Source of the DNA: Candidatus Scalinduaceae bacterium
GTDB taxonomy: Bacteria > Planctomycetota > Brocadiia > Brocadiales > Scalinduaceae
NCBI GenBank assembly: GCA_046759445.1
Contig: JBHICG010000012.1
Location: forward strand, 1 to 63,712
Direction: 5' to 3'
DNA length: 63,712 nucleotides
This document shows positions 1 through 63,712 of this stretch, one piece after another; positions within the stretch are counted from its first letter, which is position 1, and every line of letters begins with the position of its first letter. The position numbers were made by a program, and so were the translations under genes. A model generated the notes under the pieces. That model was given only the letters and a program-made list of their open reading frames with translations, had not been told where the DNA came from and searched no databases.

Positions 1-77
1 TGTCGATAGGCGCTATTGCGACTTCATTAAAGATTATCTTTGGAATTGAAAGGGCTTATCTCGGGGGTGGTGATTAA
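1..77 (+). CDS. 3' end of a hypothetical membrane protein (partial)
   Basis: Frame from position 3 reads SIGAIATSLKIIFGIERAYLGGGD*; its TAA overlaps the next ATG (TAATG). Confidence 0.75.
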   Translation, partial: SIGAIATSLKIIFGIERAYLGGGD

Positions 78-886
78 TGGAAAGATTGCTTAGGATAGAT
101 AGGCGTTATATCTTTGTCTTTGTTGCACTGGCAGTAACCATACCATTGCTCATTAGGTTTAATTTGCCTGTGCCTGCGACTAGGGAAGTTAAGGGTATAT
201 ACGATAAGATTGATTCTCTCTCGGAGGGGGCACATGTACTTATAGCTTTTGATTTCGACCCGGCATCAAAGGAAGAACTTCTACCAATGGCGTTAGCGCT
301 GTTACATCACTGTTTTAAAAAGAATGTTAAGGTGGTAGGAATGACACTTAATCCCGGTGGTACTGGTCTGGCAGATAGCGCTATTGCGGATACCGGAAAG
401 CAATACGAAAAGGTAAATAAGGAAGATTATGTTTTCCTGGGTTATAAGACGGGGGTAGAGTTGGTTATGATAAATATGGGTGAAAATATTTATTCCGCTT
501 TTCCAAAGGACTTTTATGGTAATACAACAGTTGATTTGCCGGCACTTAAAGGAGTGCAGTCATTGACGGATTTTGATTATGTAATAGATCTGGCATCTGG
601 TGCAAGTATTGAGGCCTGGATTGCATTTGGAAAGGAAAAGTATGATTTTGAACTTGGCGCTGGTTGTACTGCCGTAATAGGCCCTGACATGTATCCATTC
701 TTGCAGGCTAAACAGATAAATGGTTTGATGAGTGGCCTTAAAGGTGCCGCTGAATATGAGACACTCATAAAGCGTAAGTCATCGGCCGTTGCCGGCATGT
801 CTCCACAAAGTGTGGTGCACGTAATTGTTGTATTGTTCGTGATATTCGGGAATTTTATATACTTTATGTCTGGACGAAAGAGATGA
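77..886 (+). CDS. Conserved hypothetical membrane-anchored protein
   Basis: 269 aa with N- and C-terminal hydrophobic helices; translationally coupled to both neighbours. Confidence 0.85.
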   Translation: MERLLRIDRRYIFVFVALAVTIPLLIRFNLPVPATREVKGIYDKIDSLSEGAHVLIAFDFDPASKEELLPMALALLHHCFKKNVKVVGMTLNPGGTGLADSAIADTGKQYEKVNKEDYVFLGYKTGVELVMINMGENIYSAFPKDFYGNTTVDLPALKGVQSLTDFDYVIDLASGASIEAWIAFGKEKYDFELGAGCTAVIGPDMYPFLQAKQINGLMSGLKGAAEYETLIKRKSSAVAGMSPQSVVHVIVVLFVIFGNFIYFMSGRKR

Positions 887-1617
887 ATAGAGATGTATCT
901 ATCGTAACCTGGATAATAATAGCGTTTGGTATCGTAAACATATACTTCTTGTTTACAGGAAAGTTAAGTTTTGGGCAAGAGGGAATGGGCATAATTACGT
1001 CTGTTGCGCTTACGCTTGCCATATATAGTTTTCTTTATAAGGACAATCCAGCATTTAAAATCGCTGAGAATCTCTTTGTGGGGGTTGCCATGGGATATTG
1101 GATTATCATTACATGGTTCAATATCCTCAAGCCAGATGTATTTGAACCATTGATAGTTCCCTTATTCAAGGACACCGGCAAATCTCCTCAATACATTGTT
1201 ATTATCCCCACTATACTTGGCACCTTTATGCTTTTGAGATTTTCAACGAAATTATCATGGCTCAGTAGGTGGTCATTTGCATTTGTTGTTGGTCTGGGTT
1301 CAGGCATAACTATACCAAATTTTGTGCATGCCTTTATCCTGAAACAAATGGAACCAACGTTTGCACCCTTATACACCGGGGATTTTCTGGGTAGTGTAAA
1401 TACATTCTTGATTCTGCTGGGGGTGGTATCAGTATTGATTTATTTCTTCTTTTCTGTGGAACACAAGGGCGTTATCGGAGGGGTTTCCGTAATAGGTATA
1501 TGGTTTCTGATGATAGCCTTTGGCGCTTCTTTCGGTTATACCGTGATGGCCAGGATGTCACTCTTAATAGGACGAGTTCAGTTTTTATTAAGAGATTGGC
1601 TTGGGATAATACAATAA
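883..1617 (+). CDS. Hypothetical polytopic membrane protein
   Basis: 244 aa, about 7 hydrophobic segments, ATGA overlap with upstream gene. Confidence 0.85.
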   Translation: MNRDVSIVTWIIIAFGIVNIYFLFTGKLSFGQEGMGIITSVALTLAIYSFLYKDNPAFKIAENLFVGVAMGYWIIITWFNILKPDVFEPLIVPLFKDTGKSPQYIVIIPTILGTFMLLRFSTKLSWLSRWSFAFVVGLGSGITIPNFVHAFILKQMEPTFAPLYTGDFLGSVNTFLILLGVVSVLIYFFFSVEHKGVIGGVSVIGIWFLMIAFGASFGYTVMARMSLLIGRVQFLLRDWLGIIQ

Positions 1618-1619
1618 TG

Positions 1620-2585
1620 TTACTTTTTTAATTTTGACAAAATACCCAATCTGAGCAATGGTAACATTATCTCATGATGGCCCGTAATAGAATATCCATG
1701 TGTGGTTGGACGCTTTACTACGTTTGTTCGAGGGCGGTAGTGTTGAATCATATCCATATTAACGGCTGTAAAATCTTCAACTTTTTTACCAAGATTTCTC
1801 GCAACGGCCAATGCCTTTAGGAAAACCTCAGGCATTATGACGGCTGAACCTACGTTTATCCAGACCCCACCTTCAAGACCTGCAACTACCGAACATAGTA
1901 TCTTAAAGTCAACGTGGCTTGATTCTCCCAGATCGCCTCCGGAGATGTTTGGATGCATGTGAATCGTATCTGTACCTATGGCGACATGAACGGTTGTAGG
2001 TATGTTCAATTTGGTGCCAGCAGCGAGGATGCTAAACTGTTTGTACTTATTCTTGTCATTGATAATTTTCTTTCCCAGGGCCAGGCCCAATCCAATATTT
2101 TTTGGACCCTCCCCCTGCCCAGAAAAACCCTGAAAAGCCGCTATCCGAAAGGCCTCAGCAGTCTCTCCGGCCATTCCAAAACTTCCATCCTTAATACTAT
2201 GCGAAACGTCTTCCGAAGTTTCTCCAATCAGCGCTATCTCATAATCGTGAATTGCAGCAGACCCGTTCATTGCAACGGCAGTTACAATGCCTCGTTTCAT
2301 CAAATCTATAATAATGGGCGAAAGACCGCATTTTATTACGTGTGCTCCTATTGCCATTACTACTTGACGGTTTTTGTTAGTAGCCTTAGCAATGGCCTTA
2401 ATCACATTTCTAATGTTATTGCCAGCTAGAATCTCTGGCAGGGAATCGAGGAATTTATTGAATCCTTTATGCTCTATCACCTTGGCAAATTGTTTTATTC
2501 CAACAAGATTTTTTCTTCTTTTGATTGGATATGACTTGATTCCTTCTAGATTTATTGGTTTATGTTCTTTCTTCTGTTTCTTCAA
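1620..2585 (-). CDS. Deoxyhypusine-synthase-like fold protein (GSU2086-type)
   Basis: Motifs GAHVIKCG, AMNG..AIHD, GTDTIHMHP, NVGSAVIMPEVFLK, GHHEIM; TTG start after AGAGAGG. Confidence 0.7.
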   Translation of the reverse strand: MKKQKKEHKPINLEGIKSYPIKRRKNLVGIKQFAKVIEHKGFNKFLDSLPEILAGNNIRNVIKAIAKATNKNRQVVMAIGAHVIKCGLSPIIIDLMKRGIVTAVAMNGSAAIHDYEIALIGETSEDVSHSIKDGSFGMAGETAEAFRIAAFQGFSGQGEGPKNIGLGLALGKKIINDKNKYKQFSILAAGTKLNIPTTVHVAIGTDTIHMHPNISGGDLGESSHVDFKILCSVVAGLEGGVWINVGSAVIMPEVFLKALAVARNLGKKVEDFTAVNMDMIQHYRPRTNVVKRPTTHGYSITGHHEIMLPLLRLGILSKLKK

Positions 2586-2727
2586 ATTTTAAATCCTCTC
2601 TTTACTGCAAATGTGTAAGAATTTGCTTTTTAACAAAGTTTTCTAATGAATGTTAAATATCAAAATCCAAATGCCAAATCAATGCCCAAACAATTAAATG
2701 TCAAAACTTTTTTATGTTATTTGGGCT

Positions 2728-3894
2728 TTAGATTTCATTTGAACTTTTATGGTTACTGCTCTGCTGTACTATGTGATTAGGTGAGTGATTTTGGATTAAA
2801 ATCCTGGCCATTGCTTCTTCATAGTACTCCATCCCCTTTGTTATTCGTATTTCAATCTTGAGTGATAGGATATTGGCATCATTAATATTTTTGTTTCTTA
2901 TCTTCACAAGATCTTTCTGTGTAACTACAATAGCATCTACACCAAGCGATTTTGCCTCGGTAATAACGCTGTCTAACTCTTCCTGTGTATAGTAATGATG
3001 GTCGTGAAATGGTAGAAACCTTATCAAATCTACCCCGAGTTCCTTTAACGTAGATGCAAATGACTCTGGATTGCCTATTGCGCAAAGACCGTAAACCCTT
3101 TTTCCCCTCAACCATTCTGTCTCCAGTTTCGAACTATCGTTTATGTTCTCAATATATACGGGTTCATGAATTGATTCACAAACAGGAATTTCGCTATTTA
3201 TTTGGTTTAGTTTTTTATAGATTAATTTTATGGTATTTTCATCACTTTGATTACAGTGAGATAGCACAAAAAGGTCTGCACGTTTAAGGTTTTTAATAGG
3301 TTCCCTAAGACTTCCTCTGGGTATAAGGGACTCTCCTGCAAACGGATTAAGGGAATCTATAACAACAATATCCAAATCACGTTTCATCCTGAGGTGCTGG
3401 AACCCATCGTCGAGTATAAGACAGTTCGCGTCATAGTCTCTAATTGCCTTTTCCCCGGTCTGTACCCTGTCCTTGCCAAGCAAAATTGGTTCATCTTTAA
3501 GATTTTCCTTCAAGATAAGGTATTCATCATTAACAAATTTTCCAATCTTAAAGTTGTTGTCTTCAGCGGTTAAATTTCCCTTTGTTGTTTGAAGAACTTG
3601 TTCTCCATAGCCCCTGCTTAGTATTGCAACTATTTTACCTTTTTTTTGAAGGTACCTTGCTGAAAATTCTACAAGTGGTGTCTTGCCTGTTCCACCAGTG
3701 GTAATGTTTCCTATACTAATTACCCTGGCAGGCAATGTTTTGCTTTTTGCGATACCGTATTTGTAAAGAGCGTTTCTTGTATTCAATACTGCAAGATATG
3801 GATAAGTAAATGCAGAGAGGAATGATCTTATAAAAGCTGCTAAGAATCCTCTTTGTCGTCCTGAAAGGATTGATAGATAATATTCCTTTTCCAT
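2728..3894 (-). CDS. lpxK: Tetraacyldisaccharide 4'-kinase
   Basis: SIGNITTGGTGKTP, SRGYG, LDDGFQH, PRGSLRE, DHH.Y, TQKD motifs. Confidence 0.95.
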   Translation of the reverse strand: MEKEYYLSILSGRQRGFLAAFIRSFLSAFTYPYLAVLNTRNALYKYGIAKSKTLPARVISIGNITTGGTGKTPLVEFSARYLQKKGKIVAILSRGYGEQVLQTTKGNLTAEDNNFKIGKFVNDEYLILKENLKDEPILLGKDRVQTGEKAIRDYDANCLILDDGFQHLRMKRDLDIVVIDSLNPFAGESLIPRGSLREPIKNLKRADLFVLSHCNQSDENTIKLIYKKLNQINSEIPVCESIHEPVYIENINDSSKLETEWLRGKRVYGLCAIGNPESFASTLKELGVDLIRFLPFHDHHYYTQEELDSVITEAKSLGVDAIVVTQKDLVKIRNKNINDANILSLKIEIRITKGMEYYEEAMARILIQNHSPNHIVQQSSNHKSSNEI

Positions 3895-3932
3895 GAAAAA
3901 AGGTCTAGATGGGGCTTTGTTAAGGAATCTTT

Positions 3933-4568
3933 TTATTTGAGAGGGACAGACCAGTAAGCATTATCCAAAAACTGTTTCCATGTATGATATTTGTCTGAAC
4001 TTAGTTTTAAACATATGATAGGGCAATGTCGGGGCCTGACGGGTTTACGAATCAACTTCATTCTAGCCTCATGTGGTTTAAGACCACCCTTGTGCTTGTT
4101 GCAATTTGTACATGCACAAACAATATTTGTCCAGGTGCTTTTCCCACCTCTGGATTTGGGTATAACGTGATCCAGGCTTAATTCTGTTGTGGAAAATCTT
4201 TTACCGCAGTACTGACATTTATTCCCGTCCCTTGCAAAGATATTCTTTCTATTAAATTTGACATTTGATTTTGGTAGTTTGTCGAAAACAAGTAGTCGAA
4301 TAATCTTTGGCACCCTGATTTCTATTGAAAATGTTCTAATCGATTCAAATTCGGCTTCATCTGGCAATCCACATTTTGCCTTGTATGCAGAAACGTCTAC
4401 CCAACTAGAAAAATTATATGAATTATACTGTCCATTATCAATTGATATAACTTCGGCACTTTCCTTAAATAGCAACGTAAATGCTCTTTTTGCATTTACA
4501 ACATGAATTGCCGTAAAAAACTTGTTCAAGACCAAAACGCTAGAATTTAGCGCCTTTGTACTCTGCAT
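3933..4568 (-). CDS. HNH endonuclease (McrA-like)
   Basis: VLVLN, RD..KCQYCG, LDHVIPKSRGG, WTNIVCAC..CN..KG. Confidence 0.92.
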   Translation of the reverse strand: MQSTKALNSSVLVLNKFFTAIHVVNAKRAFTLLFKESAEVISIDNGQYNSYNFSSWVDVSAYKAKCGLPDEAEFESIRTFSIEIRVPKIIRLLVFDKLPKSNVKFNRKNIFARDGNKCQYCGKRFSTTELSLDHVIPKSRGGKSTWTNIVCACTNCNKHKGGLKPHEARMKLIRKPVRPRHCPIICLKLSSDKYHTWKQFLDNAYWSVPLK

Positions 4569-4604
4569 AAAAACACCCTAAACTTTAAAAATAAAAATAT
4601 CCTG

Positions 4605-5660
4605 TTATTGCTCAATGCTTTCTGCTATAAAATTTCCCACTTCGGTCGTTGAATAACCCATCTTTCCTGCATCAACGCCTTTAAGTTTGTTACCTATAAC
4701 ATTTATTACGGCGTCTTCAATAGATTTTGCAGCTTTTTCTTCACCTAATTGTTCAAGCATCATTGCGCATGCGGCAATAGCAGCAATAGGATTAATTACA
4801 TCCTTGCCGGTATATTTTGGAGCAGAACCTCCTATAGGCTCAAACATAGACACACCATCAGGGTTTATGTTCCCGCCTGCGGCAACTCCCATACCACCCT
4901 GAATCATTGCTCCTAAATCCGTAATAATGTCACCAAACATGTTACATGTAACGATCACGTCAAACCAATCAGGATTCTTTACCATCCACATACAAGTTGC
5001 ATCAACATGGGCATATTCACGTGTTATGTCCTTGTATTCTTCACCAACTTCATTAAACACCCTCCACCAGAGGTCATGCGCATAGGTCAGGACATTTGTC
5101 TTGGCGCAAAGCAAAAGTTTTTTTCGTTTACCCCTCTTACGTGTATATTCAAAGGCGTAACGAACACAACGCTCAACACCCTGCCTTGTATTAATCATTT
5201 CCTGTGTTGCGACTTCTTCAGGAGTTCCTTTTTTTAGAAAACCTCCTATTCCCGCGTATAGGCCCTCATTATTTTCACGAACAACAACAAAGTCGATATC
5301 ATCTGGCCCTTTATCCTTAAGTGGACACTCTACGCCAGGATATAATCTCACCGGACGCAAATTTATGTATTGTTGTAACTCAAACCTTAACCTTAGGAGT
5401 AAACCTTTTTCAAGGATACCTGGTTTTACGTCAGGATGACCAATAGCACCCAGATATATTGCATTACATTCTCTAAACTCCTGTATTAATGAATCCGGAA
5501 GGACTTCACCCGTTCTCAAATATCTCTCACCGCCGACGTCATACTCAATCAACTCATACTTAAAATTCTTTTTTTGACTAACAGCTTCAAGTATACGTAG
5601 CCCTTCACGTACTACCTCGGGGCCTGTCCCATCTCCAGGAATGACGGCTATTTTATACAA
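4605..5660 (-). CDS. leuB: 3-isopropylmalate dehydrogenase
   Basis: [38 protein letters not shown]; isocitrate/isopropylmalate dehydrogenase family; TTG start. Confidence 0.85.
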
Positions 5661-5741
5661 TGTTGTAACCTTTTATTAACATTTGAATTACAAAACAATT
5701 AAAATATAAATAATAACAATTATTTATGTTCTTTTTCAAGA

Positions 5742-5789
5742 AAAATAAGTTAGTTTACTTTGTCTAGCTAAAGTAAACTAACTTATTTT
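5742..5789. repeat. Perfect 20-bp inverted repeat with 8-nt loop
   Basis: aaaataagttagtttacttt-gtctagct-aaagtaaactaacttatttt. Confidence 0.85.
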
Positions 5790-6248
5790 ATCATAAGTAT
5801 ACAAGGATATAACCTCTTAATCCTGTGGTTTTGCTTATTTCTCCTTTACTCCGTGTGCAACTACTATTGCTGTACGTGTCTTAGATTGTCTAACATTCTC
5901 CATGACAAAATTTTAGATTTTTTGAAAACCTCAAGAACTGATTTAAATTCTTGACAACTATAGTGGAATTGGTATCAGGAAAAACATACATTTCTTAGTT
6001 TTTACAGAATAAATACTTATAAAAATATTGAGTTTCTTTGAAACTTTGTGTTGATTTAAATAAACGATTTTGAGCTAAAAAGAACTATCACTTCTTCACT
6101 TACACTTTTTTGACAAGCCTTATACCACAAAGAACTTACGACTTTTCTTTGCAAGTTTATTCATATCGGTACGAAAATTGTGAATCATAAATGTTCGCAC
6201 AAATGGAATATAACAACAAAACCTTAAAATATAAGGAAATGAATTTCT

Positions 6249-6392
6249 ATGCGAAAGTTGATGATCAGATTGATATTTTCATTCATTCTTTTAGTTTTAG
6301 GGGCAACGGCTTCGCTTGCTCTCAGTGTTACGGGAGATATTGTCAATAACATATTGAGTAAATACAAGGTTGAGACTAACAAGGATTTTTAG
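6249..6392 (+). CDS. Small single-TM or secreted peptide, 47 aa (below ORF-track cutoff)
   Basis: MRKLMIRLIFSFILLVLGATASLALSVTGDIVNNILSKYKVETNKDF*; AAGGA about 12 nt upstream. Confidence 0.5.
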   Translation: MRKLMIRLIFSFILLVLGATASLALSVTGDIVNNILSKYKVETNKDF

Positions 6393-6755
6393 GTAATAGT
6401 GTATACGAGATTATGACTACTAAGTGCACTGAAACCATTTAAAAAGAGGGAAAGTTTTTTTATTCTCAGATTGCACGAAATATGTCCGGCCCGACTGTTA
6501 TTTTCAGGTGGCAAAAAAATAATAACTGGCCTCTGAAACAGTCGGGTTTGCTTGACCATTTTTCAACATCTGCATCTCGTATGTGCGGGTAATAAACTTA
6601 CAAAGCTATTCCTGGCAGAGTAAAATTCTTCACTTTATTGTGGGTAAGTTATGACAGGTTTAGAAATTCAGAGACAAATCCTTCATTTTAGATTATAGAT
6701 AAATAGCATTATAATAAAAAACAGGGAGTATTCCTAAAACAAACTAATAACTGCA

Positions 6756-7436
6756 ATGAAAAGTAAAATAGATTGGTTTATACCTGGAGAAAAATTTTCT
6801 TTTCATCGTGAATGCTTGCTGCATTACGTATCAAGATTAGTAGAATGTTTGAAAAGTTATAGAAATGGAGATATGGATGCAGGTACTACTTTAAAAGCAT
6901 GTAAAAGTATACTCGCAGAAATCGATGACCCAGAGTTTCCTTTCTTCGCAGCAAAAAACTTTAGAGGGTTATTTTCATTTATATTATACGAACTCTCAAA
7001 AGTTCCACCTCGTCATCGAATGTTGACGCTCAAACCTGAAAAACAATATGAAGTGGGTTTTAGGAGGTTACCTATACATAGTGATGTAGAAAAAAGGAAA
7101 CATAAAAGAATAAAGAAACCGTATATAGTAAAGTTCCGACTTAGACCAAATGGAACTAAGGAAACGGTTTTCAATGATTGGGATGTGGTTGGAGTGAAAG
7201 ATTTGGGTGCTGGAGGTATGCTTTTAAATTGTAACAATAAATTGAGAATTGGTTCACTTCTAGATTTAAAGATAGGCCTTTCTACATCTATACCTCTCAT
7301 AAATTGTGTTGGGATAGTAATCCGCATTAAAAAACAAATCCATTCTTCTATATTTAATATAGCAATAGCATTTATGGAGATTGGTAGACAAGAAAAAGAA
7401 ATGATAAATAAAACCGCTGAAGGAATTTTAGGATAG
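6756..7436 (+). CDS. PilZ domain protein
   Basis: EKRKHKRI (RxxxR) and DLGAGG (D/NxS/GxxG-like) c-di-GMP motifs in the C-terminal half. Confidence 0.85.
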   Translation: MKSKIDWFIPGEKFSFHRECLLHYVSRLVECLKSYRNGDMDAGTTLKACKSILAEIDDPEFPFFAAKNFRGLFSFILYELSKVPPRHRMLTLKPEKQYEVGFRRLPIHSDVEKRKHKRIKKPYIVKFRLRPNGTKETVFNDWDVVGVKDLGAGGMLLNCNNKLRIGSLLDLKIGLSTSIPLINCVGIVIRIKKQIHSSIFNIAIAFMEIGRQEKEMINKTAEGILG

Positions 7437-7622
7437 AAAAGTTAAACTTCCCTCTACCATCCTTCGTAAAGAGAAATAACTTTTTTTCCCGTTAAATCAG
7501 CAAGGTATCGAAAATAATCTTCTTTCAATGTCTACTGTCAACAGGATCATTTTATGCGAAAATGCTATTGATTCTCCGTGTATTTCAGGTGTGACACGAG
7601 GCGCACGTATACAATTACCAAT

Positions 7623-10600
7623 TTATCTTACCCTCCATTTGTCCACACGGCAGACGTTTGCAAAATCACAGCGTCCCTCACCGCAGAGATCAAGATTATG
7701 CGGAGCAAGTTCAATCTTTCCATTATGGATTTTTCTGGAGAAGTGCAGAATATGGTTCTTTGCATCTTCTAGTCGCTTGTTAAATTCTTTACTATCAACA
7801 GAAAGGGATTTTTTGGATGGTTTAATGTCAAGTTTTTGTTCATTGATTAATTCCTGGTCGTATATTCCTGTTTTCTTAAGGGACTTCAGTGCATGGAATT
7901 CAGCGGCAACCGGAACTATCTTGAATACATCTCTAAGAGCGAGTACGTAAATGGGCAGTTGTAAATCTGTGCCTTCTTCAATGTCTTCCAACTTGAACTC
8001 TGTTTTCCCATATTTATAGTCGATGATTATGCCCACTTTCTTTCCGTTTACCACAGAGACATCAATCCTATCAATCTTGCCAGTAATTTCAATACACCCA
8101 GTTTTGCTATCCATAATCTCTAAAGGTTTATGCTTTTCCTTTCCAAATTCCTCTTCAAACATTTCATGTTTGAACGTGGATATGGCAGATTCTTTTTCCT
8201 TGGACTCAAATGCCAAAAGTGTCTTAAGCATCTCATTCTTGATTTTTAATTCCCCAAGACCCATAACTATCCTTTTGGTTTTTTGATTAAATATTTCTTC
8301 AAATATCTTAGAGATTTCTTTTTCCTTGGTTCTTTCAAAATACTCCTTAAGAACCATATGGATGATTGTTCCCTGCAACGGTGAATCCAAAGTTACAGAA
8401 AGGACCGGCTTAAGATTAAGTGTAAATCCTCCAAAGTACTTGTAAGGGCATTGAGCAAAATCTCTTAGTTTTGTAGGCGAAAACCTTCTGCTCGTATCAT
8501 GGATTATTTTTATTATGTCTTTGTCGAGAAGTCTTAGTTTTGTGTCTCCATAATAATTTATCAGTCTTCTTAATTTGTAAAGTTGTTCTCTAAAGCGAGG
8601 TGCATTTTCTATATTATTATAAAGCCAAAGAGCAATGTCCTTCTCATACTGTTTACTGGTGGGTGTATGCGGGGAATTAAAGTGATAGTAAACGTAATTC
8701 CGCACGTCTGTTGAATTGATAATTTCTTCAGGCGCTGGCATGATTCTGTAAAGATTTCTCTTAATGGTAATTCTTTGAAGCAATTCATCTGGGAGTAATT
8801 TTTTAATATCTGACAGGAAGAAAGAAGGTAACGTCATATTACCGTCACTGTTTGTTGATGGATATGTTAAATAAAGCCTTTCCTTTGCACGCGTAATAGC
8901 TATGTAGAATAAATATCTTTCCTCGTCCCTCTGCTCATCGGCTTCTCTCAGGACTATTTTTCCTGTTTCATTAAGCTTCCTTCTGTGAAAATCTTTGATG
9001 AATAAATCTTCTCGCACCTGCCTGGGAAATTCCTTTTCGAGCAATCCTCCCACAAAGACAACGGGTATTTCCCATTGTCTGGCCTCCAGGACATCGATAA
9101 CGTTAACGACATCTTTTCTCCTGTCTATTTTTCCATACGATGTTATGGCAATCTGTGAATCAAGGATATAGTTGAATTCCTCAAATGTAATATTACCTGC
9201 ATCTTCTACAAGTTCATTTAAGGAAACGTTGTTAAGGATTGCGAGGAACTCCCTCAAGGCGCCAGCATCTGCTTTCAAAATTTCCAGGATTTCCTGACCA
9301 TGGTGCTCTTCTTTAACTTTGTCAGTTATGCTACCGTTGCCATTATTTAAAGGGGCAAATGTATGGGTGTAAAACAGGTTTACAATATTAATATACCATC
9401 TGCAATAGAATCCAAATGGATGCTTTCCTTCCAAACTGCTGAAGGCATTCTTTATACCTGTTAAGAATTCATTAACGGGCTTAAATTCTGAATATGACGT
9501 AAACTCTATCCACTTGTCACAATCGTTTATGCTGCCTTTCTTTGAATATTTGAGTTCTAATCTGTTTATGAGGTCACTGCTTATGCCTACGTTAGATCTT
9601 AAAACCCTCCAGACTGAATCATCCTGCCACATATCTGTAAAGATTTTTGTTGTATTTAATATGGCCTTAATTAATGGATTGTTTTTAAGGGGTTTCTTTG
9701 CATAGATTCTAAATGGAATATCGAACCTTGTGAATGTGTCTTCTATAATGTCCTGATATCTTGCAACATTCCTGAATATGACTCCAATCTGTCCAAAATT
9801 GTATCCATTCCTATAAGTCAGTTGTCTTATCCTGCGGGCGATTTGTTCGACTTCATCCTGGATATTGGTGGCAACAATGATCTGAAGTGATTTATCATTT
9901 TCAAAATGGAGATTTTTTTTATTTATGCCTTTTGTATTTGAGAAGATATTTGCTTCAATGTGTTTTAATTTCGTTGAGGACGTTCTCCTGTTTTTGTCAA
10001 GGTGTTTTTCTTGAAGGCCCAATTCTTCAAGTCGAGAATATGTTTTATGAGAGGCCTTAAAACTTGACGGTAGAGGGTCTGTGGTTTGATAAGGTAAGGT
10101 AATAAATACAGTTGGGATAATTGGAGTTAATTGTTTTATTAATCCCAGTTCAAGTTGTGTGTAATCATGGAAGCCGTCTATCAATAATAATTCAACATGA
10201 GAAAAAACCTCTTTATTTTCATTTAGGTGGCGTAATGCCTGTGCGAGGAAATCTTCTTTATCCACTAACCCATTTTCCTTCAGAGTCTGTTGATAACAAT
10301 CGTAAAGTGTCACCAGTTCATTGCACTTCAGGTTGAAGGGTGAATCTCTTTTGCCAGATTGAACCTCTTTCAGCACGGTCTTAAAGGAAGGTGGATCAAG
10401 TGAATTTTCTTTAATTTCCCTTATAAAGTTCAGGAACTGCCTTTTAAATCCAGCGTAATCTAAAACCTTTGTAAAGTATTTTGTGCTTATGTTCCTGAAG
10501 AGATTTGAGGGAATTGCTTCCTTTTCATTTTCGCCTATTGGTTGCCTGAGTTGAATGGTTTTGTCTTTCTTGTTTTCATCGATCAATTTCCTCAGGGGAA

Positions 10601-10838
10601 GGTCATCAAGTATTATTTTAGCTAAACCATGAAACGTAACAAGGTTTGAGTCAAGATAACCCCTGATTCCTGAGATTCTCAGGATATGGTCCCTGAGATG
10701 TTCTACCTGGCTGTGGGTGGGTAAGATAAATAGGACATTGTCTTCTTTATGGTGCTTTATGTATTCAAGGAATTTTTGAATAACAAGGTGTGTTTTACCG
10801 CTGCCGGCTTTTCCTAGAACTAAGAACCTTTCTTGCAT
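7623..10838 (-). CDS. addB: AddB/RexB-like ATP-dependent helicase-nuclease subunit
   Basis: P-loop GKAGSGKT, IDGFHD, ERYLFYIAITRAKE, C-terminal nuclease (FSPT..CPY, GKIDRID, IIDYK, QL.IY) and Cys set for an Fe-S staple. Confidence 0.8.
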   Translation of the reverse strand: MQERFLVLGKAGSGKTHLVIQKFLEYIKHHKEDNVLFILPTHSQVEHLRDHILRISGIRGYLDSNLVTFHGLAKIILDDLPLRKLIDENKKDKTIQLRQPIGENEKEAIPSNLFRNISTKYFTKVLDYAGFKRQFLNFIREIKENSLDPPSFKTVLKEVQSGKRDSPFNLKCNELVTLYDCYQQTLKENGLVDKEDFLAQALRHLNENKEVFSHVELLLIDGFHDYTQLELGLIKQLTPIIPTVFITLPYQTTDPLPSSFKASHKTYSRLEELGLQEKHLDKNRRTSSTKLKHIEANIFSNTKGINKKNLHFENDKSLQIIVATNIQDEVEQIARRIRQLTYRNGYNFGQIGVIFRNVARYQDIIEDTFTRFDIPFRIYAKKPLKNNPLIKAILNTTKIFTDMWQDDSVWRVLRSNVGISSDLINRLELKYSKKGSINDCDKWIEFTSYSEFKPVNEFLTGIKNAFSSLEGKHPFGFYCRWYINIVNLFYTHTFAPLNNGNGSITDKVKEEHHGQEILEILKADAGALREFLAILNNVSLNELVEDAGNITFEEFNYILDSQIAITSYGKIDRRKDVVNVIDVLEARQWEIPVVFVGGLLEKEFPRQVREDLFIKDFHRRKLNETGKIVLREADEQRDEERYLFYIAITRAKERLYLTYPSTNSDGNMTLPSFFLSDIKKLLPDELLQRITIKRNLYRIMPAPEEIINSTDVRNYVYYHFNSPHTPTSKQYEKDIALWLYNNIENAPRFREQLYKLRRLINYYGDTKLRLLDKDIIKIIHDTSRRFSPTKLRDFAQCPYKYFGGFTLNLKPVLSVTLDSPLQGTIIHMVLKEYFERTKEKEISKIFEEIFNQKTKRIVMGLGELKIKNEMLKTLLAFESKEKESAISTFKHEMFEEEFGKEKHKPLEIMDSKTGCIEITGKIDRIDVSVVNGKKVGIIIDYKYGKTEFKLEDIEEGTDLQLPIYVLALRDVFKIVPVAAEFHALKSLKKTGIYDQELINEQKLDIKPSKKSLSVDSKEFNKRLEDAKNHILHFSRKIHNGKIELAPHNLDLCGEGRCDFANVCRVDKWRVR

Positions 10839-10949
10839 TTAATTTTCAGACAGGATTTACAGGATAAAGGCGTTCGGCTGAATTCAATAGAACGCTTAGA
10901 TTGCCAGAGTAATCAACATGTAAATGATTCCGTAGAATAACGTGACTAA

Positions 10950-12008
10950 TCAACCACCTACCGGTAGAGTGAGTGATGGGCCTATATATTTTCTTTGGCC
11001 GGACTGCAAATTGAATAGTTGCTTAAGAAGCAAAAAAGTAGATTTGGAATCCAAATCATTATCGGCGATGTAATACCAGACCCCTCGATAAGGGACAGCG
11101 ACAAAGGCATTGCCAGGTTGCCACTTGCTGGATCTCACTTTGAACATCATGCCGACCGGAGTTTCACTCCAGTTGAATTCTTTCCCGTCCTGAGTCTTTG
11201 TAACGGTGATAAGTCCGGCTTCTTTGTGTTCTTCCGGTACATCTATATTCTGGGAAAGATAAAATAGCACACTAATAATTGAGCGAGCGCGCATATCCCA
11301 TTGGCCTTCTTTAGTATCCAGGAAATTAGTACTGATATAGAACTGATTGGATTGTTGTGTAATTCCAAGAAGAGATCGGACCTCATCAATTACGTTTTTA
11401 TAATTGGGATCCGTCTTAAGAAGGATCACCAGATTATTTGAATCTAAATCAGGGCCCATTTCAATTAGGCCTTCAAGTTGCAGTTGGCGAAACAATTTCA
11501 CCAGGTGTTTGAATTTTTTATATTTCGGTTCGTTCTCAGGTGTTGGTCCTGAGGCTTTAGGAGCATTGGCAAGCTCATTAATACGCTCCACGCAGAGACC
11601 AAAAACCCGTTGAATACTCCATCCGGATTGGGTTAAGAGCAGGATGGAATCAAGTGATATCGGGGATAGGACACTTTTTAGGAAGTCTTCTCCCCGGAGT
11701 GGAGTGTACGTAATTGTGGGCTTTCGGGAATGGCTCATACCAAGGTTGGGCGCTAATATACTATCTGCGGGGCCTAAGGGAATCAACGTGTCAAGCTCTG
11801 CGTTTGTCTCAATGGCCAAGGATGACGTTACACTTGCAACTTCAAGGAAATACGGGGTATCACGATATTTCAATCGTACCAAATTCAGCAACATTTGCTG
11901 ATCCACGGTGTTGATGATAGCTTGATTGTAAGCCGGATGCGTATTTTCTATGGCGCGTGGTCCAAATGTAGACTGACAGCCGCCAGACACAATGTAAATT
12001 AAAATCAA
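10950..12008 (-). CDS. Conserved hypothetical lipoprotein (start uncertain, possibly 12032)
   Basis: Lipobox-like SGGC; LLNLVRLKYRDTPYFL, PTITYTPL.G, YYIADND..SK motifs. Confidence 0.8.
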   Translation of the reverse strand: MILIYIVSGGCQSTFGPRAIENTHPAYNQAIINTVDQQMLLNLVRLKYRDTPYFLEVASVTSSLAIETNAELDTLIPLGPADSILAPNLGMSHSRKPTITYTPLRGEDFLKSVLSPISLDSILLLTQSGWSIQRVFGLCVERINELANAPKASGPTPENEPKYKKFKHLVKLFRQLQLEGLIEMGPDLDSNNLVILLKTDPNYKNVIDEVRSLLGITQQSNQFYISTNFLDTKEGQWDMRARSIISVLFYLSQNIDVPEEHKEAGLITVTKTQDGKEFNWSETPVGMMFKVRSSKWQPGNAFVAVPYRGVWYYIADNDLDSKSTFLLLKQLFNLQSGQRKYIGPSLTLPVGG

Positions 12009-12566
12009 AAATAAAAAGATAATGATTTGCGTGAGAGACTCCTTTCAGAATTGATTGGTGAGGTTGTGAAAAACTGTGGTCCGTATTGAATTTACATTTT
12101 TATAGCTATAACAAAACATGTACAAAAATATTAATGAAAACTTAATTAAGAAATTGATCATAACTATTATGAATGTAATTATACATTTAACGGCTTTGAT
12201 TACAACGATATATATTTTAGGAATATTAGATATAATTATTATTCGTAAACATAACTAAACTATTCTTTATCAAGTGCCTTAATACATCGACAATGTTTGG
12301 TTCTCAAAGAATCGTCTTGTTCCAATCTCTCTCTTATTTCTTTCTAAAACGGTTAATTCCTATGCATCTGTTAAAAATCGTGCCGAACAGTAGTTGGAAC
12401 AATTCTGTTTTAACTTGATTTTTAAGGTTTCTTGAGTTATCTTTCTTTTGCATTTTAACCATTTTGGTTATCTCCTCTGATAACGGGTGAATTGGAAAAC
12501 ACCATATTATAACGGTACTACCCTAATGGATTGCGTTTCTTATTTATACCTAAAATGAGCGATTTT

Positions 12567-12662
12567 GTAGCCGCAACCTTGAGGTTGCACAACTTACGTG
12601 GATCCATCAAATGATGGAAACGCAGGCGGTCAATCTTAAGATTGCCTTAAGCCAGCGGCTAC
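12567..12662. repeat. GTAG-type REP pair
   Basis: gtagccgcaaccttgaggttgc ... gcggctac in inverted arrangement. Confidence 0.6.
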
Positions 12663-12743
12663 AATATCATATAATATAAAATAGCTCAATTTAGCTTATA
12701 ACTTCTTCAAGATTCAAGTATTATATTTTTTGGGGGGAACACT

Positions 12744-14000
12744 ATGAAAAGAAAGCATTTATTAGTTTTATTCTCAATGATGTTAATTTCATTATTAATA
12801 GGTTGTTTTCAATTTAGACCTATAACCCCTTCTTACCCCTATACTCTAGATGAAGAGTTACAAATGGGAAAATATGTGCCAAAAATTGACAATTTTATTA
12901 TTATTCTGGATTCTTCATCATCCATGAGTGTAACTTACGAAGACAAGGCCGATAGGGGGTATTCCAAGTTTAAGGTTGCTAAAGATGTTATAAGACGGAT
13001 AAATAATACTATACCTGAGATGAAAATTAACGGCGCCCTTCAGACATTTGGTCATGGGATTGTGAAACCGATTAAACAGACAGAGACCGTATATGGACTG
13101 ACCGCTTATTCCAGATCTGGTTTGGAACAAAGTTTAAACAGTGTAAAGTCTCCTGCTGAAGGTAATAGCCCGGCCGGGCTTGCCATTGAAGCTATAAGTA
13201 ATATTATAGTAACTGCTAAAGGTGAGAATGCTGTAATTTTAATAAGTGACGGTGAAAATCTGGAAAATGATCCGCTGATGAAGGTTAGGGCTCTAAAAAA
13301 TAGGTATGGAGATAGGACCTGCCTTTACACCATTTGGGTAGGAAACAAACCTGAAGGTAAAACATTTATGGAAAAACTTGCTGGAGAAATGGAATGCGGT
13401 TTTTCAACATCTGTTGATGAAATTGCATCAAGCGAAGATATGACAAATTTCGTAAGAAAAGTATTTCTTACAAGGTATAGAGATAGTGATAAAGACGGAG
13501 TCTTGGATCACCTTGATAAGTGTCCTGACACTCCAATTGGCGTTAAAGTGGATGAGACAGGATGTCCCAAAGTCAGCCGAATGGATAGTGATGGTGATGG
13601 TGTTTATGATAATCGTGATGAATGTCCTGATACACCGAAAGGTGCCATTGTTGACGATAGAGGTTGCTGGGTTGTCAAGGGTGTGCAATTTGATTATAAA
13701 AAGTGGGATATTAAATCCCAGTATAATTCAAACCTGGACAATGTTGTAAATATTTTAATAAGAAACCCGGGATTGAAAATAAGAATAGAAGGACATACCG
13801 ACGATATAGGGTCAATGAAATATAATCTAGAGCTTTCTCAAAACAGGGCTCAAGCAATTAAGGATTATCTGGTTGGAAAGGGTGTAGATCAATCACGAAT
13901 CTCTATAACCGGACTTGGATATTCACAACCGATTGCAGGTAATGATACACCTGAGGGACGTGCCTTGAACCGAAGGGCTGAACTAATACCTGTAAGATAG
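12744..14000 (+). CDS. OmpA-family lipoprotein with vWA domain and TSP3-like Ca-binding repeats
   Basis: LLIGC lipobox; DSSSSM MIDAS; two DSDxDGV..D.CPDTP repeats; IEGHTD..G...YN..LS..RA and NRR. Confidence 0.92.
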   Translation: MKRKHLLVLFSMMLISLLIGCFQFRPITPSYPYTLDEELQMGKYVPKIDNFIIILDSSSSMSVTYEDKADRGYSKFKVAKDVIRRINNTIPEMKINGALQTFGHGIVKPIKQTETVYGLTAYSRSGLEQSLNSVKSPAEGNSPAGLAIEAISNIIVTAKGENAVILISDGENLENDPLMKVRALKNRYGDRTCLYTIWVGNKPEGKTFMEKLAGEMECGFSTSVDEIASSEDMTNFVRKVFLTRYRDSDKDGVLDHLDKCPDTPIGVKVDETGCPKVSRMDSDGDGVYDNRDECPDTPKGAIVDDRGCWVVKGVQFDYKKWDIKSQYNSNLDNVVNILIRNPGLKIRIEGHTDDIGSMKYNLELSQNRAQAIKDYLVGKGVDQSRISITGLGYSQPIAGNDTPEGRALNRRAELIPVR

Positions 14001-14248
14001 TTGACTCGAGCGAACGAAGGGATTTTTCCCTATCGATCTACAGTTCAGGCTGACAATATCGTGTTTCTGCAACAGATACTACTTATGCGACTTAGTTCGA
14101 TCGACTCGGACAATGGTTGGGTTGTGTATAACTTTTCGTACCGATTAAGATATACTCTGTCGTATTGTAATTCTAAAATCGTAAATCGTAATTTTTGTTA
14201 AAATTATTCAGGATATTTTATCAAGAAATTTTGTTCTTTTCACATTCT

Positions 14249-14749
14249 TTATCCACTTTTGTTTTCACCATCACTCCCATTGGATGAATTGCCAGCTAGG
14301 ATTTGACAAAGTTCATCAATAAAGCCTATCTGCCCTTTTGTGATTTTTTTCTTTGCAACAGCGATCGTGAACCAACCGGCTCGATCAACTTCTGGGAATT
14401 CCTGTTGCCTGCTGGAGCGTGGGGGCCATTCCATTGTGAATGTGTTACTTTTGATTTTTGAGGCATCACAATTCCCCTCAAAGGCCCAAACTGTTATGAG
14501 CTTACCACTCGGTTGCTTGATTGGAGTGAGAGCCATAAACTCTCCTGCAGGCTTAAAACTTGTCTCTTCCTGAAACTCTCGTTTTGCAACCTCAAAAGGA
14601 TCTTCTTCATGAGTATACTCTCCCTTAGGGATAGACCAGAAACTAAGATCCTTCTTTGTCCAGAAGGGCCCTCCGGGATGAACAAGCATAACCTCTAATT
14701 CATCATTGCGTATACGGTACATTAATAATCCAGCACTTTTCTTCGCCAT
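14249..14749 (-). CDS. NUDIX hydrolase (COG4119-like)
   Basis: HPGGPFW, WSIPKGE, AKREFQEET, WPPRS...FPEVDR. Confidence 0.9.
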   Translation of the reverse strand: MAKKSAGLLMYRIRNDELEVMLVHPGGPFWTKKDLSFWSIPKGEYTHEEDPFEVAKREFQEETSFKPAGEFMALTPIKQPSGKLITVWAFEGNCDASKIKSNTFTMEWPPRSSRQQEFPEVDRAGWFTIAVAKKKITKGQIGFIDELCQILAGNSSNGSDGENKSG

Positions 14750-14774
14750 AATTTAGCACCTATAACACTCACAA

Positions 14775-14798
14775 TGTCATTCCCGCAAAAGCAGGAAT
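14775..14798. repeat. TGTCATTCCCG-type REP-like palindrome
   Basis: tgtcattcccgcaaaagcaggaat; relatives at 15714 and 29329. Confidence 0.6.
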
Positions 14799-14937
14799 TT
14801 AATATAGGCTATGATAAACACTCTAGCAAGAAAATCTTAACTTATATTGTTGATAAAGCGGTAGTTAAAAAGTTGCACTTATTGAACTAAGGTATATACA
14901 AATAATCTATAAAAAAATTTTCAATGTTCTTTTGTTT

Positions 14938-14967
14938 TTGACAAACATCCATAATTACTAGTAGAAT
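14938..14967 (+). promoter_or_regulatory. Putative sigma70 promoter of the ECF sigma gene
   Basis: TTGACA-18 nt-TAGAAT, 48 nt upstream of the ATG. Confidence 0.55.
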
Positions 14968-15015
14968 TATGAATAATAATACCTAGCAGTAGAAACCTTA
15001 TAGAAGTCTAATGAC

Positions 15016-15636
15016 ATGGACTTTGATAGGCTTTCCGAAAAAGAACTATTGAATGCATGTATTCAGGCAAATAAAGAAGCATGGGATGCATTTGTCGAAA
15101 GATTTACCAACCTAGTTTATCATACCATTAATAAAACACTCAAGACTTACTATGCAGATCATCTCTATCAGGATTTAGGTGATATTCATAACAACGTATT
15201 TATTTCCTTGATGGAAAACGACTATAAAAAATTGAGGCAGTATAAAGGTCTTAATGGTTGTACGGTCTCAAGCTGGCTCATGGTTGTTACAACTAATTTT
15301 ACTCTGAATTTTATTAAAAAACAAAAGCAACACATACCTATAGAAAACAATACCACAGACAATATGGATGTAATAGAAAGGGTTTCAAATCCTCAACAAC
15401 AGCCTGATGAAGAACTTTCAGAAAAAGAATATGGGGAAATTTTTAAAGACTTAATAAATGATTTAAATGTTAATGATGTGCTGTTTTTGAAACTATATTA
15501 TGAAAAGGAACTCCCGCCTGAAGAAATAGCCGAAATATTAAATCTAACAGTAAGTACCGTTTACAGTAAAAAGAACCGGATTAGAGAGAAGTTAAAAAAA
15601 ATCGCAAAAAAGAAAAATATATTGCAAGAAAATTGA
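15016..15636 (+). CDS. ECF-type sigma-70 factor
   Basis: Region 2 (AWDAFVERF..LVY; VF..L; SSWL..V) and region 4 (EEIAEILNLTVSTVYSKKNR). Confidence 0.92.
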   Translation: MDFDRLSEKELLNACIQANKEAWDAFVERFTNLVYHTINKTLKTYYADHLYQDLGDIHNNVFISLMENDYKKLRQYKGLNGCTVSSWLMVVTTNFTLNFIKKQKQHIPIENNTTDNMDVIERVSNPQQQPDEELSEKEYGEIFKDLINDLNVNDVLFLKLYYEKELPPEEIAEILNLTVSTVYSKKNRIREKLKKIAKKKNILQEN

Positions 15637-15713
15637 GTGAAAAATGTCTTTTATAGTGGAACCATAATACCTGTGGTTTTTAACTGGAACTATGATTAAT
15701 GCATTATACTACT

Positions 15714-15782
15714 TGTCATTCCCGTGGCATATACCTACATAGTAGGCAAACAGGGAATCTGTTCCTGACTTTCGTCAGGACA
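15714..15782. repeat. REP-like element between sigma and anti-sigma genes
   Basis: tgtcattccc...gggaatc followed by hairpin tcctgac-tttc-gtcagga. Confidence 0.55.
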
Positions 15783-15837
15783 TGTTTTTCATAACTCGTG
15801 ATGCCACGAAATGGCATGAAAGTTTAATAAGAAAAAA

Positions 15838-17952
15838 ATGGACAGAATTGATGATTTTTTAAAGTCTCTTTTAAATAAATCAAAAAAAGATAGGGGTTTC
15901 TTACAGGAGAAGGAATACACTTGCCCGTCCGAAGAAATCATTGCCTGTTATCTTGACAACTTACTTAATGATACTGAGAGAGAAAAAGTTGAAGAGCACC
16001 TTGCAAGATGTGAGGATTGTCTCCAACAGACCATATTGCTCCACAGTTTAAGAAAGGAAACAAAAGAGAATGGGTACATAGAGACGCCAGCAGAAGTAAC
16101 TGAACGGGCGAAAGAAATAGTTCCGGAAAGTTCTATAAAGGGCCTAATTGAGGTTATCATTGAATTTGCCCGTAATACTATAAGGGCCAAAAAGGGTTTT
16201 CGGTTAGTACCATATGGGTCTATTGCTCTAATTGCATTTTTATCAATAGGTGTTTACAGCATAATGTATACTAAAACTCCAACAGTACCTCATGATTATG
16301 ACACGTCCAAAACACGAGGCGCCTCTCCAACACAATTTGATGAACTAGTTAAACAATCAGAATTAGAACCACTTGCCCTCTCTATAAACATTATAGGCCA
16401 GAGGAAAGATACTGATGGAAGTGTTCACAAGGTCGCCATTGAAGAGGGAAGCATCCTTCAATCTAGAGATGAATTTAAGGTTCACTTTGAGACCAACAAA
16501 GATGCCTATGTATACATACTCATCCAAGATAGCTTAAACAAACCTAATCTGCTTTTTCCTGATCCTAATATTCTACTCAATAACAACGTAAAGGCAAATA
16601 CGAACTATACAGTTCCAGCATCAGATCAGTGGTTCTGGCTGGATGAAAATGTAGGGATTGAGATTATTTACATCTTAGCATCAGAAAGCCCGCTGGATAA
16701 TATTAAAGCCCTGCTCCTTGAGATGGAAGATGTGGATGAACCAGAAAAGATAGTCATGGAGTTTGTCAAAGGCAAGGATACTGTGGTAAGGGCAATCAGC
16801 TTCCGACATATAGATGGTAAAGCCTTTAAAGAAATCATTGCTATTAAGAATGTAGAGAAGAAAGCAGTAAACAAAGAGGAACCAGGTTCAGAACGTTTAA
16901 GAGAGTTAATTGTCAGGGGAGAAAATGCCATAAAAAACATACTGTCAAGCAGTATACCAAACACAGTTAATGAGGACAGAATAGAAACAACGCTGAATGA
17001 CATAAAGAAAAATCTTATACTTGAAGAAAGCAGAGGAGTTGGAGGTATAACAGTCTATAAAAAGGCTGCCCCCGCTGTAGTCCTTGTTGTAACCAATGAG
17101 GGGGAAGGTTCGGGTTCTATTCTGGATAGAGAAGGTCATGTTCTGACCAACTGGCATGTGGTGCAAGGGTATGATAGGGTAGCTGTTTTCTTCAAACCGA
17201 AAAAAGACATAGAATTAAAAGGAGAGCCGCTATATTTCGCCAAAGTTATCAAGGTGGATCAAGTAACCGATCTTGCTCTTTTAAAGATTGAAAACCCACC
17301 TGATAATCTTCCTATTCTGGAACTGGGTAATATAAATGATGTAGAAGTTGCTCAGGATGTCCATGCCATAGGTCACCCAGGAGGAGACATTTGGACCTAT
17401 ACCAAGGGAATAATCAGCCAGATAAGGCCGAACTATGAGTGGGCATATGATAACACGGTCTTACATGAAAGTAAGGTTATCCAGACCCAGACCCCAATCA
17501 ATCCAGGCAGCTCTGGTAGCCCACTCTTGAATGATAATGCTGAGATTATAGGAATAAACTCCTTTATAAAAAAAGGTGAGGGTCTAAACTTTGCCGTTTC
17601 TGTAGATGTGATAAGGGAATTCTTAGAAAGAAGAAATAGTCGTCTTGCTAGAAGACCTCCAACAACACCCCCAATAGCACATGTCTCTCAAAACCCATCT
17701 TATTATGAGTATGACACCAATCGAGATGGGATAGTAGATGTGATTGAGTATGATTCAGATGGAAATGGAATAGCCGATATGTATTTCGTAGACTTAAATC
17801 AAGATGGGATAATTGATCATGTTAAGATGGATCAAGATGGAAATGGTATAATCGACTTAGTTGTTTATGATACGAATAAAGACGGTAAGTATGATACATG
17901 GGCTTATGACACTGACGAAGACGGTAACATGGATGAATGGCTTGGTCGATAG
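15838..17952 (+). CDS. Zinc-finger (zf-HC2) anti-sigma factor fused to TM, DUF4384-like domain, trypsin-like serine protease and DxDxDG Ca-binding repeats
   Basis: HLARCEDC; TM GSIALIAFLSIGVYSIMY; FKVHFETNKDAYVYI..LLFP..WFWLDE..G.E; triad LTNWHVV / DLALL / INPGSSGSP; five DxN/DxDG repeats. Confidence 0.88.
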   Translation: MDRIDDFLKSLLNKSKKDRGFLQEKEYTCPSEEIIACYLDNLLNDTEREKVEEHLARCEDCLQQTILLHSLRKETKENGYIETPAEVTERAKEIVPESSIKGLIEVIIEFARNTIRAKKGFRLVPYGSIALIAFLSIGVYSIMYTKTPTVPHDYDTSKTRGASPTQFDELVKQSELEPLALSINIIGQRKDTDGSVHKVAIEEGSILQSRDEFKVHFETNKDAYVYILIQDSLNKPNLLFPDPNILLNNNVKANTNYTVPASDQWFWLDENVGIEIIYILASESPLDNIKALLLEMEDVDEPEKIVMEFVKGKDTVVRAISFRHIDGKAFKEIIAIKNVEKKAVNKEEPGSERLRELIVRGENAIKNILSSSIPNTVNEDRIETTLNDIKKNLILEESRGVGGITVYKKAAPAVVLVVTNEGEGSGSILDREGHVLTNWHVVQGYDRVAVFFKPKKDIELKGEPLYFAKVIKVDQVTDLALLKIENPPDNLPILELGNINDVEVAQDVHAIGHPGGDIWTYTKGIISQIRPNYEWAYDNTVLHESKVIQTQTPINPGSSGSPLLNDNAEIIGINSFIKKGEGLNFAVSVDVIREFLERRNSRLARRPPTTPPIAHVSQNPSYYEYDTNRDGIVDVIEYDSDGNGIADMYFVDLNQDGIIDHVKMDQDGNGIIDLVVYDTNKDGKYDTWAYDTDEDGNMDEWLGR

Positions 17953-17996
17953 TGATAATAAGGTAATAGTCTAATAATTAGAATCGTTAATACAAA

Positions 17997-20900
17997 ATGT
18001 CACTCTTACAAAACAAAAAACTATCACTTAATACTACACTTGCATTTCTATTAGTGGTCTTACTGAGTACCCATTCAAGGGTCTTTGCTGAGACTACAGA
18101 TATGAGAGAGATGGCTCAAACTCTATGGGAACAGGGTGTTGAAACTTTAGAGGCAATAGGCTTTTACATTAGATCAAATGAAAAGACTTTTCAAACAGCC
18201 CTGAAAAGTTTAAATGATTCTTTAAACCTTTACAGGGAAATAGGAGACCGTCAATCAGAGGCAGATCTTCTGACGTGTATAGCATGGATAGCTATTAATT
18301 CAAGCAAGTTTGTTGATGCACAAAATTATCTGAAAGAATCACAAGAAATCTATGCAGAATTAGGTAGCAAACCAGGAGAGAAAGCAGCTTTCGAGGATAT
18401 AGAGGATATAGATGAAAATATTATAATTCTAGAGCTTTATATCGAGGCCTCTAGTCATATAAATGACAAAGATTATGTAGCCGCCTTAAAAAAGTACAAT
18501 AATCTCCTCCAATTATACAGAGAGATGGGCGCTAGGACAAATGAGGCAGATATTCTATTATGGATTGGGTGGATTCAATTTAATTTAAGAAACTATATTG
18601 AGGCTGAACATTATTTCAATGATTCTTTAACCATTTATAGGGAAATAGGGGAAAGGCAACATGAGGCAGATATTCTATTATGGATTGGGAGGATTCAATT
18701 TAATTTGAAAAACTATACTGAGGCTGAACATTATTTCAATGATTCTTTAACCATTTATAGGGAGGTAGGAGATCGGCAATCAGAAGCTGTTATTCTGAAT
18801 TGGATTGGGAAAATTCAATATGATTTGAAAAACTATATGGAAGCTGAACATTATTATCGAGAGTCGCTGAGTATTTACAGGCAACGTGATAGAAAGATTG
18901 AACAGGGATTAATTTTTAAAGATATAGCAGCTTTATATTATGCTAAAGATGAGAATACAAAATCACTCAATTATATCAATGAGGCAATAAGGATGTTTGA
19001 ACAAACCAATGATAAAGAGTGGATGGCAAATGTCTTGGGATGGGCGGGGATTATTCATTGTAAACGTCAAGAATTTTCCATGGCATTGGACTATTTTAAA
19101 AAGTCATTATTACGATATCAAAAAATTAAGCACCAAGAAGGAGTAGCAGAAGTCTCTCAATGGATTATTAAAGCTGACAGTAGCCTGGGCTACTTCAATA
19201 TACCTATTAAATACTATAAGCAAGCTTTGAATATAATCCATGAAAAAGGAAATCTACGTGAGGAAGGTTCTATTATTCATACAATTGGAAAAATGTACAG
19301 CAATAGAGGAGATTACAAAGAAGCGTTGAAGGCCTATGATAAAGCAAAGCAAATCTTTAAAGAACTTAATGACATAACCAATCAGGGGAATATCCTTGTT
19401 AATATTGGGGAGGCAAATAGTAACCTGGGAAATTATCTTCAAGCTATTGATAACCTCAAGGAGGCTTTGGAGATCTTTGAAGGATTAAAGGATAATTCTG
19501 GTCAACAAGCTGCTTTGAATGCTCTCACTGATGTGTATATCCAATTAGGGGATTATGAAAGGGTTAAAGAATATAACTTGAAAAGCTTAAACATAGTTGG
19601 TGCCGACAAAGAAAATAAGTCGGTTAAACTTCTTTCTTTGTTATACCATGGACTGGCTTTTGAAAAAGAAGGAAGATTTGAGATGGCATTGGATGTCTAT
19701 CGCCAAGCCCTTGATCTCAGCAAAGAGATTGATGACAAAATAAGTGAAATGACTATTCTTAGTTATATAGGAAGAAGTTATTTCGAATTAGCGGAACTTT
19801 CAAAAGCATTGGAATTTTATAGGCAGATACTCAAGGCAAGCAGAGAACAAAAGAACAAAAATAATGAATTAGTTGCTTTAGTCGACATTGCGCAAACTTG
19901 CTTTAATCAAAATGACTTTCAGAGTAGCTTGGATTATTCTAAGCAAGCCTTGGTAATAGCTAAGGAAATAGGAAATAAGTTACTTGCGGCAAGATGTTAT
20001 TTCCAAATAGGATACACATACGTATACCAAAATAAACGTGAAAAAGCAGAAGAATATTTAGAAAAAGCCCTAATAATAGATAGGGAAATAGATAGGCCAG
20101 AAGATATCTGGACATCTAATTTTTGGCTTGGCATCAATGCGATGGAAATTAATTATCAAAAGGCTAAAAGATACTTTAGTGAGGCAATTAACAAAATTGA
20201 ATCTATAAGAGAAAAGATTTCTGTGGAAGAATACAAAACAAGTTTTATCGAGGATAAATTAGTAGTTTACAGTTTTATGATATTAACACTGTTACTACTT
20301 GAAGAGTTTGAAGAAGCATTTAATTATGTTGAAAGGGCAAAATCTAGATCACTCCTTGATTTGCTTGGAAATAGCGTAAAATTGGAAAAAGGTAAAGATA
20401 AAGACTTAAGCCAGGAAGAAAGAAGATTACAGAAGAAGATTAATGAGCTTTTAGAGAAGATACAGAAAGAACATTCCCAGCAAAATGAAAGACAGAGAAC
20501 GGTATTAAACGTATGGAACAAAGAACTGGAAAAGACAAGAAAGGAATATTCAGGACTACTTTTAAAAATAAGGCGGAAGAATCCTGAACTTTACTCTCTC
20601 GTAAACGTGAATCCTCTTACCCTCAAAGAAGTTCAAAATCTTTTGGAACCAGATACAACATTGTTAGAATACTTCTGTTTTTTAGGAGAAAAATACAGAT
20701 CAGAACTTGGATTCCCCATCCCTGATTCGATCTTTTATTGGGTTGTAAACAAAAAGGAATATAAATTTTATTTAATAGAAACTCCAAAGTTGGTTTCTAG
20801 AATAACCACATTTAAAGAAAAGATAGCCACCCTACAACCAGATTATGAGAAAGAGGCTGAAGAATTTTATGACCTCTTAATAAGACCTGCAAAACCATAT

Positions 20901-22088
20901 ATAAAGACAAAAAGAATCTGTATTGTTCCCCATTTCGTGCTCCACTATCTCCCATTTCAAGCGTTGTTAAATGTTCCTGAATTTGGTGGGCTTGGGATAG
21001 CAGTTGAGCTGAGGGATGGGATATTTACTGTAGCTTCTGTTCATGAAGGAATGCCTGCATATAAAGCAGGCCTTAAATCAGGGGACAAAATTATGGCAAT
21101 TGACGGAGATTCTACCATCAATATGTCATTTCAGGAGGCAGTTGTTAACAGGCTAAGAGGAAAACCCTCAACAACTGTTTCATTAACAATAGAAAGTGGA
21201 GAAACGAAGGCTCGGAAAACAATCAAAGTAAAAAGGGAGACCATTGCGAAATCAAGTATTTATTCAAAATTACCTGATGGCAATACAGAAGATTTAATGG
21301 CTAAAGCCGGAAATAAACCCAGATTTTTAATAGAGGAATACGATATATTTTATGTGCCAAGTGCTAGTGTTCTCAGATTTGTCCTGGAAAAAAGGAAAGA
21401 GGTTTCAGACAAAGTTCTTGCATTTGGAAATCCAGAGTTAGAAGATGAAGACCTCAACCTTCCTCATGCTGAAGAAGAAGTAAAGAAGATAAAAGCAAGT
21501 TATCCAGAAACTGACCTCTACCTGAATGAGAGGGCTACTGAGGAGAAAGCAAAACGATTGTCTGGTGACTATAACATCATCCATTTTGCCAGCCATGGTG
21601 AGCTTAATCCAAAATCTCCCCTATTTTCATGTATCAAGATGGCTAAAGAGAAGGATGAAGATGGGAGGCTTGAGGTACATGAAATCTTTAACCTTAACCT
21701 TGAAAATACATCTTTAGTAACTCTAAGCGCCTGTGAAACAGGATTGGGGCAACTAACAGGTGGAGATGAACTGATAGGCTTAACAAGGGGGTTCATCTAT
21801 GCGGGGACTCCATCTATAGTTGCCAGTCTATGGAGTGTTAACGATAAATCTACCTCAGAACTGATGGGACTCTTCTACAAAAACCTGAAAACTCATTCCA
21901 AAGCCGAAGCCCTCCGATTAGCACAGCTTGAGATGATAAATGGTGAAGTAGGCAAGGGAATTGTACGAGGAGTAGGGGGAATTACCATCTCAAAAGAAGA
22001 CAAAGACAAACCACAAACACAAATGACCGTCAATGGCTCTCATCCCTTCTTCTGGGCACCTTTTATTTTATTAGGGGATTGGAAGTAA
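17997..22088 (+). CDS. Exported TPR-CHAT (caspase-like, clan CD) protease with inserted PDZ domain
   Basis: Signal peptide ending VFA; long TPR array; ERAKSRSLLD; HFASHG and LSACETG dyad; ASLWSVND; HPFFWAPF; S41-type PDZ FGGLG..PAYKAGL..GDKI. Confidence 0.93.
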   Translation: MSLLQNKKLSLNTTLAFLLVVLLSTHSRVFAETTDMREMAQTLWEQGVETLEAIGFYIRSNEKTFQTALKSLNDSLNLYREIGDRQSEADLLTCIAWIAINSSKFVDAQNYLKESQEIYAELGSKPGEKAAFEDIEDIDENIIILELYIEASSHINDKDYVAALKKYNNLLQLYREMGARTNEADILLWIGWIQFNLRNYIEAEHYFNDSLTIYREIGERQHEADILLWIGRIQFNLKNYTEAEHYFNDSLTIYREVGDRQSEAVILNWIGKIQYDLKNYMEAEHYYRESLSIYRQRDRKIEQGLIFKDIAALYYAKDENTKSLNYINEAIRMFEQTNDKEWMANVLGWAGIIHCKRQEFSMALDYFKKSLLRYQKIKHQEGVAEVSQWIIKADSSLGYFNIPIKYYKQALNIIHEKGNLREEGSIIHTIGKMYSNRGDYKEALKAYDKAKQIFKELNDITNQGNILVNIGEANSNLGNYLQAIDNLKEALEIFEGLKDNSGQQAALNALTDVYIQLGDYERVKEYNLKSLNIVGADKENKSVKLLSLLYHGLAFEKEGRFEMALDVYRQALDLSKEIDDKISEMTILSYIGRSYFELAELSKALEFYRQILKASREQKNKNNELVALVDIAQTCFNQNDFQSSLDYSKQALVIAKEIGNKLLAARCYFQIGYTYVYQNKREKAEEYLEKALIIDREIDRPEDIWTSNFWLGINAMEINYQKAKRYFSEAINKIESIREKISVEEYKTSFIEDKLVVYSFMILTLLLLEEFEEAFNYVERAKSRSLLDLLGNSVKLEKGKDKDLSQEERRLQKKINELLEKIQKEHSQQNERQRTVLNVWNKELEKTRKEYSGLLLKIRRKNPELYSLVNVNPLTLKEVQNLLEPDTTLLEYFCFLGEKYRSELGFPIPDSIFYWVVNKKEYKFYLIETPKLVSRITTFKEKIATLQPDYEKEAEEFYDLLIRPAKPYIKTKRICIVPHFVLHYLPFQALLNVPEFGGLGIAVELRDGIFTVASVHEGMPAYKAGLKSGDKIMAIDGDSTINMSFQEAVVNRLRGKPSTTVSLTIESGETKARKTIKVKRETIAKSSIYSKLPDGNTEDLMAKAGNKPRFLIEEYDIFYVPSASVLRFVLEKRKEVSDKVLAFGNPELEDEDLNLPHAEEEVKKIKASYPETDLYLNERATEEKAKRLSGDYNIIHFASHGELNPKSPLFSCIKMAKEKDEDGRLEVHEIFNLNLENTSLVTLSACETGLGQLTGGDELIGLTRGFIYAGTPSIVASLWSVNDKSTSELMGLFYKNLKTHSKAEALRLAQLEMINGEVGKGIVRGVGGITISKEDKDKPQTQMTVNGSHPFFWAPFILLGDWK
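18541..18900 (+). repeat. Intragenic 120-bp tandem repeat (TPR unit x3)
   Basis: Units 18541-18660 and 18661-18780 match at 110/120 nt by manual count; third unit more diverged. Confidence 0.9.
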
Positions 22089-22112
22089 TTGTAATTTTTA
22101 AAGTCAAAGAAA

Positions 22113-23039
22113 ATGAATACAGAATATATTGCAAACCTTGAAGTAAACAATTATGAAAATTATCTTCAATCCTTAAAAAGAGCCTGTAGTTGGGCTGGGA
22201 TTTCAAGAGGACGTGCTGTTACATATATAAAACTTGTCAGGGAGTTATTTGAAGCTGGTAAAGATTCTCGTGAGCATATTCTGGCCTATAATGAAAGTTG
22301 TGAGATTACTGATATCTTCGAGTTTTGGGAATCCCATGTTAGTCGCTTTCCTGGACTCAAAGGGAAGATTAAAAAATGTTTGGGAAAGGGAGCCACCCTT
22401 CGTGAGAACGAAAAGACTAATAAGTTTAATAGACCCAGAAATGATGCGTTTGCATTCCTCTTAGCAGGAAATCTCATGAGAGCCAATATAAAAGTTATAG
22501 CTGTGGATGGGATAGTTGAACAAGGAACAAGCTGTCATAAGGATGCAGATATTACTTTTGAATGGACTGAATCGGTTATTGATGTTGAGTGTAAAAGACC
22601 ACAAACAGATAAGGGTCTGGAAGAATGTGTGAAGAAAGCACTTCAACAACTTGCTAGACCAAGTCGACCAGGGCAGTTGGGAATTATTGCTATTGATTGT
22701 TCTGTACTCATTAGACCACCAGGAAAAGTTATTAATGTAAATTTTGATGAGCGTGCAGTGCAGCGTATTCACAATATTTTAGAAGTAAAAATAAAGCCAA
22801 AAGTTAATAAACAACTTGAGAGTAATATCCTGGGCTCTCTTCTCTTTGCAAGAGTACCAAGAATGACACCGACAAGAATATCTTCAATTCTGTCTCCACA
22901 AGGAAAGCTGTATATAGTCTTTAGACCAGAAAGTATAACTTCTATTTTGTGTATTAATAACCCAAATTCGTGTAATCCTGAAATATTCAGGTCTATATAT
23001 GAAAGCATCGGCATGGCCATAAACAACACTGCATCTTGA
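22113..23039 (+). CDS. Hypothetical protein with PD-(D/E)XK-like motif
   Basis: DADITF...IDVECKRP and GIIAIDCS; 24 bp downstream of the CHAT gene. Confidence 0.65.
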   Translation: MNTEYIANLEVNNYENYLQSLKRACSWAGISRGRAVTYIKLVRELFEAGKDSREHILAYNESCEITDIFEFWESHVSRFPGLKGKIKKCLGKGATLRENEKTNKFNRPRNDAFAFLLAGNLMRANIKVIAVDGIVEQGTSCHKDADITFEWTESVIDVECKRPQTDKGLEECVKKALQQLARPSRPGQLGIIAIDCSVLIRPPGKVINVNFDERAVQRIHNILEVKIKPKVNKQLESNILGSLLFARVPRMTPTRISSILSPQGKLYIVFRPESITSILCINNPNSCNPEIFRSIYESIGMAINNTAS

Positions 23040-23244
23040 CATCCTGAAAAATCCTACTTTTCCTCCCTTTTAAATCCAAATATATATTTTTTCATCATCC
23101 CATTCTTTTTCTCTGATCATATGATATTTGCTTACAAAATTTTTTCTTCTTCATAAGAAAAAATTTTGCAAGAAATCCTCTTTATAGGTGTCTATTAGTA
23201 CAAAGGCAATTACAACAAATTTAGCTTTAAAAGGAGGAGTTCAA

Positions 23245-23568
23245 ATGATTATTTTTTTTGGATGGGGACATCGTACCACGAAAGAATTTGGGCCAACAAT
23301 AGCATTGCACTGCCCAAATTGTAAAAATGACGGTTGGTGGCATTTGGTATCATATAAGACTTGGTTTACTCTATTTTTTATACCTGTTATCCCTTATGAG
23401 TCAAAGCATCTGTTACTCTGTGAGATATGCTCTCAAGGATTAGAACTCAAAGGAGACCAAATTAATAAAGCAAGAGAATTAAATGATAATACAAAAGCAT
23501 TTTTAGAAAAAAGAATTTCTGAGTCAGAATACTTAGACTCAGCCAATCAGATTGAATTACTAAGATGA
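23245..23568 (+). CDS. Zinc-ribbon protein (zinc_ribbon_15-like)
   Basis: AGGAGG then ATG at 23245; MIIFFGWG, CPNC, WFTLFFIPVIP, CEIC. Confidence 0.85.
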   Translation: MIIFFGWGHRTTKEFGPTIALHCPNCKNDGWWHLVSYKTWFTLFFIPVIPYESKHLLLCEICSQGLELKGDQINKARELNDNTKAFLEKRISESEYLDSANQIELLR

Positions 23569-23728
23569 TATTGCTTAACTTCCTTATGATTTGCAGTAAA
23601 TAAGGTTTTTCTTTTGCGTTTGTACCATTTGGGGTTTGTTATTATTTTTCCTATTGATTTTAATACTTTATAATTTTATTCTTTGGACATATTTAAAGGT
23701 TAAGCAAAATTATTAAACTGCGTTATTT

Positions 23729-24790
23729 ATGTGCAATAAAGAAAACAAGCTGAAGAAAATATTCTTAAGAATAATACAAAGACAATACTCAGTTGTTTGG
23801 GATTTCTTAGGTGAGTACTTCGAACAATGGATGAAACGAAGAGATTGGCTAGAACATGAAATTATACTTAAGGTTCTTTGCAGGTATTTTCAGAAAAGTA
23901 AAGATAAACTAGATTCTCTACATAAACAAATAAGGTTAGCGGGATCAGTCCTTATAAATGTTGATGAATTTAAAAAAAAAGCTGAAGAACGTGTTAATCA
24001 AAATTATTCCCAATGGGAAGATTGGTACGCTGAACTACAGGCTGTTGAGCTGCTTAAGAAAGAAGGTTTTAATGAATTTAAGAGTATAAAAGAGGGGAGT
24101 AATAAAACACCTGATTTTGAAGCAAAGAGAAGAGACGAAAGCGCTTTAATAGAAGTAAAGCATAAACATTTTTCTGATGATGACAAGATATTTAATGAAT
24201 TTGATCGAAAATTATGTGCAGAAAGTATCAGGCACAAAATACTTAGGAAGTCATTTGTTAGCAATTTCCAAAAAATACCAGAGAAATTTAAACAACTTTT
24301 AGAAAATCAAGATAAATGGCAGAGTTTTATTGATGGATTGAAAGATGATATAAAAGCTGGTAAAGAAAGATATATTAACGAGAACGGAATAAAAATAGAC
24401 TGGTTAGAGGATTTTGGAGAATTTAGCTTATCAGACCAACTTCAAAAAAGTCTGATACCGCGCCCTCGTTTTCCTGTATGTAAAGAACAGCATAATGAGC
24501 AAATAGAGAAGTTATATGATTTGATAAAAGTCTCTGTAAAAAAAGCAATAAGCCAAATAGAAGAATATGAAAAAACTGTTGACTGTAAATTCGATATAAA
24601 ATACGTAATTTATTTTATAAGCCTTAATACAGAAACGTCATTATTTGCTAGTGGTGAAGCTAAGAAAAAATTAGAAACATTAAAAAATGAGATTAATTGG
24701 ATCCACACAATTAACATTCCAGACGATGACCTTTCCTTTATTGTTCTAAAAAACTTCTTGTCGAACTATAAACCTTTTCCCACCTCGTAG
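23729..24790 (+). CDS. Hypothetical protein with PD-(D/E)XK-like motif
   Basis: YAEL..V..L...GF, KTPDFEAK, LIEVKH, KAISQI; very AT-rich. Confidence 0.65.
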   Translation: MCNKENKLKKIFLRIIQRQYSVVWDFLGEYFEQWMKRRDWLEHEIILKVLCRYFQKSKDKLDSLHKQIRLAGSVLINVDEFKKKAEERVNQNYSQWEDWYAELQAVELLKKEGFNEFKSIKEGSNKTPDFEAKRRDESALIEVKHKHFSDDDKIFNEFDRKLCAESIRHKILRKSFVSNFQKIPEKFKQLLENQDKWQSFIDGLKDDIKAGKERYINENGIKIDWLEDFGEFSLSDQLQKSLIPRPRFPVCKEQHNEQIEKLYDLIKVSVKKAISQIEEYEKTVDCKFDIKYVIYFISLNTETSLFASGEAKKKLETLKNEINWIHTINIPDDDLSFIVLKNFLSNYKPFPTS

Positions 24791-24899
24791 GTGGGATGGT
24801 TATATTTTCGAGTAATAATAGGTCGTATATCTCCACTTGACAATAGTCTAAAGTTAGTACTCATACCTAATCTATTTAAGCCATCAAAATTAGCAATCA

Positions 24900-25064
24900 T
24901 CAATTAGGATTAACTTGAATCTTTACTGAAAAACCTAGTTGCTTAAGAAATCGCTCGCACTCCTCCCAAGTTAATCTAAATGCCTTAACATCCTCAACAC
25001 CCAGTCTACTAACAATATCACGTAATGTCCCATAATTTTCATCCTCGAAATCACCATCCATCAT
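24900..25064 (-). CDS. Possible small protein, 54 aa
   Basis: MMDGDFEDENYGTLRDIVSRLGVEDVKAFRLTWEECERFLKQLGFSVKIQVNPN*; no clear RBS. Confidence 0.3.
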   Translation of the reverse strand: MMDGDFEDENYGTLRDIVSRLGVEDVKAFRLTWEECERFLKQLGFSVKIQVNPN

Positions 25065-25141
25065 AATATTTTCTGCTCAAAACACCTTTTCCGCGACATC
25101 GAAAGATTTTTCTCGTTTTGAGCAGGAGTGTGTTTGTTACT

Positions 25142-26290
25142 TTACCGTTTTAGAAGGTAATAGAGCTTGCCATAAGTATTTAAACTCCCTGCCTTGTGCA
25201 TAGCTTCATCGCCTATTCCAAAAAACACATCGGCTCTGGCGGGCGTTTTGATGGCGCTTCCGGTGTCCTGGTCAAGGACAAAGAATGATTTCTCTACTTG
25301 CCCTTTCTTCTGAGACCGACTTGTATTTCCAGTCCTTTTTGTTTCAATAATCGCAAAGGCCAGACCGCCTGGAGGCAGTACTTTTTTGTCAGTTGCTATA
25401 CTCCGCATAGAAGTGACTGGCACGCCTATAGAACCGTAAGGAACTGCATAATTTACTCTTTTAAAAAAGATATAGCGATCGTTTTGCCTGAGATAATAAT
25501 CCAACTCGTTGGGATGTTGTCCAAAATAGCTTAGCAGTGTAGAAAGAGTTAATTCTTCTTCTGGAATTTTGCCGTCCATAACTAATAGTCGGCCAATACT
25601 TGTATATTTATGTCCTGAATCTGCGCTATATCCTACAAAAATCTTCTCACCAGATGGAAGTTTAAGTTGGCCAGAGCCCTGAACATGGATGAGATAAGCC
25701 TCCAATTTCGATTTGAGATAGGCAATTTCATTGCCCTTTAGAAGATTGCGTTCCTCAATTTCACCTCTGGTAAAATACGGTTTTCTAAAATCAGCAGGTT
25801 TCTTATAAAGTGGATAACGAAATATTTCCGTCTGTGTTAAGCTCCCATCGTAAATGGGAGTCCCATAACCAGTAAAATGGACTTTTCCCCTGTGTTTTTT
25901 GCCAATAACCTGAAATATCCTGAAATTTTTAAAGATAAATTTGTTCAGTTCATGAGAGTTATTATATCGAAGGTAACCATCCCGAAATAATTTTAATGTT
26001 TCTATTTGTTTTTCAGGAGAAAAACCTATTGATTTAAAGGCGTATGGGTAGGACTTGATTCGTGTAAAATATGCTATACTGTTATTTATCGAAAATAACA
26101 AAGTTTCTTTACCATAATCATCTCTAAAATCAGGAAATTGTTCAGGGTCTGTAATTTCTGACAGACCAACTCCTGGTTCTATCGGCGATAGAAATGGTTT
26201 TTTTCCTGAGGTAGAACAACCTGTCTGTACAATCATAAATAAAAATATAACTGCCAATAAAAGGTTAAATATATTACTTTTTGATTTCAT
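25142..26290 (-). CDS. mltA: Membrane-bound lytic murein transglycosylase A
   Basis: Lipobox QTGC; FTGY..P, HVQGSG, YTSIG, RYIFF, SIATD, QDTGSAIK..RADVFFG.G. Confidence 0.92.
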   Translation of the reverse strand: MKSKSNIFNLLLAVIFLFMIVQTGCSTSGKKPFLSPIEPGVGLSEITDPEQFPDFRDDYGKETLLFSINNSIAYFTRIKSYPYAFKSIGFSPEKQIETLKLFRDGYLRYNNSHELNKFIFKNFRIFQVIGKKHRGKVHFTGYGTPIYDGSLTQTEIFRYPLYKKPADFRKPYFTRGEIEERNLLKGNEIAYLKSKLEAYLIHVQGSGQLKLPSGEKIFVGYSADSGHKYTSIGRLLVMDGKIPEEELTLSTLLSYFGQHPNELDYYLRQNDRYIFFKRVNYAVPYGSIGVPVTSMRSIATDKKVLPPGGLAFAIIETKRTGNTSRSQKKGQVEKSFFVLDQDTGSAIKTPARADVFFGIGDEAMHKAGSLNTYGKLYYLLKR

Positions 26291-26418
26291 AAGTCTATTA
26301 CTCCTTATTCCTGAAAGATTTTATAGAAAGAGTGGGTTACTTCGCTCCGGGTTGTCCGAAAAAAAAGTCTTATCATAGTTTCACCACTTTGGGCAATTTT
26401 ACAAAATAAAATTGCCTA

Positions 26419-29121
26419 CTATTCCACGATCACGATTAAATGATCGTCATTCTGAAATACCCTGGGCGCAAGCCTTTCCAGATCCTGAGGTGTAACCGCC
26501 TTTAGCTTTTCGCCATATTGGTCATCTGCTTCGGGTTCTTTACCGTCAAGTATCTCCATACTTATGTAGTATGCCTGACTCACACGATCCATACGACGCA
26601 TACCCCGACGGCCTAAGGTTGCGTTGATTGTTTTTTGAACTTCATCGACATCGAAAGATGCTTCCCGCATTAACTGGATTTCTTCTCGAATGCCGGAAAC
26701 AGCTTTTTCGATGTTTTCCGGTCTCGTCCCCATGGTAATACGATACCAGTGAGCATCCTTGTATTTTGGGAAGTGTGTGCCAATGGAATAGGCGAGTCCC
26801 TGTTGTTCACGAAGATTGAAGGCAAGTCTATCAGAAAATATACTACTGAGAATGTGCAGGGCAGGTTGGTCTTTCTCTTCAACGTCATAGGTATTTGCAA
26901 CGATAACGTATGACTGTGATTTGCCGATTTTCTGACGTACTGTTTTGCCAGGTTTCCTGAATTGGTACTTAAATACCGGCGGTTGCCATCCGGCTTCTCC
27001 CCATGTCTCACTAAAATTGGTTTTTACAAGCTCCATTACCTTGTCAATCGACAGATTACCGGAAATAGTCAGCACCAGGTTTGAGGGATTGTATAGCTTA
27101 TTATAAAATGCCTTTATTTCTTCAAGGCTAATATCCTCTATATCCTTTGCATTACCAAGCGTCCATCCAAATCCCGGGTTTGTAACAAATAGATTATCAT
27201 ACAGCATTCTACTGGCAACTTTAGGTGTACTTAAAGCAGTTGTGGTAGAAAGTGAGACGACCTTTTTTTTGGCTTGATCAAAAGCGTCCTCTGTAAGTAG
27301 AGGTTGGGATACCATTTCTGCAAGCAATCTGATGCCTTCCTCGAAAAAGAAATCTATTACCTTCAATCGCACGTAGACAAAGCGGACCGAATTGTAGTAA
27401 TCGTCATAGGGAATAGAAGGATTGTCGTGGAGTTTTAACTCCGCGCCAATGGATTCAAGTGCATGATACAATTTTTCCTTGGGATGATTAAGCGTTCCTC
27501 CCTCAAGCAGCATTCGCTGTAAAACCTCTCCCATACCCCACTTTTCCTTACCCTCACACAGACTTCGGCCTTTTGCTAACAGGTGTATTCCTACAACACG
27601 GCTGTCAGGGTTTTCTTTTATAACAACGGTCATACCATTTTCCAGTGTTTCCATGTGGTATTGATTTTGTGTTTCAACCCCGGTTGCTTCAGCCGGCTTA
27701 AGAGGTGGGGACATTAATGTGATTATGGGTAACGGGGATTTCAGATATTGTAACGCAGCGTCCTGAATTGATTTCGGTGTTGCCTTCATTATACTGTCCA
27801 TATAATCACGGAGAAAGGCATATCCACCGGCGGCAAGATAGCTCGATTTCATCATGGCATAGTAATGCAGTTTTTCCTGCAGATAAATTTCATGCGTGGC
27901 CCTTGCTATTAACATCTTTTGAATCTTGCTCATCTGCACAGGATTAAGTGCCATGTCTCGTACGGCGTGTGTAATCAAATCGATAATGCGATCAACATCG
28001 GTATTTAAGGGAAGTTCTGCTAAAATTTGCAGCGTTGAAAAATCACTATTAAATGTTATGTTTGCATTGATTGAATTAACCAGGTTTTTATTGGAATCCT
28101 GTTTGAACAAGACGTCCAGGACTGAGTCCTTTTTGCCACCAAGGAACTCGGCCAGCAGTTGTAATGAAAAGAAATCCTCAGATGCAGGCGCCGGTAATAT
28201 GTAACCCATATTAAGATATTGGCGATCGGCAGGAAATTTTCCCATACCATTTGTCCGGACAACCCGCAGTGTTTTCGGCGGTATCAGCAAGATAGGTTTG
28301 TGTTCCGGCAGAGGACCGGCAGGATATGGTCCATACTTCTTCTTAACCAATTCTACCATTTCCGGGGTTGTGAAATCACCGATGACCATCAATGTCATAT
28401 TGTTGGGCACATACCAGGTGTGATAATATGCTTGTACATCATCACGCTTTAGATGAGAAATCGTGGAAACAGTTCCGAGCACGGGCCGCTCATAAGACGT
28501 GCCGGAGTATAAAACCCGTAAGAAATGATTGTGAACCTGATGTGTTGGATAGTCTGCACCTTTGCCAATCTCTTCAATAACGATGCCCCGTTCTTTTTCA
28601 AATTTTTCAGGAGGTAGAGTGGAGTTGAAAAGCATGTCTGCCTGGATGTCCATCCCCTGTTCAATATACTCCTTCGGCATCAGTATCATGAAGTTGGTGT
28701 AATCGGGTCCTGTGTGTGCATTATTATAACCGCCATAATAATCCATTTCGTCATAGAGCTCCTTCTGTGTGCGGTTTTTCGTACCATTAAAGAGCAGATG
28801 TTCAAGAAAATGTGCGGATCCGTTTGTTGATGCGTCTTCATTGCGACTACCGGCCTTGACGATTGTAAATGCCGTAATCATGGGACTGGCATGATTTTCT
28901 ATGAGAATAACCTCCATCCCGTTGTCAAGATAGAAGACCGAGTCCTTTTGAGTTTTACCAAACAATGACAAAGCCTGATCTTCTAAATCATCAGCACCAA
29001 ACACAAAGTAACTCATTCCAAAAAGGAAAACGTGCATTATGAGGATGTTTAAGGCAATTCTTTTCATTTTTCTTTGGAAGCCTTCAAATTTTAATAATCC
29101 AAGCCTGCTCATATTTTTCAT
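26419..29121 (-). CDS. M16 family zinc peptidase (tandem domains)
   Basis: Inverted zinc motif HFLEH.LFNGT; second half lacks HxxEH; LRE.QGLAY. Confidence 0.92.
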   Translation of the reverse strand: MKNMSRLGLLKFEGFQRKMKRIALNILIMHVFLFGMSYFVFGADDLEDQALSLFGKTQKDSVFYLDNGMEVILIENHASPMITAFTIVKAGSRNEDASTNGSAHFLEHLLFNGTKNRTQKELYDEMDYYGGYNNAHTGPDYTNFMILMPKEYIEQGMDIQADMLFNSTLPPEKFEKERGIVIEEIGKGADYPTHQVHNHFLRVLYSGTSYERPVLGTVSTISHLKRDDVQAYYHTWYVPNNMTLMVIGDFTTPEMVELVKKKYGPYPAGPLPEHKPILLIPPKTLRVVRTNGMGKFPADRQYLNMGYILPAPASEDFFSLQLLAEFLGGKKDSVLDVLFKQDSNKNLVNSINANITFNSDFSTLQILAELPLNTDVDRIIDLITHAVRDMALNPVQMSKIQKMLIARATHEIYLQEKLHYYAMMKSSYLAAGGYAFLRDYMDSIMKATPKSIQDAALQYLKSPLPIITLMSPPLKPAEATGVETQNQYHMETLENGMTVVIKENPDSRVVGIHLLAKGRSLCEGKEKWGMGEVLQRMLLEGGTLNHPKEKLYHALESIGAELKLHDNPSIPYDDYYNSVRFVYVRLKVIDFFFEEGIRLLAEMVSQPLLTEDAFDQAKKKVVSLSTTTALSTPKVASRMLYDNLFVTNPGFGWTLGNAKDIEDISLEEIKAFYNKLYNPSNLVLTISGNLSIDKVMELVKTNFSETWGEAGWQPPVFKYQFRKPGKTVRQKIGKSQSYVIVANTYDVEEKDQPALHILSSIFSDRLAFNLREQQGLAYSIGTHFPKYKDAHWYRITMGTRPENIEKAVSGIREEIQLMREASFDVDEVQKTINATLGRRGMRRMDRVSQAYYISMEILDGKEPEADDQYGEKLKAVTPQDLERLAPRVFQNDDHLIVIVE

Positions 29122-29137
29122 AATACTCCTTATTTTT

Positions 29138-29196
29138 AACTTTAGGCATTTATTGTGAAACAGGTTTCACACGTTCACTTTAGACACTTTAAACTT
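29138..29196. repeat. CTTTAG/CACTTT short-iteron element
   Basis: aactttaggc...gtgaaacaggtttcac...cactttagacactttaaactt; same family at 47544 and 49929. Confidence 0.6.
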
Positions 29197-29328
29197 GTCG
29201 CGGCTTCGCCGCACAATGTAGCACATTGTACCAAAGTTTTTATAAAAAACTTGCTTAATTTTTTCACGAATTTAGAATAGAAGCTGTACCCTGTTGAATA
29301 ACACTATGCTGGTTCAATGTTGCCCTTA

Positions 29329-29419
29329 TGTCATTCCCATGAAAATGGGAATCTAATTGCCTTTATTATTATCCGCCTAGATTCCCGCTTATGCCTGCTA
29401 CAGCAGGGCGGGAATGACA
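29329..29419. repeat. REP pair (TGTCATTCCC ... GGGAATGACA)
   Basis: Inverted termini with internal hairpins. Confidence 0.7.
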
Positions 29420-29475
29420 GAAAAAGGTTAGATTGTTTGAATACAGTAAACTATTACAATAAAGGGAGAGCATAA

Positions 29476-32400
29476 ATGAATTGTCGATTATGTCAATTGT
29501 ACCAGGTGTACCAAATGGTACAATTGATTAAGCGTTTTTTACAAACAGGGTTTTTTATCCTGATCGTGTCATCGATAACGTTCGGTCAGATCAACCATGA
29601 CCTTAAGGTCACGCTGCATCCGGACAACCACCGGCTCGAAATAGTTGACGTAATCACCTTGCCCCCGGCATTAACGGACACGGAACCTATCCATTTCATA
29701 CTTCATCAGGGACTCAAACCTGAGGTTCTGGACAAAGATATAATACTAAGAAATATCTCCGGCACGGAAGCAGGTCGATTTTTCAGTAACAATCCATCAC
29801 TTCAGCAAGGCAATATTATACGGGAACTTTTTGAGGTCAAGCTGCCACCTGGAACCCGTCAGTTTACGCTCAAATACAAGGGTAAGATTTTCCATCCCAT
29901 TAAAGAATACGGTGAGGAATATGCACGCAGCTTCAGCGTATCTCCCGGTATTATATCCCCGGAAGGAGTATTCTTAAGCGGGTCCAGCTATTGGTATCCA
30001 CATTTCGTTGATGAACTAGTTACATTCAGTATGGACGTTGAATTACCAACAGGCTGGTCATCCGTCAGCCAGGGCGTGCGTAAAAAACATGATACCAGCG
30101 CAGACTTCCGGCAAGATGCATGGATGATGGACAAACCGCAGGAGGAGATTTACCTCATTTCCGCCGAATTTACAGAATATGGCCAGGCTGCAGGCGCTGT
30201 GGATGCGATGGCCTTCTTACGCAAACCTGATCCGCAACTTGCGCAAAAGTATCTGGATACAACTGCACAGTACCTTGAAATGTATCGAAAGCTTCTTGGT
30301 CCGTATCCTTATCAAAAGTTTGCCCTGGTAGAGAATTTTTGGGAAACCGGTTATGGCATGCCGTCTTTCACGCTGCTTGGTCCAAAGGTCATTCGTTTTC
30401 CTTTTATTCTTCATTCGTCTTATCCCCATGAGATTCTTCATAACTGGTGGGGCAATGGGGTATATACTGATTACGAAAAAGGCAATTGGGCTGAAGGTCT
30501 GACAACTTATCTTGCCGACCATCTCATAAAAGAACAACGTGGTGTGGCTGTTGAATACCGCCGTTCGGTTTTACAAAAATATACGAACTATGTAACTGCC
30601 AATAAGAATAAGGACTTTCCCCTTTCCGAATTCCGTTCCCGGCGTAGTGCAGTTACAGAGGCTGTAGGTTATGGCAAGACCATGATGTTGTTCCATATGC
30701 TCCGTCGACAACTGGGTGATCAGGCCTTTATTAAGGCTCTCCATCAATTTTATCGAAAATACAAGTTTAAGGTTGCCTCCTTTGATGATGTTGCAACTAC
30801 CTTCAATAATGTGACTGATGATCCCCTGGAATTGATGTTTGAACAATGGGTGAAAAGGACCGGCGCACCCTCCCTGCAAGTACACCAGGCTGCTGCAAGG
30901 GAACTGGGTGATGGTTACGTGCTGTCGGCTATTATCGAACAAACTCAAGGGGCAGAACCCTACCGGTTAAGGTTGCCAATCGCCATCCACATGGAAGGTG
31001 TCGCAAAAGCATTCCAGACCAGCATTGATGTCGATACTAAACGGTACAATATGGAACTCATGCTTCCTGTTCGGCCTGTACGCCTGGATGTCGATCCGGA
31101 ATTTGACGTCTTCCGCACATTAGATCACTCAGAGACCCCACCGGCCATGAGTCAGGTCTTTGGCGCCGAACGGGTATTGGTGGTATTACCTGCAAACGAA
31201 CCCGAATCAATTCGCGCTGGATATCAGGAACTGGCAAAGGGATGGCAGAAAGGCCGCTCTGTGCAGATGGAAATCAACCTTGATAATCAGTTGGATGAAT
31301 TGCCGACTGACCGTGCCGTCTGGTTGTTTGGATGGAAGAATCGTTTCCGTCCTATGGTTAGCAAGGCTCTATCCGATTATGATTATGTTGACAAGAAGGC
31401 AACAATACATATTGAAGGTACTGAATTGAAACGTGACCAACATTCTGTTGTGGTAATGGCACGCAACCCGTCCAACAATTCACGTGCCCTGGCCTGGCTT
31501 GCTACGGACAATGTGGCTGCAATGCCGGGTCTGGGAAGGAAACTCCCCCACTACAACAAGTACAGCTACCTTGCCTTCACCGGTGATGAACCAACCAACG
31601 TATTTAAAGGCCAATGGCCGGTGATCAATTCACCCATGTCGATTATCATTTTACAAAGTGATAATAAAAAAGTGGAGCCAACGACAGCCAAATTGGCAAC
31701 ACGCGTTGCCCTTGCGCAATTACCTCCCGTCTTCTCCGAAGCGAGAATGTTACAGGATATCGAATACCTCGCCTCTGATGAGTTGGAGGGAAGGGGCCTC
31801 GGTACTCCCGGATTAGATAAGGCCGCCGACTATATCGCAAAGCAGTTTTCTGATGCCGGTCTAAAACCCTGCGGGGATCAACCAAATGATTATTTCCAAA
31901 CCTGGACTGAAAAGGTAGATGAACCTGAACGTGATGTCACTATTAAGAACGTAATAGGAATCATCCCGGGTACAAATCCACAATTTGATGGGCAGAGCGT
32001 GGTTATCGGCGCACACTACGATTCGCACGGACTCGGTTGGCCTGATTGTCACAAAGGTGACGAAGGCAAAATTCACCCTGGTGCCGATGACAATGCCAGT
32101 GGGATCTCCGTTTTATTGGAATTTGCACGCCTGGTGGGCAAAAAATGGCAGCCTGAACGTACGATCGTGTTTGTGGCCTTCAGCGCAGAGGAAGCCGGTA
32201 AGCTTGGCTCATTGCATTACATCAGGCAGGAAAAGAAATACCCTGTCTCTAAAACTATGGCAATGATCAATCTCGATACAGTCGGCCAATTAGGCAAGGA
32301 TGCACTAACCATATTCGGCGCCTACTCCGCACGCGAATGGGTGCATATCTTTCGTGGTACCGAATACGTAACCGGCGTTCCTATTAAACAATCAACCTTA

Positions 32401-32919
32401 GATACTGCCAACGGTGATGAGAAGAGTTTTCTCGATGCTGGAGTGCCAGCCGTGCATTTCTTCAGTGGAGCACGCGATAACTATCATCGTCCAACTGACA
32501 CTGCTGATAGAATAGACACGGCAGGTCTGGTTAAGACTGCTGCCGTCTTGAAGGAAGTAGTTGAATACCTTGCCGCAAAACCCGAACCCTTAACCTCAAC
32601 ACTAACCGGTACAAGAGACATCACGGCACTACAAAAAGGGGAGCCGCATAAGAAAAGGCGTGTCGTCCTGGGTACCGTTCCTGACTTTGCTTATACCGGT
32701 AAGGGTGTCCGCCTTGACGGTGTTACTCCTGATACACCTGCAGAAAAAGCAGATCTCCAGGAGGGTGATATCATTGTGCGCATCGGTGAAACAGTAATCG
32801 AAGACCTGCAAACCTTTTCCGATGTCTTAAAGTCGTTACAGGCAGGAAGCGAGATTACGGTTGTTTTCATGCGTGATAACGTAGAGCACTCTGTCACCAC
32901 GAAGGTGATTGCCAGATAA
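29476..32919 (+). CDS. M1 aminopeptidase-like + M28 peptidase + PDZ fusion (start may lie at a downstream ATG)
   Basis: HEILHNWWG...WAEGLT; GAHYD, GADDNASG, AEE, NLD, YH.PTD; C-terminal PDZ LGTVPD..PAEKADL. Confidence 0.9.
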   Translation: MNCRLCQLYQVYQMVQLIKRFLQTGFFILIVSSITFGQINHDLKVTLHPDNHRLEIVDVITLPPALTDTEPIHFILHQGLKPEVLDKDIILRNISGTEAGRFFSNNPSLQQGNIIRELFEVKLPPGTRQFTLKYKGKIFHPIKEYGEEYARSFSVSPGIISPEGVFLSGSSYWYPHFVDELVTFSMDVELPTGWSSVSQGVRKKHDTSADFRQDAWMMDKPQEEIYLISAEFTEYGQAAGAVDAMAFLRKPDPQLAQKYLDTTAQYLEMYRKLLGPYPYQKFALVENFWETGYGMPSFTLLGPKVIRFPFILHSSYPHEILHNWWGNGVYTDYEKGNWAEGLTTYLADHLIKEQRGVAVEYRRSVLQKYTNYVTANKNKDFPLSEFRSRRSAVTEAVGYGKTMMLFHMLRRQLGDQAFIKALHQFYRKYKFKVASFDDVATTFNNVTDDPLELMFEQWVKRTGAPSLQVHQAAARELGDGYVLSAIIEQTQGAEPYRLRLPIAIHMEGVAKAFQTSIDVDTKRYNMELMLPVRPVRLDVDPEFDVFRTLDHSETPPAMSQVFGAERVLVVLPANEPESIRAGYQELAKGWQKGRSVQMEINLDNQLDELPTDRAVWLFGWKNRFRPMVSKALSDYDYVDKKATIHIEGTELKRDQHSVVVMARNPSNNSRALAWLATDNVAAMPGLGRKLPHYNKYSYLAFTGDEPTNVFKGQWPVINSPMSIIILQSDNKKVEPTTAKLATRVALAQLPPVFSEARMLQDIEYLASDELEGRGLGTPGLDKAADYIAKQFSDAGLKPCGDQPNDYFQTWTEKVDEPERDVTIKNVIGIIPGTNPQFDGQSVVIGAHYDSHGLGWPDCHKGDEGKIHPGADDNASGISVLLEFARLVGKKWQPERTIVFVAFSAEEAGKLGSLHYIRQEKKYPVSKTMAMINLDTVGQLGKDALTIFGAYSAREWVHIFRGTEYVTGVPIKQSTLDTANGDEKSFLDAGVPAVHFFSGARDNYHRPTDTADRIDTAGLVKTAAVLKEVVEYLAAKPEPLTSTLTGTRDITALQKGEPHKKRRVVLGTVPDFAYTGKGVRLDGVTPDTPAEKADLQEGDIIVRIGETVIEDLQTFSDVLKSLQAGSEITVVFMRDNVEHSVTTKVIAR

Positions 32920-32932
32920 TTCAATAACATAA

Positions 32933-32961
32933 CTCGTTCCCACGCTTTGCGTGGGAACGAG
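32933..32961. repeat. Perfect palindrome (REP or terminator)
   Basis: ctcgttcccacgc-ttt-gcgtgggaacgag just after the stop codon. Confidence 0.7.
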
Positions 32962-33168
32962 CGTTAACCAGATGATTTAATTGTTCTATTTGGTTCTATC
33001 TTGCCCGCCAGAATGAGTGTCGGGCTGGTAGATTGTGAGCAATTTGTGAAAATTGCCTTAACCGTTTCGATTCCGGTCACCTAATTCTTGCGAAAACTGG
33101 AAGTCGATGTTTTAACTGATTTGATATTTGCCGGAGAGTTAACGATTCATCCATGAGCCTTGGTGACG

Positions 33169-34887
33169 TCACGGCTGGAACTTCCAGAATCTGGCATTTT
33201 TCTTGCTTGGCACCGCCCTCAAGAGTCGATCATTAGGCGGATGGCCATGATTAATAAGGGAATGCATATCGCTGATAACAGACTTGTTATCAGCATAGTG
33301 GAAATGTCCAATCAGCGTGGTGTTAACTGCTGATGCATCAATCGAATCTACGCCATTGACAATCGTAATTCCCTGATCCACGTATCCCGCACGGGAATAA
33401 TTACCGTGATTTTTCTGTGAGAGCCAAAGGGCCATGTCGTTCTTTGCAGCATATAGTGTAAATCTCGAACCGATCCCATTCATTCCCGGTACCGACTGTT
33501 CCTTGAAAATCTTCGCATCAATATCCGGTGCCGCTAGAATAACTTGACAAAATAACCGTTTGTTTTTACCTCTCATCTGAGTAACTAAATCTTTCAACGC
33601 ATAAGTAAGAATATCATTTCCCATACTGTGGGCAATTACATGGATTTTCTTGGCACCAGCCGCTATTACGACTCGCTCTAGAAATTTCTGCAGGTATAGC
33701 CGCGAATACCCAGCATTCGTTTCATCATGATTGTATCCTTTCCGAGAAATCTTGCCGAGGGTAGGCCAGGTGAACATCATTGGAACACCGTCAAATTCAA
33801 GGTCATAGGAAATCTGGGCTGTTCGCCATGCCGCCTCTTCGAAACTAGTGCTGAATCCGTGAATGAAAACCAGCGCCTGATTTTTGTCAGAACTGCCGAT
33901 GAGGTCTCTTAAACGCTCGAAATAATTGACGGAGTCAAGAGGCGTCGTACTCAGCAAGACTACATGTTTTTTACGATGTTCACGAAACTCAAGTTTCCAG
34001 AGTTTGGGTCTTTCGATTCTCCCCTTTTTATGTTTTGGATCCCTTGGAATACTTACTTCACAGATTCCCCAATGGACTTTATCTCCGCGATATTTTCCGT
34101 ACAATTTGCCAGGTTTTTCACTACGGCTGAACTTCTTACCAAGTTTGATCTTCTGTGTAGGTCGACGATTTGTGCCGTAAAAGACTTCAATAGTGTAATG
34201 CTTCGGTTCTCCTGTCACCACAGGGGTTCTTTTAACGATCTGCGGTAGTACGGAATTCACGGTTGCGGGTTCATATCCACCAACGTATGATAGAAAATCC
34301 ATTACTGTCGTCTGATCGACGTTTGTGACACTAGAGCTAATGATTTCGCCAATCTGACTGCTAATCTCGTTAAATACCTGATACTTTTCAGGTAACAACA
34401 CTTTCTCGTCGGGATCAACGTAACGGCCTAAATTAAGTTTTCGCCATCCTTCGCGAACCTTATGATTCCAAACACCACACACATTAGGTTGAAGGTTATT
34501 CAGGATTTCCGAAGCCGACACGGGACCAAGACCGTTTATTTGCTTGATAAACCGCCGATAGCGCTTAGCCAAAGCGGTCTTCTTGTTGAGCAATAATTTG
34601 AGTTCACCTTTAAAATTCTCTACACCATTTATTTGAATGATATTTTTCGCACGCTTTAGTCCCCCGGCAGTAATTCCCCCAGCGGAAAGCTGCCCTATCA
34701 GATGTACTAAGTCCTTACGTTTGATTTTGTTTAATTTGGTAGGAAGCTCTTTGTTATAGTAATGACGAAGGTCGTCTCGGACGACTTTCACATCCCGGTA
34801 AGCAGGATGGTTCGTGTATGGTTGAAAATCATTGACATACCGTTGGATTTTTTTGCTAATGGATCGTGAAAGATTGAATACTGCCAT
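33169..34887 (-). CDS. DUF900 alpha/beta hydrolase with an extra N-terminal helical domain
   Basis: VFYGTNR, VFIHGF, F.WP, IAHSMG nucleophile elbow, LAAPDID, GH; about 200-aa N-terminal extension. Confidence 0.88.
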   Translation of the reverse strand: MAVFNLSRSISKKIQRYVNDFQPYTNHPAYRDVKVVRDDLRHYYNKELPTKLNKIKRKDLVHLIGQLSAGGITAGGLKRAKNIIQINGVENFKGELKLLLNKKTALAKRYRRFIKQINGLGPVSASEILNNLQPNVCGVWNHKVREGWRKLNLGRYVDPDEKVLLPEKYQVFNEISSQIGEIISSSVTNVDQTTVMDFLSYVGGYEPATVNSVLPQIVKRTPVVTGEPKHYTIEVFYGTNRRPTQKIKLGKKFSRSEKPGKLYGKYRGDKVHWGICEVSIPRDPKHKKGRIERPKLWKLEFREHRKKHVVLLSTTPLDSVNYFERLRDLIGSSDKNQALVFIHGFSTSFEEAAWRTAQISYDLEFDGVPMMFTWPTLGKISRKGYNHDETNAGYSRLYLQKFLERVVIAAGAKKIHVIAHSMGNDILTYALKDLVTQMRGKNKRLFCQVILAAPDIDAKIFKEQSVPGMNGIGSRFTLYAAKNDMALWLSQKNHGNYSRAGYVDQGITIVNGVDSIDASAVNTTLIGHFHYADNKSVISDMHSLINHGHPPNDRLLRAVPSKKNARFWKFQP

Positions 34888-35063
34888 GGATCGATCTCTC
34901 CCTCTTTGAAATGCCGATTGTTTTTACAGTTTTTTAATAAAACTTGTTACTACCATTTGCCCCAGCGCTTTTTCAAGTTTTTGAAAGTGCAAATTGTGGC
35001 CGTTTCGACGACTTGACTTAGTCCCAATTGTCGCCATTAAATCATGATGCGCATCAGGAGGGA

Positions 35064-35136
35064 GTCGAGTAGTCGAAAGGATTGTTCACAGGTGCCCCTC
35101 ACACAACCGTGCCTGCAGATTTCCCGCACACGGCTC
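35064..35136 (-). mobile_element. Group II intron 3' remnant (domains V and VI)
   Basis: Minus strand reads gAGCcgtgtgcgggaaatctgcaggcacggttgt gtgagggg...ctactcgac: AGC triad, GAAA loop, typical terminal AC; no RT ORF nearby. Confidence 0.8.
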
Positions 35137-35376
35137 TTCACACAGGTTCACAAGATGATAAGTAATCTTTTTTTGAGACAAAGAAATAGTAGTACAATGA
35201 GAAGTAAAATACAAGTTTTTTTGAGTGGTATATAGAGTCACCTTAGGCGGATATGCCTCGGGCACGACTTGAAGCCTGAACCGGCATAGAATTAAAATCT
35301 TCGTCTAAAGGCAAGGAGCTTTCTTCAATTCCCAGGCCAACAGGTCGAATCCACCGAAAACATCTATAAGAATAAA

Positions 35377-35406
35377 GGTGGGTTTGCTACGCTTAACCCA
35401 CCCTAC
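35377..35406. repeat. GTAG-type REP
   Basis: ggtgggtttgctacgcttaacccaccctac; near-copy at 61125-61154. Confidence 0.7.
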
Positions 35407-35448
35407 AAATATCTAATATCTTTGTGCCTCTCAACCTCTTTCCTTCAT

Positions 35449-35744
35449 TTATATTCCCGGAATACCTCTGGCAGAGTGCCATATCCTTGCAATCTCAAGA
35501 ACCATTTCTTCGTTTTTAATCCGGTAAACAATCCTATAAGGTTTCTGTATGATTTCACGAATATTTTCATTTTGAAATTCAGGAACAATTCGACCTGACT
35601 GGGGAAACTTTGCAATTTGCGTGATGTGATTTAATATCTTGTTTCGGAAATGTTTTGCTGCTGAAGTATATCTTCAGATATGAAGATAATTAAATCTCTA
35701 AAATCCAATCTGGCAGCAGGTGACCACTTTATTCTGTAATCCAT
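35449..35744 (-). pseudogene. RelE/ParE-family toxin, frameshifted
   Basis: MDYRIKWSPAARLDF...ED, then apparent 1-bp deletion near 35670, then TSAAKHF...FPQSGRIVPE...REII..PYRIVYR...IARIWHSARG; 296 nt span. Confidence 0.8.
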
Positions 35745-35914
35745 GAAGAAGATTCTTTTTCGATTTGTGCATGAGATACTCCCTTACCCTCATCAAGTTC
35801 CTGCAAAGCCTTACGAATACTTGCAACAAATTCGATTCTCTCCTTCACATCTTCCCAAGTGGCGTCATCTGGCAGGTTTTTAAGGGTATCTATAGCTGCT
35901 TCTTTTACTGTCAT
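35729..35914 (-). CDS. Putative antitoxin of the ParE/RelE module
   Basis: 61 aa, LPDDATWED...I..AL.ELDEGK.VSH; overlaps the toxin start. Confidence 0.8.
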   Translation of the reverse strand: MTVKEAAIDTLKNLPDDATWEDVKERIEFVASIRKALQELDEGKGVSHAQIEKESSSWITE

Positions 35915-35984
35915 AAATTTATTCTAATAAAAGTTTTATAATTATCAAATATAAAATTGCTAGCTTTGCGATGAATAAACTACC

Positions 35985-36089
35985 TCATTCTATCCAATCA
36001 GCTATAAATATATTTGTTTCATGCGGTCTGCTGTTGTTGCGATTTGAAGCAAAAACAAGTTTTTTTCCGTCATGGCTGAACATGGGGAA
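35985..36089 (-). repeat. 105-bp diverged direct copy of the 3' end of the TolB-like gene (37287-37391)
   Basis: 96/105 identical; encodes FPMFSHDGKKLVFASNRNNSRPHETNIFIADWIE*. Confidence 0.92.
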
Positions 36090-36271
36090 TCATACCCGAG
36101 GAGCATTTTAAGAGAGATATCCCTCAACGATTATGTTGAAGGGTTTTTTTTATATTGTGAAAACGGTCTCAAGCTTATAAGTTTTTATGAAAAATATTAT
36201 GGGATTAATCCTTGCAATTGACAGCATCCTTTACTAAATCATCTTTTATCCTAAAGTTTGTAAGCTCAACC

Positions 36272-36514
36272 CTATAGAGAATATACAGCCATATGGATTT
36301 CTTTTTCTGGTTTTCTTCTGCTAGAAACAGTTGATTCGATAGTTTTGAGGACATTAGCAGCATAGTACCGAGTACCACATTTTTTGCATACACCAACAGG
36401 CACCTTTTTGATCAAGACATACTTTTTGCCAACCTTTCGTTGTAAATCAACTTTTTTTTCAACAATTGGCCCACTACAGTATTCATAGTATTCATTTTCC
36501 CAACATCCCAACAT
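36272..36514 (-). CDS. YgiT/MqsA-type zinc-finger protein (possibly degenerate)
   Basis: YEYCSG (first Cys apparently lost), IKKVPVGVCKKCGTRYY. Confidence 0.7.
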   Translation of the reverse strand: MLGCWENEYYEYCSGPIVEKKVDLQRKVGKKYVLIKKVPVGVCKKCGTRYYAANVLKTIESTVSSRRKPEKEIHMAVYSL

Positions 36515-36530
36515 CCCAACATCCCAACAT
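36499..36530 (-). repeat. (ATGTTGGG)x4 tandem repeat at a translation start
   Basis: cccaacat x4 on plus strand, directly after AGGAGG on minus strand. Confidence 0.9.
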
Positions 36531-36588
36531 AGGACCTCCTTTCATTACCTTTTTGGTTTGTCTTCAAAACAAGCGTGGACACTGTTAA

Positions 36589-36807
36589 CTATTTGATCGT
36601 CTGTGAAATAACTGGTAGCTTGTTTGTGATTAATTCGGAGAGGTTTATTTTCTTGCTGGCATTATCTATATCAAAACCAATTATATTACCTTCCGAATCC
36701 AGGTCCATAACAATCCCATCTGAGATTTCCCTGCTATCTACGCTTGTCTTTTTTTCTACCAGTTCGATATATAACGAATCTGTATCGGGATAATAATTTA
36801 GCTTCAT
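36589..36807 (-). CDS. DUF2283 family protein (putative antitoxin)
   Basis: MK..YYPDTDSLYI.L, D.DSEGNIIGFDI..AS. Confidence 0.85.
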   Translation of the reverse strand: MKLNYYPDTDSLYIELVEKKTSVDSREISDGIVMDLDSEGNIIGFDIDNASKKINLSELITNKLPVISQTIK

Positions 36808-37043
36808 AATCTAAAACTCCTGTCCGGGAATGCATTGTGTATTGTAATTTTGTCTTCGAGCGTTATCACTCGAAAAATACGGTTACCAAATTCTGGAACT
36901 CTTACCCAAAATTTATAACGGTTTTCCTCTTGCTTTTCAACCTTAATCGGATTTTCGATAATTTTTATACACCATTCTATTTTAAGGTAAGGGCGTCTTT
37001 TTAAGATTACTTCTTCAAAGTACTTGGTTAATTTATAATTCAT
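36804..37043 (-). CDS. Putative RelE/BrnT-like toxin paired with DUF2283
   Basis: RRPYLK.EW, R..FW......RIFRVITLED..TIHNAFPDR; ATGA overlap with DUF2283. Confidence 0.7.
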   Translation of the reverse strand: MNYKLTKYFEEVILKRRPYLKIEWCIKIIENPIKVEKQEENRYKFWVRVPEFGNRIFRVITLEDKITIHNAFPDRSFRL

Positions 37044-37286
37044 ACAATTTATTTTATTAACTTTTTGTCGCTTTCCCCTTAATAAGACGACACTTCCCTT
37101 TTCTCATTCTCCTTAACACCTTATTTCACCGTCAGCGGGTAAAATATATCGCATTATTATGTCGGAAGACTTCTGCCTTTTGTCAATTGCCCGCTTTTGG
37201 CCGTGGCTATGCCGCACTACGCTTTTCTTTACAAACTTTGTGTATTCTCTGCGCTCTTTGTGTCTCTGCGGTGAAAATTTTCCTGT

Positions 37287-38372
37287 TTAATCTACCCAAT
37301 CGGCTAGAAATATATTCGTTTCATGCGGTCTGCTGTTGTTGCGATTTGAAGCAAAAACGAGTTTTTTCCCGTTATGGCTGAACATGGGGAAACCGTCGAA
37401 CGTTGGATTATAAGTCAAACGCTCAACTTTCTTGGTTTTTATATCAACCATATACAGCTCAAAATTCCGCTTTTTTGGATCATCCATATTGGAAACAAAG
37501 ATAATCTTATCACCGCTGGGATGGAAATAAGGGCCGAAGTTGGCGGCACCGTTTTCGGTTAACTGAATTGGTTTACGGTCTTTCAGATTCATAACATATA
37601 TCTCAAGTTTGCTGGGTCGTATTAAAGCCTGTTTGAGAAGGCCCACATAGTCTGCAAGTGCTTCTCCCTGTGGTCTTGACGCCCGCCAGCATATCCATTC
37701 ACCATCAAGGGAATAGAAAGCGCCTCCATCATAGCCGGGAATATCAGTCAACTGCTCAACGTTGGAACCATCAGGATTCATCATGAACAGTTCCAGATCA
37801 CCGGTACGGACCGAAGTAAAAATAATCTTGTCTCCTCTGGGTGAATATACCCCCTCGGCATCATATCCGGGTGCGTCAGTCAGACGGACAAGATTGGAGC
37901 CGTCAACGTCGGCCTTGAAAATATCATAGCTTTTGTATAACGCCCAGACATAACCGCGCGACATATCAGGTTTGGGTGGACATTCATCCCCTCCCAGATG
38001 CGTGGATGCATAAATTATGGATTTATAGTCAGGGGCGATAAATGAACAGGTAGTAGCGCCCTTACCAGATGAAACCATCGTAACATCGGTGCCATCGACA
38101 TTCATTGTAAAGATTGCGTCACATTCCAGGCCATCACGCTTCGACTGGAATATAAGCTTATGGGCATTATAAGAGAAGTAAGCCTCGGCATTCTCTCCGC
38201 CGAAAGTAAGCTGCCTGATATTTTTAAAATGCGTTTCACCTTCAAAAATGGTAACTTCAGCCCGCTTTTCGCTGACGACAGGCTGCGGTTCAGAGACGAG
38301 GGTTTCTGCCTTTTTATTAACGCATCCGATCAAAACCAAAGAAACCACTAACGAAATAACAAATGACTTCAA
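37287..38372 (-). CDS. TolB-like PD40 beta-propeller lipoprotein
   Basis: LIGC lipobox; QLTFGGENAEAYFS, GYDAE..SP.G, FDGFPMFS..GKKLVFASNR. Confidence 0.92.
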   Translation of the reverse strand: MKSFVISLVVSLVLIGCVNKKAETLVSEPQPVVSEKRAEVTIFEGETHFKNIRQLTFGGENAEAYFSYNAHKLIFQSKRDGLECDAIFTMNVDGTDVTMVSSGKGATTCSFIAPDYKSIIYASTHLGGDECPPKPDMSRGYVWALYKSYDIFKADVDGSNLVRLTDAPGYDAEGVYSPRGDKIIFTSVRTGDLELFMMNPDGSNVEQLTDIPGYDGGAFYSLDGEWICWRASRPQGEALADYVGLLKQALIRPSKLEIYVMNLKDRKPIQLTENGAANFGPYFHPSGDKIIFVSNMDDPKKRNFELYMVDIKTKKVERLTYNPTFDGFPMFSHNGKKLVFASNRNNSRPHETNIFLADWVD

Positions 38373-38769
38373 TTTTCTTCTCCTAAAAATGTTTCGGAAA
38401 TGATAATTTTCAATACATTATTATAACATTCAATTATTCTAATTGCGGACGCAGACAAACACAGATTATGAGGATTTTAAAACGTGCGCATTAAATGACG
38501 AATGCGCAGACCAGTAAAAGACAAACTGTTATCTGTATGTATCTGCGACCGTCCGAAGGACGGACATAATCAGTGTCCTATCAATTTAAACGGTTTCTTT
38601 ACGAAAGTAAATCAAAATTTAATCAATGGAGCTTTTACCATAAAATATTTATGGAAGCTGTATCCGCTTCACTCTAGAAAAATTATCAAAAGAAGTTGAT
38701 AGCAAACATAATATGTTTCTTATCCTAATAATGATATAATATTAAGGGTAATTATATTGACTGTAAAAC

Positions 38770-38798
38770 TTGACAAAAAATTGAGCTATTGTTAACAT
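38770..38798 (+). promoter_or_regulatory. Putative sigma70 promoter for panC-lgt
   Basis: TTGACA-17 nt-TAACAT with extended TG. Confidence 0.55.
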
Positions 38799-38855
38799 CC
38801 AGAATTATTTTAGAGGAGACTAAATATACGAAAGCAAATTGATATTGTTTTAAAT

Positions 38856-39698
38856 ATGGACGTTATAACAAAGATTGATGAGATGAGTGCAAAAGTCATT
38901 TCAATCAAGGAGAGGAAAGAGTCTATAGGATTTGTGCCTACGATGGGGGCTCTTCATGAGGGTCACCTGAATTTGATACAAAATGCGAGGGATGAGAATA
39001 ATAGGCTCATTGTCAGCATTTTTGTGAATCCAACACAGTTTGATGAGAGTGAAGACTTCAATAGTTATCCTCGCCAGTCAGACAAGGATGTAGAAATTGC
39101 AGCAAGTGTAAATGTGGATGTTATTTTTGTGCCCAGTACAGAGGAATTGTATCCGGAGGGATTTTGTACAAATGTGGTACAAAATAAACTCACAGAAACT
39201 CTCTGCGGCAGGTCAAGGCCAGGACATTTCAGGGGTGTAACTACAATAGTAACAAAACTCTTTAATATAATCAGACCTGACAGGGTTTACTTTGGACAAA
39301 AGGACTATCAGCAAAGCGTTGTAGTCAAAAGGCTTGTCAGGGATTTGAACATGGAGATAGATGTTAAGGTTCTTCCAACAATACGCGAAAAGGACGGTCT
39401 TGCCTTTAGTTCCAGGAATAAGCGCTTAAACTCGGAAGAACGTCTCGGTGCAGTCTGTTTATACAATTCACTGCTGAAGGCAAAGACCATGGTAGCACTC
39501 AAGGAGAAAAGTACTAAGAAAATCATAGAAGAAATGGTATCCATTATTAATAGTGCAGAACACAACAAGATTGATTATGTATCCATTGTTGATCCAGATA
39601 CCCTGGACAATGTTTCGTGGATTGATGGAAAGGTTGTAGCGGTTGTGGCTGTATGGATAGGTGCTACGAGATTAATCGATAACATGATACTGGAATAA
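38856..39698 (+). CDS. panC: Pantoate--beta-alanine ligase
   Basis: GFVPTMGALHEGH, SIFVNPTQF, RPGHFRGV, FGQKDYQQ, SSRN, RLIDN. Confidence 0.97.
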   Translation: MDVITKIDEMSAKVISIKERKESIGFVPTMGALHEGHLNLIQNARDENNRLIVSIFVNPTQFDESEDFNSYPRQSDKDVEIAASVNVDVIFVPSTEELYPEGFCTNVVQNKLTETLCGRSRPGHFRGVTTIVTKLFNIIRPDRVYFGQKDYQQSVVVKRLVRDLNMEIDVKVLPTIREKDGLAFSSRNKRLNSEERLGAVCLYNSLLKAKTMVALKEKSTKKIIEEMVSIINSAEHNKIDYVSIVDPDTLDNVSWIDGKVVAVVAVWIGATRLIDNMILE

Positions 39699-39736
39699 AT
39701 CTTAAAAGTTTAAGCAGTTTTGTCTCTTCCTGGAAA

Positions 39737-40594
39737 ATGATTAGGACTCTTTTTGAAATTCCGATTCCGTTCATTGGTAAGGCAATTCCCGTTTACGCGT
39801 ACGGGTTTATGCTAATGGTTGGGTTTCTTGCTGCCGTTTACGTGGCACGGATGAGGGCGAGGGCTGAAAACATAAACCCGGAACATATAACCGATTCAGG
39901 CATATATGTTATTTTTATAGGAATATTAGGGGGTAGATTATTTTATGTCATCCAGAACTTTGATGTATATAAGGATAACCTTCTGGACATCTTAAAAATA
40001 TATCAAGGAGGGTTGGTATTTTACGGAGGTTTTATAACTGCAACTATTGCATTATTATTTATCTTGAGAATAAAGAGGCTGCCTATACTAAAAACGATTG
40101 ATATTATGGCTCTTTCCATGGCAATTGGGTTGGTCTTTGGGAGGATTGGTTGTTTTCTTAATGGATGCTGTTGGGGGGACGTATGTAACCCAGATTTATT
40201 ATGGGCTGTTACATTTCCTAAAACGGTTGATGCGTATAATATGATTGATGGTAGTCCTGCATTCTTATCTCATCTTGAAGAGGGTCTGGTTAGTGTGACA
40301 GACGGCCACTCACTTCCCGTACATCCTGCCCAGATATACTCAGCATTGGGTAATCTTGCGATATTTTTTATATTAAGTACTTTCGTTAAACATCGCAGGA
40401 GGGAGGGGGAGGTAGCAATGTTATTCTGTATTTTATATTCAGTGATGCGTTTTTGTATGGAGATTTTAAGGGCGGACAATCCACCTCTCTTTGACGGACT
40501 CACAATCTCACAAAATATTAGTGTATTAATCTTAATTATTGCTATTACGCTTTTTGTAATCAGAAGGATGAAATTGAAGGTGCAGGGGACATAA
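39737..40594 (+). CDS. lgt: Prolipoprotein diacylglyceryl transferase
   Basis: YG.M, GGRLFYV, GGLVFYGG, GRIGCFLNGCCWG, HPAQIY, RF..E..R. Confidence 0.95.
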   Translation: MIRTLFEIPIPFIGKAIPVYAYGFMLMVGFLAAVYVARMRARAENINPEHITDSGIYVIFIGILGGRLFYVIQNFDVYKDNLLDILKIYQGGLVFYGGFITATIALLFILRIKRLPILKTIDIMALSMAIGLVFGRIGCFLNGCCWGDVCNPDLLWAVTFPKTVDAYNMIDGSPAFLSHLEEGLVSVTDGHSLPVHPAQIYSALGNLAIFFILSTFVKHRRREGEVAMLFCILYSVMRFCMEILRADNPPLFDGLTISQNISVLILIIAITLFVIRRMKLKVQGT

Positions 40595-40762
40595 AGGGGA
40601 TAGGCTACTTTTAAAGGAGTGAAAAATACTAGATTAAAAAGAGTTTGTCGGCTTAATATTATTATAAGTATTTTAATATTTAGGTTGGTTCTTTTAACTT
40701 ATAAAATACCCTATTCACAAAAATACAGAATTGGTTACTACTGATGTTTTTTACCTTTCTGG

Positions 40763-41107
40763 TCAGGTCTCGACCACCCGTACCCATTCTATTACATTTT
40801 TGTTGAGAGCTATATAACCAATTTCTAAATCATGATCACTTGATTCCACTTCCTCGCAGGTGTTTAACAGGGATATGAACTGTCGTTTATCATTCACAAC
40901 GTCGCTCACACGTTTAGTACATCCATGGACAAAAATATCTCCCTTATATATTATATCACCAACCTTTAGTTTTATTTTTACAAAGCGTCCTTCTTTGACT
41001 TTGGTGTCATTGTAAACGTCCGTCATACAATAACGACATATGGCAGCATCGACCCTAATGTCTTCGGCACACATGGGGCATTGCTTGTATTTGTTACACT
41101 CTTCCAT
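40763..41107 (-). CDS. Hypothetical protein with N-terminal zinc ribbon
   Basis: CPMCAE.I...A..CRYC followed by RVSD.VN...FI.L and LNK..I motifs. Confidence 0.8.
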   Translation of the reverse strand: MEECNKYKQCPMCAEDIRVDAAICRYCMTDVYNDTKVKEGRFVKIKLKVGDIIYKGDIFVHGCTKRVSDVVNDKRQFISLLNTCEEVESSDHDLEIGYIALNKNVIEWVRVVET

Positions 41108-41198
41108 ATCAGTTCCGTTTCTGTATCAAATACCTACTCATATTTACTGGCAGTACCGGGACTAAGATTGACCGATTTAATATTATAAGGGCATTTAC

Positions 41199-41278
41199 TA
41201 CTGGGAGCACATTATAGTTTATATTTCATTCTGAACACTCAGGCTGACATCACTGTAAACTACTTTGTGCTCTCAGTA
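41199..41278. other. Long imperfect stem-loop in intergenic region
   Basis: tactgggagcacattatagttta ... taaactactttgtgctctcagta (19/23 Watson-Crick pairs) with internal ctga/tcag hairpin. Confidence 0.55.
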
Positions 41279-41313
41279 ATATAATAGCTAATACTAGTCG
41301 ATGGGGTGCAAAT

Positions 41314-42606
41314 TCACAAGATGTGAGTTACTGATAAATCCTTTCCTCCCAGTTGATACAATTTTGAGAGGTTCTTTTCATCAATAAGGATATGAAAGTG
41401 GACGCTTGATTTGGTAAATCTACGATTAATAACCTTGCTGTTTTCATAAATATAAGCCAACAATTTCCCATTGCTGATATTGCATACAAGCCTGATTTCT
41501 GTGCTGTCTTTGTTTGCAAAACTAATCATCTTTTGTTTTAGCTTCTCTATCCCCAATCCAGAAAGGGCAGAGATTGTTACTGTGTTGTCGTATTTGTTTT
41601 GGAAAAAAGTAATAGCTGACGTGTCTTTTAAGGCATCCACTTTGTTTAGAACCATAATAGACGGTTTCTTATCACACTCAAGTTCCTTGAGTACCTTATT
41701 GACGGCTTCAACCTGACCAATAACATCTGGAGAACTAATATCAACAACGTGCAACAGAAAGTCAGCCCATCTTACTTCTTCGAGGGTTGCCTGAAAGGAT
41801 GATACCAAATGGTGAGGGAGTTTTCTTATAAATCCTATAGTGTCACTCAGGGTAATTTTCTCACCATTCCCCAACTGACACAAGCTTGTCTTTGTATCAA
41901 GGGTTGCGAAGAGTTTGTCTTCAACAAGCGTATTGGTATCTGCCAATATATTCATTAATGTTGATTTGCCCGCGTTTGTGTATCCTACTAGTGAGCCAGT
42001 GATATATTCTTTCCTTGACTTTACTTGGTTTTCTCTACGCTTTTCAATCTGCCTGAGTTTCTTTCTCATAGTAATTATTCTCTTTGATACTAACCTTCTG
42101 TCCACCTCTAGTTGCTTTTCCCCGGGTCCTCTTGTTCCTATACCACCCTCAAACCTGGAAAGATGAGTCCACATCCTCTTTAAACGCGGCTTTGTATATT
42201 CCAGTTGAGCGAGTTCTACCTGTAATTTTGCCTGAGCAGTCTTAGCCCTTGTTGCAAAAATGTCGAGGATCAACTCGCTCCTGTCAATTACTTTTGTTTC
42301 GGTAACCTTCTCTAAATTGCGCACCTGTGAGGGTGTAAGGTCATCATCACAAATCACGACATCAATGTCTTTGTATTTACATAATTCAGCCAATTGATAT
42401 GCCTTTCCCTTACCTATATAAAAAGAAGGGTCACTCCTTTCCCTTTTTTGTATAACGCTTTCTAAGACCCTTGCTCCTGCCGTGCTAGCCAGATTTTTAA
42501 GCTCAACCATAGAATTTTCGCTACTACGACCGTTATGCAATATTGTATGAAGTAATATTGCACGTTCGGCTCTTACCGATAAGTTTATTCTCTTTAGTTC
42601 AACCAT
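41314..42606 (-). CDS. hflX: GTPase HflX
   Basis: LILDIFA.RA, GTRGPGEKQLE.DRR, GYTNAGKS, LFATLD, DTIGF, NKVD. Confidence 0.97.
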   Translation of the reverse strand: MVELKRINLSVRAERAILLHTILHNGRSSENSMVELKNLASTAGARVLESVIQKRERSDPSFYIGKGKAYQLAELCKYKDIDVVICDDDLTPSQVRNLEKVTETKVIDRSELILDIFATRAKTAQAKLQVELAQLEYTKPRLKRMWTHLSRFEGGIGTRGPGEKQLEVDRRLVSKRIITMRKKLRQIEKRRENQVKSRKEYITGSLVGYTNAGKSTLMNILADTNTLVEDKLFATLDTKTSLCQLGNGEKITLSDTIGFIRKLPHHLVSSFQATLEEVRWADFLLHVVDISSPDVIGQVEAVNKVLKELECDKKPSIMVLNKVDALKDTSAITFFQNKYDNTVTISALSGLGIEKLKQKMISFANKDSTEIRLVCNISNGKLLAYIYENSKVINRRFTKSSVHFHILIDEKNLSKLYQLGGKDLSVTHIL

Positions 42607-42616
42607 CCTGCAGAAA

Positions 42617-42877
42617 TTATCTTCTTCTTTTGCTGGATTTCTTCTTGGCTGCAGGCTTACTTGCTGCTGAATATAAAGACTTCATATAAGCCTTCGTCTT
42701 TTTCAGACCATGTTTTTTTGCCTGAAAACGGACAGCTTCCAAAGTTCTTCTGAGCTTCTTTGCCAGCGCATTTGTATTTTTCTTAGGATACTCCTTCTTC
42801 AGTGTACTTAGCTCTGCCTTTGTCCATACTTTAACAGCTTTCTTACTAGCTTTCTTCCTTGCCTTCTTAGCAGCCAT
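42617..42877 (-). CDS. Small very basic protein (Lys/Ala-rich tails around a Myb/HTH-like core)
   Basis: MAAKKARKKASKK, WTKAE...L...Y.......LAKKL.RT..AV..QA, AAKKKSSKRRR; AAGGAG RBS. Confidence 0.85.
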   Translation of the reverse strand: MAAKKARKKASKKAVKVWTKAELSTLKKEYPKKNTNALAKKLRRTLEAVRFQAKKHGLKKTKAYMKSLYSAASKPAAKKKSSKRRR

Positions 42878-43225
42878 TTTACTCTCCTTTTTTAAAAGTT
42901 ATAAAATTAAAATATTTCTATGCTAATTCTCTCTCCCTCCCTCCAATAATGAGTTGCTTGTATCATGAGGATTCACCATTGTCAAGTAAAAAAAGAACAA
43001 AAAAGAATAAATATTAATGTATTTTAATAGTCGTTCATGAGACGATGTTTATGTGAGGGTATTAATTTTTAATTAAGCCTGGGAGTATTAGCGTTATATT
43101 AAGATTTGTTATTATGCAATCTGTATATTTTTCTTGATTTAAAGAGTTAGCAATATAAGATTAAGTTTGTGTATTTAATTTAGCTTTGTTGAATGAAAAC
43201 TTAATTAATAGGAATAATAGAACGA

Positions 43226-43939
43226 ATGAAATCGCTGATAACATTACCAGCATACAACGAGAAAGATGATGTTAGATATATAATATCACAGATAAAGAAG
43301 TACAACCTGGACATTCTCGTGGTAGATGATGGATCTACCGATGGTACGCAAAAACAGTTATCAGGTATTGATAATATAAAAATTATTACACATAAAAATA
43401 ATCTTGGTTATGGATACACTATCATTGAAGCATTTAAATATAGTATCTCAAATGGTTACGATTGTATAATTACGATGGATTGTGATGGTCAACATATACC
43501 TGATGAAATACCAATATTTCTTGAGCAGATTAGAAACTACGATGTTGTTTCAGGCTCAAGATATCTTTTACCAAATAATAAATTGGAGGAAATAGTACCC
43601 CGGGACAGATATGACATAAACATGGAAATAACTCAGATATTAAATAAAATAACCCACTTTGATTTGACGGATTCCTTTTGTGGTTTTAAGGCGTATAAGG
43701 TTAATGCCCTGAAGAAAATGAACCTGACAGAAAATGGTTACGGTATGCCCGTACAATTGTGGATACAAGCATGGAAATTAGGTTTGCTCATTAAAGAAAT
43801 ACCCGTTAAGCTTATATACAACAAAATGTCAAGATGTTTCGGGGGAGGCTTAGATGATCCTGCGAGGAGATTACGCTATTATAAGGAAATAATTAGAAGA
43901 GAAGTGAATAAAGATATAAGTCATCAGGTAAATGTGTGA
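43226..43939 (+). CDS. Glycosyltransferase family 2 (DPM1-like)
   Basis: PAYNE, VVDDGSTD, N.GYG, MDCDGQH, GSRY, TDSFCGFK. Confidence 0.92.
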   Translation: MKSLITLPAYNEKDDVRYIISQIKKYNLDILVVDDGSTDGTQKQLSGIDNIKIITHKNNLGYGYTIIEAFKYSISNGYDCIITMDCDGQHIPDEIPIFLEQIRNYDVVSGSRYLLPNNKLEEIVPRDRYDINMEITQILNKITHFDLTDSFCGFKAYKVNALKKMNLTENGYGMPVQLWIQAWKLGLLIKEIPVKLIYNKMSRCFGGGLDDPARRLRYYKEIIRREVNKDISHQVNV

Positions 43940-43976
43940 AGCTGATACGATTAATGAATAACAATCTTTAAATAGT

Positions 43977-44636
43977 ATGATTGTACAAAATACATTATAT
44001 GAGGAAAAGCGGAAACAAATGGTACAGACTCAATTAATGTCTAGGGGCATTATAGATAAAGAAGTGCTCAGGGCTATGGGAGGAGTTCCTCGTCACAGAT
44101 TTTTACCTGTAGAACTCTGGGATAGGGGGTATGAGGATATACCTGTGCCAATTGGAGAAGAACAAACCATTTCCCAACCATATATTGTAGCCTATATGAT
44201 TCAGGCACTTTCACTCAAGAAGTATGATAAAGTACTGGAGGTAGGCACTGGTTCTGGCTACCAAACTGCTATCCTTGCGGAGATACTGGAGAAGATTTAT
44301 ACTGTTGAAGTCAGACCACAACTGGCGAAGAGGGCTATGATGATATTAAACGAATTAGGTTACGGTGACAGGGTAAAGATTCGTATTGCTGACGGGAATT
44401 TAGGCTATGGGGACGAGGCGCCCTTTAATGCCATAATAGTGACAGCGGCTACTTTTGATATACCCAAACAACTTGTTGAACAGCTTGCAGAAGAGGGGAG
44501 GATTATGATACCGATAGGTAGTACTGAACAGCAGGTATTAGTCAGGGCAACAAAAATAAAAGGCAAATTAATTGAAGAAGAACTCCTGGGATGTGTTTTC
44601 GTGCCACTTGTAAGAAATGATTACGACAAGAACTAG
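43977..44636 (+). CDS. pcm: Protein-L-isoaspartate O-methyltransferase
   Basis: VPRH.F, QTISQPY, LEVGTGSGYQ, AP...I.VTAA, FVPL. Confidence 0.95.
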   Translation: MIVQNTLYEEKRKQMVQTQLMSRGIIDKEVLRAMGGVPRHRFLPVELWDRGYEDIPVPIGEEQTISQPYIVAYMIQALSLKKYDKVLEVGTGSGYQTAILAEILEKIYTVEVRPQLAKRAMMILNELGYGDRVKIRIADGNLGYGDEAPFNAIIVTAATFDIPKQLVEQLAEEGRIMIPIGSTEQQVLVRATKIKGKLIEEELLGCVFVPLVRNDYDKN

Positions 44637-44645
44637 ATTAAGACA

Positions 44646-45782
44646 ATGAGTATACGAAACCATTTACGTTCATTATATATTCATATACCATTTTGTATGA
44701 GTAAATGTATATATTGTGATTTTAACTCAATTATAATGAAGTCAGAGTTAGTTGATGAATATATCATGGCAATCGAAAAAGAGCTTCAATCAGTAAATGG
44801 TAAATATTGCTTTAAGACTGTCTATATTGGTGGCGGAACACCCACTGTATTAAATGAAACACAATTAAATAATTTACTGAATATAGTCCTTAAACATGTT
44901 GACGGACCAGGGCTTAAAGAATATACGATCGAAGCAAATCCTGGAACTTTGAACGGTGAAAAAATACACATTCTAAAGAATAGTCACGTTAATAGAATTA
45001 GTATTGGTGTTCAGTCATTTAATGACAAGTACTTGAAGTCACTGGGGAGGATTCATACTGCAGGCGAGGCAAGGGATACATTTTTAAATTTAAGAGAAAA
45101 TGGATTCACAAATATTAACATAGACTTGATTTACGGTTGTCAAGGACAAACCTTAAATGAATGGAAAATGGATTTAACCGAATCTTTCAGATTAGATCCT
45201 GAACATGTATCTGCGTATTGTCTCTCTTATGAGCAAGGGACGCCACTTGTTGAAAAAATGGAGTCTGGAGTTTTTAGAAGGCTAAGCGAAGAAGAGGAAT
45301 TAAATATGTATGAGTGTACAAAAGATTTCCTTTGTGATAAAGGTTACATACATTATGAGATATCAAATTATGCAAAACGAGGTAAGGAGTGTCAACATAA
45401 TATAGTTTATTGGGAGAATAGAGAATACATTGGTATAGGTGCCGGAGCATTTTCTTTTGTTAATGGTGAAAGATTTTGCAAAATTAAAGACGTAAAAAAA
45501 TATATATCTGCTGTAAAATCTGGAAAAAGATTAATCAGTTTTTCTGAAAAATTGCCTCAAAAGAAGAGTGCATCGGAAATGCTTATTATGGCATTAAGGA
45601 TGACATCTGGTATTTCTAAAAAAGAGTTTTTTAATAGGTCAGGTTTTGATTTGATAGAACTTTTTGGCGAACAAATAAATGCTCTTGCACGGGCAGGATT
45701 GATATATTATGATGACGAAAGGGTAAAGTTGTCAAGAAAGGGGCTTTCCGTTGCAGATTCAGTAATGATGGAATTTGTATAA
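44646..45782 (+). CDS. hemW: Radical SAM heme chaperone HemW
   Basis: LYIHIPFC...C.YCDFN, GGGTP, EANP, YEISNYA, HNIVYW. Confidence 0.92.
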   Translation: MSIRNHLRSLYIHIPFCMSKCIYCDFNSIIMKSELVDEYIMAIEKELQSVNGKYCFKTVYIGGGTPTVLNETQLNNLLNIVLKHVDGPGLKEYTIEANPGTLNGEKIHILKNSHVNRISIGVQSFNDKYLKSLGRIHTAGEARDTFLNLRENGFTNINIDLIYGCQGQTLNEWKMDLTESFRLDPEHVSAYCLSYEQGTPLVEKMESGVFRRLSEEEELNMYECTKDFLCDKGYIHYEISNYAKRGKECQHNIVYWENREYIGIGAGAFSFVNGERFCKIKDVKKYISAVKSGKRLISFSEKLPQKKSASEMLIMALRMTSGISKKEFFNRSGFDLIELFGEQINALARAGLIYYDDERVKLSRKGLSVADSVMMEFV

Positions 45783-45815
45783 GCTTAAGGTGTATTTTGT
45801 GAAGGATTTGTTAAA

Positions 45816-46373
45816 TTGATAAATGCTACAGAGATTAGAAAGGGACTAATTATAAAGTTTGACGGAGAGCTTTTTTCGGTGTCCGACTTTCAACACGTTA
45901 CACCGGGTAAGGGACGTGCGCATATGCAGGTGAGTATGAAAAGTTTGAAACAAGGAAACGTCACTCAAAAACGTTTCAGGTCTACGGACAAAGTGGAAGA
46001 CGTATTTCTTGAACACAAGGATATGGAATATTTGTACAAGGATGGAGATAGTTATTGCTTCATGGATACAGAAAACTACGAACAAGTTCTCCTTACAAAA
46101 GAAGTTCTTGGAGATACAATGTTATATATTACACCAAACTCCAAAGTTGAAGTTTCATTCTACGAAGGAAACGCAATAGGGGTTGAACTCCCTGCCTCGG
46201 TTACATTGAAGATTATCGAAACTGATCCCGGAACAAAGGGTGATACCGTAACCAACGTATTTAAGCCTGCAAAATTAGAAACTGGTTTCACAATCAAGGT
46301 GCCACTATTTATAAACCCCGGCGAACTTGTAAAGGTAGACACACGTACAGGTCAATTCATGGGTAGGGCATAG
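45816..46373 (+). CDS. efp: Elongation factor P
   Basis: HVTPGKG, KGDT, KPA.LETG..I.VPLFI..GE...VDTR.G; TTG start. Confidence 0.97.
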   Translation: MINATEIRKGLIIKFDGELFSVSDFQHVTPGKGRAHMQVSMKSLKQGNVTQKRFRSTDKVEDVFLEHKDMEYLYKDGDSYCFMDTENYEQVLLTKEVLGDTMLYITPNSKVEVSFYEGNAIGVELPASVTLKIIETDPGTKGDTVTNVFKPAKLETGFTIKVPLFINPGELVKVDTRTGQFMGRA

Positions 46374-46426
46374 GTGCGTTACGAAGCAAACACATGGGTG
46401 CGTTATAAAGCGAACACATGGGTGCG
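46373..46426 (+). repeat. 24-bp tandem repeat x2.25
   Basis: ggtgcgttacgaagcaaacacatg / ggtgcgttataaagcgaacacatg / ggtgcg. Confidence 0.75.
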
Positions 46427-46485
46427 AAAAAAAACAGCCGTGTTAGCCCGTTAAAATACAAACGGGTAGACGGCAATTTATTTCA

Positions 46486-47475
46486 ATGAAGATAAATATT
46501 GAAGAATCAATAAAGACTTATGGTAAAAAGATAGATAATTTGCTGAGAGAAACTATCCCTCCAGATAGAGACGATTATTTAAGTGAACCCATATGGCACC
46601 ATTTGAGAACAGGTGGAAAACGCATAAGACCCGCTATATGCCTGATTACGTGTGAGGAATTGGGTGGAGATCCAGATGAAGCGTTAAGTTTTGCTCTTGC
46701 TATAGAAATTTTACACAATATGTTCTTGCTTCATGATGATATAGAAGATGGTGATACCATGAGACGTGACCAGCCAGCCGTATGGGTAAAATACGGGACT
46801 GCTAATGCGATTAATGCTGGTGACTATTTACTGGCTCGAGCATACCAAAGTATACTTACGAGTACAGTATCAACGGAAAAAAAGTTGAAACTCCTCGAGA
46901 TCTTTACATTAACATATGCGAAAACGGTGGAAGGGCAGGCGCTGGATATTAATGCAAGAGGAGTCAGGGATTTTACGATAAAAAAGTACATAGATATGGT
47001 AGAATTGAAAACAGCATATTATCTTGCTTGCGGGATGGTAGGTGGCGCTGTTGTATCAGGAAATTCTGATGGTATAATAGAAAAAATCTGGAAATTGGGC
47101 AAACACATGGGGCCTGCATTTCAAATAAAAGATGATTTAATTGATTTGACGAAAGGTAAGGGACGTGGTGGTGTTATCGGCTCTGACATAAAAGAAGGAA
47201 AGGCCAGCTATTTGTATGCATATACTTGTGAAGTAGCAAATGAAGATGACAAAAAAACCCTCATTGAAATAATGATTAAGCAAAGAGAGAAGACAACTGA
47301 GGATGACGTAAAACGTGTCATGGAGATCTATAACAAATATGATACAATTGAATATGCACAAAAGTATGCGGAAGATTTAATAGGGCAAACTTACCTTATA
47401 ATTGATGATATGCAGGTTAATAACAAGACCGTTTTTAAGGAAATCGCAAATTTCATGACTCAAAGGATGACATAG
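46486..47475 (+). CDS. Polyprenyl diphosphate synthase (GGPP/IdsA-like)
   Basis: GGKRIRP, HDDIED...RR, GQALD, KTA, FQIKDDLID, DIKEGK. Confidence 0.93.
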   Translation: MKINIEESIKTYGKKIDNLLRETIPPDRDDYLSEPIWHHLRTGGKRIRPAICLITCEELGGDPDEALSFALAIEILHNMFLLHDDIEDGDTMRRDQPAVWVKYGTANAINAGDYLLARAYQSILTSTVSTEKKLKLLEIFTLTYAKTVEGQALDINARGVRDFTIKKYIDMVELKTAYYLACGMVGGAVVSGNSDGIIEKIWKLGKHMGPAFQIKDDLIDLTKGKGRGGVIGSDIKEGKASYLYAYTCEVANEDDKKTLIEIMIKQREKTTEDDVKRVMEIYNKYDTIEYAQKYAEDLIGQTYLIIDDMQVNNKTVFKEIANFMTQRMT

Positions 47476-47543
47476 TACGGTAGAGCCACCAGCCTGACTG
47501 GAAGTCGGGTAGGCAACCGTTCGGCTGAGCTTACGCCGAAGCC

Positions 47544-47642
47544 AAGTTTGAAGTGTCTTAAGTGAACTAAAGTGCCTAAAGTTAAAAATTTGTTTTCTCA
47601 CCGCAACTTTAGCTCACTTCAAACTTTAGGCACTTTAAACTT
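47544..47642. repeat. AAAGTG/CACTTT iterated inverted element
   Basis: aagtttgaagtgtcttaagtgaactaaagtgcctaaagtt ... aactttagctcacttcaaactttaggcactttaaactt. Confidence 0.75.
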
Positions 47643-47718
47643 TTTGTAAGGACTCTAGATAATTATCACATTTTGGAAAATGTAGATTCGTTAATATCTT
47701 TTTTACAAAGGAAAATAT

Positions 47719-48453
47719 ATGAGAAATTTCTGTAAATTAACAAGTTACAATCCATTTTTTTACCTAATCCTAATAGTGTTCTTGATATATGGATGTGGCA
47801 AGGAAGAATCAACGCTCGTAACAGAGCCCTCAGAAGGAACTGTAAAAGAGGAGGAAAAAGAAAAAGCTGTATTAACTTTGCCAGATTTAGGCAGCTCAGA
47901 TGCTGAAGGATATTATAATATTGGGGTTGAGACAATAAAAAAGGGGAATTTCGATTTGGCTATCCGGGCTTGGAATAAGGCGGTAGAAATAGATCCTACT
48001 ATGGTAAAGGCGTATAATTACCTGGGGCGCGCTTATTATACAAAAGACATGATGAATGAGGCTATTTCTGCCTATAAAAAGGTTGTAGAGATCGAGCCCG
48101 GTAATCCAAACGCTTTCGTTAGTCTTGGTATCGCCTACCGTTATAATGAAATGTTTGATGAAGCGATAGTGGAATTTAATAAGGCAATAGAATTAAACCC
48201 TCTGTCGGCGCTTGCATATGATGAGATTGGCTCGGCATTACTAAAGAAGAAACAATATGATGAAGCTATAGCCGCATATAAGAATGCTGTGGCACTCGAT
48301 CCGGAATTTCCAGAACCTCACAATCACCTTGGAGTTGTTTATTTATTGAGGGGGAGGACAAAAGAAGCATCTGTTGAATATAAATTGTTTGAAGAATTAA
48401 AGGCTGCAGAAAAATTAAAACAGGCAAAATTAATGGGTGGATCATCACATTAA
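47719..48453 (+). CDS. TPR lipoprotein
   Basis: IYGC lipobox followed by about five canonical 34-aa TPRs. Confidence 0.9.
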   Translation: MRNFCKLTSYNPFFYLILIVFLIYGCGKEESTLVTEPSEGTVKEEEKEKAVLTLPDLGSSDAEGYYNIGVETIKKGNFDLAIRAWNKAVEIDPTMVKAYNYLGRAYYTKDMMNEAISAYKKVVEIEPGNPNAFVSLGIAYRYNEMFDEAIVEFNKAIELNPLSALAYDEIGSALLKKKQYDEAIAAYKNAVALDPEFPEPHNHLGVVYLLRGRTKEASVEYKLFEELKAAEKLKQAKLMGGSSH

Positions 48454-48558
48454 TGATTCAATCTAATCTCTTTATTTGATGTTTTGCGAAGGCAAATGGC
48501 AATTCTGGAAAGCCGAATTGCCGTAATGTAATAAATTAGCGATCGAAGGGGATAATTT

Positions 48559-49473
48559 ATGAATAAAAGTATTTTAATATTTGTTTTAGTTACAGCATTA
48601 ACCTTTGTGAATATTTTTGTAAGTTATGCTAATGAAGTTGATGGCCCTTATAACCAGCAAGAAGCGATTCAACCAGATGAATGTAAGCTATCAATGAAAG
48701 AAGAAGACAAGAAAATTATGGAATACATAAAGTCTATTGAGCTTAATCCAGATAATGCAGATGCACATTACAATCTTGGTCTTCTTTACGAAAAAAAAAG
48801 AAAATATAATGATGCTGTATTAGAATATACAAAAGCAATCAACATAAAGTCAGATTTAATTGAAGCACGTCTCAAATTAGCGCTTGTTTATGCAGAAATG
48901 AATATGCATAGTGAAAGTGTTTTTGAACTCAAAAGGTTATTGGAGATTGAGCCACAAAATGCAACTGCATATAAGTATATGGGCATTGCCTATTATGAGA
49001 AGGGTTTTCCTGAGAAGGCTATTTCAGAGCTTAAGAGAGCCATTGAACTTAATCCTGATGATGCAGAGATTCATTATGCATTAGAAAATGTTTATTATAG
49101 TATGGGGTTGGTTGATGATGCCAAAGAGGAACTCAGGAAGTCAATCAAACTTAATCCTGAATATAAAGAGGCTTACAACAATCTTGGGTTCATTTATTAC
49201 GAGGAAGGTAAGTTTGATGAAGCTATGAAACAATTTAAGACCGTCATTGAAATTGACTCAAAATTTGTTGAAGCATATAGTAATATGGGGATGGTATATT
49301 GCGAGAAAGGTATGTTTGATGAAGCGATACCCATACTTAAAAAAGCTATAGAAATAAATCCCACTTTCCCGGATGCTCACAGCAACCTGGGATATGCTTA
49401 CTGGAAGAAAGGCTTAAAAGATAAGGCTATGAGGGAAGTATCAATATTTAAACAGTTAACAGGAGAGAAATGA
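48559..49473 (+). CDS. Exported TPR protein
   Basis: Signal peptide (SYA) followed by about seven TPRs (AHYNLG, AYNNLG, AHSNLG). Confidence 0.9.
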   Translation: MNKSILIFVLVTALTFVNIFVSYANEVDGPYNQQEAIQPDECKLSMKEEDKKIMEYIKSIELNPDNADAHYNLGLLYEKKRKYNDAVLEYTKAINIKSDLIEARLKLALVYAEMNMHSESVFELKRLLEIEPQNATAYKYMGIAYYEKGFPEKAISELKRAIELNPDDAEIHYALENVYYSMGLVDDAKEELRKSIKLNPEYKEAYNNLGFIYYEEGKFDEAMKQFKTVIEIDSKFVEAYSNMGMVYCEKGMFDEAIPILKKAIEINPTFPDAHSNLGYAYWKKGLKDKAMREVSIFKQLTGEK

Positions 49474-49478
49474 ATAGA

Positions 49479-49814
49479 TTATTTCTTTTCTCTCATCTTC
49501 GTGATGCCGCAATGGCACAGACCCGGTTCATCTGATCCGGAACCACAGTCACAAAGGTTGCCACAATCACACTCATATTCAAGCTCATCGCTTGGTTCCC
49601 TCTCCGATGGTATAGTTGCCAGGCCGCAAACACATCTACCTCCTGGTTTTTTAGTTTCATATTCGCAAAGACAACCTCCGGGGCAGTTACAAATATAAAT
49701 CTTTGTTTCTTCAGCAGCTTTGACATCACCATCGAAGTAGAAGAGACCACTTAAAGTTATTGTGCCAATTGTCAATATTGTAATTACGATGTTCTTTAAA
49801 ACCTTAAACAACAT
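49479..49814 (-). CDS. Exported cysteine-rich (12 Cys) putative metal-binding protein
   Basis: AAGGAG RBS, signal-like N-terminus (VKA-AE), two CxCxxxCxC...GxCxCG repeats. Confidence 0.75.
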   Translation of the reverse strand: MLFKVLKNIVITILTIGTITLSGLFYFDGDVKAAEETKIYICNCPGGCLCEYETKKPGGRCVCGLATIPSEREPSDELEYECDCGNLCDCGSGSDEPGLCHCGITKMREKK

Positions 49815-49928
49815 TTAAATACTCCTTTCTACTTAAATGAATCTCCTTGAATTATTTTGCACAAACTAACCGCAGAGAACGCTGAGATCGCAAAGATTGA
49901 TAAGAACTTAACTCTAATTGACCACAGA

Positions 49929-50055
49929 GAGTGAACTAAAGTGAGCTAAAGTGTAAAGTGACTAAAGTAAACGCGTTAAACAAGTTTCACGATAAATTAA
50001 GAATTAAAAATATTAACTTTAGGCATTTTAGTCACTTTAGATCACTTTACACTTC
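49929..50055. repeat. AAAGTG/CACTTT iterated inverted element
   Basis: gtgaactaaagtgagctaaagtgtaaagtgactaaagt ... actttaggcattttagtcactttagatcactttacacttc. Confidence 0.75.
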
Positions 50056-50057
50056 TA

Positions 50058-50369
50058 TTACCCTTTTGCTTCCTTCATAGGTTTATCACAAACGCAGTTT
50101 CCCTCTTTATCTGACTTTGAGCCACAAACACATTCTCTCCCACATCCACATTCATACTTTAATGTTTCTGCCGGTCTTCTATCAGAAGGGAACAAGTTTT
50201 CCCCACACACACATTTGCCAAATTTGTTAGCCTCGAAATTACACTCGCACTCTCTGCCGCAATAACAAACAAAGATCTTCTTTTTTGCCGCGTTTGCATC
50301 AGAAATATATAAAAGGCAAATTGCATATAGAAATAAGATAGAAATGTATCGATACGATTTCTTAAGCAT
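50058..50369 (-). CDS. Exported cysteine-rich protein, paralog of 49479-49814
   Basis: AGGAGGTGA then ATG at 50369; signal peptide ending ANA; same double 6-Cys repeat. Confidence 0.8.
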   Translation of the reverse strand: MLKKSYRYISILFLYAICLLYISDANAAKKKIFVCYCGRECECNFEANKFGKCVCGENLFPSDRRPAETLKYECGCGRECVCGSKSDKEGNCVCDKPMKEAKG

Positions 50370-50405
50370 TCGTATCACCTCCTTTTTGAGTAAAATATGG
50401 GTGTA

Positions 50406-50434
50406 TTTATATATCATCTTTTATAATATGTCAA
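50406..50434 (-). promoter_or_regulatory. Putative sigma70 promoter for the Cys-rich gene pair
   Basis: TTGACA-17 nt-TATAAA on the minus strand. Confidence 0.5.
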
Positions 50435-50500
50435 TTAGGACTTTTTATTTTTGATGTTACAATTTTAAAACCACCGCCTATTCTAACACTTGCAAAGGGT

Positions 50501-50530
50501 AAGCTTCACCTTTTAGTGGTGGTTGTTGAC
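50501..50530 (-). mobile_element. IS200/IS605 (IscB-type) terminal hairpin remnant
   Basis: Minus strand gtcaacaaccaccactaaaaggtgaagctt resembles GTCAACxACC..CTAAA..GCTT ends; no transposase or IscB ORF. Confidence 0.45.
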
Positions 50531-50568
50531 TCTGTATTTTATTGCCTGAAAAGTATTGCTAATTAGTA

Positions 50569-50782
50569 TCTGTTGCGGAAAGTTTAAACGCCCAAAAATG
50601 TCATCGGCAATTCCTCAACAGCAGAATTGCTTAGGTAATTCTACTCACTGAGTATAAATAATCACACCTGAACCAGGTCATGAATTAAATTCAGGATCTC
50701 CGATTTCAGAATCTATATATATTAAGGTTTTAAGAGACCCTGAAAACGAGTTCAGGGTGACAATATAGTGTTTCAGCAACGA
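50569..50782. repeat. MITE/REP-like composite element
   Basis: Imperfect termini tgttgcggaaa / tttcagcaacg enclosing the hairpin accctgaa-aacgag-ttcagggtgaca. Confidence 0.45.
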
Positions 50783-50992
50783 ATTAGGTGAGCTACCGTG
50801 ATCTGTGTAGCCTAGAAAGCAAAGAGGCTATATATGGAAAACAAACAAAATAATAAAACGCAAAATGAACACACAGTTAACTCCACTGACATGTTAGGTT
50901 TTTTTTCTTATTAATAATTGAATTTTGAAGGTGACCCCAATTCTTTGCTTAAGAGGATGAAATATAACGACTATTATACTTTTCTGATTTTT

Positions 50993-51724
50993 TCATTTGC
51001 CCTCATCTTCAAACACCTTGGGAAGTACTTGTTGAGCTGCGTGAATTAAATCATATTCTGAATCATGGTAATTAACTTTATTGTGGGCTATGATATTACC
51101 ACACTTAACAAAGAAAACTCCATCATTTCTCAAGTTATTTTTCTTAAGATGACTTCCGAGATCATTTGGAAATATACCACCGATGTTTGACCAACATACT
51201 ATTGCACCAAGTTTCAAAGCTAATGGGACAATAGTCGGAAGTATTTTTTCTTTTAATATTTCCAGAATATTTTTTTCGCCCATCCCTTCCTCCGCTTTTA
51301 CTGTAAATAATATTACTGGTACCTCTGTTGATATAAATTTTAGTTGGCTAAATGAGTCAAGAACAATATACGGTTCTGTGTAATAATCTCCATTATAAGA
51401 ACCCATTACATGCTGTATTTCTCTATTCAACCTTTCTTGTTCATCATCCTCATATTTTCGATTCCCTACTAAGACTGCTTTGTCTTTTGTAAAAGCTATA
51501 CCAATCTTGAATAGCCCGAAAACAACCGCCCCTACAACAAAAATACCAAAAAATGAGGGAAGAAAAGTGAATAAAACATTAGGCAATGAGATATTTTGGT
51601 ATTGCCTCAAAAATTCAATATTATGAACGATACTATGATAGATACTAGGTAGAATAAACAAACAAAGAGCAAGTGCAAGACAAAAGAAAACACAAGAAAA
51701 GAAATAACGCAATGGACGAACCAT
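50993..51724 (-). CDS. Hypothetical membrane protein
   Basis: GGAGGT RBS before ATG at 51724; two TM segments then a soluble domain; AT-rich. Confidence 0.7.
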   Translation of the reverse strand: MVRPLRYFFSCVFFCLALALCLFILPSIYHSIVHNIEFLRQYQNISLPNVLFTFLPSFFGIFVVGAVVFGLFKIGIAFTKDKAVLVGNRKYEDDEQERLNREIQHVMGSYNGDYYTEPYIVLDSFSQLKFISTEVPVILFTVKAEEGMGEKNILEILKEKILPTIVPLALKLGAIVCWSNIGGIFPNDLGSHLKKNNLRNDGVFFVKCGNIIAHNKVNYHDSEYDLIHAAQQVLPKVFEDEGK

Positions 51725-51865
51725 AAAAAACACCTCCAAACAAAAAATTAGGGAAAAAGAAAAATTATAATTAAACAATCATAGTTTTCTGCCTAACGAA
51801 AGTATAAGCTACCGCTGCTTGAGCAGCATGGTAGCAAAAAGACCATCCCCTTCTTCTACCCAATC

Positions 51866-52231
51866 TTAATATTTTTTTTGATAATATATTTCTAGCGCAA
51901 TTAACGCCGGAGCAAATATGGTAAAGTGTGGGATATATTCCCATAATTCCCCCTTTGCAAAACCTAATCCCCCACCAACAAAAATTAAGAAGTAGAACAG
52001 CGGCCGCACCTTCCAAAACCCTATAATAAACGCTGCATAAAAAAGTGATTGAAGTGGGTAAAATCAGAGTGCCATAAATCTAGGTTCTATTGATTCTCCG
52101 AGGGGAATTTGTTTAATAGGATTGTGTCCTAGTTTAAATTCTATAATTCCGACGCAAATGCCCAAAACCAAAAATATCAACACTCCAGGCGGAATCAAGA
52201 AAATTCTTACATCCTTCTTTTTACTTGTCAT
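51866..52231 (-). pseudogene. Membrane protein gene with internal in-frame TGA
   Basis: MTSKKKDVRIFLIPPGVLIF...FMAL*FYPLQSLFYAAFIIGFWKVRPLFYFLIFVGGGLG...YQKKY*; TGA at 52064-52066. Confidence 0.6.
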
Positions 52232-52276
52232 CAATTTCCCCTTTAAGTTACATAGAGTTGGGCTAACAGATACTAA

Positions 52277-54262
52277 TTAGCTACGACCTTCGATTAATTT
52301 TTCAACAACACCTGGATCTGCAAGTGTTGTGATATCGCCTAAGTTGTCAGTATTCTTCTCTGCGATTTTGCGAAGGATTCGTCGCATAATCTTACCGGAG
52401 CGAGTTTTTGGAAGTGAAGAAGCAAATTGAATTGCCTCAGGTGTTGCGATAGGGCCGATTTCTTTTCTAACATGCATAATTAACTCTTTCTTCAAATCAT
52501 CATTTTCCTTGACGCTATCTACCAGTGTTACAAAAGCATACAATCCCTGACCCTTAATATCATGTGGGACTGGAGTAACTGCAGCTTCTGCAACTTTATT
52601 ATGACTTACAAGAGCACTTTCAACTTCAGCAGTACCGATTCTGTGACCCGAAACGTTTACTACGTCATCAATTCTTCCCATTAGCCAATAGTCACCGTCA
52701 CTGTCAATTCGACATCCGTCACCAGCGAAATAGGTATCGTTATACATTTTAAAGTAAGTATCAATAAATCTATCGTGGTTACCCCACATAGTTCTCATCA
52801 TACCAGGCCAGGGCTTACGAATGCAAAGCTTACCACTTTCGTTTACGTCACACTGACCTCCATCATCACGAAGTACAGCGGCATCAACACCGAAGAATGG
52901 TTTGTTTGCACTACCCGGCTTAAGTGTATGAACGCCAGGAATAGGAGTAATCATAAAACCTCCACTCTCGGTTTGCCACCATGTGTCAACTATTGCACAT
53001 TTGTTTCGACCGATCTTCTTATAGTACCACATCCATGCTTCAGGGTTTATAGGCTCACCTACGCTGCCAAGGATTCTCAAAGAGCTTAATCTATACTTTG
53101 CAGGCCACTCATCACCAAGACGCATCAATGAACGAATAACGGTGGGCGCAGTGTAGAATACTGTAACGCCAAATTTGTCACAAATCTGCCAGAAACGACC
53201 AGCATCTGGATATGTCGGAACGCCTTCGAACATCAGTGTAGTTGTACCATTTGCCAATGGACCATAAACTATATAACTGTGCCCTGTAACCCAGCCAATG
53301 TCTGCCGTACACCAGTAAATGTCATCATCGTGAATATTGAAGACGACTTTATGCGTCAAAGTGGTGTGCATCAGGTATCCGCCAGTGGTGTGGACAACAC
53401 CCTTTGGTTTTCCAGTTGAGCCAGAAGTATAAAGGATAAATAGCATATCTTCAGCATTCATACGCTCAGCTTTACATTCATCAGAAGCATCAGCCATCAA
53501 GTCATGATACCATAGGTCTCTACCATCTTGCATGTTACATGGTTCGTCATTGACTTTTACAACTATGACACTTTCGATAGTAGGTGTGTTTTTAAGCGCC
53601 TCATCAGCTATATCTTTGAGTTTGATATGCTTGCCTGCACGTAGAGAAATATTTGTTGTGATTAGCATCTTACTATCTGAATCATTGACTCTACCCTGAA
53701 TAGCATCTGCGCTAAAGCCACCGAATATTATAGAATGAATTGCACCTATACGAGTACAGGATAGCATAACGATTGCGAGCTCTGGAATCATGGGCATATA
53801 AATGGCAACACGGTCACCTTTCTTTATACCTTTGGATTTCATAACATTTGCAAATTTACATACTTCTTTGTGAAGTTCTTCGTAAGTGAATTTTTTTACT
53901 TTATCATCTTCTTCGCCCTGCCAGATAATTGCGGTTTTCCTGGCAATGGGAGTTCCTAGATGGCGATCTAGGCAGTTGTATGAAACGTTTAGTTCCCCAT
54001 CTGCAAACCAAGTGTGTTCAATCTTACGAGATTTGGTGTCCCATGTGTACTCAAGACTCTTGGTTGGTTTTTTAAACCATGTTAAGGTCTTAGCTTCCTC
54101 CAGCCAAAAACCATCAGGATCTTTGATTGACTTTTCCCACATTTCCTTATATTGTTCTTCGCTTGATACATAAGCATTAGCTTTTAGTTCTGGAGGCGGC
54201 GGAAATCTCCTGCTTTCAGTTGTGGGTGAGTCCATTTTCTTATCTTTTTGCTTGTCAGTCAT
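52277..54262 (-). CDS. acs: Acetate--CoA ligase (AMP-forming)
   Basis: YTSGSTGKPKG, WCTADIGWVTGHSY, SVGEPINPEAW, DTWWQTE, PKTRSGKIMRR. Confidence 0.96.
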   Translation of the reverse strand: MTDKQKDKKMDSPTTESRRFPPPPELKANAYVSSEEQYKEMWEKSIKDPDGFWLEEAKTLTWFKKPTKSLEYTWDTKSRKIEHTWFADGELNVSYNCLDRHLGTPIARKTAIIWQGEEDDKVKKFTYEELHKEVCKFANVMKSKGIKKGDRVAIYMPMIPELAIVMLSCTRIGAIHSIIFGGFSADAIQGRVNDSDSKMLITTNISLRAGKHIKLKDIADEALKNTPTIESVIVVKVNDEPCNMQDGRDLWYHDLMADASDECKAERMNAEDMLFILYTSGSTGKPKGVVHTTGGYLMHTTLTHKVVFNIHDDDIYWCTADIGWVTGHSYIVYGPLANGTTTLMFEGVPTYPDAGRFWQICDKFGVTVFYTAPTVIRSLMRLGDEWPAKYRLSSLRILGSVGEPINPEAWMWYYKKIGRNKCAIVDTWWQTESGGFMITPIPGVHTLKPGSANKPFFGVDAAVLRDDGGQCDVNESGKLCIRKPWPGMMRTMWGNHDRFIDTYFKMYNDTYFAGDGCRIDSDGDYWLMGRIDDVVNVSGHRIGTAEVESALVSHNKVAEAAVTPVPHDIKGQGLYAFVTLVDSVKENDDLKKELIMHVRKEIGPIATPEAIQFASSLPKTRSGKIMRRILRKIAEKNTDNLGDITTLADPGVVEKLIEGRS

Positions 54263-54337
54263 TTTATAATCTCCTATCTAGATAATTCGAAGTATTTTAA
54301 CATCGTTGCCATAAAATGTCAAAGTGTGGATTGTTCA

Positions 54338-56449
54338 TTATTTTATAATGATCCTTGCATCAACAACCTTACATCCTTTACCTTTATTGAAAACTCTTAA
54401 TGGGTTAATATCCAGTTCTAATATGCTTTCAAAATCGATAACTAACTGAGATATCCTTTCCAGACATTTGGCTATTGCATCAATGTCAGATGGTTTTTCA
54501 CCCCTCACACCTTCAAGTATCTTATATGCACGTATTGACTTTATCATCCTTATTGCGCTGAGAGAGCGAATCGGGGCCAGCCTGAATGTGACATCCCTTA
54601 TTGCTTCTACATAAATACCTCCCAGGCCGAACATAAGCAAAGGTCCGAATTGAACGTCTCTATTCATGCCGATAATAGCCTCTTTGCCGCCTTCAATCAT
54701 CTTCTGCACGGTCATACCCTTAATCTTTGCATCAGGTTTATGTGATTTCACGTTAGCCACAATTTTTCTGTATGAACTAATCAACTCATTTTTGTTCTTT
54801 AAATCTAGTCTTACACCTCCAACATCAAACTTATGCAATATGTCAGGAGACGCTACTTTTGCTACTACCGGGTACCCAAACCTCTCGGCGGCAATTGCAG
54901 CATCATCTTCATTGGTAGCAAGGATGGAATCAACAACAGGAAGTCCATATGCCTTAAACACACTTAAGGCTTCTTGTTCAAAGAGAAATGACCTTTTCTC
55001 GTTCTTAACTTTGTTGATTATCCTGGATACTGCTTTCTTATTTACTTTAAATTTTCTCACTCTGGTTCTTGGCCGTTCTGTCCACCACGAATACTCATAC
55101 ATATTTGAGAGTGCCCTTGCAGTTACTTCTGGAAAGCTATAGTGTGGAATATTATTTTCCTCCAGTATCATTATGCCCTCACTTACATCAAACAGACCCA
55201 TAAAGCAGCATAGTACAGGTTTATCATATTTTGCTGAAGTGGTTGCGATTACCTTTGCAATCTCTTTTATATCCGTAACGGCCGCCGGAGTAAGGATTAC
55301 GATTACGCCGTCTATATTTGAATCCTTTAATATGCTGTCCAGGGCAATTCCGTATCTATCACTGGTGGCGTCTCCAAGGACGTCCACAGGGTTGTTGGTA
55401 TTTGCAGCGGGGGGTAATTTTGCCTTAAGCTTCTTTGTTGTGTTTTTCTGGAATGCAGGTAATTCGAGATTGTATTTCACACATGCATCAGTCGTTATTA
55501 TTCCGGGGCCACCCGCATTTGTTATTATGGCCATTCTTCTACCTTTAGGAAGCGGTTGTTTGGCAAAGGCTTTCCCATAGCTGAATAGTTCCTCCATTGT
55601 CTCTACCCTCAATACTCCGCATTGCGCAAAGATTGCATTGTAAACATCGTCACTGCCGGAAAGTGAACCCGTGTGTGAAGAGGCGGCTCTTGCGCCCTGA
55701 GGTGTACGGCCAGATTTTATAGCCAATATTGGTTTTCTTGACGTTATTTTTCTGGCAATATTTATAAACTCCCTTCCGTTTACTAGATCCTCTATATACA
55801 TAAGAATAACGTCTGTATTTGGATCTTTCTCCAACATTGATAATAAATCATTTTCCATAATATCGGCCTTATTGCCCATGCTGACAAACTTGGAGAAACC
55901 AATATACTCACTTTTTGCATAGTCCAGGATAGCCGCACAAAGAGCGCCACTTTGTGAAATAAACGCAATATTTCCCTTTTTAGGTATAGTCCTAGAAAAA
56001 GTTGCATTGAGAGATATGTCTGAAGAAGTATTAATTATCCCAAAACAATTTGGACCAATTAAAGACATAGAATATCTGTTTGCAATCTCTTTTACTTTTC
56101 TCTCAAGTATTATCCCCTCTCCGCCTATCTCCTTAAATCCAGCGCTTATAATGACAATAACCTTTACGCCTTTAAGCCCGCACTCCTTAATAACTCCAGG
56201 CACAAAATCTCTGGGTACTATGATAATTGCCATATCGACGCTGTCAGGTATTTCCATAATGCTGGAATAACATTTAACACCGATTATGCCCTTTGACTTG
56301 GGATTAACCGGATACATAATACCATTGTATTTATTAAGCAGGATATTGGAAAATATGGAGCGACCCACTGTTCCATCCCTTGTTGAAGCTCCAATTACGG
56401 CAATGGATTTTGGTGAAAAGGCATATTCTAATTGTTTCATCTTGTCCAT
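54338..56449 (-). CDS. ADP-forming acyl-CoA synthetase, fused alpha/beta (AcdAB-like)
   Basis: PKSIAVIGAS, GPNC.G, SQSGA, SHTGS phospho-His, TNAGGPG, NPVD; ATP-grasp HK.DVGGV, DINP. Confidence 0.92.
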   Translation of the reverse strand: MDKMKQLEYAFSPKSIAVIGASTRDGTVGRSIFSNILLNKYNGIMYPVNPKSKGIIGVKCYSSIMEIPDSVDMAIIIVPRDFVPGVIKECGLKGVKVIVIISAGFKEIGGEGIILERKVKEIANRYSMSLIGPNCFGIINTSSDISLNATFSRTIPKKGNIAFISQSGALCAAILDYAKSEYIGFSKFVSMGNKADIMENDLLSMLEKDPNTDVILMYIEDLVNGREFINIARKITSRKPILAIKSGRTPQGARAASSHTGSLSGSDDVYNAIFAQCGVLRVETMEELFSYGKAFAKQPLPKGRRMAIITNAGGPGIITTDACVKYNLELPAFQKNTTKKLKAKLPPAANTNNPVDVLGDATSDRYGIALDSILKDSNIDGVIVILTPAAVTDIKEIAKVIATTSAKYDKPVLCCFMGLFDVSEGIMILEENNIPHYSFPEVTARALSNMYEYSWWTERPRTRVRKFKVNKKAVSRIINKVKNEKRSFLFEQEALSVFKAYGLPVVDSILATNEDDAAIAAERFGYPVVAKVASPDILHKFDVGGVRLDLKNKNELISSYRKIVANVKSHKPDAKIKGMTVQKMIEGGKEAIIGMNRDVQFGPLLMFGLGGIYVEAIRDVTFRLAPIRSLSAIRMIKSIRAYKILEGVRGEKPSDIDAIAKCLERISQLVIDFESILELDINPLRVFNKGKGCKVVDARIIIK

Positions 56450-56581
56450 CAGTCTTTACCTTGTAAAAGTTAACGAGTTAAGTTAACCCTCCCGACGGCA
56501 GGCGGGGAAGCCCCCTTATCATAAAGTAGCAAGTAGAGTATAGAAAAGTAAAAAGATAAAAATCTCTCTACTCGTTACTCT

Positions 56582-58729
56582 CTACTTTTTCTTAAGAATA
56601 ACCCTCGCATCTACCGCTATTACACCTTTTTCATAAACTAACAAAGGGTTTAGTTCCACTTCTTTTATATAGTCAATATTTGAAATTAATTGTGAAATAG
56701 TAACAATTGTTTTAGTTAGTTGTAGTATATCAAGTGGTTTAGCACCTCTATAACCTGATAAAGTGGAATATCCCTTGATCTCCTTTATCATTTCCAGAGC
56801 TTCTGTTTCTGTTACTGGTGCAATCCCGAATGTTACATCTTTAAATAGTTCAACAAAAACACCTCCCAGGCCAAACATAACGGTTGGCCCAAACTGTTCA
56901 TCCCTTATACCACCTACAATTACCTCTGTTGTTTTTGGTGCCTGTTTCTCTACCAACATTCCCATAATGTTAGCATCTGGCACTTCCTTGATTAAATTAT
57001 TCATAATCTCATCATAATTTCTTTTAACTTCTTTTTCATTCTTTATGCCAACGACTACACCTCCCACATCACTTTTATGCAGTACATCCGATGAAACTAT
57101 CTTTAAGACAACTGGAAAGCCAATTGCCCTCGATGCACCTAATGCTTCTTTGGCCGTTTTCACTAGAACGCAATCAGGAGTCGTAATCCCGCATGATTTG
57201 ATAATACATAAGGCTTCGTCAGGAAATAATGTCTTCCTTCCTGAAGATATTGCATTTTCTATAATTATCACTGCGTCCTTAAATCTTGCAGTATCAACAA
57301 TCATTGAAGTTTTCTGACGCGGGATGAGGGGAATACTCTCAATGTGTGATCTTATTCTACCACTTTCTACTAATAAACTCATAGCCTTCACACATCTTTC
57401 AGGTGATGGAAAAACTGGGAGGCCTTTCTCCTCAAACATAACCTTGATCTTCCTGGTATATTCTCCACCAATTGTGCAGATAACGACAGGTTTTCCTGAT
57501 TCCTTTGCCCTTTGTGAAACAATTTTAACCACTCCTTCCGTCATAGTTTGAGGCGGCATCAGCGGTATTACAATTGCAGCATCAAAAGAATCATCGTCAA
57601 CCAATGCAGATTTCATTGCTATATCGTAATCTTCATCCACTGCACTACCCGTCAGGTCAATCGGATTATCTAGAATGTAATATTCTGAAACCCTCTTCGA
57701 AAGCGCTTCCTTGACACCGGAAGGCGTTCTTGCAACATCAAGACCGTTAACACCACACATATCCGATACTACAACACCAACTCCACCACCATTTGTTATA
57801 ATGAGTATTTTATTTCCTCTAGCCGGTTTTTGCATCAATAGTACCTTACATGCGTCAGTAAACTCTTCAAAACCATTTACTTCTACTATTCCAGACTTCT
57901 TGAAAGCTGCTTTGTAAATTTCGTATTTACCAGCAATTGCTCCAGTATGTGACCTTGCCGCATCAATTCCAGAAATCCTTTTACCAACCTTTAGCACAAT
58001 CATGGGTTTAGACCTTGAACAACGATTGGAAGCACTGATAAACCTTCTGCCATCATCAACAGATTCCATATAAATTACTATTACGTGCGTTGATTCATCA
58101 GCAGTAAGATACTCAATCAGTTCAGATTCTCCTATATCAGCTCTATTGCCATAACTCACAACTTTTGAAACCCCGATACCTTCTTGAGCCAGCATGTCCA
58201 GTACACAAATGGCAAAGGAACCACTTTGTGATAATATACTCAAGTGCCCTTTCGCTGGTCGCTTAACCCTTTCCCAGGGCAAGAATGATGTACTGAAGTT
58301 AGAATAATTATCTAAAACACCAATACAATTAGGGCCAATTATACTTATACCTTCTTCTTTGGATATAGTTTTTATTTCTTCTTCAATTGCTATTCCTTTA
58401 TCGCCCAATTCTCCAAAGCCTCCACTTACAATTATCGAATTTCTTATTCCGCACATGGCTTGTTGTCTAAGAACTTCTGGAACGAGATAGGAGGGAATCG
58501 CTATTACTGTCAGTTCTATCCGTTCTTTGATATCGAGGAGCGAGGAATAACACTTAAGCCCAAAAACCTCTTTATGCCTTGGATTGACAGGTAAAAGTCT
58601 CCCTTTGAATCCCATTTTAATGAGGTTTGCGATAATCGTTGATGTGATGTTTTGTGGATTCTCTGTTGCACCAATTATGGCTACAGATTTAGGATTGAAG
58701 AATTTCTCTAAGGCCATGATGTTATACAC
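56582..58729 (-). CDS. ADP-forming acyl-CoA synthetase, fused alpha/beta (second paralog)
   Basis: PKSVAIIGA, GPNCIG, SQSG, SHTGA, TNGGG.G, NPIDLTG, HKSDVGGV, ELNP. Confidence 0.92.
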   Translation of the reverse strand: MYNIMALEKFFNPKSVAIIGATENPQNITSTIIANLIKMGFKGRLLPVNPRHKEVFGLKCYSSLLDIKERIELTVIAIPSYLVPEVLRQQAMCGIRNSIIVSGGFGELGDKGIAIEEEIKTISKEEGISIIGPNCIGVLDNYSNFSTSFLPWERVKRPAKGHLSILSQSGSFAICVLDMLAQEGIGVSKVVSYGNRADIGESELIEYLTADESTHVIVIYMESVDDGRRFISASNRCSRSKPMIVLKVGKRISGIDAARSHTGAIAGKYEIYKAAFKKSGIVEVNGFEEFTDACKVLLMQKPARGNKILIITNGGGVGVVVSDMCGVNGLDVARTPSGVKEALSKRVSEYYILDNPIDLTGSAVDEDYDIAMKSALVDDDSFDAAIVIPLMPPQTMTEGVVKIVSQRAKESGKPVVICTIGGEYTRKIKVMFEEKGLPVFPSPERCVKAMSLLVESGRIRSHIESIPLIPRQKTSMIVDTARFKDAVIIIENAISSGRKTLFPDEALCIIKSCGITTPDCVLVKTAKEALGASRAIGFPVVLKIVSSDVLHKSDVGGVVVGIKNEKEVKRNYDEIMNNLIKEVPDANIMGMLVEKQAPKTTEVIVGGIRDEQFGPTVMFGLGGVFVELFKDVTFGIAPVTETEALEMIKEIKGYSTLSGYRGAKPLDILQLTKTIVTISQLISNIDYIKEVELNPLLVYEKGVIAVDARVILKKK

Positions 58730-59024
58730 TAGGAACTGTCAGACAATAACCTTTACACTCAAAAATTTTAATACCCGTTTATTGTTACTAATAGAAAAGA
58801 TATATTGTAAAAGTTAATATCTGATATCCACTTAATCATTGCATGATAGTGGGGATAAAAAAATATTAAAGGCAAAATAAGGATAAGTCCAAAACCCATA
58901 TAAATCAAGGGAAAATAGAATATCCCTAAAAAGGTATTAAAATGTTTAAAAAAAATTGCAATTTTTACGATTGTAGATTACTATTATTTTCAGAGTATTA
59001 AAGTAGATGTAGAAATAAACTGAC

Positions 59025-59074
59025 GTAGGGCAAGGCTTTAGCCTTGCTCAAAGCAAACCTAAGGGTTTGCCTTA
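59025..59074. repeat. GTAG-type REP pair
   Basis: gtagggcaaggctttagccttgc ... gcaaacctaagggtttgccttaa. Confidence 0.6.
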
Positions 59075-59089
59075 ATTCTGATAAGACAT

Positions 59090-61069
59090 ATGTCTGATCT
59101 AAAAGACTTAAAAAAACTTTCGGATGAAGACCGCAAGCTTATTCAGGCCGTTGAGATGATGCTTGGCCCTGAACCTGCAGAGATGGGGTTTGTCAAAAAT
59201 ATGTTTTGGGGCAACATTCGTGATGAACTGGTTTTTCCTTATCCTCAGATCACTAATGAAGAAAAGCTTGAGTGCAACCGTCTTTTGGAAAAGCTGGACA
59301 AATATCTTTGTGATGAACATCCGTCAATCCAGATTGATCAGGAGGAAGAGATTCCACGCTGGGTGATCGATCGCCTGTTTGAGCTTGGTGTTATGGGTAT
59401 AACTATTCCCAAAGAATATGGCGGGCTGGGTATGTCGGTTACAAGTTATAACAGGGTTTTGGAAAGGATCGGCCGTACATGCGCCTCAACGGCAGTAGTA
59501 GTCTCTGCTCATCAGTCAATAGGCTGCAAGGCAATTATGCTGTTTGGAAATGAAGACCAGAAACGTAGATGGCTTCCCGGAATGGCAACCTCTGAGTTGT
59601 CGGCGTTTTGCTTGTCAGAACCTAATGTCGGCTGTGATGCCGGAGGCCAGAAGACCCATTGTGAACTTAGCAAAGACGGCAAGTTTTATATTCTTAACGG
59701 CGAGAAGAAATGGGCAACTTCAGGCGTTTTCAGCGGACTGTTTACGGTTACGGCAAAACATTCCTTATACGACAGCAAGAGTGGCAAAACAGTGGATCGC
59801 GTAACGGCTCTTGTTTGTACTCCAGATATGGAAGGGATAGATATTTTTCAGAAAAACCGCAGTAAGTGCGGTATACGTGGCACGTGGCAGGCCAGAATAA
59901 GGTTTAAGAATGTCAAAGTACCGCGTGAAAACTTGCTATATAAAGAGGGTAAGGGACTCACAGTGGCTCTTACGTGCCTGGATTATGGACGATGCACATT
60001 AGCTGCCGGAATGCTGGGTTCTGCAAAATATTGCATGGATCAGGCAATAAAATGGTCCCAGACCCGTTATCAGTTCAATCAACCTCTCTCCGCTTTCGAT
60101 CTTGTAAAAAAGCGGATTGCACGCATGGCGGCCTTGACTTATGCAATGGATGCGGTTCTTTATATGACGACGGGCATGCTTGATCGGCACGACAAGGATG
60201 TGATGCTTGAGACTGCTATTTGCAAGGTTTTCTGCTCCGAAATGGGATGGCGTGTAATTAATGACGCTATGCAAATAATGGGAGGAGAAAGCTATGTAAC
60301 AGAGAATGAGGTTGAACGAGCCTTTCGTGATAGCCGCATTAATTTAATTGTTGAAGGGTCTAATGACGTAATGCATACTTTCGTGTTCGGTTACGGCGGC
60401 AAGCAATTAATTGAACAGCTTATTACAATACAGGAAGCGTTGTTTTGGAACAGCGACCAAAGCCTTTCAGAAAATATCTTACGAATAATTAGAAATATTC
60501 TTACACCCGGTGTAATGTCCAATGCTATTCCCCTTGGGCTTGAGATGGTTTTTGGGGTTAAAAGAAAACTTCCACAGGTTCCAAAACTGCATTCTTCTAT
60601 TGTGAATGAGGGATTACGACTGGCCAAACTCGTACAAGACCTTAGTCACCAATTCAAATTGATAAGCAAAAAATATCGCGAAGCAATTTTAAATAAACAA
60701 ACCATTCAAGCCAGAATCAGCGAAAACGCTATGTGGGTGCACGCAGTTGCATGTACGCTTTCAAAACTGAATCAACAGTTAAAGGCCAATGAATCGGGCC
60801 CTCAATTTGAACGTGATAAAGCTGCAGCCCTGCATTTTATTGATATGGCTGAATTGGTTATTAATACTAACATTTCAAGGTTGAATAAAAACACTGATGA
60901 AACCATGCGAATATCAGCCTCGGCTGCTCTTAAATACAATGATACCCTTTTAAATAAGAATTTTATAATTCCCGAAAGCTCGCCAAACGCCAAAGGCACA
61001 GGACGGGTTCCTCCGAAAGAGTATATAAAGCAGTTTCCTGGGGATAGTGCAGTAAGTAGGGTGGATTAA
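59090..61069 (+). CDS. Acyl-CoA dehydrogenase (long form with C-terminal extension)
   Basis: AHQSIG, FCLSEP..G.D, LNGEK.W, K.GIRG, R.QF, QIMGG, RD.RI..IVEGSN. Confidence 0.93.
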   Translation: MSDLKDLKKLSDEDRKLIQAVEMMLGPEPAEMGFVKNMFWGNIRDELVFPYPQITNEEKLECNRLLEKLDKYLCDEHPSIQIDQEEEIPRWVIDRLFELGVMGITIPKEYGGLGMSVTSYNRVLERIGRTCASTAVVVSAHQSIGCKAIMLFGNEDQKRRWLPGMATSELSAFCLSEPNVGCDAGGQKTHCELSKDGKFYILNGEKKWATSGVFSGLFTVTAKHSLYDSKSGKTVDRVTALVCTPDMEGIDIFQKNRSKCGIRGTWQARIRFKNVKVPRENLLYKEGKGLTVALTCLDYGRCTLAAGMLGSAKYCMDQAIKWSQTRYQFNQPLSAFDLVKKRIARMAALTYAMDAVLYMTTGMLDRHDKDVMLETAICKVFCSEMGWRVINDAMQIMGGESYVTENEVERAFRDSRINLIVEGSNDVMHTFVFGYGGKQLIEQLITIQEALFWNSDQSLSENILRIIRNILTPGVMSNAIPLGLEMVFGVKRKLPQVPKLHSSIVNEGLRLAKLVQDLSHQFKLISKKYREAILNKQTIQARISENAMWVHAVACTLSKLNQQLKANESGPQFERDKAAALHFIDMAELVINTNISRLNKNTDETMRISASAALKYNDTLLNKNFIIPESSPNAKGTGRVPPKEYIKQFPGDSAVSRVD

Positions 61070-61154
61070 GAACGATAGGACAAATCCACCATAAATAGTT
61101 TGGTTTACGCAAGAAAAAAAGAAAGTGGGTTCGCTGTCGCTTAACCCACCCTAC
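61056..61154. repeat. GTAG-type REP pair overlapping the acyl-CoA dehydrogenase stop codon
   Basis: gtagggtggattaag...aatccacc ... gtgggttcgctgtcgcttaacccaccctac. Confidence 0.7.
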
Positions 61155-61196
61155 ATTAATAATCAATTTGCACAGCTAAGTTTAAAAGAGACACTA

Positions 61197-62201
61197 ATGA
61201 GTATAAACACTTTCAAGGCTATGATTGTCAAAGAAGATAACGGTAAATATATACGCGAAATTGGCAACAAGAATATAGCAGATCTTCCCGAAGGGGAGGT
61301 GTTGATAAATGTCAAATATTCTTCGCTTAATTATAAAGATGCGCTTTCGGCTATCGGGAACAAAGGTGTAACAAGAAATTACCCCCATACACCCGGAATA
61401 GACGCTGCCGGAATTGTTGAATCATCTGATAATGCTTTGACTAAGGCTGGTGATCAAGTTATCGTAACAGGTTATGACCTCGGCATGAATACGTCAGGTG
61501 GTTTTGGACAGTATATAAGGGTTCCTGCAGTGTGGGTGGTTAAGATACCCGAAAAGTTAACATTAAAAGAGAGTATGATATATGGAACTGCAGGCTTTAC
61601 GGCATCATTATCACTTTATAAAATGGAATCATTAGGACTTGCGCCTTCCGGAGGTGAGGTATTAGTTACCGGCGCCAGCGGTGGTGTAGGTTCAATGGCT
61701 GTCGCTATCTTTTCTAAAGCAGGATATAACATAGTTGCTGCTACAGGAAAGCCGGGCAAAGAGGAGTATTTTAGAAAACTTGGAGCAAAAAGTGTAATAC
61801 ATAGAGATAGTGTGAACGATACCGGACGTAAGCCCATGCTCAAGGGCAGATGGCAGGCCGTCATAGATACAGTCGGTGGAAACATCCTTGCCACGGCAAT
61901 CAAGTCTACTAAACGGCATGGTTTGATTGCCGTATGTGGATTGACGATGTCTCCGGAATTTAATACAACGGTCTTTCCATTCTTGCTGCGGGAAGTTTGC
62001 TTAATCGGCATTGACTCTGCCGAGTGTCCAATGACAGATAGAGCTAAGATATGGAATAAAATAGCGGATGAATGGAAGGTGGAAACCCTTGCGACTATTT
62101 GTACAGAATGTTCTCTGGAAGAATTAGACAATAAGATTGATCTGATGCTTAATGGGAATAGTTCCGGCCGAATTCTTGTTAACCTGGAGGGGAATATTTA
62201 A
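61197..62201 (+). CDS. acuI: Acryloyl-CoA reductase AcuI/YhdH family (MDR)
   Basis: YSSLNYKDAL, PGIDAAG, GTAGFTA, VTGASGGVGS, DTVGG, VFPF.LR.V.L.GIDS; ATG 61197 chosen because the GTG at 61125 lies inside a REP. Confidence 0.85.
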   Translation: MSINTFKAMIVKEDNGKYIREIGNKNIADLPEGEVLINVKYSSLNYKDALSAIGNKGVTRNYPHTPGIDAAGIVESSDNALTKAGDQVIVTGYDLGMNTSGGFGQYIRVPAVWVVKIPEKLTLKESMIYGTAGFTASLSLYKMESLGLAPSGGEVLVTGASGGVGSMAVAIFSKAGYNIVAATGKPGKEEYFRKLGAKSVIHRDSVNDTGRKPMLKGRWQAVIDTVGGNILATAIKSTKRHGLIAVCGLTMSPEFNTTVFPFLLREVCLIGIDSAECPMTDRAKIWNKIADEWKVETLATICTECSLEELDNKIDLMLNGNSSGRILVNLEGNI

Positions 62202-62298
62202 CAGGATTAACCTGATACAAATCCAGTTAATTCTTTAGACAGGATAACAGGATAAACTGGATTAAAAAATTATCTTGTATATCCTGTAAATCCTGTCA
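62201..62298. repeat. ACAGGAT/ATCCTGT iterated inverted element between convergent genes
   Basis: gacaggataacaggataaactggatt ... atcttgtatatcctgtaaatcctgtc; half copy at 10849-10866. Confidence 0.7.
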
Positions 62299-62316
62299 AA
62301 AAAGTAGTAGCTTTTG

Positions 62317-63447
62317 TCATCTATCTTCAATTGGAACATACTTTCTTTTTTCATGTCCTATATATTCGCTTCTGGGCCTTATGAGTCTGTTGTCATTATA
62401 TTGCTCCATGACATGGGCTATCCAGCCTGTAACCCTTGAAGCAACAAATATAGGTGTATAAAGGGGGATAGGTATGCCTAAAAGGTAATAGGCTGAAGAA
62501 GTGTAGAAATCCAGATTAGGATGAAGCCCTTTTTCTGTGGTTACTATATCTTCCATCTTTTGAGACATCTCAAACCACTTATTATTTCCAAGCCTTTCTC
62601 CTAATTCCTTTACCAATCCTTTTATTATGGGATTTCTTGGATCTTGTTTTTTATAGACCCTGTGGCCAAAACCCATTATGAGCTTTTTTTCAGATAAGGC
62701 TTGTTTGATCCACGGTTCGACCTTTTCCACATCACCTATTTCAAGAAGCATCTCCATCACCCTCTCATTAGCGCCGCCGTGTAAGGGACCCTTTAAGGCC
62801 CCAATAGCAGCCATGACAGCAGAGTGAAGGTCGGAAAGAGTAGAAGCAACTACCCTTGCCGTAAAGGTAGAGGCATTAAGTCCATGTTCGGCGTAAAGGA
62901 TTAATGATTTATCAAGCACAACAGACTTATAGCTTTCAGGCTCCTTCCCGTCCAGCATATACAAAAAATTCGATGCAAAAGAAAGTCGGGGATTGGGTTC
63001 GACAGGTTCAAGGTCATTTGTTATCCTATAATCATACGTAATAACTGTTGGAATCTTTGCCGTAAGCCTTAAGGCCTTTCTCATATTTGCATCGTCAGTA
63101 TTTGATGATCCGTCAGGGTCTGATGTATGAAGAATTCCAATGGCAATCTTTAAGACATCCATTGGGTCGGTCTCTCTTGGGAGTTCTTTCATAATATTTA
63201 TCAATTCTACAGGTATTTCCCTTTTGTTTGGCAATTCGTTGCAAAAATCCTCCAAACTTTTTTTATCAGGAAGCTCGCCGTGCAACAACAGGTATGCCAC
63301 CTCTTCAAAACTTGAGTTTGAGGCAAGATCATTAATGGAATATCCGTTGTAATAGAGTTCGCATTGATCTGCATCTATCTTACAGATAGATGTTCTTCCT
63401 GCTATCACTCCTTCAAGTCCGGAGGCAACTTTGGGTTTGTCGTTCAT
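62317..63447 (-). CDS. Citrate synthase / 2-methylcitrate synthase (short dimeric type)
   Basis: GLEGV, LYAEHGLNASTF, LKGPLHGGANE, MGFGHRVYK..DPR, PNLDFY, RLIRP. Confidence 0.92.
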   Translation of the reverse strand: MNDKPKVASGLEGVIAGRTSICKIDADQCELYYNGYSINDLASNSSFEEVAYLLLHGELPDKKSLEDFCNELPNKREIPVELINIMKELPRETDPMDVLKIAIGILHTSDPDGSSNTDDANMRKALRLTAKIPTVITYDYRITNDLEPVEPNPRLSFASNFLYMLDGKEPESYKSVVLDKSLILYAEHGLNASTFTARVVASTLSDLHSAVMAAIGALKGPLHGGANERVMEMLLEIGDVEKVEPWIKQALSEKKLIMGFGHRVYKKQDPRNPIIKGLVKELGERLGNNKWFEMSQKMEDIVTTEKGLHPNLDFYTSSAYYLLGIPIPLYTPIFVASRVTGWIAHVMEQYNDNRLIRPRSEYIGHEKRKYVPIEDR

Positions 63448-63480
63448 TTTATACTCCTAAAAAAGGATGTATTGTCCCTA

Positions 63481-63712
63481 TTAACTTACAGTAAGTATTT
63501 CCTCAATCTGCTTTTTGATATTTTGTGCTTCGGCAGCAAGATAGTAAAGATGTTTCTGGGAGAATTTTTCTATGGCTTCCGCAATCCTGTCCAGGCACTC
63601 CATGGTAAACATATATACGCCTTTTCTCGGTGCTTCGTGTCCGACGCTTTCAGCCAGGACTGTGCAAGATGATATTCGTGCCTGTTGTTTGATGGCCAGA
63701 ATCACTAAATAA
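63481..63712 (-). CDS. C-terminal part of an unidentified protein (runs off the window)
   Basis: Frame open to the window edge; stop lies 33 bp upstream of the citrate synthase start. Confidence 0.6.
   Translation of the reverse strand, partial: YLVILAIKQQARISSCTVLAESVGHEAPRKGVYMFTMECLDRIAEAIEKFSQKHLYYLAAEAQNIKKQIEEILTVS

Follow-up and report, generated by a model that had tools for sequence, protein, structure and literature searches.

A candidate ECF sigma/anti-sigma module with an extracytoplasmic protease pair in Candidatus Scalinduaceae

Three adjacent genes and their surroundings

The window (the whole stretch of DNA analysed, 63,712 nucleotides from a Candidatus Scalinduaceae bacterium) contains, at 15016-22088, three ORFs that read in the same direction on the plus strand (Table 1). 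The first-pass annotation had placed three co-directional genes at these coordinates, and all three were recovered there. They are separated by 201 nt (sigma to fusion) and 44 nt (fusion to CHAT), and the lengths of the ORFs together with the strengths of their matches exclude chance. A further ORF (P0004, 22113-23039) was rejected as a fourth member of the group, being present in 0 of 80 related loci. A search of Rfam over 14000-24000 gave no match at E ≤ 0.1.

Table 1. Coordinates of the genes and features of the locus (positions in the window)
Feature	Position	Strand	Details
Sigma-70-type promoter-like site	14938..14967	+	TTGACA-18-TAGAAT; consensus scan, 11/12 positions; consensus match only
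ECF (group IV) sigma factor	15016..15636	+	206 aa; TIGR02937, Sigma70_r4_2
Sigma/anti-sigma spacer	15637..15837	+	palindromic repeat and terminator-like hairpin
Palindromic repeat element in spacer	15715-15760	+	GTCATTCCCG-type repeat
Terminator-like hairpin in spacer	15763-15780	+	hairpin search
Anti-sigma/protease fusion	15838-17952	+	704 aa
Zinc-finger anti-sigma domain, cytoplasmic (predicted)	15838..16191	+	residues 1-118; C29, H54, C58, C61
Single transmembrane helix	16198..16266	+	residues ~121-143
Juxtamembrane linker, predicted disordered	16267..16377	+	residues ~144-180; TRG at 158-160
DUF4384 beta-sandwich, extracytoplasmic (predicted)	16378..16812	+	residues 181-325
E396-x-x-R399-G400 / RGVGGIT at protease-domain entry	17023..17052	+	local pLDDT ~51-64
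HtrA-like serine protease domain	17038..17637	+	residues 401-600; H440, D478, S559; without PDZ
Asp-rich DxDxDG-type repeats	17695..17949	+	residues 620-704; by eye
TPR-CHAT protein	17997-22088	+	1363 aa
Signal peptide (putative)	17997..18089	+	residues 1-31, VFA/ET; by eye
TPR array	18102..20276	+	residues ~36-760; TPR_12 in 7 stretches
Helical region and CHAT protease domain	20277..22085	+	residues 761-1363; H1200, C1246
PDZ insert in CHAT-domain loop	20979..21281	+	residues ~995-1095
RGVGGIT in CHAT protein	21966..21986	+	residues 1324-1330

The product of the first gene belongs to the ECF (group IV) sigma-70 factors, as had been proposed: it matches TIGR02937 (sigma70-ECF) over residues 21-195 with 82.4 bits (2.7e-23; cut-off 42.9) and Sigma70_r4_2 with 30.8 bits (cut-off 25.7). 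The r4 model also scored above its cut-off, and no region-2 Pfam model matched at E ≤ 0.01. The nearest solved sequence is that of SigW (5wuq_A, 6.4e-6). Assignment to the type III-E sigma factors was rejected, since NF041236 gave 34.6 bits against a cut-off of 100. The promoter-like site lies 5′ of the sigma gene, and comparable TTTACA...TATAAT sites were seen by eye upstream of two related Nitrospirota sigma genes (L002 and L005). A search for a shared ECF-type promoter in front of six related sigma genes found no 7- or 8-mer common to at least five of them and turned up sigma-70-like sites only; the window likewise yielded no ECF-type promoter. Matches to the repeat type of the sigma/anti-sigma spacer number 7 in the window, where 2.18 would be expected. 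In a related locus (L001) this spacer is 492 nt long and holds two small ORFs that look by eye like a hicAB pair.

Two proteases with intact active sites

The second gene product begins with an anti-sigma domain, in which Pfam zf-HC2 matches residues 35-61 with 28.5 bits (cut-off 22.2) and the ligands, read by eye as C29...H54-x3-C58-x2-C61, form the H-x3-C-x2-C motif with an upstream Cys that marks class I ZAS domains. The finger is modelled with a pLDDT of about 76-85 over residues 31-70. Its nearest solved sequence is RsiW, a weak match (0.055), and the domain is 39% identical (4e-25) to separate soluble anti-sigmas of the Nitrospirota loci described below. The transmembrane helix spans residues 121-139 by our hydropathy script and 127-143 in the model. 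It leads into a flexible linker (pLDDT below 50 over residues 138-175) with a TRG that is conserved across Scalindua-type relatives (alignment A1) and might be a site-1 cleavage site. The DUF4384 domain (PF14326, residues 210-285, 49 bits against a cut-off of 27) is modelled with a pLDDT of 80-93. According to a protein atlas, its fold also occurs on Ser/Thr kinases, S-layer proteins and zf-HC2 proteins, which we take as leads only.

The protease domain of the fusion (Trypsin_2, residues 424-573, 95 bits, 7.5e-27) has the fold and the His-Asp-Ser triad of the HtrA/DegP/DegS (S1C) family. Foldseek placed Deg1, MucD, HtrA and DegS on top (about 2e-15), PDB profiles matched at 2e-39, and all 43 aligned relatives have H440, D478 and S559 unchanged. 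The C-terminal PDZ of that family was not found in the fusion by Pfam, and HtrA NCBIfam models align to the protease part only, with scores far below cut-off (for example, 119 against 450 bits). The C terminus contains six DxDxDG-like loops (by eye), modelled as short beta strands with a pLDDT of about 63-79. These had been read as calcium repeats; the loops are there, but EF-hand models stayed below cut-off (about 16 bits, E about 0.006), so that calcium binding is not supported. A search among proteins of 1233-3520 aa for longer forms of the fusion, such as one with TPR-CHAT on the same chain, came back empty, although this counts as weak evidence. The proposed reading of the other domains (finger, one transmembrane helix, DUF4384 and trypsin) is borne out by Pfam scores above cut-off, by hydropathy and by the model.

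The third gene product carries a TPR array (TPR_12, 7.6e-64, with matches to other TPR families too) and a CHAT domain (PF12770, residues 1105-1361, 4.2e-62, 210.7 bits against a cut-off of 24). Two alignments show its H1200 and C1246 without exception (10 of 10 and 18 of 18 sequences), so that both proteases keep their catalytic residues, as had been claimed, and the protein has the CHAT domain and His-Cys dyad of a clan CD CHAT peptidase. Its N terminus shows, by eye, an n-region with KK, a hydrophobic core and the VFA/ET junction. The claim that the protein is exported stands on this reading and on the orthologues, 9 of 10 of which have a flagged N-terminal hydrophobic segment (the exception is L013), but the N terminus of the window protein itself stayed below our 19-residue hydropathy threshold.

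The C-terminal half of the CHAT protein was modelled with a pLDDT of 76 and a pTM of 0.73, and the model has a craspase/separase-type TPR-CHAT fold. In Foldseek, chains of Csx29 took ranks 1-16 (E 7e-13 to 3e-10, TMq 0.40-0.44; the best, 8eex_B, at 7e-13) with sequence identity of 12-13%, followed by DdvA (8rot_A, rank 17, 3.4e-9) and separase (about 1e-8). When the CHAT orthologue of L003 was compared with PDB sequences, Csx29 was the sole significant match (2e-7); DdvA was not found by a sequence search with its CHAT half.

Inside the CHAT domain sits a PDZ insert (PDZ_2, residues 997-1077, 2.1e-10), which among solved sequences comes closest to the PDZ of the C-terminal processing protease CtpA (9jr1_A, 9e-20). 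The insert is missing from 9 of 9 orthologues in alignment A2; of the 119 relatives listed besides the window protein, 5 have it (clusters P0124-P0128). The orthologue of Ca. Scalindua rubra has another insert at the same loop. The PDZ is thus a lineage-specific insert, and because of this 'TPR/PDZ sensing', proposed in the first-pass annotation, cannot be the core mechanism.

The two proteins share a short motif. RGVGGIT occurs in both the fusion and the CHAT protein in the window, in L001 and in L003 (RGVGG in L005), in low-confidence loops. At the protease-domain entry of the fusion, all 43 aligned sequences have E396 and R399. In the CHAT protein the motif lies in a flexible loop (fragment residues 558-585, pLDDT below 50), 78 residues past the catalytic Cys. 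We treat the motif as a lead that may point to who cleaves whom. It is not a universal cleavage site, because the partner CHAT proteins of the Binatia/delta type have no RGVGG loop. Classical trypsin zymogen activation needs an Asp before the catalytic Ser. The Pfam Trypsin match starts at residue 401 (profile position 2), and RGVGG was rejected as an IVGG-type zymogen N terminus, since residue 558 is Ser/Asn, as in HtrA, not Asp.

Distribution of the genes among related loci

We surveyed 80 related loci, counting CHAT genes from first-round phmmer matches only; the second-round CHAT profile, which had picked up the window fusion as a CHAT protein, was left out of the counts. Pfam CHAT was present in each of the 17 neighbouring candidates scanned. 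The HxxxCxxC finger is present on the protease protein in 15 of the 80 loci. A sigma gene lies 5′ on the same strand in 13 of these 15; in the other two, only 146 nt and 2 nt remain upstream before the contig end. A CHAT gene follows within 1 kb downstream in 10 of the 15, while in three a TPR ORF runs off the contig end and in one there is too little sequence. The last (L019) is a real exception: it has the sigma gene and the finger-protease fusion, followed by MmgE/PrpD, with no CHAT gene in the 9.5 kb covered. The trio was found in Ca. Scalindua, Thermodesulfobacteriota, Binatia and deltaproteobacteria; its co-conservation had been named beforehand as a test of the proposal, and the cluster withstands it. 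In nine pairs of fusion and CHAT homologues from the protein searches, the two members have a longest contig of equal length.

These counts bear on the idea that the three genes are adjacent without any joint function. The 201-nt spacer with its terminator-like hairpin and the locus without CHAT (L019) would fit it, but both trio and pair turn up repeatedly in different phyla, and the fusion-CHAT gap of 44 nt is replaced by an overlap of 4-10 nt in other loci. We consider chance adjacency very unlikely.

What all 80 loci have in common is the serine-protease module, and the outer module is elsewhere joined to other signalling heads (cytoplasmic CHAT, PilZ). Of the 80 loci, 53 have a CHAT gene (adjacent in 48), mostly without sigma, so that the core is the pair of exported CHAT and HtrA-like proteases and the sigma/anti-sigma part an add-on, one of several outputs. 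Since that part is missing in 61 of the 80 loci, the protease pair must also act independently of a sigma factor. In the 61 'other' loci a CHAT gene was found in 40 and a sigma match in one. This distribution also favours a reading in which the exported CHAT and the HtrA-like protease form an exported effector or maturation machine (for envelope remodelling, defence or cell death), and the sigma/anti-sigma pair only tunes its expression or reports its state, with no cleavage of the anti-sigma by CHAT. Caspase-like and trypsin-like peptidases are indeed placed in conflict systems in the available text of two comparative-genomics studies (PMC8195603, PMC7159879). We think such a role improbable here: having protease and anti-sigma on one chain makes little sense unless the state of the outer module governs the sigma; other proteins have that module attached to different signalling heads; and no defence genes were seen in the remainder of the window. 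The literature searched gave no description of a role for the pair.

The Nitrospirota loci (L002-L005) show a variant arrangement. All four have a closely related sigma factor (phmmer 5e-65 to 2e-77), a soluble zinc-finger protein and a protein built of cytoplasmic CHAT, a transmembrane helix, DUF4384 and protease; a secreted TPR-CHAT is present in L003-L005, and L002 ends at a contig edge. This architecture implies that anti-sigma and CHAT domains have been exchanged on the same outer module.

Possible routes from the envelope to the sigma factor

To our knowledge, it is not known for most ECF sigma/anti-sigma pairs how the outside signal starts proteolysis. In DegS-RseA-RseP-sigmaE and PrsW-RsiW-RasP-SigW, a site-1 protease removes the outer part of a single-pass anti-sigma. 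By hydropathy and by eye, the module described here has the same single-pass topology, and the anti-sigma gene adjoins its presumed cognate sigma gene (adjacent in 13 of 15 loci). We therefore read the locus as a membrane-spanning ECF sigma/anti-sigma module in which an extracytoplasmic protease pair serves as sensor and trigger, and put the probability of this at roughly 0.55. At rest, the zinc-finger domain of the 704-aa anti-sigma would bind the sigma factor and tether it to the membrane, with DUF4384, the active HtrA-like protease and the Asp-rich repeats displayed outside and the exported, co-operonic TPR-CHAT protease as the conserved partner. A signal at the TPR array (plus the PDZ insert in this lineage) or at DUF4384 would switch on periplasmic proteolysis. 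The two proteases would then touch, and CHAT would most likely cut the flexible linkers of the anti-sigma after Arg at R-G sites. Once the outer bulk is gone, a site-2 protease whose gene lies elsewhere, and after it cytoplasmic proteases, would free the sigma factor for its presumed regulon. Counted against cleavage by CHAT are the active-looking HtrA-like domain, which could be the site-1 protease itself, the locus without CHAT, and the failure to find a site-2 protease gene or an ECF-type promoter within the window. A cut at R399 would leave about 255 outer residues. A site-2 protease would probably not accept a stub of this length, and a second cut near the membrane would have to be assumed.

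The HtrA-like domain might instead combine DegS and RseA in one chain, cutting its own linker or that of a neighbouring molecule as the site-1 protease; TPR-CHAT would then be an upstream regulator or a substrate (for example, a consumed inhibitor or activator), not the anti-sigma cutter. The triad invariant in 43 of 43 sequences, the closeness in fold and sequence to HtrA, DegS and MucD, and the presence of the protease module in every related locus are consistent with this, and the CHAT RGVGGIT loop could equally be cut or bound by a serine protease. HtrA-family enzymes, however, usually cleave after small aliphatic residues, not Arg, and the fusion protease lacks the PDZ by which DegS is regulated. 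Moreover, the Nitrospirota anti-sigma is soluble and separate, beyond the reach of an outer serine protease, which points to CHAT-type cleavage of anti-sigmas in this family. We judge self-cutting by the HtrA-like domain unlikely. With the DegS/RseA and SigW/RsiW systems the locus shares the HtrA/DegS protease fold, a sigma factor nearest to SigW and a finger weakly similar to RsiW; unlike in DegS-RseA or PrsW-RsiW, the anti-sigma has the serine protease on its own chain, and a second protease, of the caspase clan, is the conserved partner.

Cleavage of the anti-sigma by CHAT has its closest known precedent in DdvA-DdvS, of which our scheme would be a 'split' version; by fold, the closest is Csx29 of CRISPR type III-E. 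According to the accessible text on DdvA of Myxococcus xanthus (PMC11506125), this polypeptide unites a zinc-finger anti-sigma with a periplasmic TPR-CHAT, and its authors propose CHAT-mediated site-1 cleavage followed by RseP; they call it the only structurally known anti-sigma with a periplasmic TPR-CHAT, its trigger still unknown. The locus shares with DdvA-DdvS an ECF sigma, a single-pass CHCC zinc-finger anti-sigma and a periplasm-facing TPR-CHAT of the separase/craspase type. It differs in that the window CHAT is encoded by its own gene and has an intact dyad, whereas in DdvA, as described there (PMC11506125), TPR-CHAT sits on the anti-sigma polypeptide itself and its active site is incomplete, and in that the window anti-sigma bears DUF4384, an HtrA-like protease and Asp-rich repeats. 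Also unlike DdvA-DdvS, the window has no CBASS or CRISPR-Cas match among its 42 larger ORFs, and thus no sign of control of a defence island. The window ZAS and the N terminus of DdvA have no significant sequence likeness (E 1.3). The trio probably amounts to a protease-driven switch of a type previously known only as a fusion; here CHAT is a separate, exported protein and the anti-sigma bears its own serine protease. Because CHAT and its presumed substrate are separate, the active sites are intact and the candidate cut sites are conserved, the split version would offer a cleaner test of a bacterial caspase-like protease as a site-1 protease.

In the type III-E craspase, as far as the available text goes, the TPR-CHAT protein Csx29 cleaves Csx30, which binds an RpoE-like sigma factor, and one group of Csx30 proteins ends in DUF4384 (bioRxiv 10.1101/2022.08.17.504292). 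The TPR-CHAT fold and DUF4384 are common to both systems, but craspase is cytoplasmic whereas the window CHAT is exported (signal peptide by eye), and scans of the window gave no homologue of Cas7-11 (gRAMP), Csx30 or Csx31. The first-pass annotation had called the locus a CRISPR-independent extracytoplasmic analogue of this system; DdvA-DdvS is the nearer precedent, so the idea is less new. That CHAT cuts the fusion and that trypsin and sigma are released, as also proposed there, would be consequences of the scheme above and are kept as hypotheses. The Nitrospirota variant, with cytoplasmic CHAT and a soluble zinc-finger protein, is the most craspase-like.

More broadly, exported CHAT and a tethered or secreted HtrA-like protease might form a widespread, undescribed periplasmic cascade with swappable outputs and cut sites after the Arg of RGVGGIT, an idea we hold only tentatively. 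The RGVGGIT loops would allow CHAT to cleave itself and to detach the serine protease from the anti-sigma in a zymogen-like manner (only within this two-protease cascade do we keep the notion of RGVGG as an IVGG mimic). The outputs would be the zinc-finger anti-sigma in the window, PilZ, and, in Nitrospirota, cytoplasmic CHAT cutting the soluble anti-sigma as craspase does Csx30. If so, one signal would yield a free protease outside and a free sigma factor inside. That CHAT and HtrA-like proteases occur together in many phyla, whether or not a sigma is present, speaks for a periplasmic protease pair of general use.

Two further groups resemble the locus in part. ECF54 of Actinobacteria, in the accessible text, is conserved beside a subtilase, a TPR-CHAT and a carboxypeptidase-regulatory-like protein (PMC7826278). 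The association of an ECF sigma with a serine protease and TPR-CHAT is thus shared, but the window protease is HtrA-like, not a subtilase, and ECF54 is described as restricted to Actinobacteria and without an anti-sigma (PMC7826278). No paper describing the sigma/fusion/CHAT trio was found in our literature search, for which the PMC7826278 supplement covers earlier ECF groups only. EACC2-caspase proteins, in the part of the source available, combine a caspase-like cytoplasmic head with variable C-terminal tails, in some cases transmembrane or extracellular, that include trypsin-like peptidases; genes for ECF sigma and TPR (DUF1822) proteins lie nearby, and an autopeptidase trigger has been proposed (PMC8195603). 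The window fusion differs from that description in starting with a zinc finger, and its TPR partner carries CHAT, not DUF1822. The EACC2 layout, as described (PMC8195603), fits the Nitrospirota proteins, which start with CHAT.

Domain architecture of the three proteins

ORFs were found at precisely the coordinates claimed for three co-directional genes, which code for an ECF sigma factor, a protein that joins a zinc-finger (zf-HC2) anti-sigma domain to a protease (the fusion) and an exported TPR-CHAT protein (the CHAT protein), and the first-pass observation of this trio is confirmed. Its domain reading (ECF sigma, finger/helix/DUF4384/protease fusion, TPR-CHAT) was borne out, with the sigma ORF scoring 82.4 bits against TIGR02937 (cut-off 42.9) and region-4 Pfam models also exceeding their cut-off. 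The CHAT protein runs from a signal-peptide-like N-terminus (read by eye) through a long TPR array to a C-terminal CHAT domain with a PDZ insert; its topology and that of the fusion were taken from hydropathy and reading by eye. As had been claimed, both proteases keep their catalytic residues: the serine triad of the fusion (H440/D478/S559) is unchanged in 43 of 43 aligned relatives, and the CHAT dyad (H1200/C1246) in 10 of 10 and 18 of 18. The description of the last fusion domain as a 'Ca-repeat' holds at the motif level only, since the DxDxDG motif is present but scores against EF-hand models are sub-threshold.

Coordinates of the trio, the domains of the fusion and related features (L001, Candidatus Scalindua rubra locus; L002-L005, Nitrospirota loci)
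Feature	Location	Strand	Details
ECF sigma	15016-15636	+	206 aa ORF
Finger-protease fusion	15838-17952	+	704 aa ORF
TPR-CHAT protein	17997-22088	+	1363 aa ORF
zf-HC2 anti-sigma finger	fusion residues 35-61		Pfam; ligands C29, H54, C58, C61 read from sequence
Single hydrophobic helix	fusion residues 121-143		hydropathy and model
Juxtamembrane linker, predicted disordered	fusion, after hydrophobic helix, before DUF4384		model
DUF4384 beta-sandwich	fusion residues 210-285 (Pfam), 181-325 (modelled fold)		
Second linker	fusion, between DUF4384 and HtrA-like protease		
HtrA-like protease	fusion; Trypsin_2 match at residues 424-573		Pfam
Asp-rich DxDxDG-type repeats	last domain of fusion		about 85 residues
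Soluble zinc-finger anti-sigma-like protein	L002:8085-8795, L003:8112-8822, L004:5944-6675, L005:3404-4114		
Palindromic repeats	14776-14800, 15715-15760, 29330-29418; L001:3829-3876		

The model of the fusion (mean pLDDT 70, pTM 0.41) is confident within single domains only; its protease part matches the folds of Deg1, MucD, HtrA and DegS (about 2e-15). For residues 760-1363 of the CHAT protein (pLDDT 76, pTM 0.73) the top fold match was Csx29 of the type III-E craspase (E 7e-13, TMq 0.44, 12-13% identity), followed by DdvA (3.4e-9) and separases (about 1e-8), and the PDZ insert matches CtpA and CtpB. Sequence searches of the PDB returned Csx29 as the only significant match for the TPR-CHAT orthologue of L003 (2e-7), SigW for the window sigma (6e-6) and, weakly, RsiW for the fusion finger (0.055).

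In the S. rubra TPR-CHAT protein, the CHAT-domain loop that holds the PDZ insert in the window protein (20979-21281) is occupied by a ~55-aa sequence that nearly duplicates the zinc-finger segment of this organism's anti-sigma (residues 914-970; L001:9996-10190), placing a finger of the cytoplasmic type in an exported protease. The insert is recognized by zf-HC2 (2.5e-5) and phmmer (3e-29) and is about 90% identical at the DNA level. At several positions it fits the window's allele and not that of S. rubra, so it is a diverged copy, not just a duplicate made in assembly.

Conservation of the trio and of a wider protease pair

Related loci were collected in one scan of species-representative genomes with an alignment of fusion relatives; ORFs of at least 70 aa were translated in the resulting 80 loci and searched with the window's proteins. 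An HxxxCxxC finger is carried by the protease protein in 15 of the 80. The gene-neighbourhood search suggested by the first-pass annotation recovered the trio: a sigma gene lies upstream on the same strand in 13 of these 15 loci and a CHAT gene within 1 kb downstream in 10, often with an overlap of a few bases, counts that hinge on ORF calling and phmmer thresholds and include first-round phmmer hits only (a second-round CHAT profile was contaminated and was dropped). In the two loci lacking a sigma hit, L006 and L010, the sequence upstream ends after just 146 nt and 2 nt. Downstream, a TPR ORF runs past the contig end in three loci (L009, L011, L014) and L054 has only 702 nt; the true exception is L019, where an MmgE/PrpD gene, not CHAT, follows. 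Pfam CHAT was present in 17 of 17 neighbouring CHAT candidates scanned, and zf-HC2 at E<=1e-4 in three of five finger-protease proteins. By record title, the trio occurs in Ca. Scalindua rubra, Thermodesulfobacteriota, Binatia and deltaproteobacteria, and also in some Klebsiella and Enterobacteriaceae MAGs, whose proteins resemble the Binatia ones. Protein searches gave nine fusion/CHAT homologue pairs whose longest contigs are equal in length, which suggests further co-located pairs.

The finger is absent from 61 of the 80 loci; most of the proteases there are alphaproteobacterial, about 400-460 aa long, and have an N-terminus resembling a signal peptide. A CHAT gene lies within 1 kb in 36 of these, usually divergent. 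Since a CHAT gene occurs somewhere in 40 of the 61 but a sigma hit in only one, the conserved core of the system is the exported CHAT and HtrA-like pair, with sigma/anti-sigma as one output joined to this core. Phenylobacterium and other Alphaproteobacteria (L016, L021-L023, L029-L032 and about 30 more) encode an exported HtrA-like protease of ~400-460 aa; a divergently transcribed gene beside it encodes a protein of ~1200-1400 aa whose CHAT domain is central, and neither sigma nor anti-sigma lies nearby, an arrangement that looks like a conserved two-protease pair.

The Nitrospirota loci (L002-L005) have a sigma closely akin to that of the window (5e-65 to 2e-77), followed by a separate 236-243-aa zinc-finger protein that has no hydrophobic helix and is 39% identical to fusion residues 1-117. 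Next comes a gene whose product, about 1020 aa long, has a cytoplasmic CHAT domain instead of the finger before the same TM-DUF4384-protease-repeat module. A secreted TPR-CHAT orthologue is present in three of the four loci (within 1 kb in L003 and L005, 6.7 kb off in L004), and in L002 the downstream TPR ORF is truncated at the contig end. One further relative, P0035, has a PilZ head before the same module, which hints at a c-di-GMP-linked output. Finger, cytoplasmic CHAT and PilZ heads on one outer module point to sensor- or transducer-like behaviour with exchangeable cytoplasmic heads.

Candidate cut sites and a proposed scheme for sigma release

The fusion carries ...LEESRGVGGITVYKK... at the entry to its protease domain, with E396 and R399 unchanged in 43 of 43 relatives; the separase consensus is E-x-x-R. 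The CHAT protein carries ...GIVRGVGGITISK... 78 residues past the catalytic Cys, where the model shows a loop of pLDDT below 50. The heptamer RGVGGIT is common to the two proteins in three cases (the window, L001 and L003), and RGVGG in L005. Shuffled pairs have on average about 0.05 hexamers in common. Near-copies occur in fusion and CHAT proteins alike in two further loci (L006, L007), and Nitrospirota fusions have a second copy after DUF4384; in the Binatia/delta-type CHAT proteins the RGVGG-bearing loop is missing altogether. The RGVGGIT-type motif is no more than a lead, read as a candidate site, shared by the two proteins, for cutting or docking after Arg. Scalindua-type fusions have a second R-G, the TRG at residues 158-160, in the disordered segment next to the membrane on its outer side, which is where a site-1 cut would need to fall to leave a short stub.

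We propose that the sigma would be held by the finger of the fusion, that the partner CHAT protease would set the state of the outer module and so decide whether the outer part is clipped off, and that a site-2 protease and cytoplasmic proteases would then release the sigma. We put this general scheme at slightly better than even odds (about 55%). Within it, the first cut could be made in the fusion by CHAT or by the serine protease, and we favour CHAT by roughly two to one.

The closest known system is DdvA-DdvS, an anti-sigma/sigma pair of Myxococcus, for which CHAT-mediated site-1 autoproteolysis is proposed (PMC11506125). DdvA, as described there, is a TPR-CHAT fused to the anti-sigma, whereas in the window TPR-CHAT is separate and exported. 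The Nitrospirota form resembles Csx29-Csx30-RpoE in its logic, with a cytoplasmic CHAT beside a soluble sigma inhibitor. In the supplement to the ECF classification (PMC7826278), ECF54 adjoins subtilase and TPR-CHAT genes, and ECF25 anti-sigmas have a zinc finger and/or DUF4384. The caspase-headed proteins described by Kaur et al. have tails that vary and include trypsin-like peptidases, and are encoded beside ECF sigma and TPR genes (PMC8195603); Kato et al. list DUF4384 as one Csx30 tail type (bioRxiv 10.1101/2022.08.17.504292). Our literature search found no paper describing a fusion of anti-sigma and HtrA-like protease that is accompanied by a separate, exported TPR-CHAT, and there is a fair chance that the underlying CHAT and HtrA-like pair is a general module so far undescribed.

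Genomic setting

The nearest organism-named relative of the fusion is a 'protease' of Candidatus Scalindua rubra (78% identity), and the name Candidatus Scalinduaceae is attached to one close relative of the CHAT protein. The window probably derives from an anammox planctomycete in this family. Scans of the window's larger ORFs revealed no CRISPR or known defence genes; those outside the trio are housekeeping (lpxK, leuB, addB, panC, lgt, hflX, efp, acetyl-CoA synthetases and others). Upstream of the trio lie genes for a VWA-TSP3-OmpA protein (12744-14000, +) and a NUDIX hydrolase (14249-14749, -), conservation with the trio being seen for neither. A 308-aa ORF (22113-23039, +) begins 24 nt past the CHAT gene; neither Pfam nor NCBIfam matched it, and none of the 80 loci has a counterpart. 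The protein atlas assigns it to a family of ~310-aa hypothetical proteins (score 0.97), where its structural matches, to Card1/Mrr-like nuclease folds, are no better than weak (TM about 0.35).

By consensus match, a sigma-70-type promoter-like site lies upstream of the sigma gene; an ECF-type promoter common to six related loci was not found. The 201-nt sigma/anti-sigma spacer, without a match in Rfam, contains a terminator-like hairpin as well as a palindromic repeat. Short intergenic palindromes of the form GTCATTCCCG...CGGGAAT number 7 in the window against 2.18 expected, occur in the S. rubra locus too, and look like a REP/MITE-like element of the genus. In the corresponding S. rubra spacer there are two small ORFs (L001:4700-5078), which on inspection by eye resemble an antitoxin-toxin pair of the HicB/HicA type.

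What the first reader, a model, noticed from the sequence alone, without database searches (positions are those of the whole stretch)
17032..21986. Shared RGVGGIT peptide in both proteases: a putative common cleavage/activation site
Seen: RGVGGIT occurs at 17032-17052 (residues 399-405, just before the trypsin domain, context EESR-GVGGIT) and at 21966-21986 (residues 1324-1330, in an insertion near the CHAT C-terminus, IVR-GVGGIT). The DNA differs at all seven codons (aga gga gtt gga ggt ata aca vs cga gga gta ggg gga att acc), so the match is at protein level. The fusion has further RG sites at its domain borders: TRG (159-161, after the TM) and IVRG (358-361, after DUF4384), the latter also matching the CHAT loop. 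Known: the CHAT relative separase cuts after Arg in ExxR, and chymotrypsin-family zymogens activate at R-IVGG. Inference: R|G is the CHAT site, used for self-processing or autoinhibition and for segmenting the anti-sigma fusion.
Basis: partly seen in the sequence, partly recalled or inferred. Interest (0 to 1): 0.85.

Follow-up and report, generated by a model that had tools for sequence, protein, structure and literature searches.

The report
Shared Arg-Gly motif links two proteases
A short peptide shared by a secreted caspase-like protease and the membrane anti-sigma factor encoded next to it recurs in related gene pairs from several bacterial phyla, which makes it a good candidate for the site where the protease cuts its partner and itself.

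Summary
RGVGGIT sits at both stated positions. One detail is off: 6 of 7 codons differ, not all 7.

Within the window the match is only mildly unlikely (14 of 3000 shuffles). Comparison with relatives makes it decisive:
- 116 of 120 TPR-CHAT relatives carry RG[VI]GG in the same C-terminal insertion.
- 95 of 99 DUF4384-bearing relatives of the anti-sigma fusion carry the motif outside the membrane.
- The two gene families sit side by side in Scalindua-like, Nitrospirota, Binatia and Syntrophobacter DNA.
- An Acidobacteriota clade shares a different variant instead. The partner has RGLGL (120 of 120) and the protease has RGLGI twice (3 of 3 loci).

Both window copies lie in low-confidence, unstructured segments of the models. 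The CHAT His-Cys dyad is intact.

Best reading (0.55): this is the recognition and cleavage motif, cut after Arg, of a secreted TPR-PDZ-CHAT protease. The protease would act on the anti-sigma/DUF4384/HtrA-like fusion and carry its own copy as a self-cleavage or pseudosubstrate loop.

No cleavage is shown. The extra TRG and IVRG sites are conserved only within the Scalindua lineage. I found no paper describing the motif. The closest analogues are Csx29-Csx30-RpoE and DdvA.

The parts
14938..14967 (+). sigma-70-like promoter match upstream of the sigma gene (TTGACA-18-TAGAAT)
   Evidence: 11 of 12 matches. This is a consensus match only.
15016..15636 (+). ECF-type sigma factor (P0003, 206 aa)
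   Evidence: TIGR02937 scores 82.4 bits against a cut-off of 42.9. Sigma70_r4_2 also matches.
15838..17952 (+). P0001: anti-sigma (zf-HC2) / TM / DUF4384 / HtrA-like serine protease / Asp-rich repeats fusion, 704 aa
15940..16020 (+). zf-HC2 anti-sigma zinc-binding motif (residues 35-61, HLARCEDC)
   Evidence: PF13490 scores 28.5 bits against a cut-off of 22.2.
16198..16275 (+). single hydrophobic transmembrane segment (about residues 121-146)
   Evidence: Kyte-Doolittle window 121-139 averages 1.72. The model has a helix at 126-140.
16312..16320 (+). TRG (159-161), juxtamembrane; conserved only within the Scalindua lineage
   Evidence: TRG in 12 of 14 Scalindua-type rows and absent from the Nitrospirota fusions. 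The segment is low-confidence in the model.
16465..16692 (+). DUF4384 domain (residues 210-285)
   Evidence: PF14326 scores 49 bits against a cut-off of 27. The model shows a beta-rich fold at 181-325 with pLDDT about 80-90.
16909..16920 (+). IVRG (358-361); lineage-restricted and inside a predicted helix
   Evidence: helix 352-371
17032..17052 (+). RGVGGIT copy 1 (residues 399-405), in the linker just before the protease domain
   Evidence: RG is present in 27 of 28 aligned rows and RGVGG in 19 of 28. In the model, residues 390-402 have pLDDT below 50 and no secondary structure.
17107..17556 (+). Trypsin_2 / HtrA-like serine protease domain (residues 424-573) with triad H440, D478, S559
   Evidence: PF13365 scores 95.3 bits. 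H440, D478 and S559 are invariant in A1.
17695..17949 (+). C-terminal Asp/Gly-rich repeats (about residues 620-704)
   Evidence: Visible in the sequence. The model has seven short strands about 13 residues apart.
17997..22088 (+). P0002: signal-peptide-like N-terminus / TPR array / split CHAT with inserted PDZ, 1363 aa
17997..18089 (+). signal-peptide-like N-terminus (residues 1-31, ...LAFLLVVLLSTHSRVFA|E)
   Evidence: Read by eye; no predictor was run. Orthologous TPR-CHATs in L002-L004 have hydrophobic or lipobox N-termini.
18438..20084 (+). TPR repeat region (residues about 148-696)
   Evidence: TPR_12 scores 212 bits with 7 stretches, plus other TPR models.
20589..20972 (+). N-terminal half of the CHAT domain (residues about 865-992)
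   Evidence: Conserved block in A2/A3. Well-folded in the model.
20985..21227 (+). PDZ domain inserted in the CHAT domain (residues 997-1077)
   Evidence: PDZ_2 scores 41.2 bits. It is an insertion relative to L002/L003 and other CHATs.
21309..22079 (+). catalytic half of the CHAT domain (residues 1105-1361); H1200 at 21594-21596 and C1246 at 21732-21734
   Evidence: PF12770 scores 210.7 bits. H1200 and C1246 are invariant. In one search they align with the H of LLCHGE and the C of GACES in Csx29; one search gives the Csx29 dyad as H615/C658. Foldseek's best matches are Craspase Csx29 chains, 5e-10.
21942..22037 (+). clade-specific insertion loop (residues about 1316-1347) between the last helix and the last strand
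   Evidence: Absent from most CHAT relatives. Fragment residues 466-487 have pLDDT below 50 and no secondary structure.
21966..21986 (+). RGVGGIT copy 2 (residues 1324-1330)
   Evidence: 116 of 120 relatives carry RG[VAITLS]GG at the same place.
22113..23039 (+). P0004, 308 aa, 24 bp downstream; no family match; membership of the system unknown
   Evidence: No Pfam or NCBIfam hit. Not followed up.

Best explanation
The window carries a three-gene signalling module from a Scalindua-like (anammox planctomycete) genome.

Components:
- An ECF sigma factor.
- A single-pass anti-sigma factor. Its outer part is DUF4384, then a linker, then an HtrA-like serine protease.
- A secreted TPR-PDZ-CHAT caspase-like cysteine protease.

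Proposal: RG[VI]GG[IV] is the short linear motif that this CHAT protease clade recognises, and most likely cuts after the Arg.

Proposed sequence of events (all steps inferred):
1. At rest, the protease's own copy sits in a flexible loop inserted between the last helix and last strand of the caspase fold. By recalled caspase topology this is the position of active-site loop L4. The copy occupies the active site as a pseudosubstrate, or is auto-cleaved during maturation.
2. A signal sensed through the TPR or PDZ parts frees the site.
3. The CHAT cuts P0001 at R399|G400 in the disordered linker. This releases, and perhaps activates, the HtrA-like domain.
4. Removal of the bulky ectodomain opens the way for further trimming and intramembrane (RseP-type) cleavage. 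The sigma factor is then released.

What is shown: the motif, its conservation, its co-occurrence with the gene pair, the matching outside-the-membrane topology, the low-confidence unstructured context, and the intact catalytic residues.
For: 1. CHAT side. 116 of 120 TPR-CHAT relatives (identity down to about 51%) have RG[VAITLS]GG 40-47 residues from the C-terminus. Among the best 150 representatives at 50% identity, 29 have the motif, all within ranks 1-51. Lower ranks mostly lack the insertion altogether.

2. Partner side. 95 of 99 DUF4384-bearing relatives of P0001 carry RG[VIA]GG[IVLM]. It lies either before the trypsin domain (LILEESRGVGGIT) or about 35 residues after DUF4384 ((E/Q)RGVGGITKG). 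Most Nitrospirota CHAT-DUF4384-trypsin fusions carry both copies.

3. Gene linkage.
- In 78 genome loci found with the CHAT profile, only L001-L004 have the loop motif. L002 and L003 have a neighbouring DUF4384 protein with the motif, and L004 has a neighbouring ORF with the tail motif.
- In the other 74 loci neither the CHAT nor any DUF4384 neighbour has it. There are seven chance-type hits in six loci, six of them RG[AI]GG and one a sirtuin-like YRGVGGLY by my recollection.
- All 14 protein pairs that share a contig length carry the motif in both members.

4. Independent variant. In three Pyrinomonadaceae/Acidobacteriota loci (L042, L045, L051), the secreted DUF4384 partner has RG[LIF]GL about 30 residues from its end. 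The TPR-CHAT has RGLG[IV] twice, in two other insertions. Of 120 relatives of that partner, 120 keep RG[LIVF]GL. The relaxed motif occurs in 6 of 14 DUF4384-like ORFs, against 57 of 2965 other ORFs.

5. Topology. The partners all follow the plan [cytoplasmic anti-sigma, CHAT or cyclase-CHAT] - TM - DUF4384 - motif. The TPR-CHATs have signal-peptide or lipobox N-termini. Reader and motifs would therefore meet outside the membrane. The CHAT is the only protease present in all systems; L003, L042, L045 and L051 have no trypsin domain.

6. Accessibility. Both window copies lie in segments with pLDDT below 50 and no secondary structure.

7. Enzyme. H1200 and C1246 are invariant, and they align with the H and C of the Csx29 catalytic motifs (dyad named). 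The best fold matches are Craspase Csx29, then SAVED-CHAT, DdvA, caspases and MALT1.

8. Precedent.
- Csx29 cuts Csx30, which binds RpoE, and some Csx30 C-terminal domains are DUF4384 (bioRxiv 10.1101/2022.08.17.504292, passages read).
- DdvA's periplasmic TPR-CHAT is proposed as a site-1 protease of an anti-sigma factor (PMC11506125, sections 8 and 9 and passages).
- Separases cut after Arg (same paper).
Against: - No cleavage product, mass or N-terminus is available. Everything about cutting is inference.
- The conserved residues lie after the Arg (G-V/I-G-G-I/V). The positions before it differ by context: EES, GIV, LAR, IVQ. That pattern fits a binding epitope or a tight turn at least as well as a scissile site.
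- The characterised TPR-CHAT, Csx29, cuts after Met or Leu, not Arg.
- No residue near the active site distinguishes motif-bearing CHATs from loop-less relatives. Only the loop itself does.
- Residue-level co-variation is mixed. One pair has Ile at +2 in both proteins (P0039/P0129). L003 and L004 pair RGIGGV in the CHAT with RGVGGI in the partner.
- Anti-sigma-trypsin proteins without DUF4384 keep LExTRG but not VGGIT. Part of the pre-trypsin motif may therefore have a CHAT-independent role.
- Model confidence is moderate (mean pLDDT 68.6 and 68.7). 'Disordered' rests on low confidence only.
- P0002's export is judged by eye.
Confidence: 0.55

Rival explanations
1. Docking motif without cleavage. 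RG[VI]GG[IV] would be a binding epitope, for example a beta-hairpin or added strand, read by the TPR array, the PDZ domain or DUF4384 itself. The protease's own copy and the partner's copy would compete for the same pocket. This would tether or gate the protease, while the actual cut falls elsewhere or not at all.
For: - Conservation is concentrated on G-V/I-G-G-I/V after the Arg, with hydrophobic residues on both sides. That is typical of a turn or strand epitope.
- TPR is present in all the proteases, and DUF4384 in all full-length partners.
- No active-site residue is specific to the clade.
Against: - The invariant residue is Arg (116 of 116, 33 of 33 and 78 of 78 in the three contexts, partly by construction of the search; R1324 is invariant in A2 even in rows with degenerate loops).
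- Arg is a common P1 residue among caspase-like proteases. Metacaspases cut after Arg or Lys and separase after Arg; the rest of this point is recalled.
- All copies lie in low-confidence loops rather than packed elements.
- In the Acidobacteriota clade the copies sit in three different insertions of different context. That is easier to explain for a portable substrate site.
Confidence: 0.2
2. The Arg-Gly bond would be cut by the HtrA/trypsin-like domain of P0001, as self-maturation and attack on the CHAT loop, and not by the CHAT.
For: - The pre-trypsin copy lines up with the R|IVGG activation site of the Pfam Trypsin profile (the same holds in P0044).
- LExxRG before the protease domain is kept even in anti-sigma-trypsin proteins that lack DUF4384 and VGGIT.
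- The triad is intact.
Against: - Systems with the motif in both partners but no trypsin domain within the fetched flanks exist: L003, L042, L045, L051. Most CHAT-DUF4384 proteins also lack one.
- The domain is HtrA-like (Trypsin_2; NCBIfam HtrA models give the best partial hits).
- It lacks the Asp before the catalytic Ser that the classical mechanism needs (PGSSGSP; consensus PGNSGGP).
Confidence: 0.08
3. No common reader. The copies would be independently conserved glycine-rich turns, and their likeness would come from convergence or ancient recombination without present function.
For: - Within the window alone the match is only moderately unlikely, and another shared 7-mer exists.
- Residue-level co-variation is weak.
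Against: - Presence and absence track each other across loci.
- A second clade shares a different variant between the same two gene families.
- The motif occurs in at least five unrelated sequence contexts.
Confidence: 0.07

Closest known systems
Type III-E CRISPR Craspase module: Csx29 (TPR-CHAT) - Csx30 - RpoE/CASP-sigma
   Same: - A TPR-CHAT protease cuts a protein that holds an ECF-type sigma factor.
- Some Csx30 C-terminal domains are DUF4384, and the cut lies in an exposed hairpin (10.1101/2022.08.17.504292, passages).
- Csx29 chains are the best sequence and fold matches of P0002's CHAT.
   Different: - Craspase is cytoplasmic, RNA-activated and bound to Cas7-11. No such protein family matched any window ORF of at least 120 aa.
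- Csx29 cuts after Met or Leu.
- No matching motif in the protease itself is mentioned in the passages read.
- P0164 scores 65.6 bits against a cut-off of 300 for the Csx29 model, and P0002 does not hit it.
- Here the system is extracytoplasmic and the substrate is a transmembrane zf-HC2 anti-sigma factor.
DdvA-DdvS of Myxococcus xanthus (anti-sigma fused to a periplasmic TPR-CHAT)
   Same: - A zinc-binding anti-sigma factor, a single TM segment and a periplasmic TPR-CHAT.
- The CHAT is proposed as site-1 protease ahead of RseP (PMC11506125, abstract, sections 8-9 and discussion passages).
- DdvA is among the fold matches.
   Different: - In DdvA the CHAT is fused to the anti-sigma factor, lacks three helices at the active site, and no cleavage site is known.
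- Here the CHAT is a separate secreted protein.
- The anti-sigma factor instead carries DUF4384 and a serine protease.
- A candidate site is marked by a motif shared with the protease.
DegS-RseA-RseP regulated proteolysis of sigma-E (recalled; the general scheme is also described in PMC11506125)
   Same: - A periplasmic PDZ-bearing site-1 protease cuts a single-pass anti-sigma factor.
- Intramembrane cleavage then releases an ECF sigma factor.
   Different: - The site-1 protease would be a cysteine CHAT, not DegS.
- The HtrA-like domain is part of the substrate.
- No site-2 protease gene lies in the window.
Separase (auto-cleavage and pseudosubstrate inhibition by securin)
   Same: - A CHAT-related caspase-like protease that cuts after Arg in (S/D/E)xExxR and is held by a substrate-like inhibitor (as summarised in PMC11506125).
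- The pre-trypsin copy reads E-E-S-R.
   Different: - Peptidase_C50 scores only 15.6 bits against 27.8.
- ExxR is absent from the CHAT loop and from the post-DUF4384 copies.
- Here the conserved part lies after the Arg.
SAVED-CHAT to PCaspase cascade (type III-B)
   Same: A CHAT protease cuts and activates a second protease, which in turn acts on a sigma-factor-related protein (10.1101/2023.06.23.546230, abstract and passages).
   Different: - That cascade is cytoplasmic and triggered by cyclic oligoadenylate.
- The second protease is a caspase, not HtrA-like.
- No shared motif is reported in the passages read.
Chymotrypsin-family zymogen activation (R15|I16-V-G-G; recalled)
   Same: R399|G-V-G-G aligns with positions 1-4 of the Pfam Trypsin profile.
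   Different: - The domain is HtrA-like.
- The residue before the catalytic Ser is Ser/Asn, not Asp.
- The same motif also occurs where no trypsin domain follows.

Membership tests
CHAT domain / caspase-like cysteine protease (PF12770) | profile match above Pfam's gathering score | tested here: met
   210.7 bits against a cut-off of 24, residues 1105-1361.
CHAT domain / caspase-like cysteine protease (PF12770) | His-Cys catalytic dyad | tested here: met
   H1200 and C1246 are invariant in 26 sequences. In one search they align with the H of LLCHGE and the C of GACES in Csx29; one search names the Csx29 dyad H615/C658.
CHAT domain / caspase-like cysteine protease (PF12770) | caspase-like fold | tested here: met
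   Foldseek finds Craspase Csx29 at 5e-10, and also caspases, MALT1 and separase. The model's mean pLDDT is 68.6.
Craspase Csx29 (NF041237) | score above NCBIfam cut-off; association with Cas7-11 | tested here: not met
   P0002 is not listed. P0164 scores 65.6 bits against 300. No Cas-related Pfam family matched the window ORFs.
Separase (Peptidase_C50) | profile match above cut-off | tested here: not met
   15.6 bits against 27.8.
Separase-type site | ExxR before the scissile bond | tested here: inconclusive
   Present in the pre-trypsin copy (LEESR; E at -3 in 33 of 33). Absent from the CHAT-loop and post-DUF4384 copies.
HtrA/DegP (S1C) serine protease | Trypsin_2 match and His-Asp-Ser triad | tested here: met
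   95.3 bits against 27.6. H440, D478 and S559 are invariant.
HtrA/DegP (S1C) serine protease | equivalog-level match and C-terminal PDZ | tested here: not met
   The best NCBIfam match scores 119.3 bits against 450. P0001 has no PDZ.
Chymotrypsin-type zymogen | activation bond directly before the (I)VGG N-terminus | tested here: met
   PF00089 aligns from residue 401 at profile position 2.
Chymotrypsin-type zymogen | Asp before the catalytic Ser, to pair with the new N-terminus (recalled feature) | tested here: not met
   P0001 reads PGSSGSP and the family consensus reads PGNSGGP.
ZAS-type anti-sigma factor (zf-HC2) | profile match and H-x3-C-x2-C | tested here: met
   28.5 bits against 22.2, residues 35-61. 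HLARCEDC is in the sequence.
ECF sigma factor | TIGR02937 above cut-off | tested here: met
   82.4 bits against 42.9.
Regulated intramembrane proteolysis of an anti-sigma factor | site-1 cut in the ectodomain followed by a site-2 (M50) protease | not testable with these tools
   No M50 family hit among the window ORFs. The rest of the genome was not seen, and cleavage needs experiment.
DUF4384 | profile match above cut-off | tested here: met
   49 bits against 27.

The most novel reading that the evidence does not exclude
A widespread, undescribed class of secreted TPR-CHAT 'site-1' caspase-like proteases signals across the membrane by cutting DUF4384-bearing single-pass proteins. The inner parts of those proteins are anti-sigma factors, second CHAT proteases or nucleotide cyclases. 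Each clade writes its own cleavage code: R|GVGGI in Scalindua, Nitrospirota, Binatia and Syntrophobacter, and R|GLGL in Acidobacteriota. The code is written both into the substrate and, as a built-in pseudosubstrate or auto-processing loop, into the protease. The cytoplasmic Csx29-Csx30-RpoE module of type III-E CRISPR would be a recruited offshoot of this older envelope system.
Probability: 0.3. Interest if true: 0.85.

Novelty: new variant of a known kind. Interest (0 to 1): 0.72.

Why it matters
Bacterial CHAT proteases are very numerous. There are 112,035 cluster representatives at E up to 0.001. Substrates and cleavage sites are known for only a few CRISPR-linked ones.

[quoted passage not shown] It says its proposed CHAT-based site-1 role cannot yet be tested because the signal and the site are unknown.

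Here sequence comparison alone nominates three things:
- an exact peptide bond (R399|G400) in the substrate;
- a matching loop (R1324|G1325) in the protease;
- a second clade with a different shared variant.

This gives a directly testable substrate code, a candidate autoinhibition mechanism, and a possible evolutionary source for the Craspase accessory module. It also gives DUF4384, a domain with no assigned function, a concrete context as the ectodomain of CHAT-controlled membrane proteins.

Tried and rejected
- **Complex prediction.** I submitted P0002 860-1363 with P0001 150-440, using my own alignments. The verdict was 'no answer' (score 0.11, mark 0.32). It counts neither for nor against binding. 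The queue was full or the job was not sent.
- **Matched peptides in other clades.** I looked for other CHAT insertion loops (L025, L029, L031, L036, L074) matched by a peptide in a neighbouring ORF. I found only scattered 4-mers, which is uninformative.
- **Clade-specific active-site residues.** I compared 60 of the 134 motif-bearing CHATs (the first 35 plus 25 drawn at random) with 81 without the motif. Only the loop columns and a few conservative positions differ, so there is no clue to an Arg pocket.
- **Curated names.** NCBIfam has none for P0001, P0002 or P0004. P0004 has no Pfam hit.
- **Literature.**
  - 'RGVGG' anywhere: 11 papers, none relevant by title. The one I opened was a PCR primer.
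  - 'CHAT domain' with DUF4384: 1 paper.
  - DUF4384 alone: 7 papers.
  - TPR-CHAT with periplasmic: 1 paper.
  - 'CHAT domain' with pseudosubstrate: 0 papers.
  - Supplements were not opened. Table S7 of PMC11506125 (DdvA-like proteins) and figs S13-S14 of the Kato preprint (Csx30 C-terminal groups) could bear on novelty.
- **Not checked.**
  - The gene neighbours of the metagenome-derived exceptions. These are P0140, P0148, P0155 and P0174 on the CHAT side, and P0035, P0037 and P0055 on the partner side.

Full report
**1. The observation**

Both stretches translate to RGVGGIT. They lie at residues 399-405 of P0001 (15838-17952, 704 aa) and residues 1324-1330 of P0002 (17997-22088, 1363 aa). 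The DNA copies share 15 of 21 bases and differ at 6 of 7 codons, not at all 7.

RGVGGIT is the only 7-mer the two proteins share. A shared 7-mer arose in 14 of 3000 shuffles. Among the 43 window ORFs of at least 120 aa one other shared 7-mer exists. The window alone therefore gives only modest significance.

**2. The genes**

- P0003 (15016-15636) is an ECF sigma factor.
- P0001 has the following parts:
  - a zf-HC2 anti-sigma motif;
  - one hydrophobic segment at about residues 121-146;
  - DUF4384 at 210-285;
  - a linker;
  - an HtrA-like Trypsin_2 domain at 424-573, with H440, D478 and S559;
  - Asp-rich repeats at the C-terminus.
- P0002 has a signal-peptide-like start (judged by eye), a long TPR array, and a CHAT domain split by a PDZ insertion. 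H1200 and C1246 are invariant. They align with the H and C of the Csx29 catalytic motifs (the dyad is named). Its model best matches Craspase Csx29 chains, followed by SAVED-CHAT, DdvA, caspases, MALT1 and separase.
- The gaps between genes are 44 and 24 bp, which suggests an operon. P0004 downstream has no family match.
- The rest of the window holds ordinary chromosomal genes.
- The closest relatives carry source names Candidatus Scalindua rubra and Scalinduaceae.

**3. The motif in relatives of the CHAT protein**

- Of 120 relatives found with residues 1090-1363, 116 carry RG[VAITLS]GG 40-47 residues from the C-terminus. It reads either IVRGVGGIT or ARRG[VI]GG[IV]GKLGE. The four exceptions keep the Arg but have degenerate loops.
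- In an exhaustive search of 1.84 billion cluster representatives, 29 of the best 150 have the motif, all within ranks 1-51. Beyond that the insertion is mostly missing.
- A local alignment shows the loop as an insertion between the last helix and the last strand.

**4. The motif in relatives of P0001**

- Of 99 DUF4384-bearing hits, 95 carry RG[VIA]GG[IVLM]. Three contexts occur:
  - Scalindua-type anti-sigma fusions have it before the trypsin domain.
  - CHAT-TM-DUF4384 proteins, some with an added nucleotide cyclase, have it about 35 residues after DUF4384 and about 43 from the end.
  - Nitrospirota CHAT-TM-DUF4384-trypsin fusions mostly have both copies.
- P0001 lacks a 38-residue segment that holds the post-DUF4384 copy in the fusions.
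- Anti-sigma-trypsin proteins without DUF4384 keep LExTRG but not VGGIT.

**5. Linkage of the two gene families**

- A profile scan of one genome per species returned 78 loci. Only L001-L004 have the loop motif.
- L002 (Thermodesulfovibrionia) and L003 (Binatia) share one operon plan:
  - an ECF sigma factor;
  - a soluble zf-HC2 anti-sigma factor;
  - a (cyclase-)CHAT-DUF4384(-trypsin) protein with the motif;
  - one or two TPR-CHATs with the motif.
- L004 (Syntrophobacter) has two TPR-CHATs with the motif and a downstream ORF with the tail motif. My DUF4384 profile did not detect that ORF.
- L001 is too short to show neighbours.
- In the other 74 loci the strict motif is absent from the CHATs and from DUF4384 neighbours. 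There are seven unrelated hits in six loci.
- All 14 protein pairs that share a contig length have the motif in both members.

**6. A second, variant pair**

My DUF4384 profile found neighbours in further loci. In L042, L045 and L051 (Pyrinomonadaceae/Acidobacteriota):

- The secreted 305-aa partner ends with (S/T/A)RG[LIF]GL...DDP.
- The TPR-CHAT carries RGLG[IV] twice, in two insertions that other CHATs lack.
- All 120 relatives of that partner keep RG[LIVF]GL. In addition, 118 of 120 have DVRGAF right after the signal peptide.

So the principle 'same Arg-Gly motif in protease and DUF4384 partner' recurs with a different sequence and at different positions. This is the closest thing to co-variation I could obtain. 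Residue-level co-variation within the RGVGG clade is mixed.

**7. Topology and accessibility**

- Partners have a hydrophobic segment between the cytoplasmic module and DUF4384. The L003 partner was not flagged at my threshold. TPR-CHATs start with signal-peptide or lipobox-like sequences.
- In the models, the P0002 loop (fragment residues 466-487) and the P0001 linker (390-402) have pLDDT below 50 and no secondary structure.
- IVRG358 lies in a predicted helix. TRG160 lies in a low-confidence juxtamembrane stretch and is conserved only in Scalindua-type proteins.

**8. Mechanism**

The only protease common to all systems and located outside the membrane is the TPR-CHAT. I therefore take the motif as its recognition and cleavage site, with Arg before the cut. 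Arg-specific cleavage by separase and metacaspases is cited; the wider statement about the clan is recalled.

The protease's own copy sits, by recalled caspase topology, where active-site loop L4 lies. It could serve as a pseudosubstrate or as an auto-processing site.

Cutting P0001 at R399 would detach the HtrA-like domain. The new end, GVGG..., corresponds to the start of the Trypsin profile. The Asp needed for classical zymogen activation is absent. Loss of the ectodomain could permit RseP-type cleavage and sigma release, as proposed for DdvA. All of these steps are inferred.

Rivals are a docking epitope without cleavage, cleavage by the trypsin-like domain, and unrelated turns.

**9. Comparison and novelty**

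- The closest systems are Csx29-Csx30-RpoE, where some Csx30 C-terminal domains are DUF4384, and DdvA.
- P0002 is a CHAT protein. It does not meet the Csx29 or separase models.
- None of the full-text searches found the motif or this gene pair described. Supplements were not read.
- I rate it a new variant of a known kind: caspase-like control of sigma/anti-sigma pairs, with an unreported and testable substrate code.

**10. Limits**

- There is no experimental evidence.
- Model confidence is moderate.
- The complex prediction gave no verdict.
- Contexts of the metagenome-only exceptions were not seen.

Noticed in passing
L042:6853-7767, L045:6809-7729, L051:6175-7089 and P0382-P0501: The Acidobacteriota DUF4384 partners carry a second conserved Arg-Gly peptide, DVRGAF, directly after the signal peptide (118 of 120). 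This is in addition to the C-terminal RGLGL.
   Followed up: partly
L002:3195-3902 and L003:3620-4375: In Nitrospirota and Binatia the zf-HC2 anti-sigma factor is a separate protein of 236 or 252 aa, with no strongly hydrophobic segment. It lies next to a membrane protein whose cytoplasmic part is a CHAT domain. This hints at a two-protease relay across the membrane.
   Followed up: partly
P0160 (881 aa): This TPR-CHAT begins MQRGVGGITEGQ..., which is the tail of a DUF4384 partner, and also has the usual loop copy. It is either a natural fusion of the neighbouring genes or a gene-call artefact.
   Followed up: no
window 18500-18900 (P0002 residues about 170-300): Near-identical TPR units of about 40 residues repeat in tandem (YFNDSLTIYRE...EAEH). 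Promoter-like matches recur about every 120 bases. This indicates recent internal duplication.
   Followed up: no
window 15763-15780: A terminator-like hairpin followed by a T-run lies between the sigma gene and the anti-sigma gene. It could lower read-through into the protease genes.
   Followed up: no
window 17695-17949 (P0001 residues about 620-704): Asp/Gly/Asn-rich repeats (DxDxDG-like) follow the protease domain and are modelled as seven short strands about 13 residues apart. They resemble calcium-binding repeats by my recollection; Pfam gave no match at E up to 0.01.
   Followed up: no
L018:6963-9446, L060:7494-11447, L025:7527-10799, L013:7068-9407 with L013:9473-10315: Other TPR-CHATs carry Arg-Gly peptides in their own insertions (VRGLRLAK, TRGLEDR, RLRGFGAPV, KRGIEIK). 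The DUF4384 neighbour in L013 has TRGIKIVG, which resembles the loops of P0259 and P0270 (ERGIKLV, ARGIKLV). The numbers are too small to judge.
   Followed up: partly
window 54338-56449 and 56582-58729, minus strand: Two adjacent paralogous genes share the same five-domain CoA-ligase / ATP-grasp architecture.
   Followed up: no
window 62320-63447 and 26422-29121, minus strand: The citrate synthase ORF and the M16 peptidase ORF share the 7-mer LDGKEPE. This is probably chance, and it serves as a caution about single shared 7-mers.
   Followed up: no
window 6756-7436 and P0035: A PilZ-domain ORF lies about 8 kb upstream. One P0001 relative, P0035, has a PilZ domain fused in place of the anti-sigma part and a degenerate motif, KRASGIT.
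   Followed up: no
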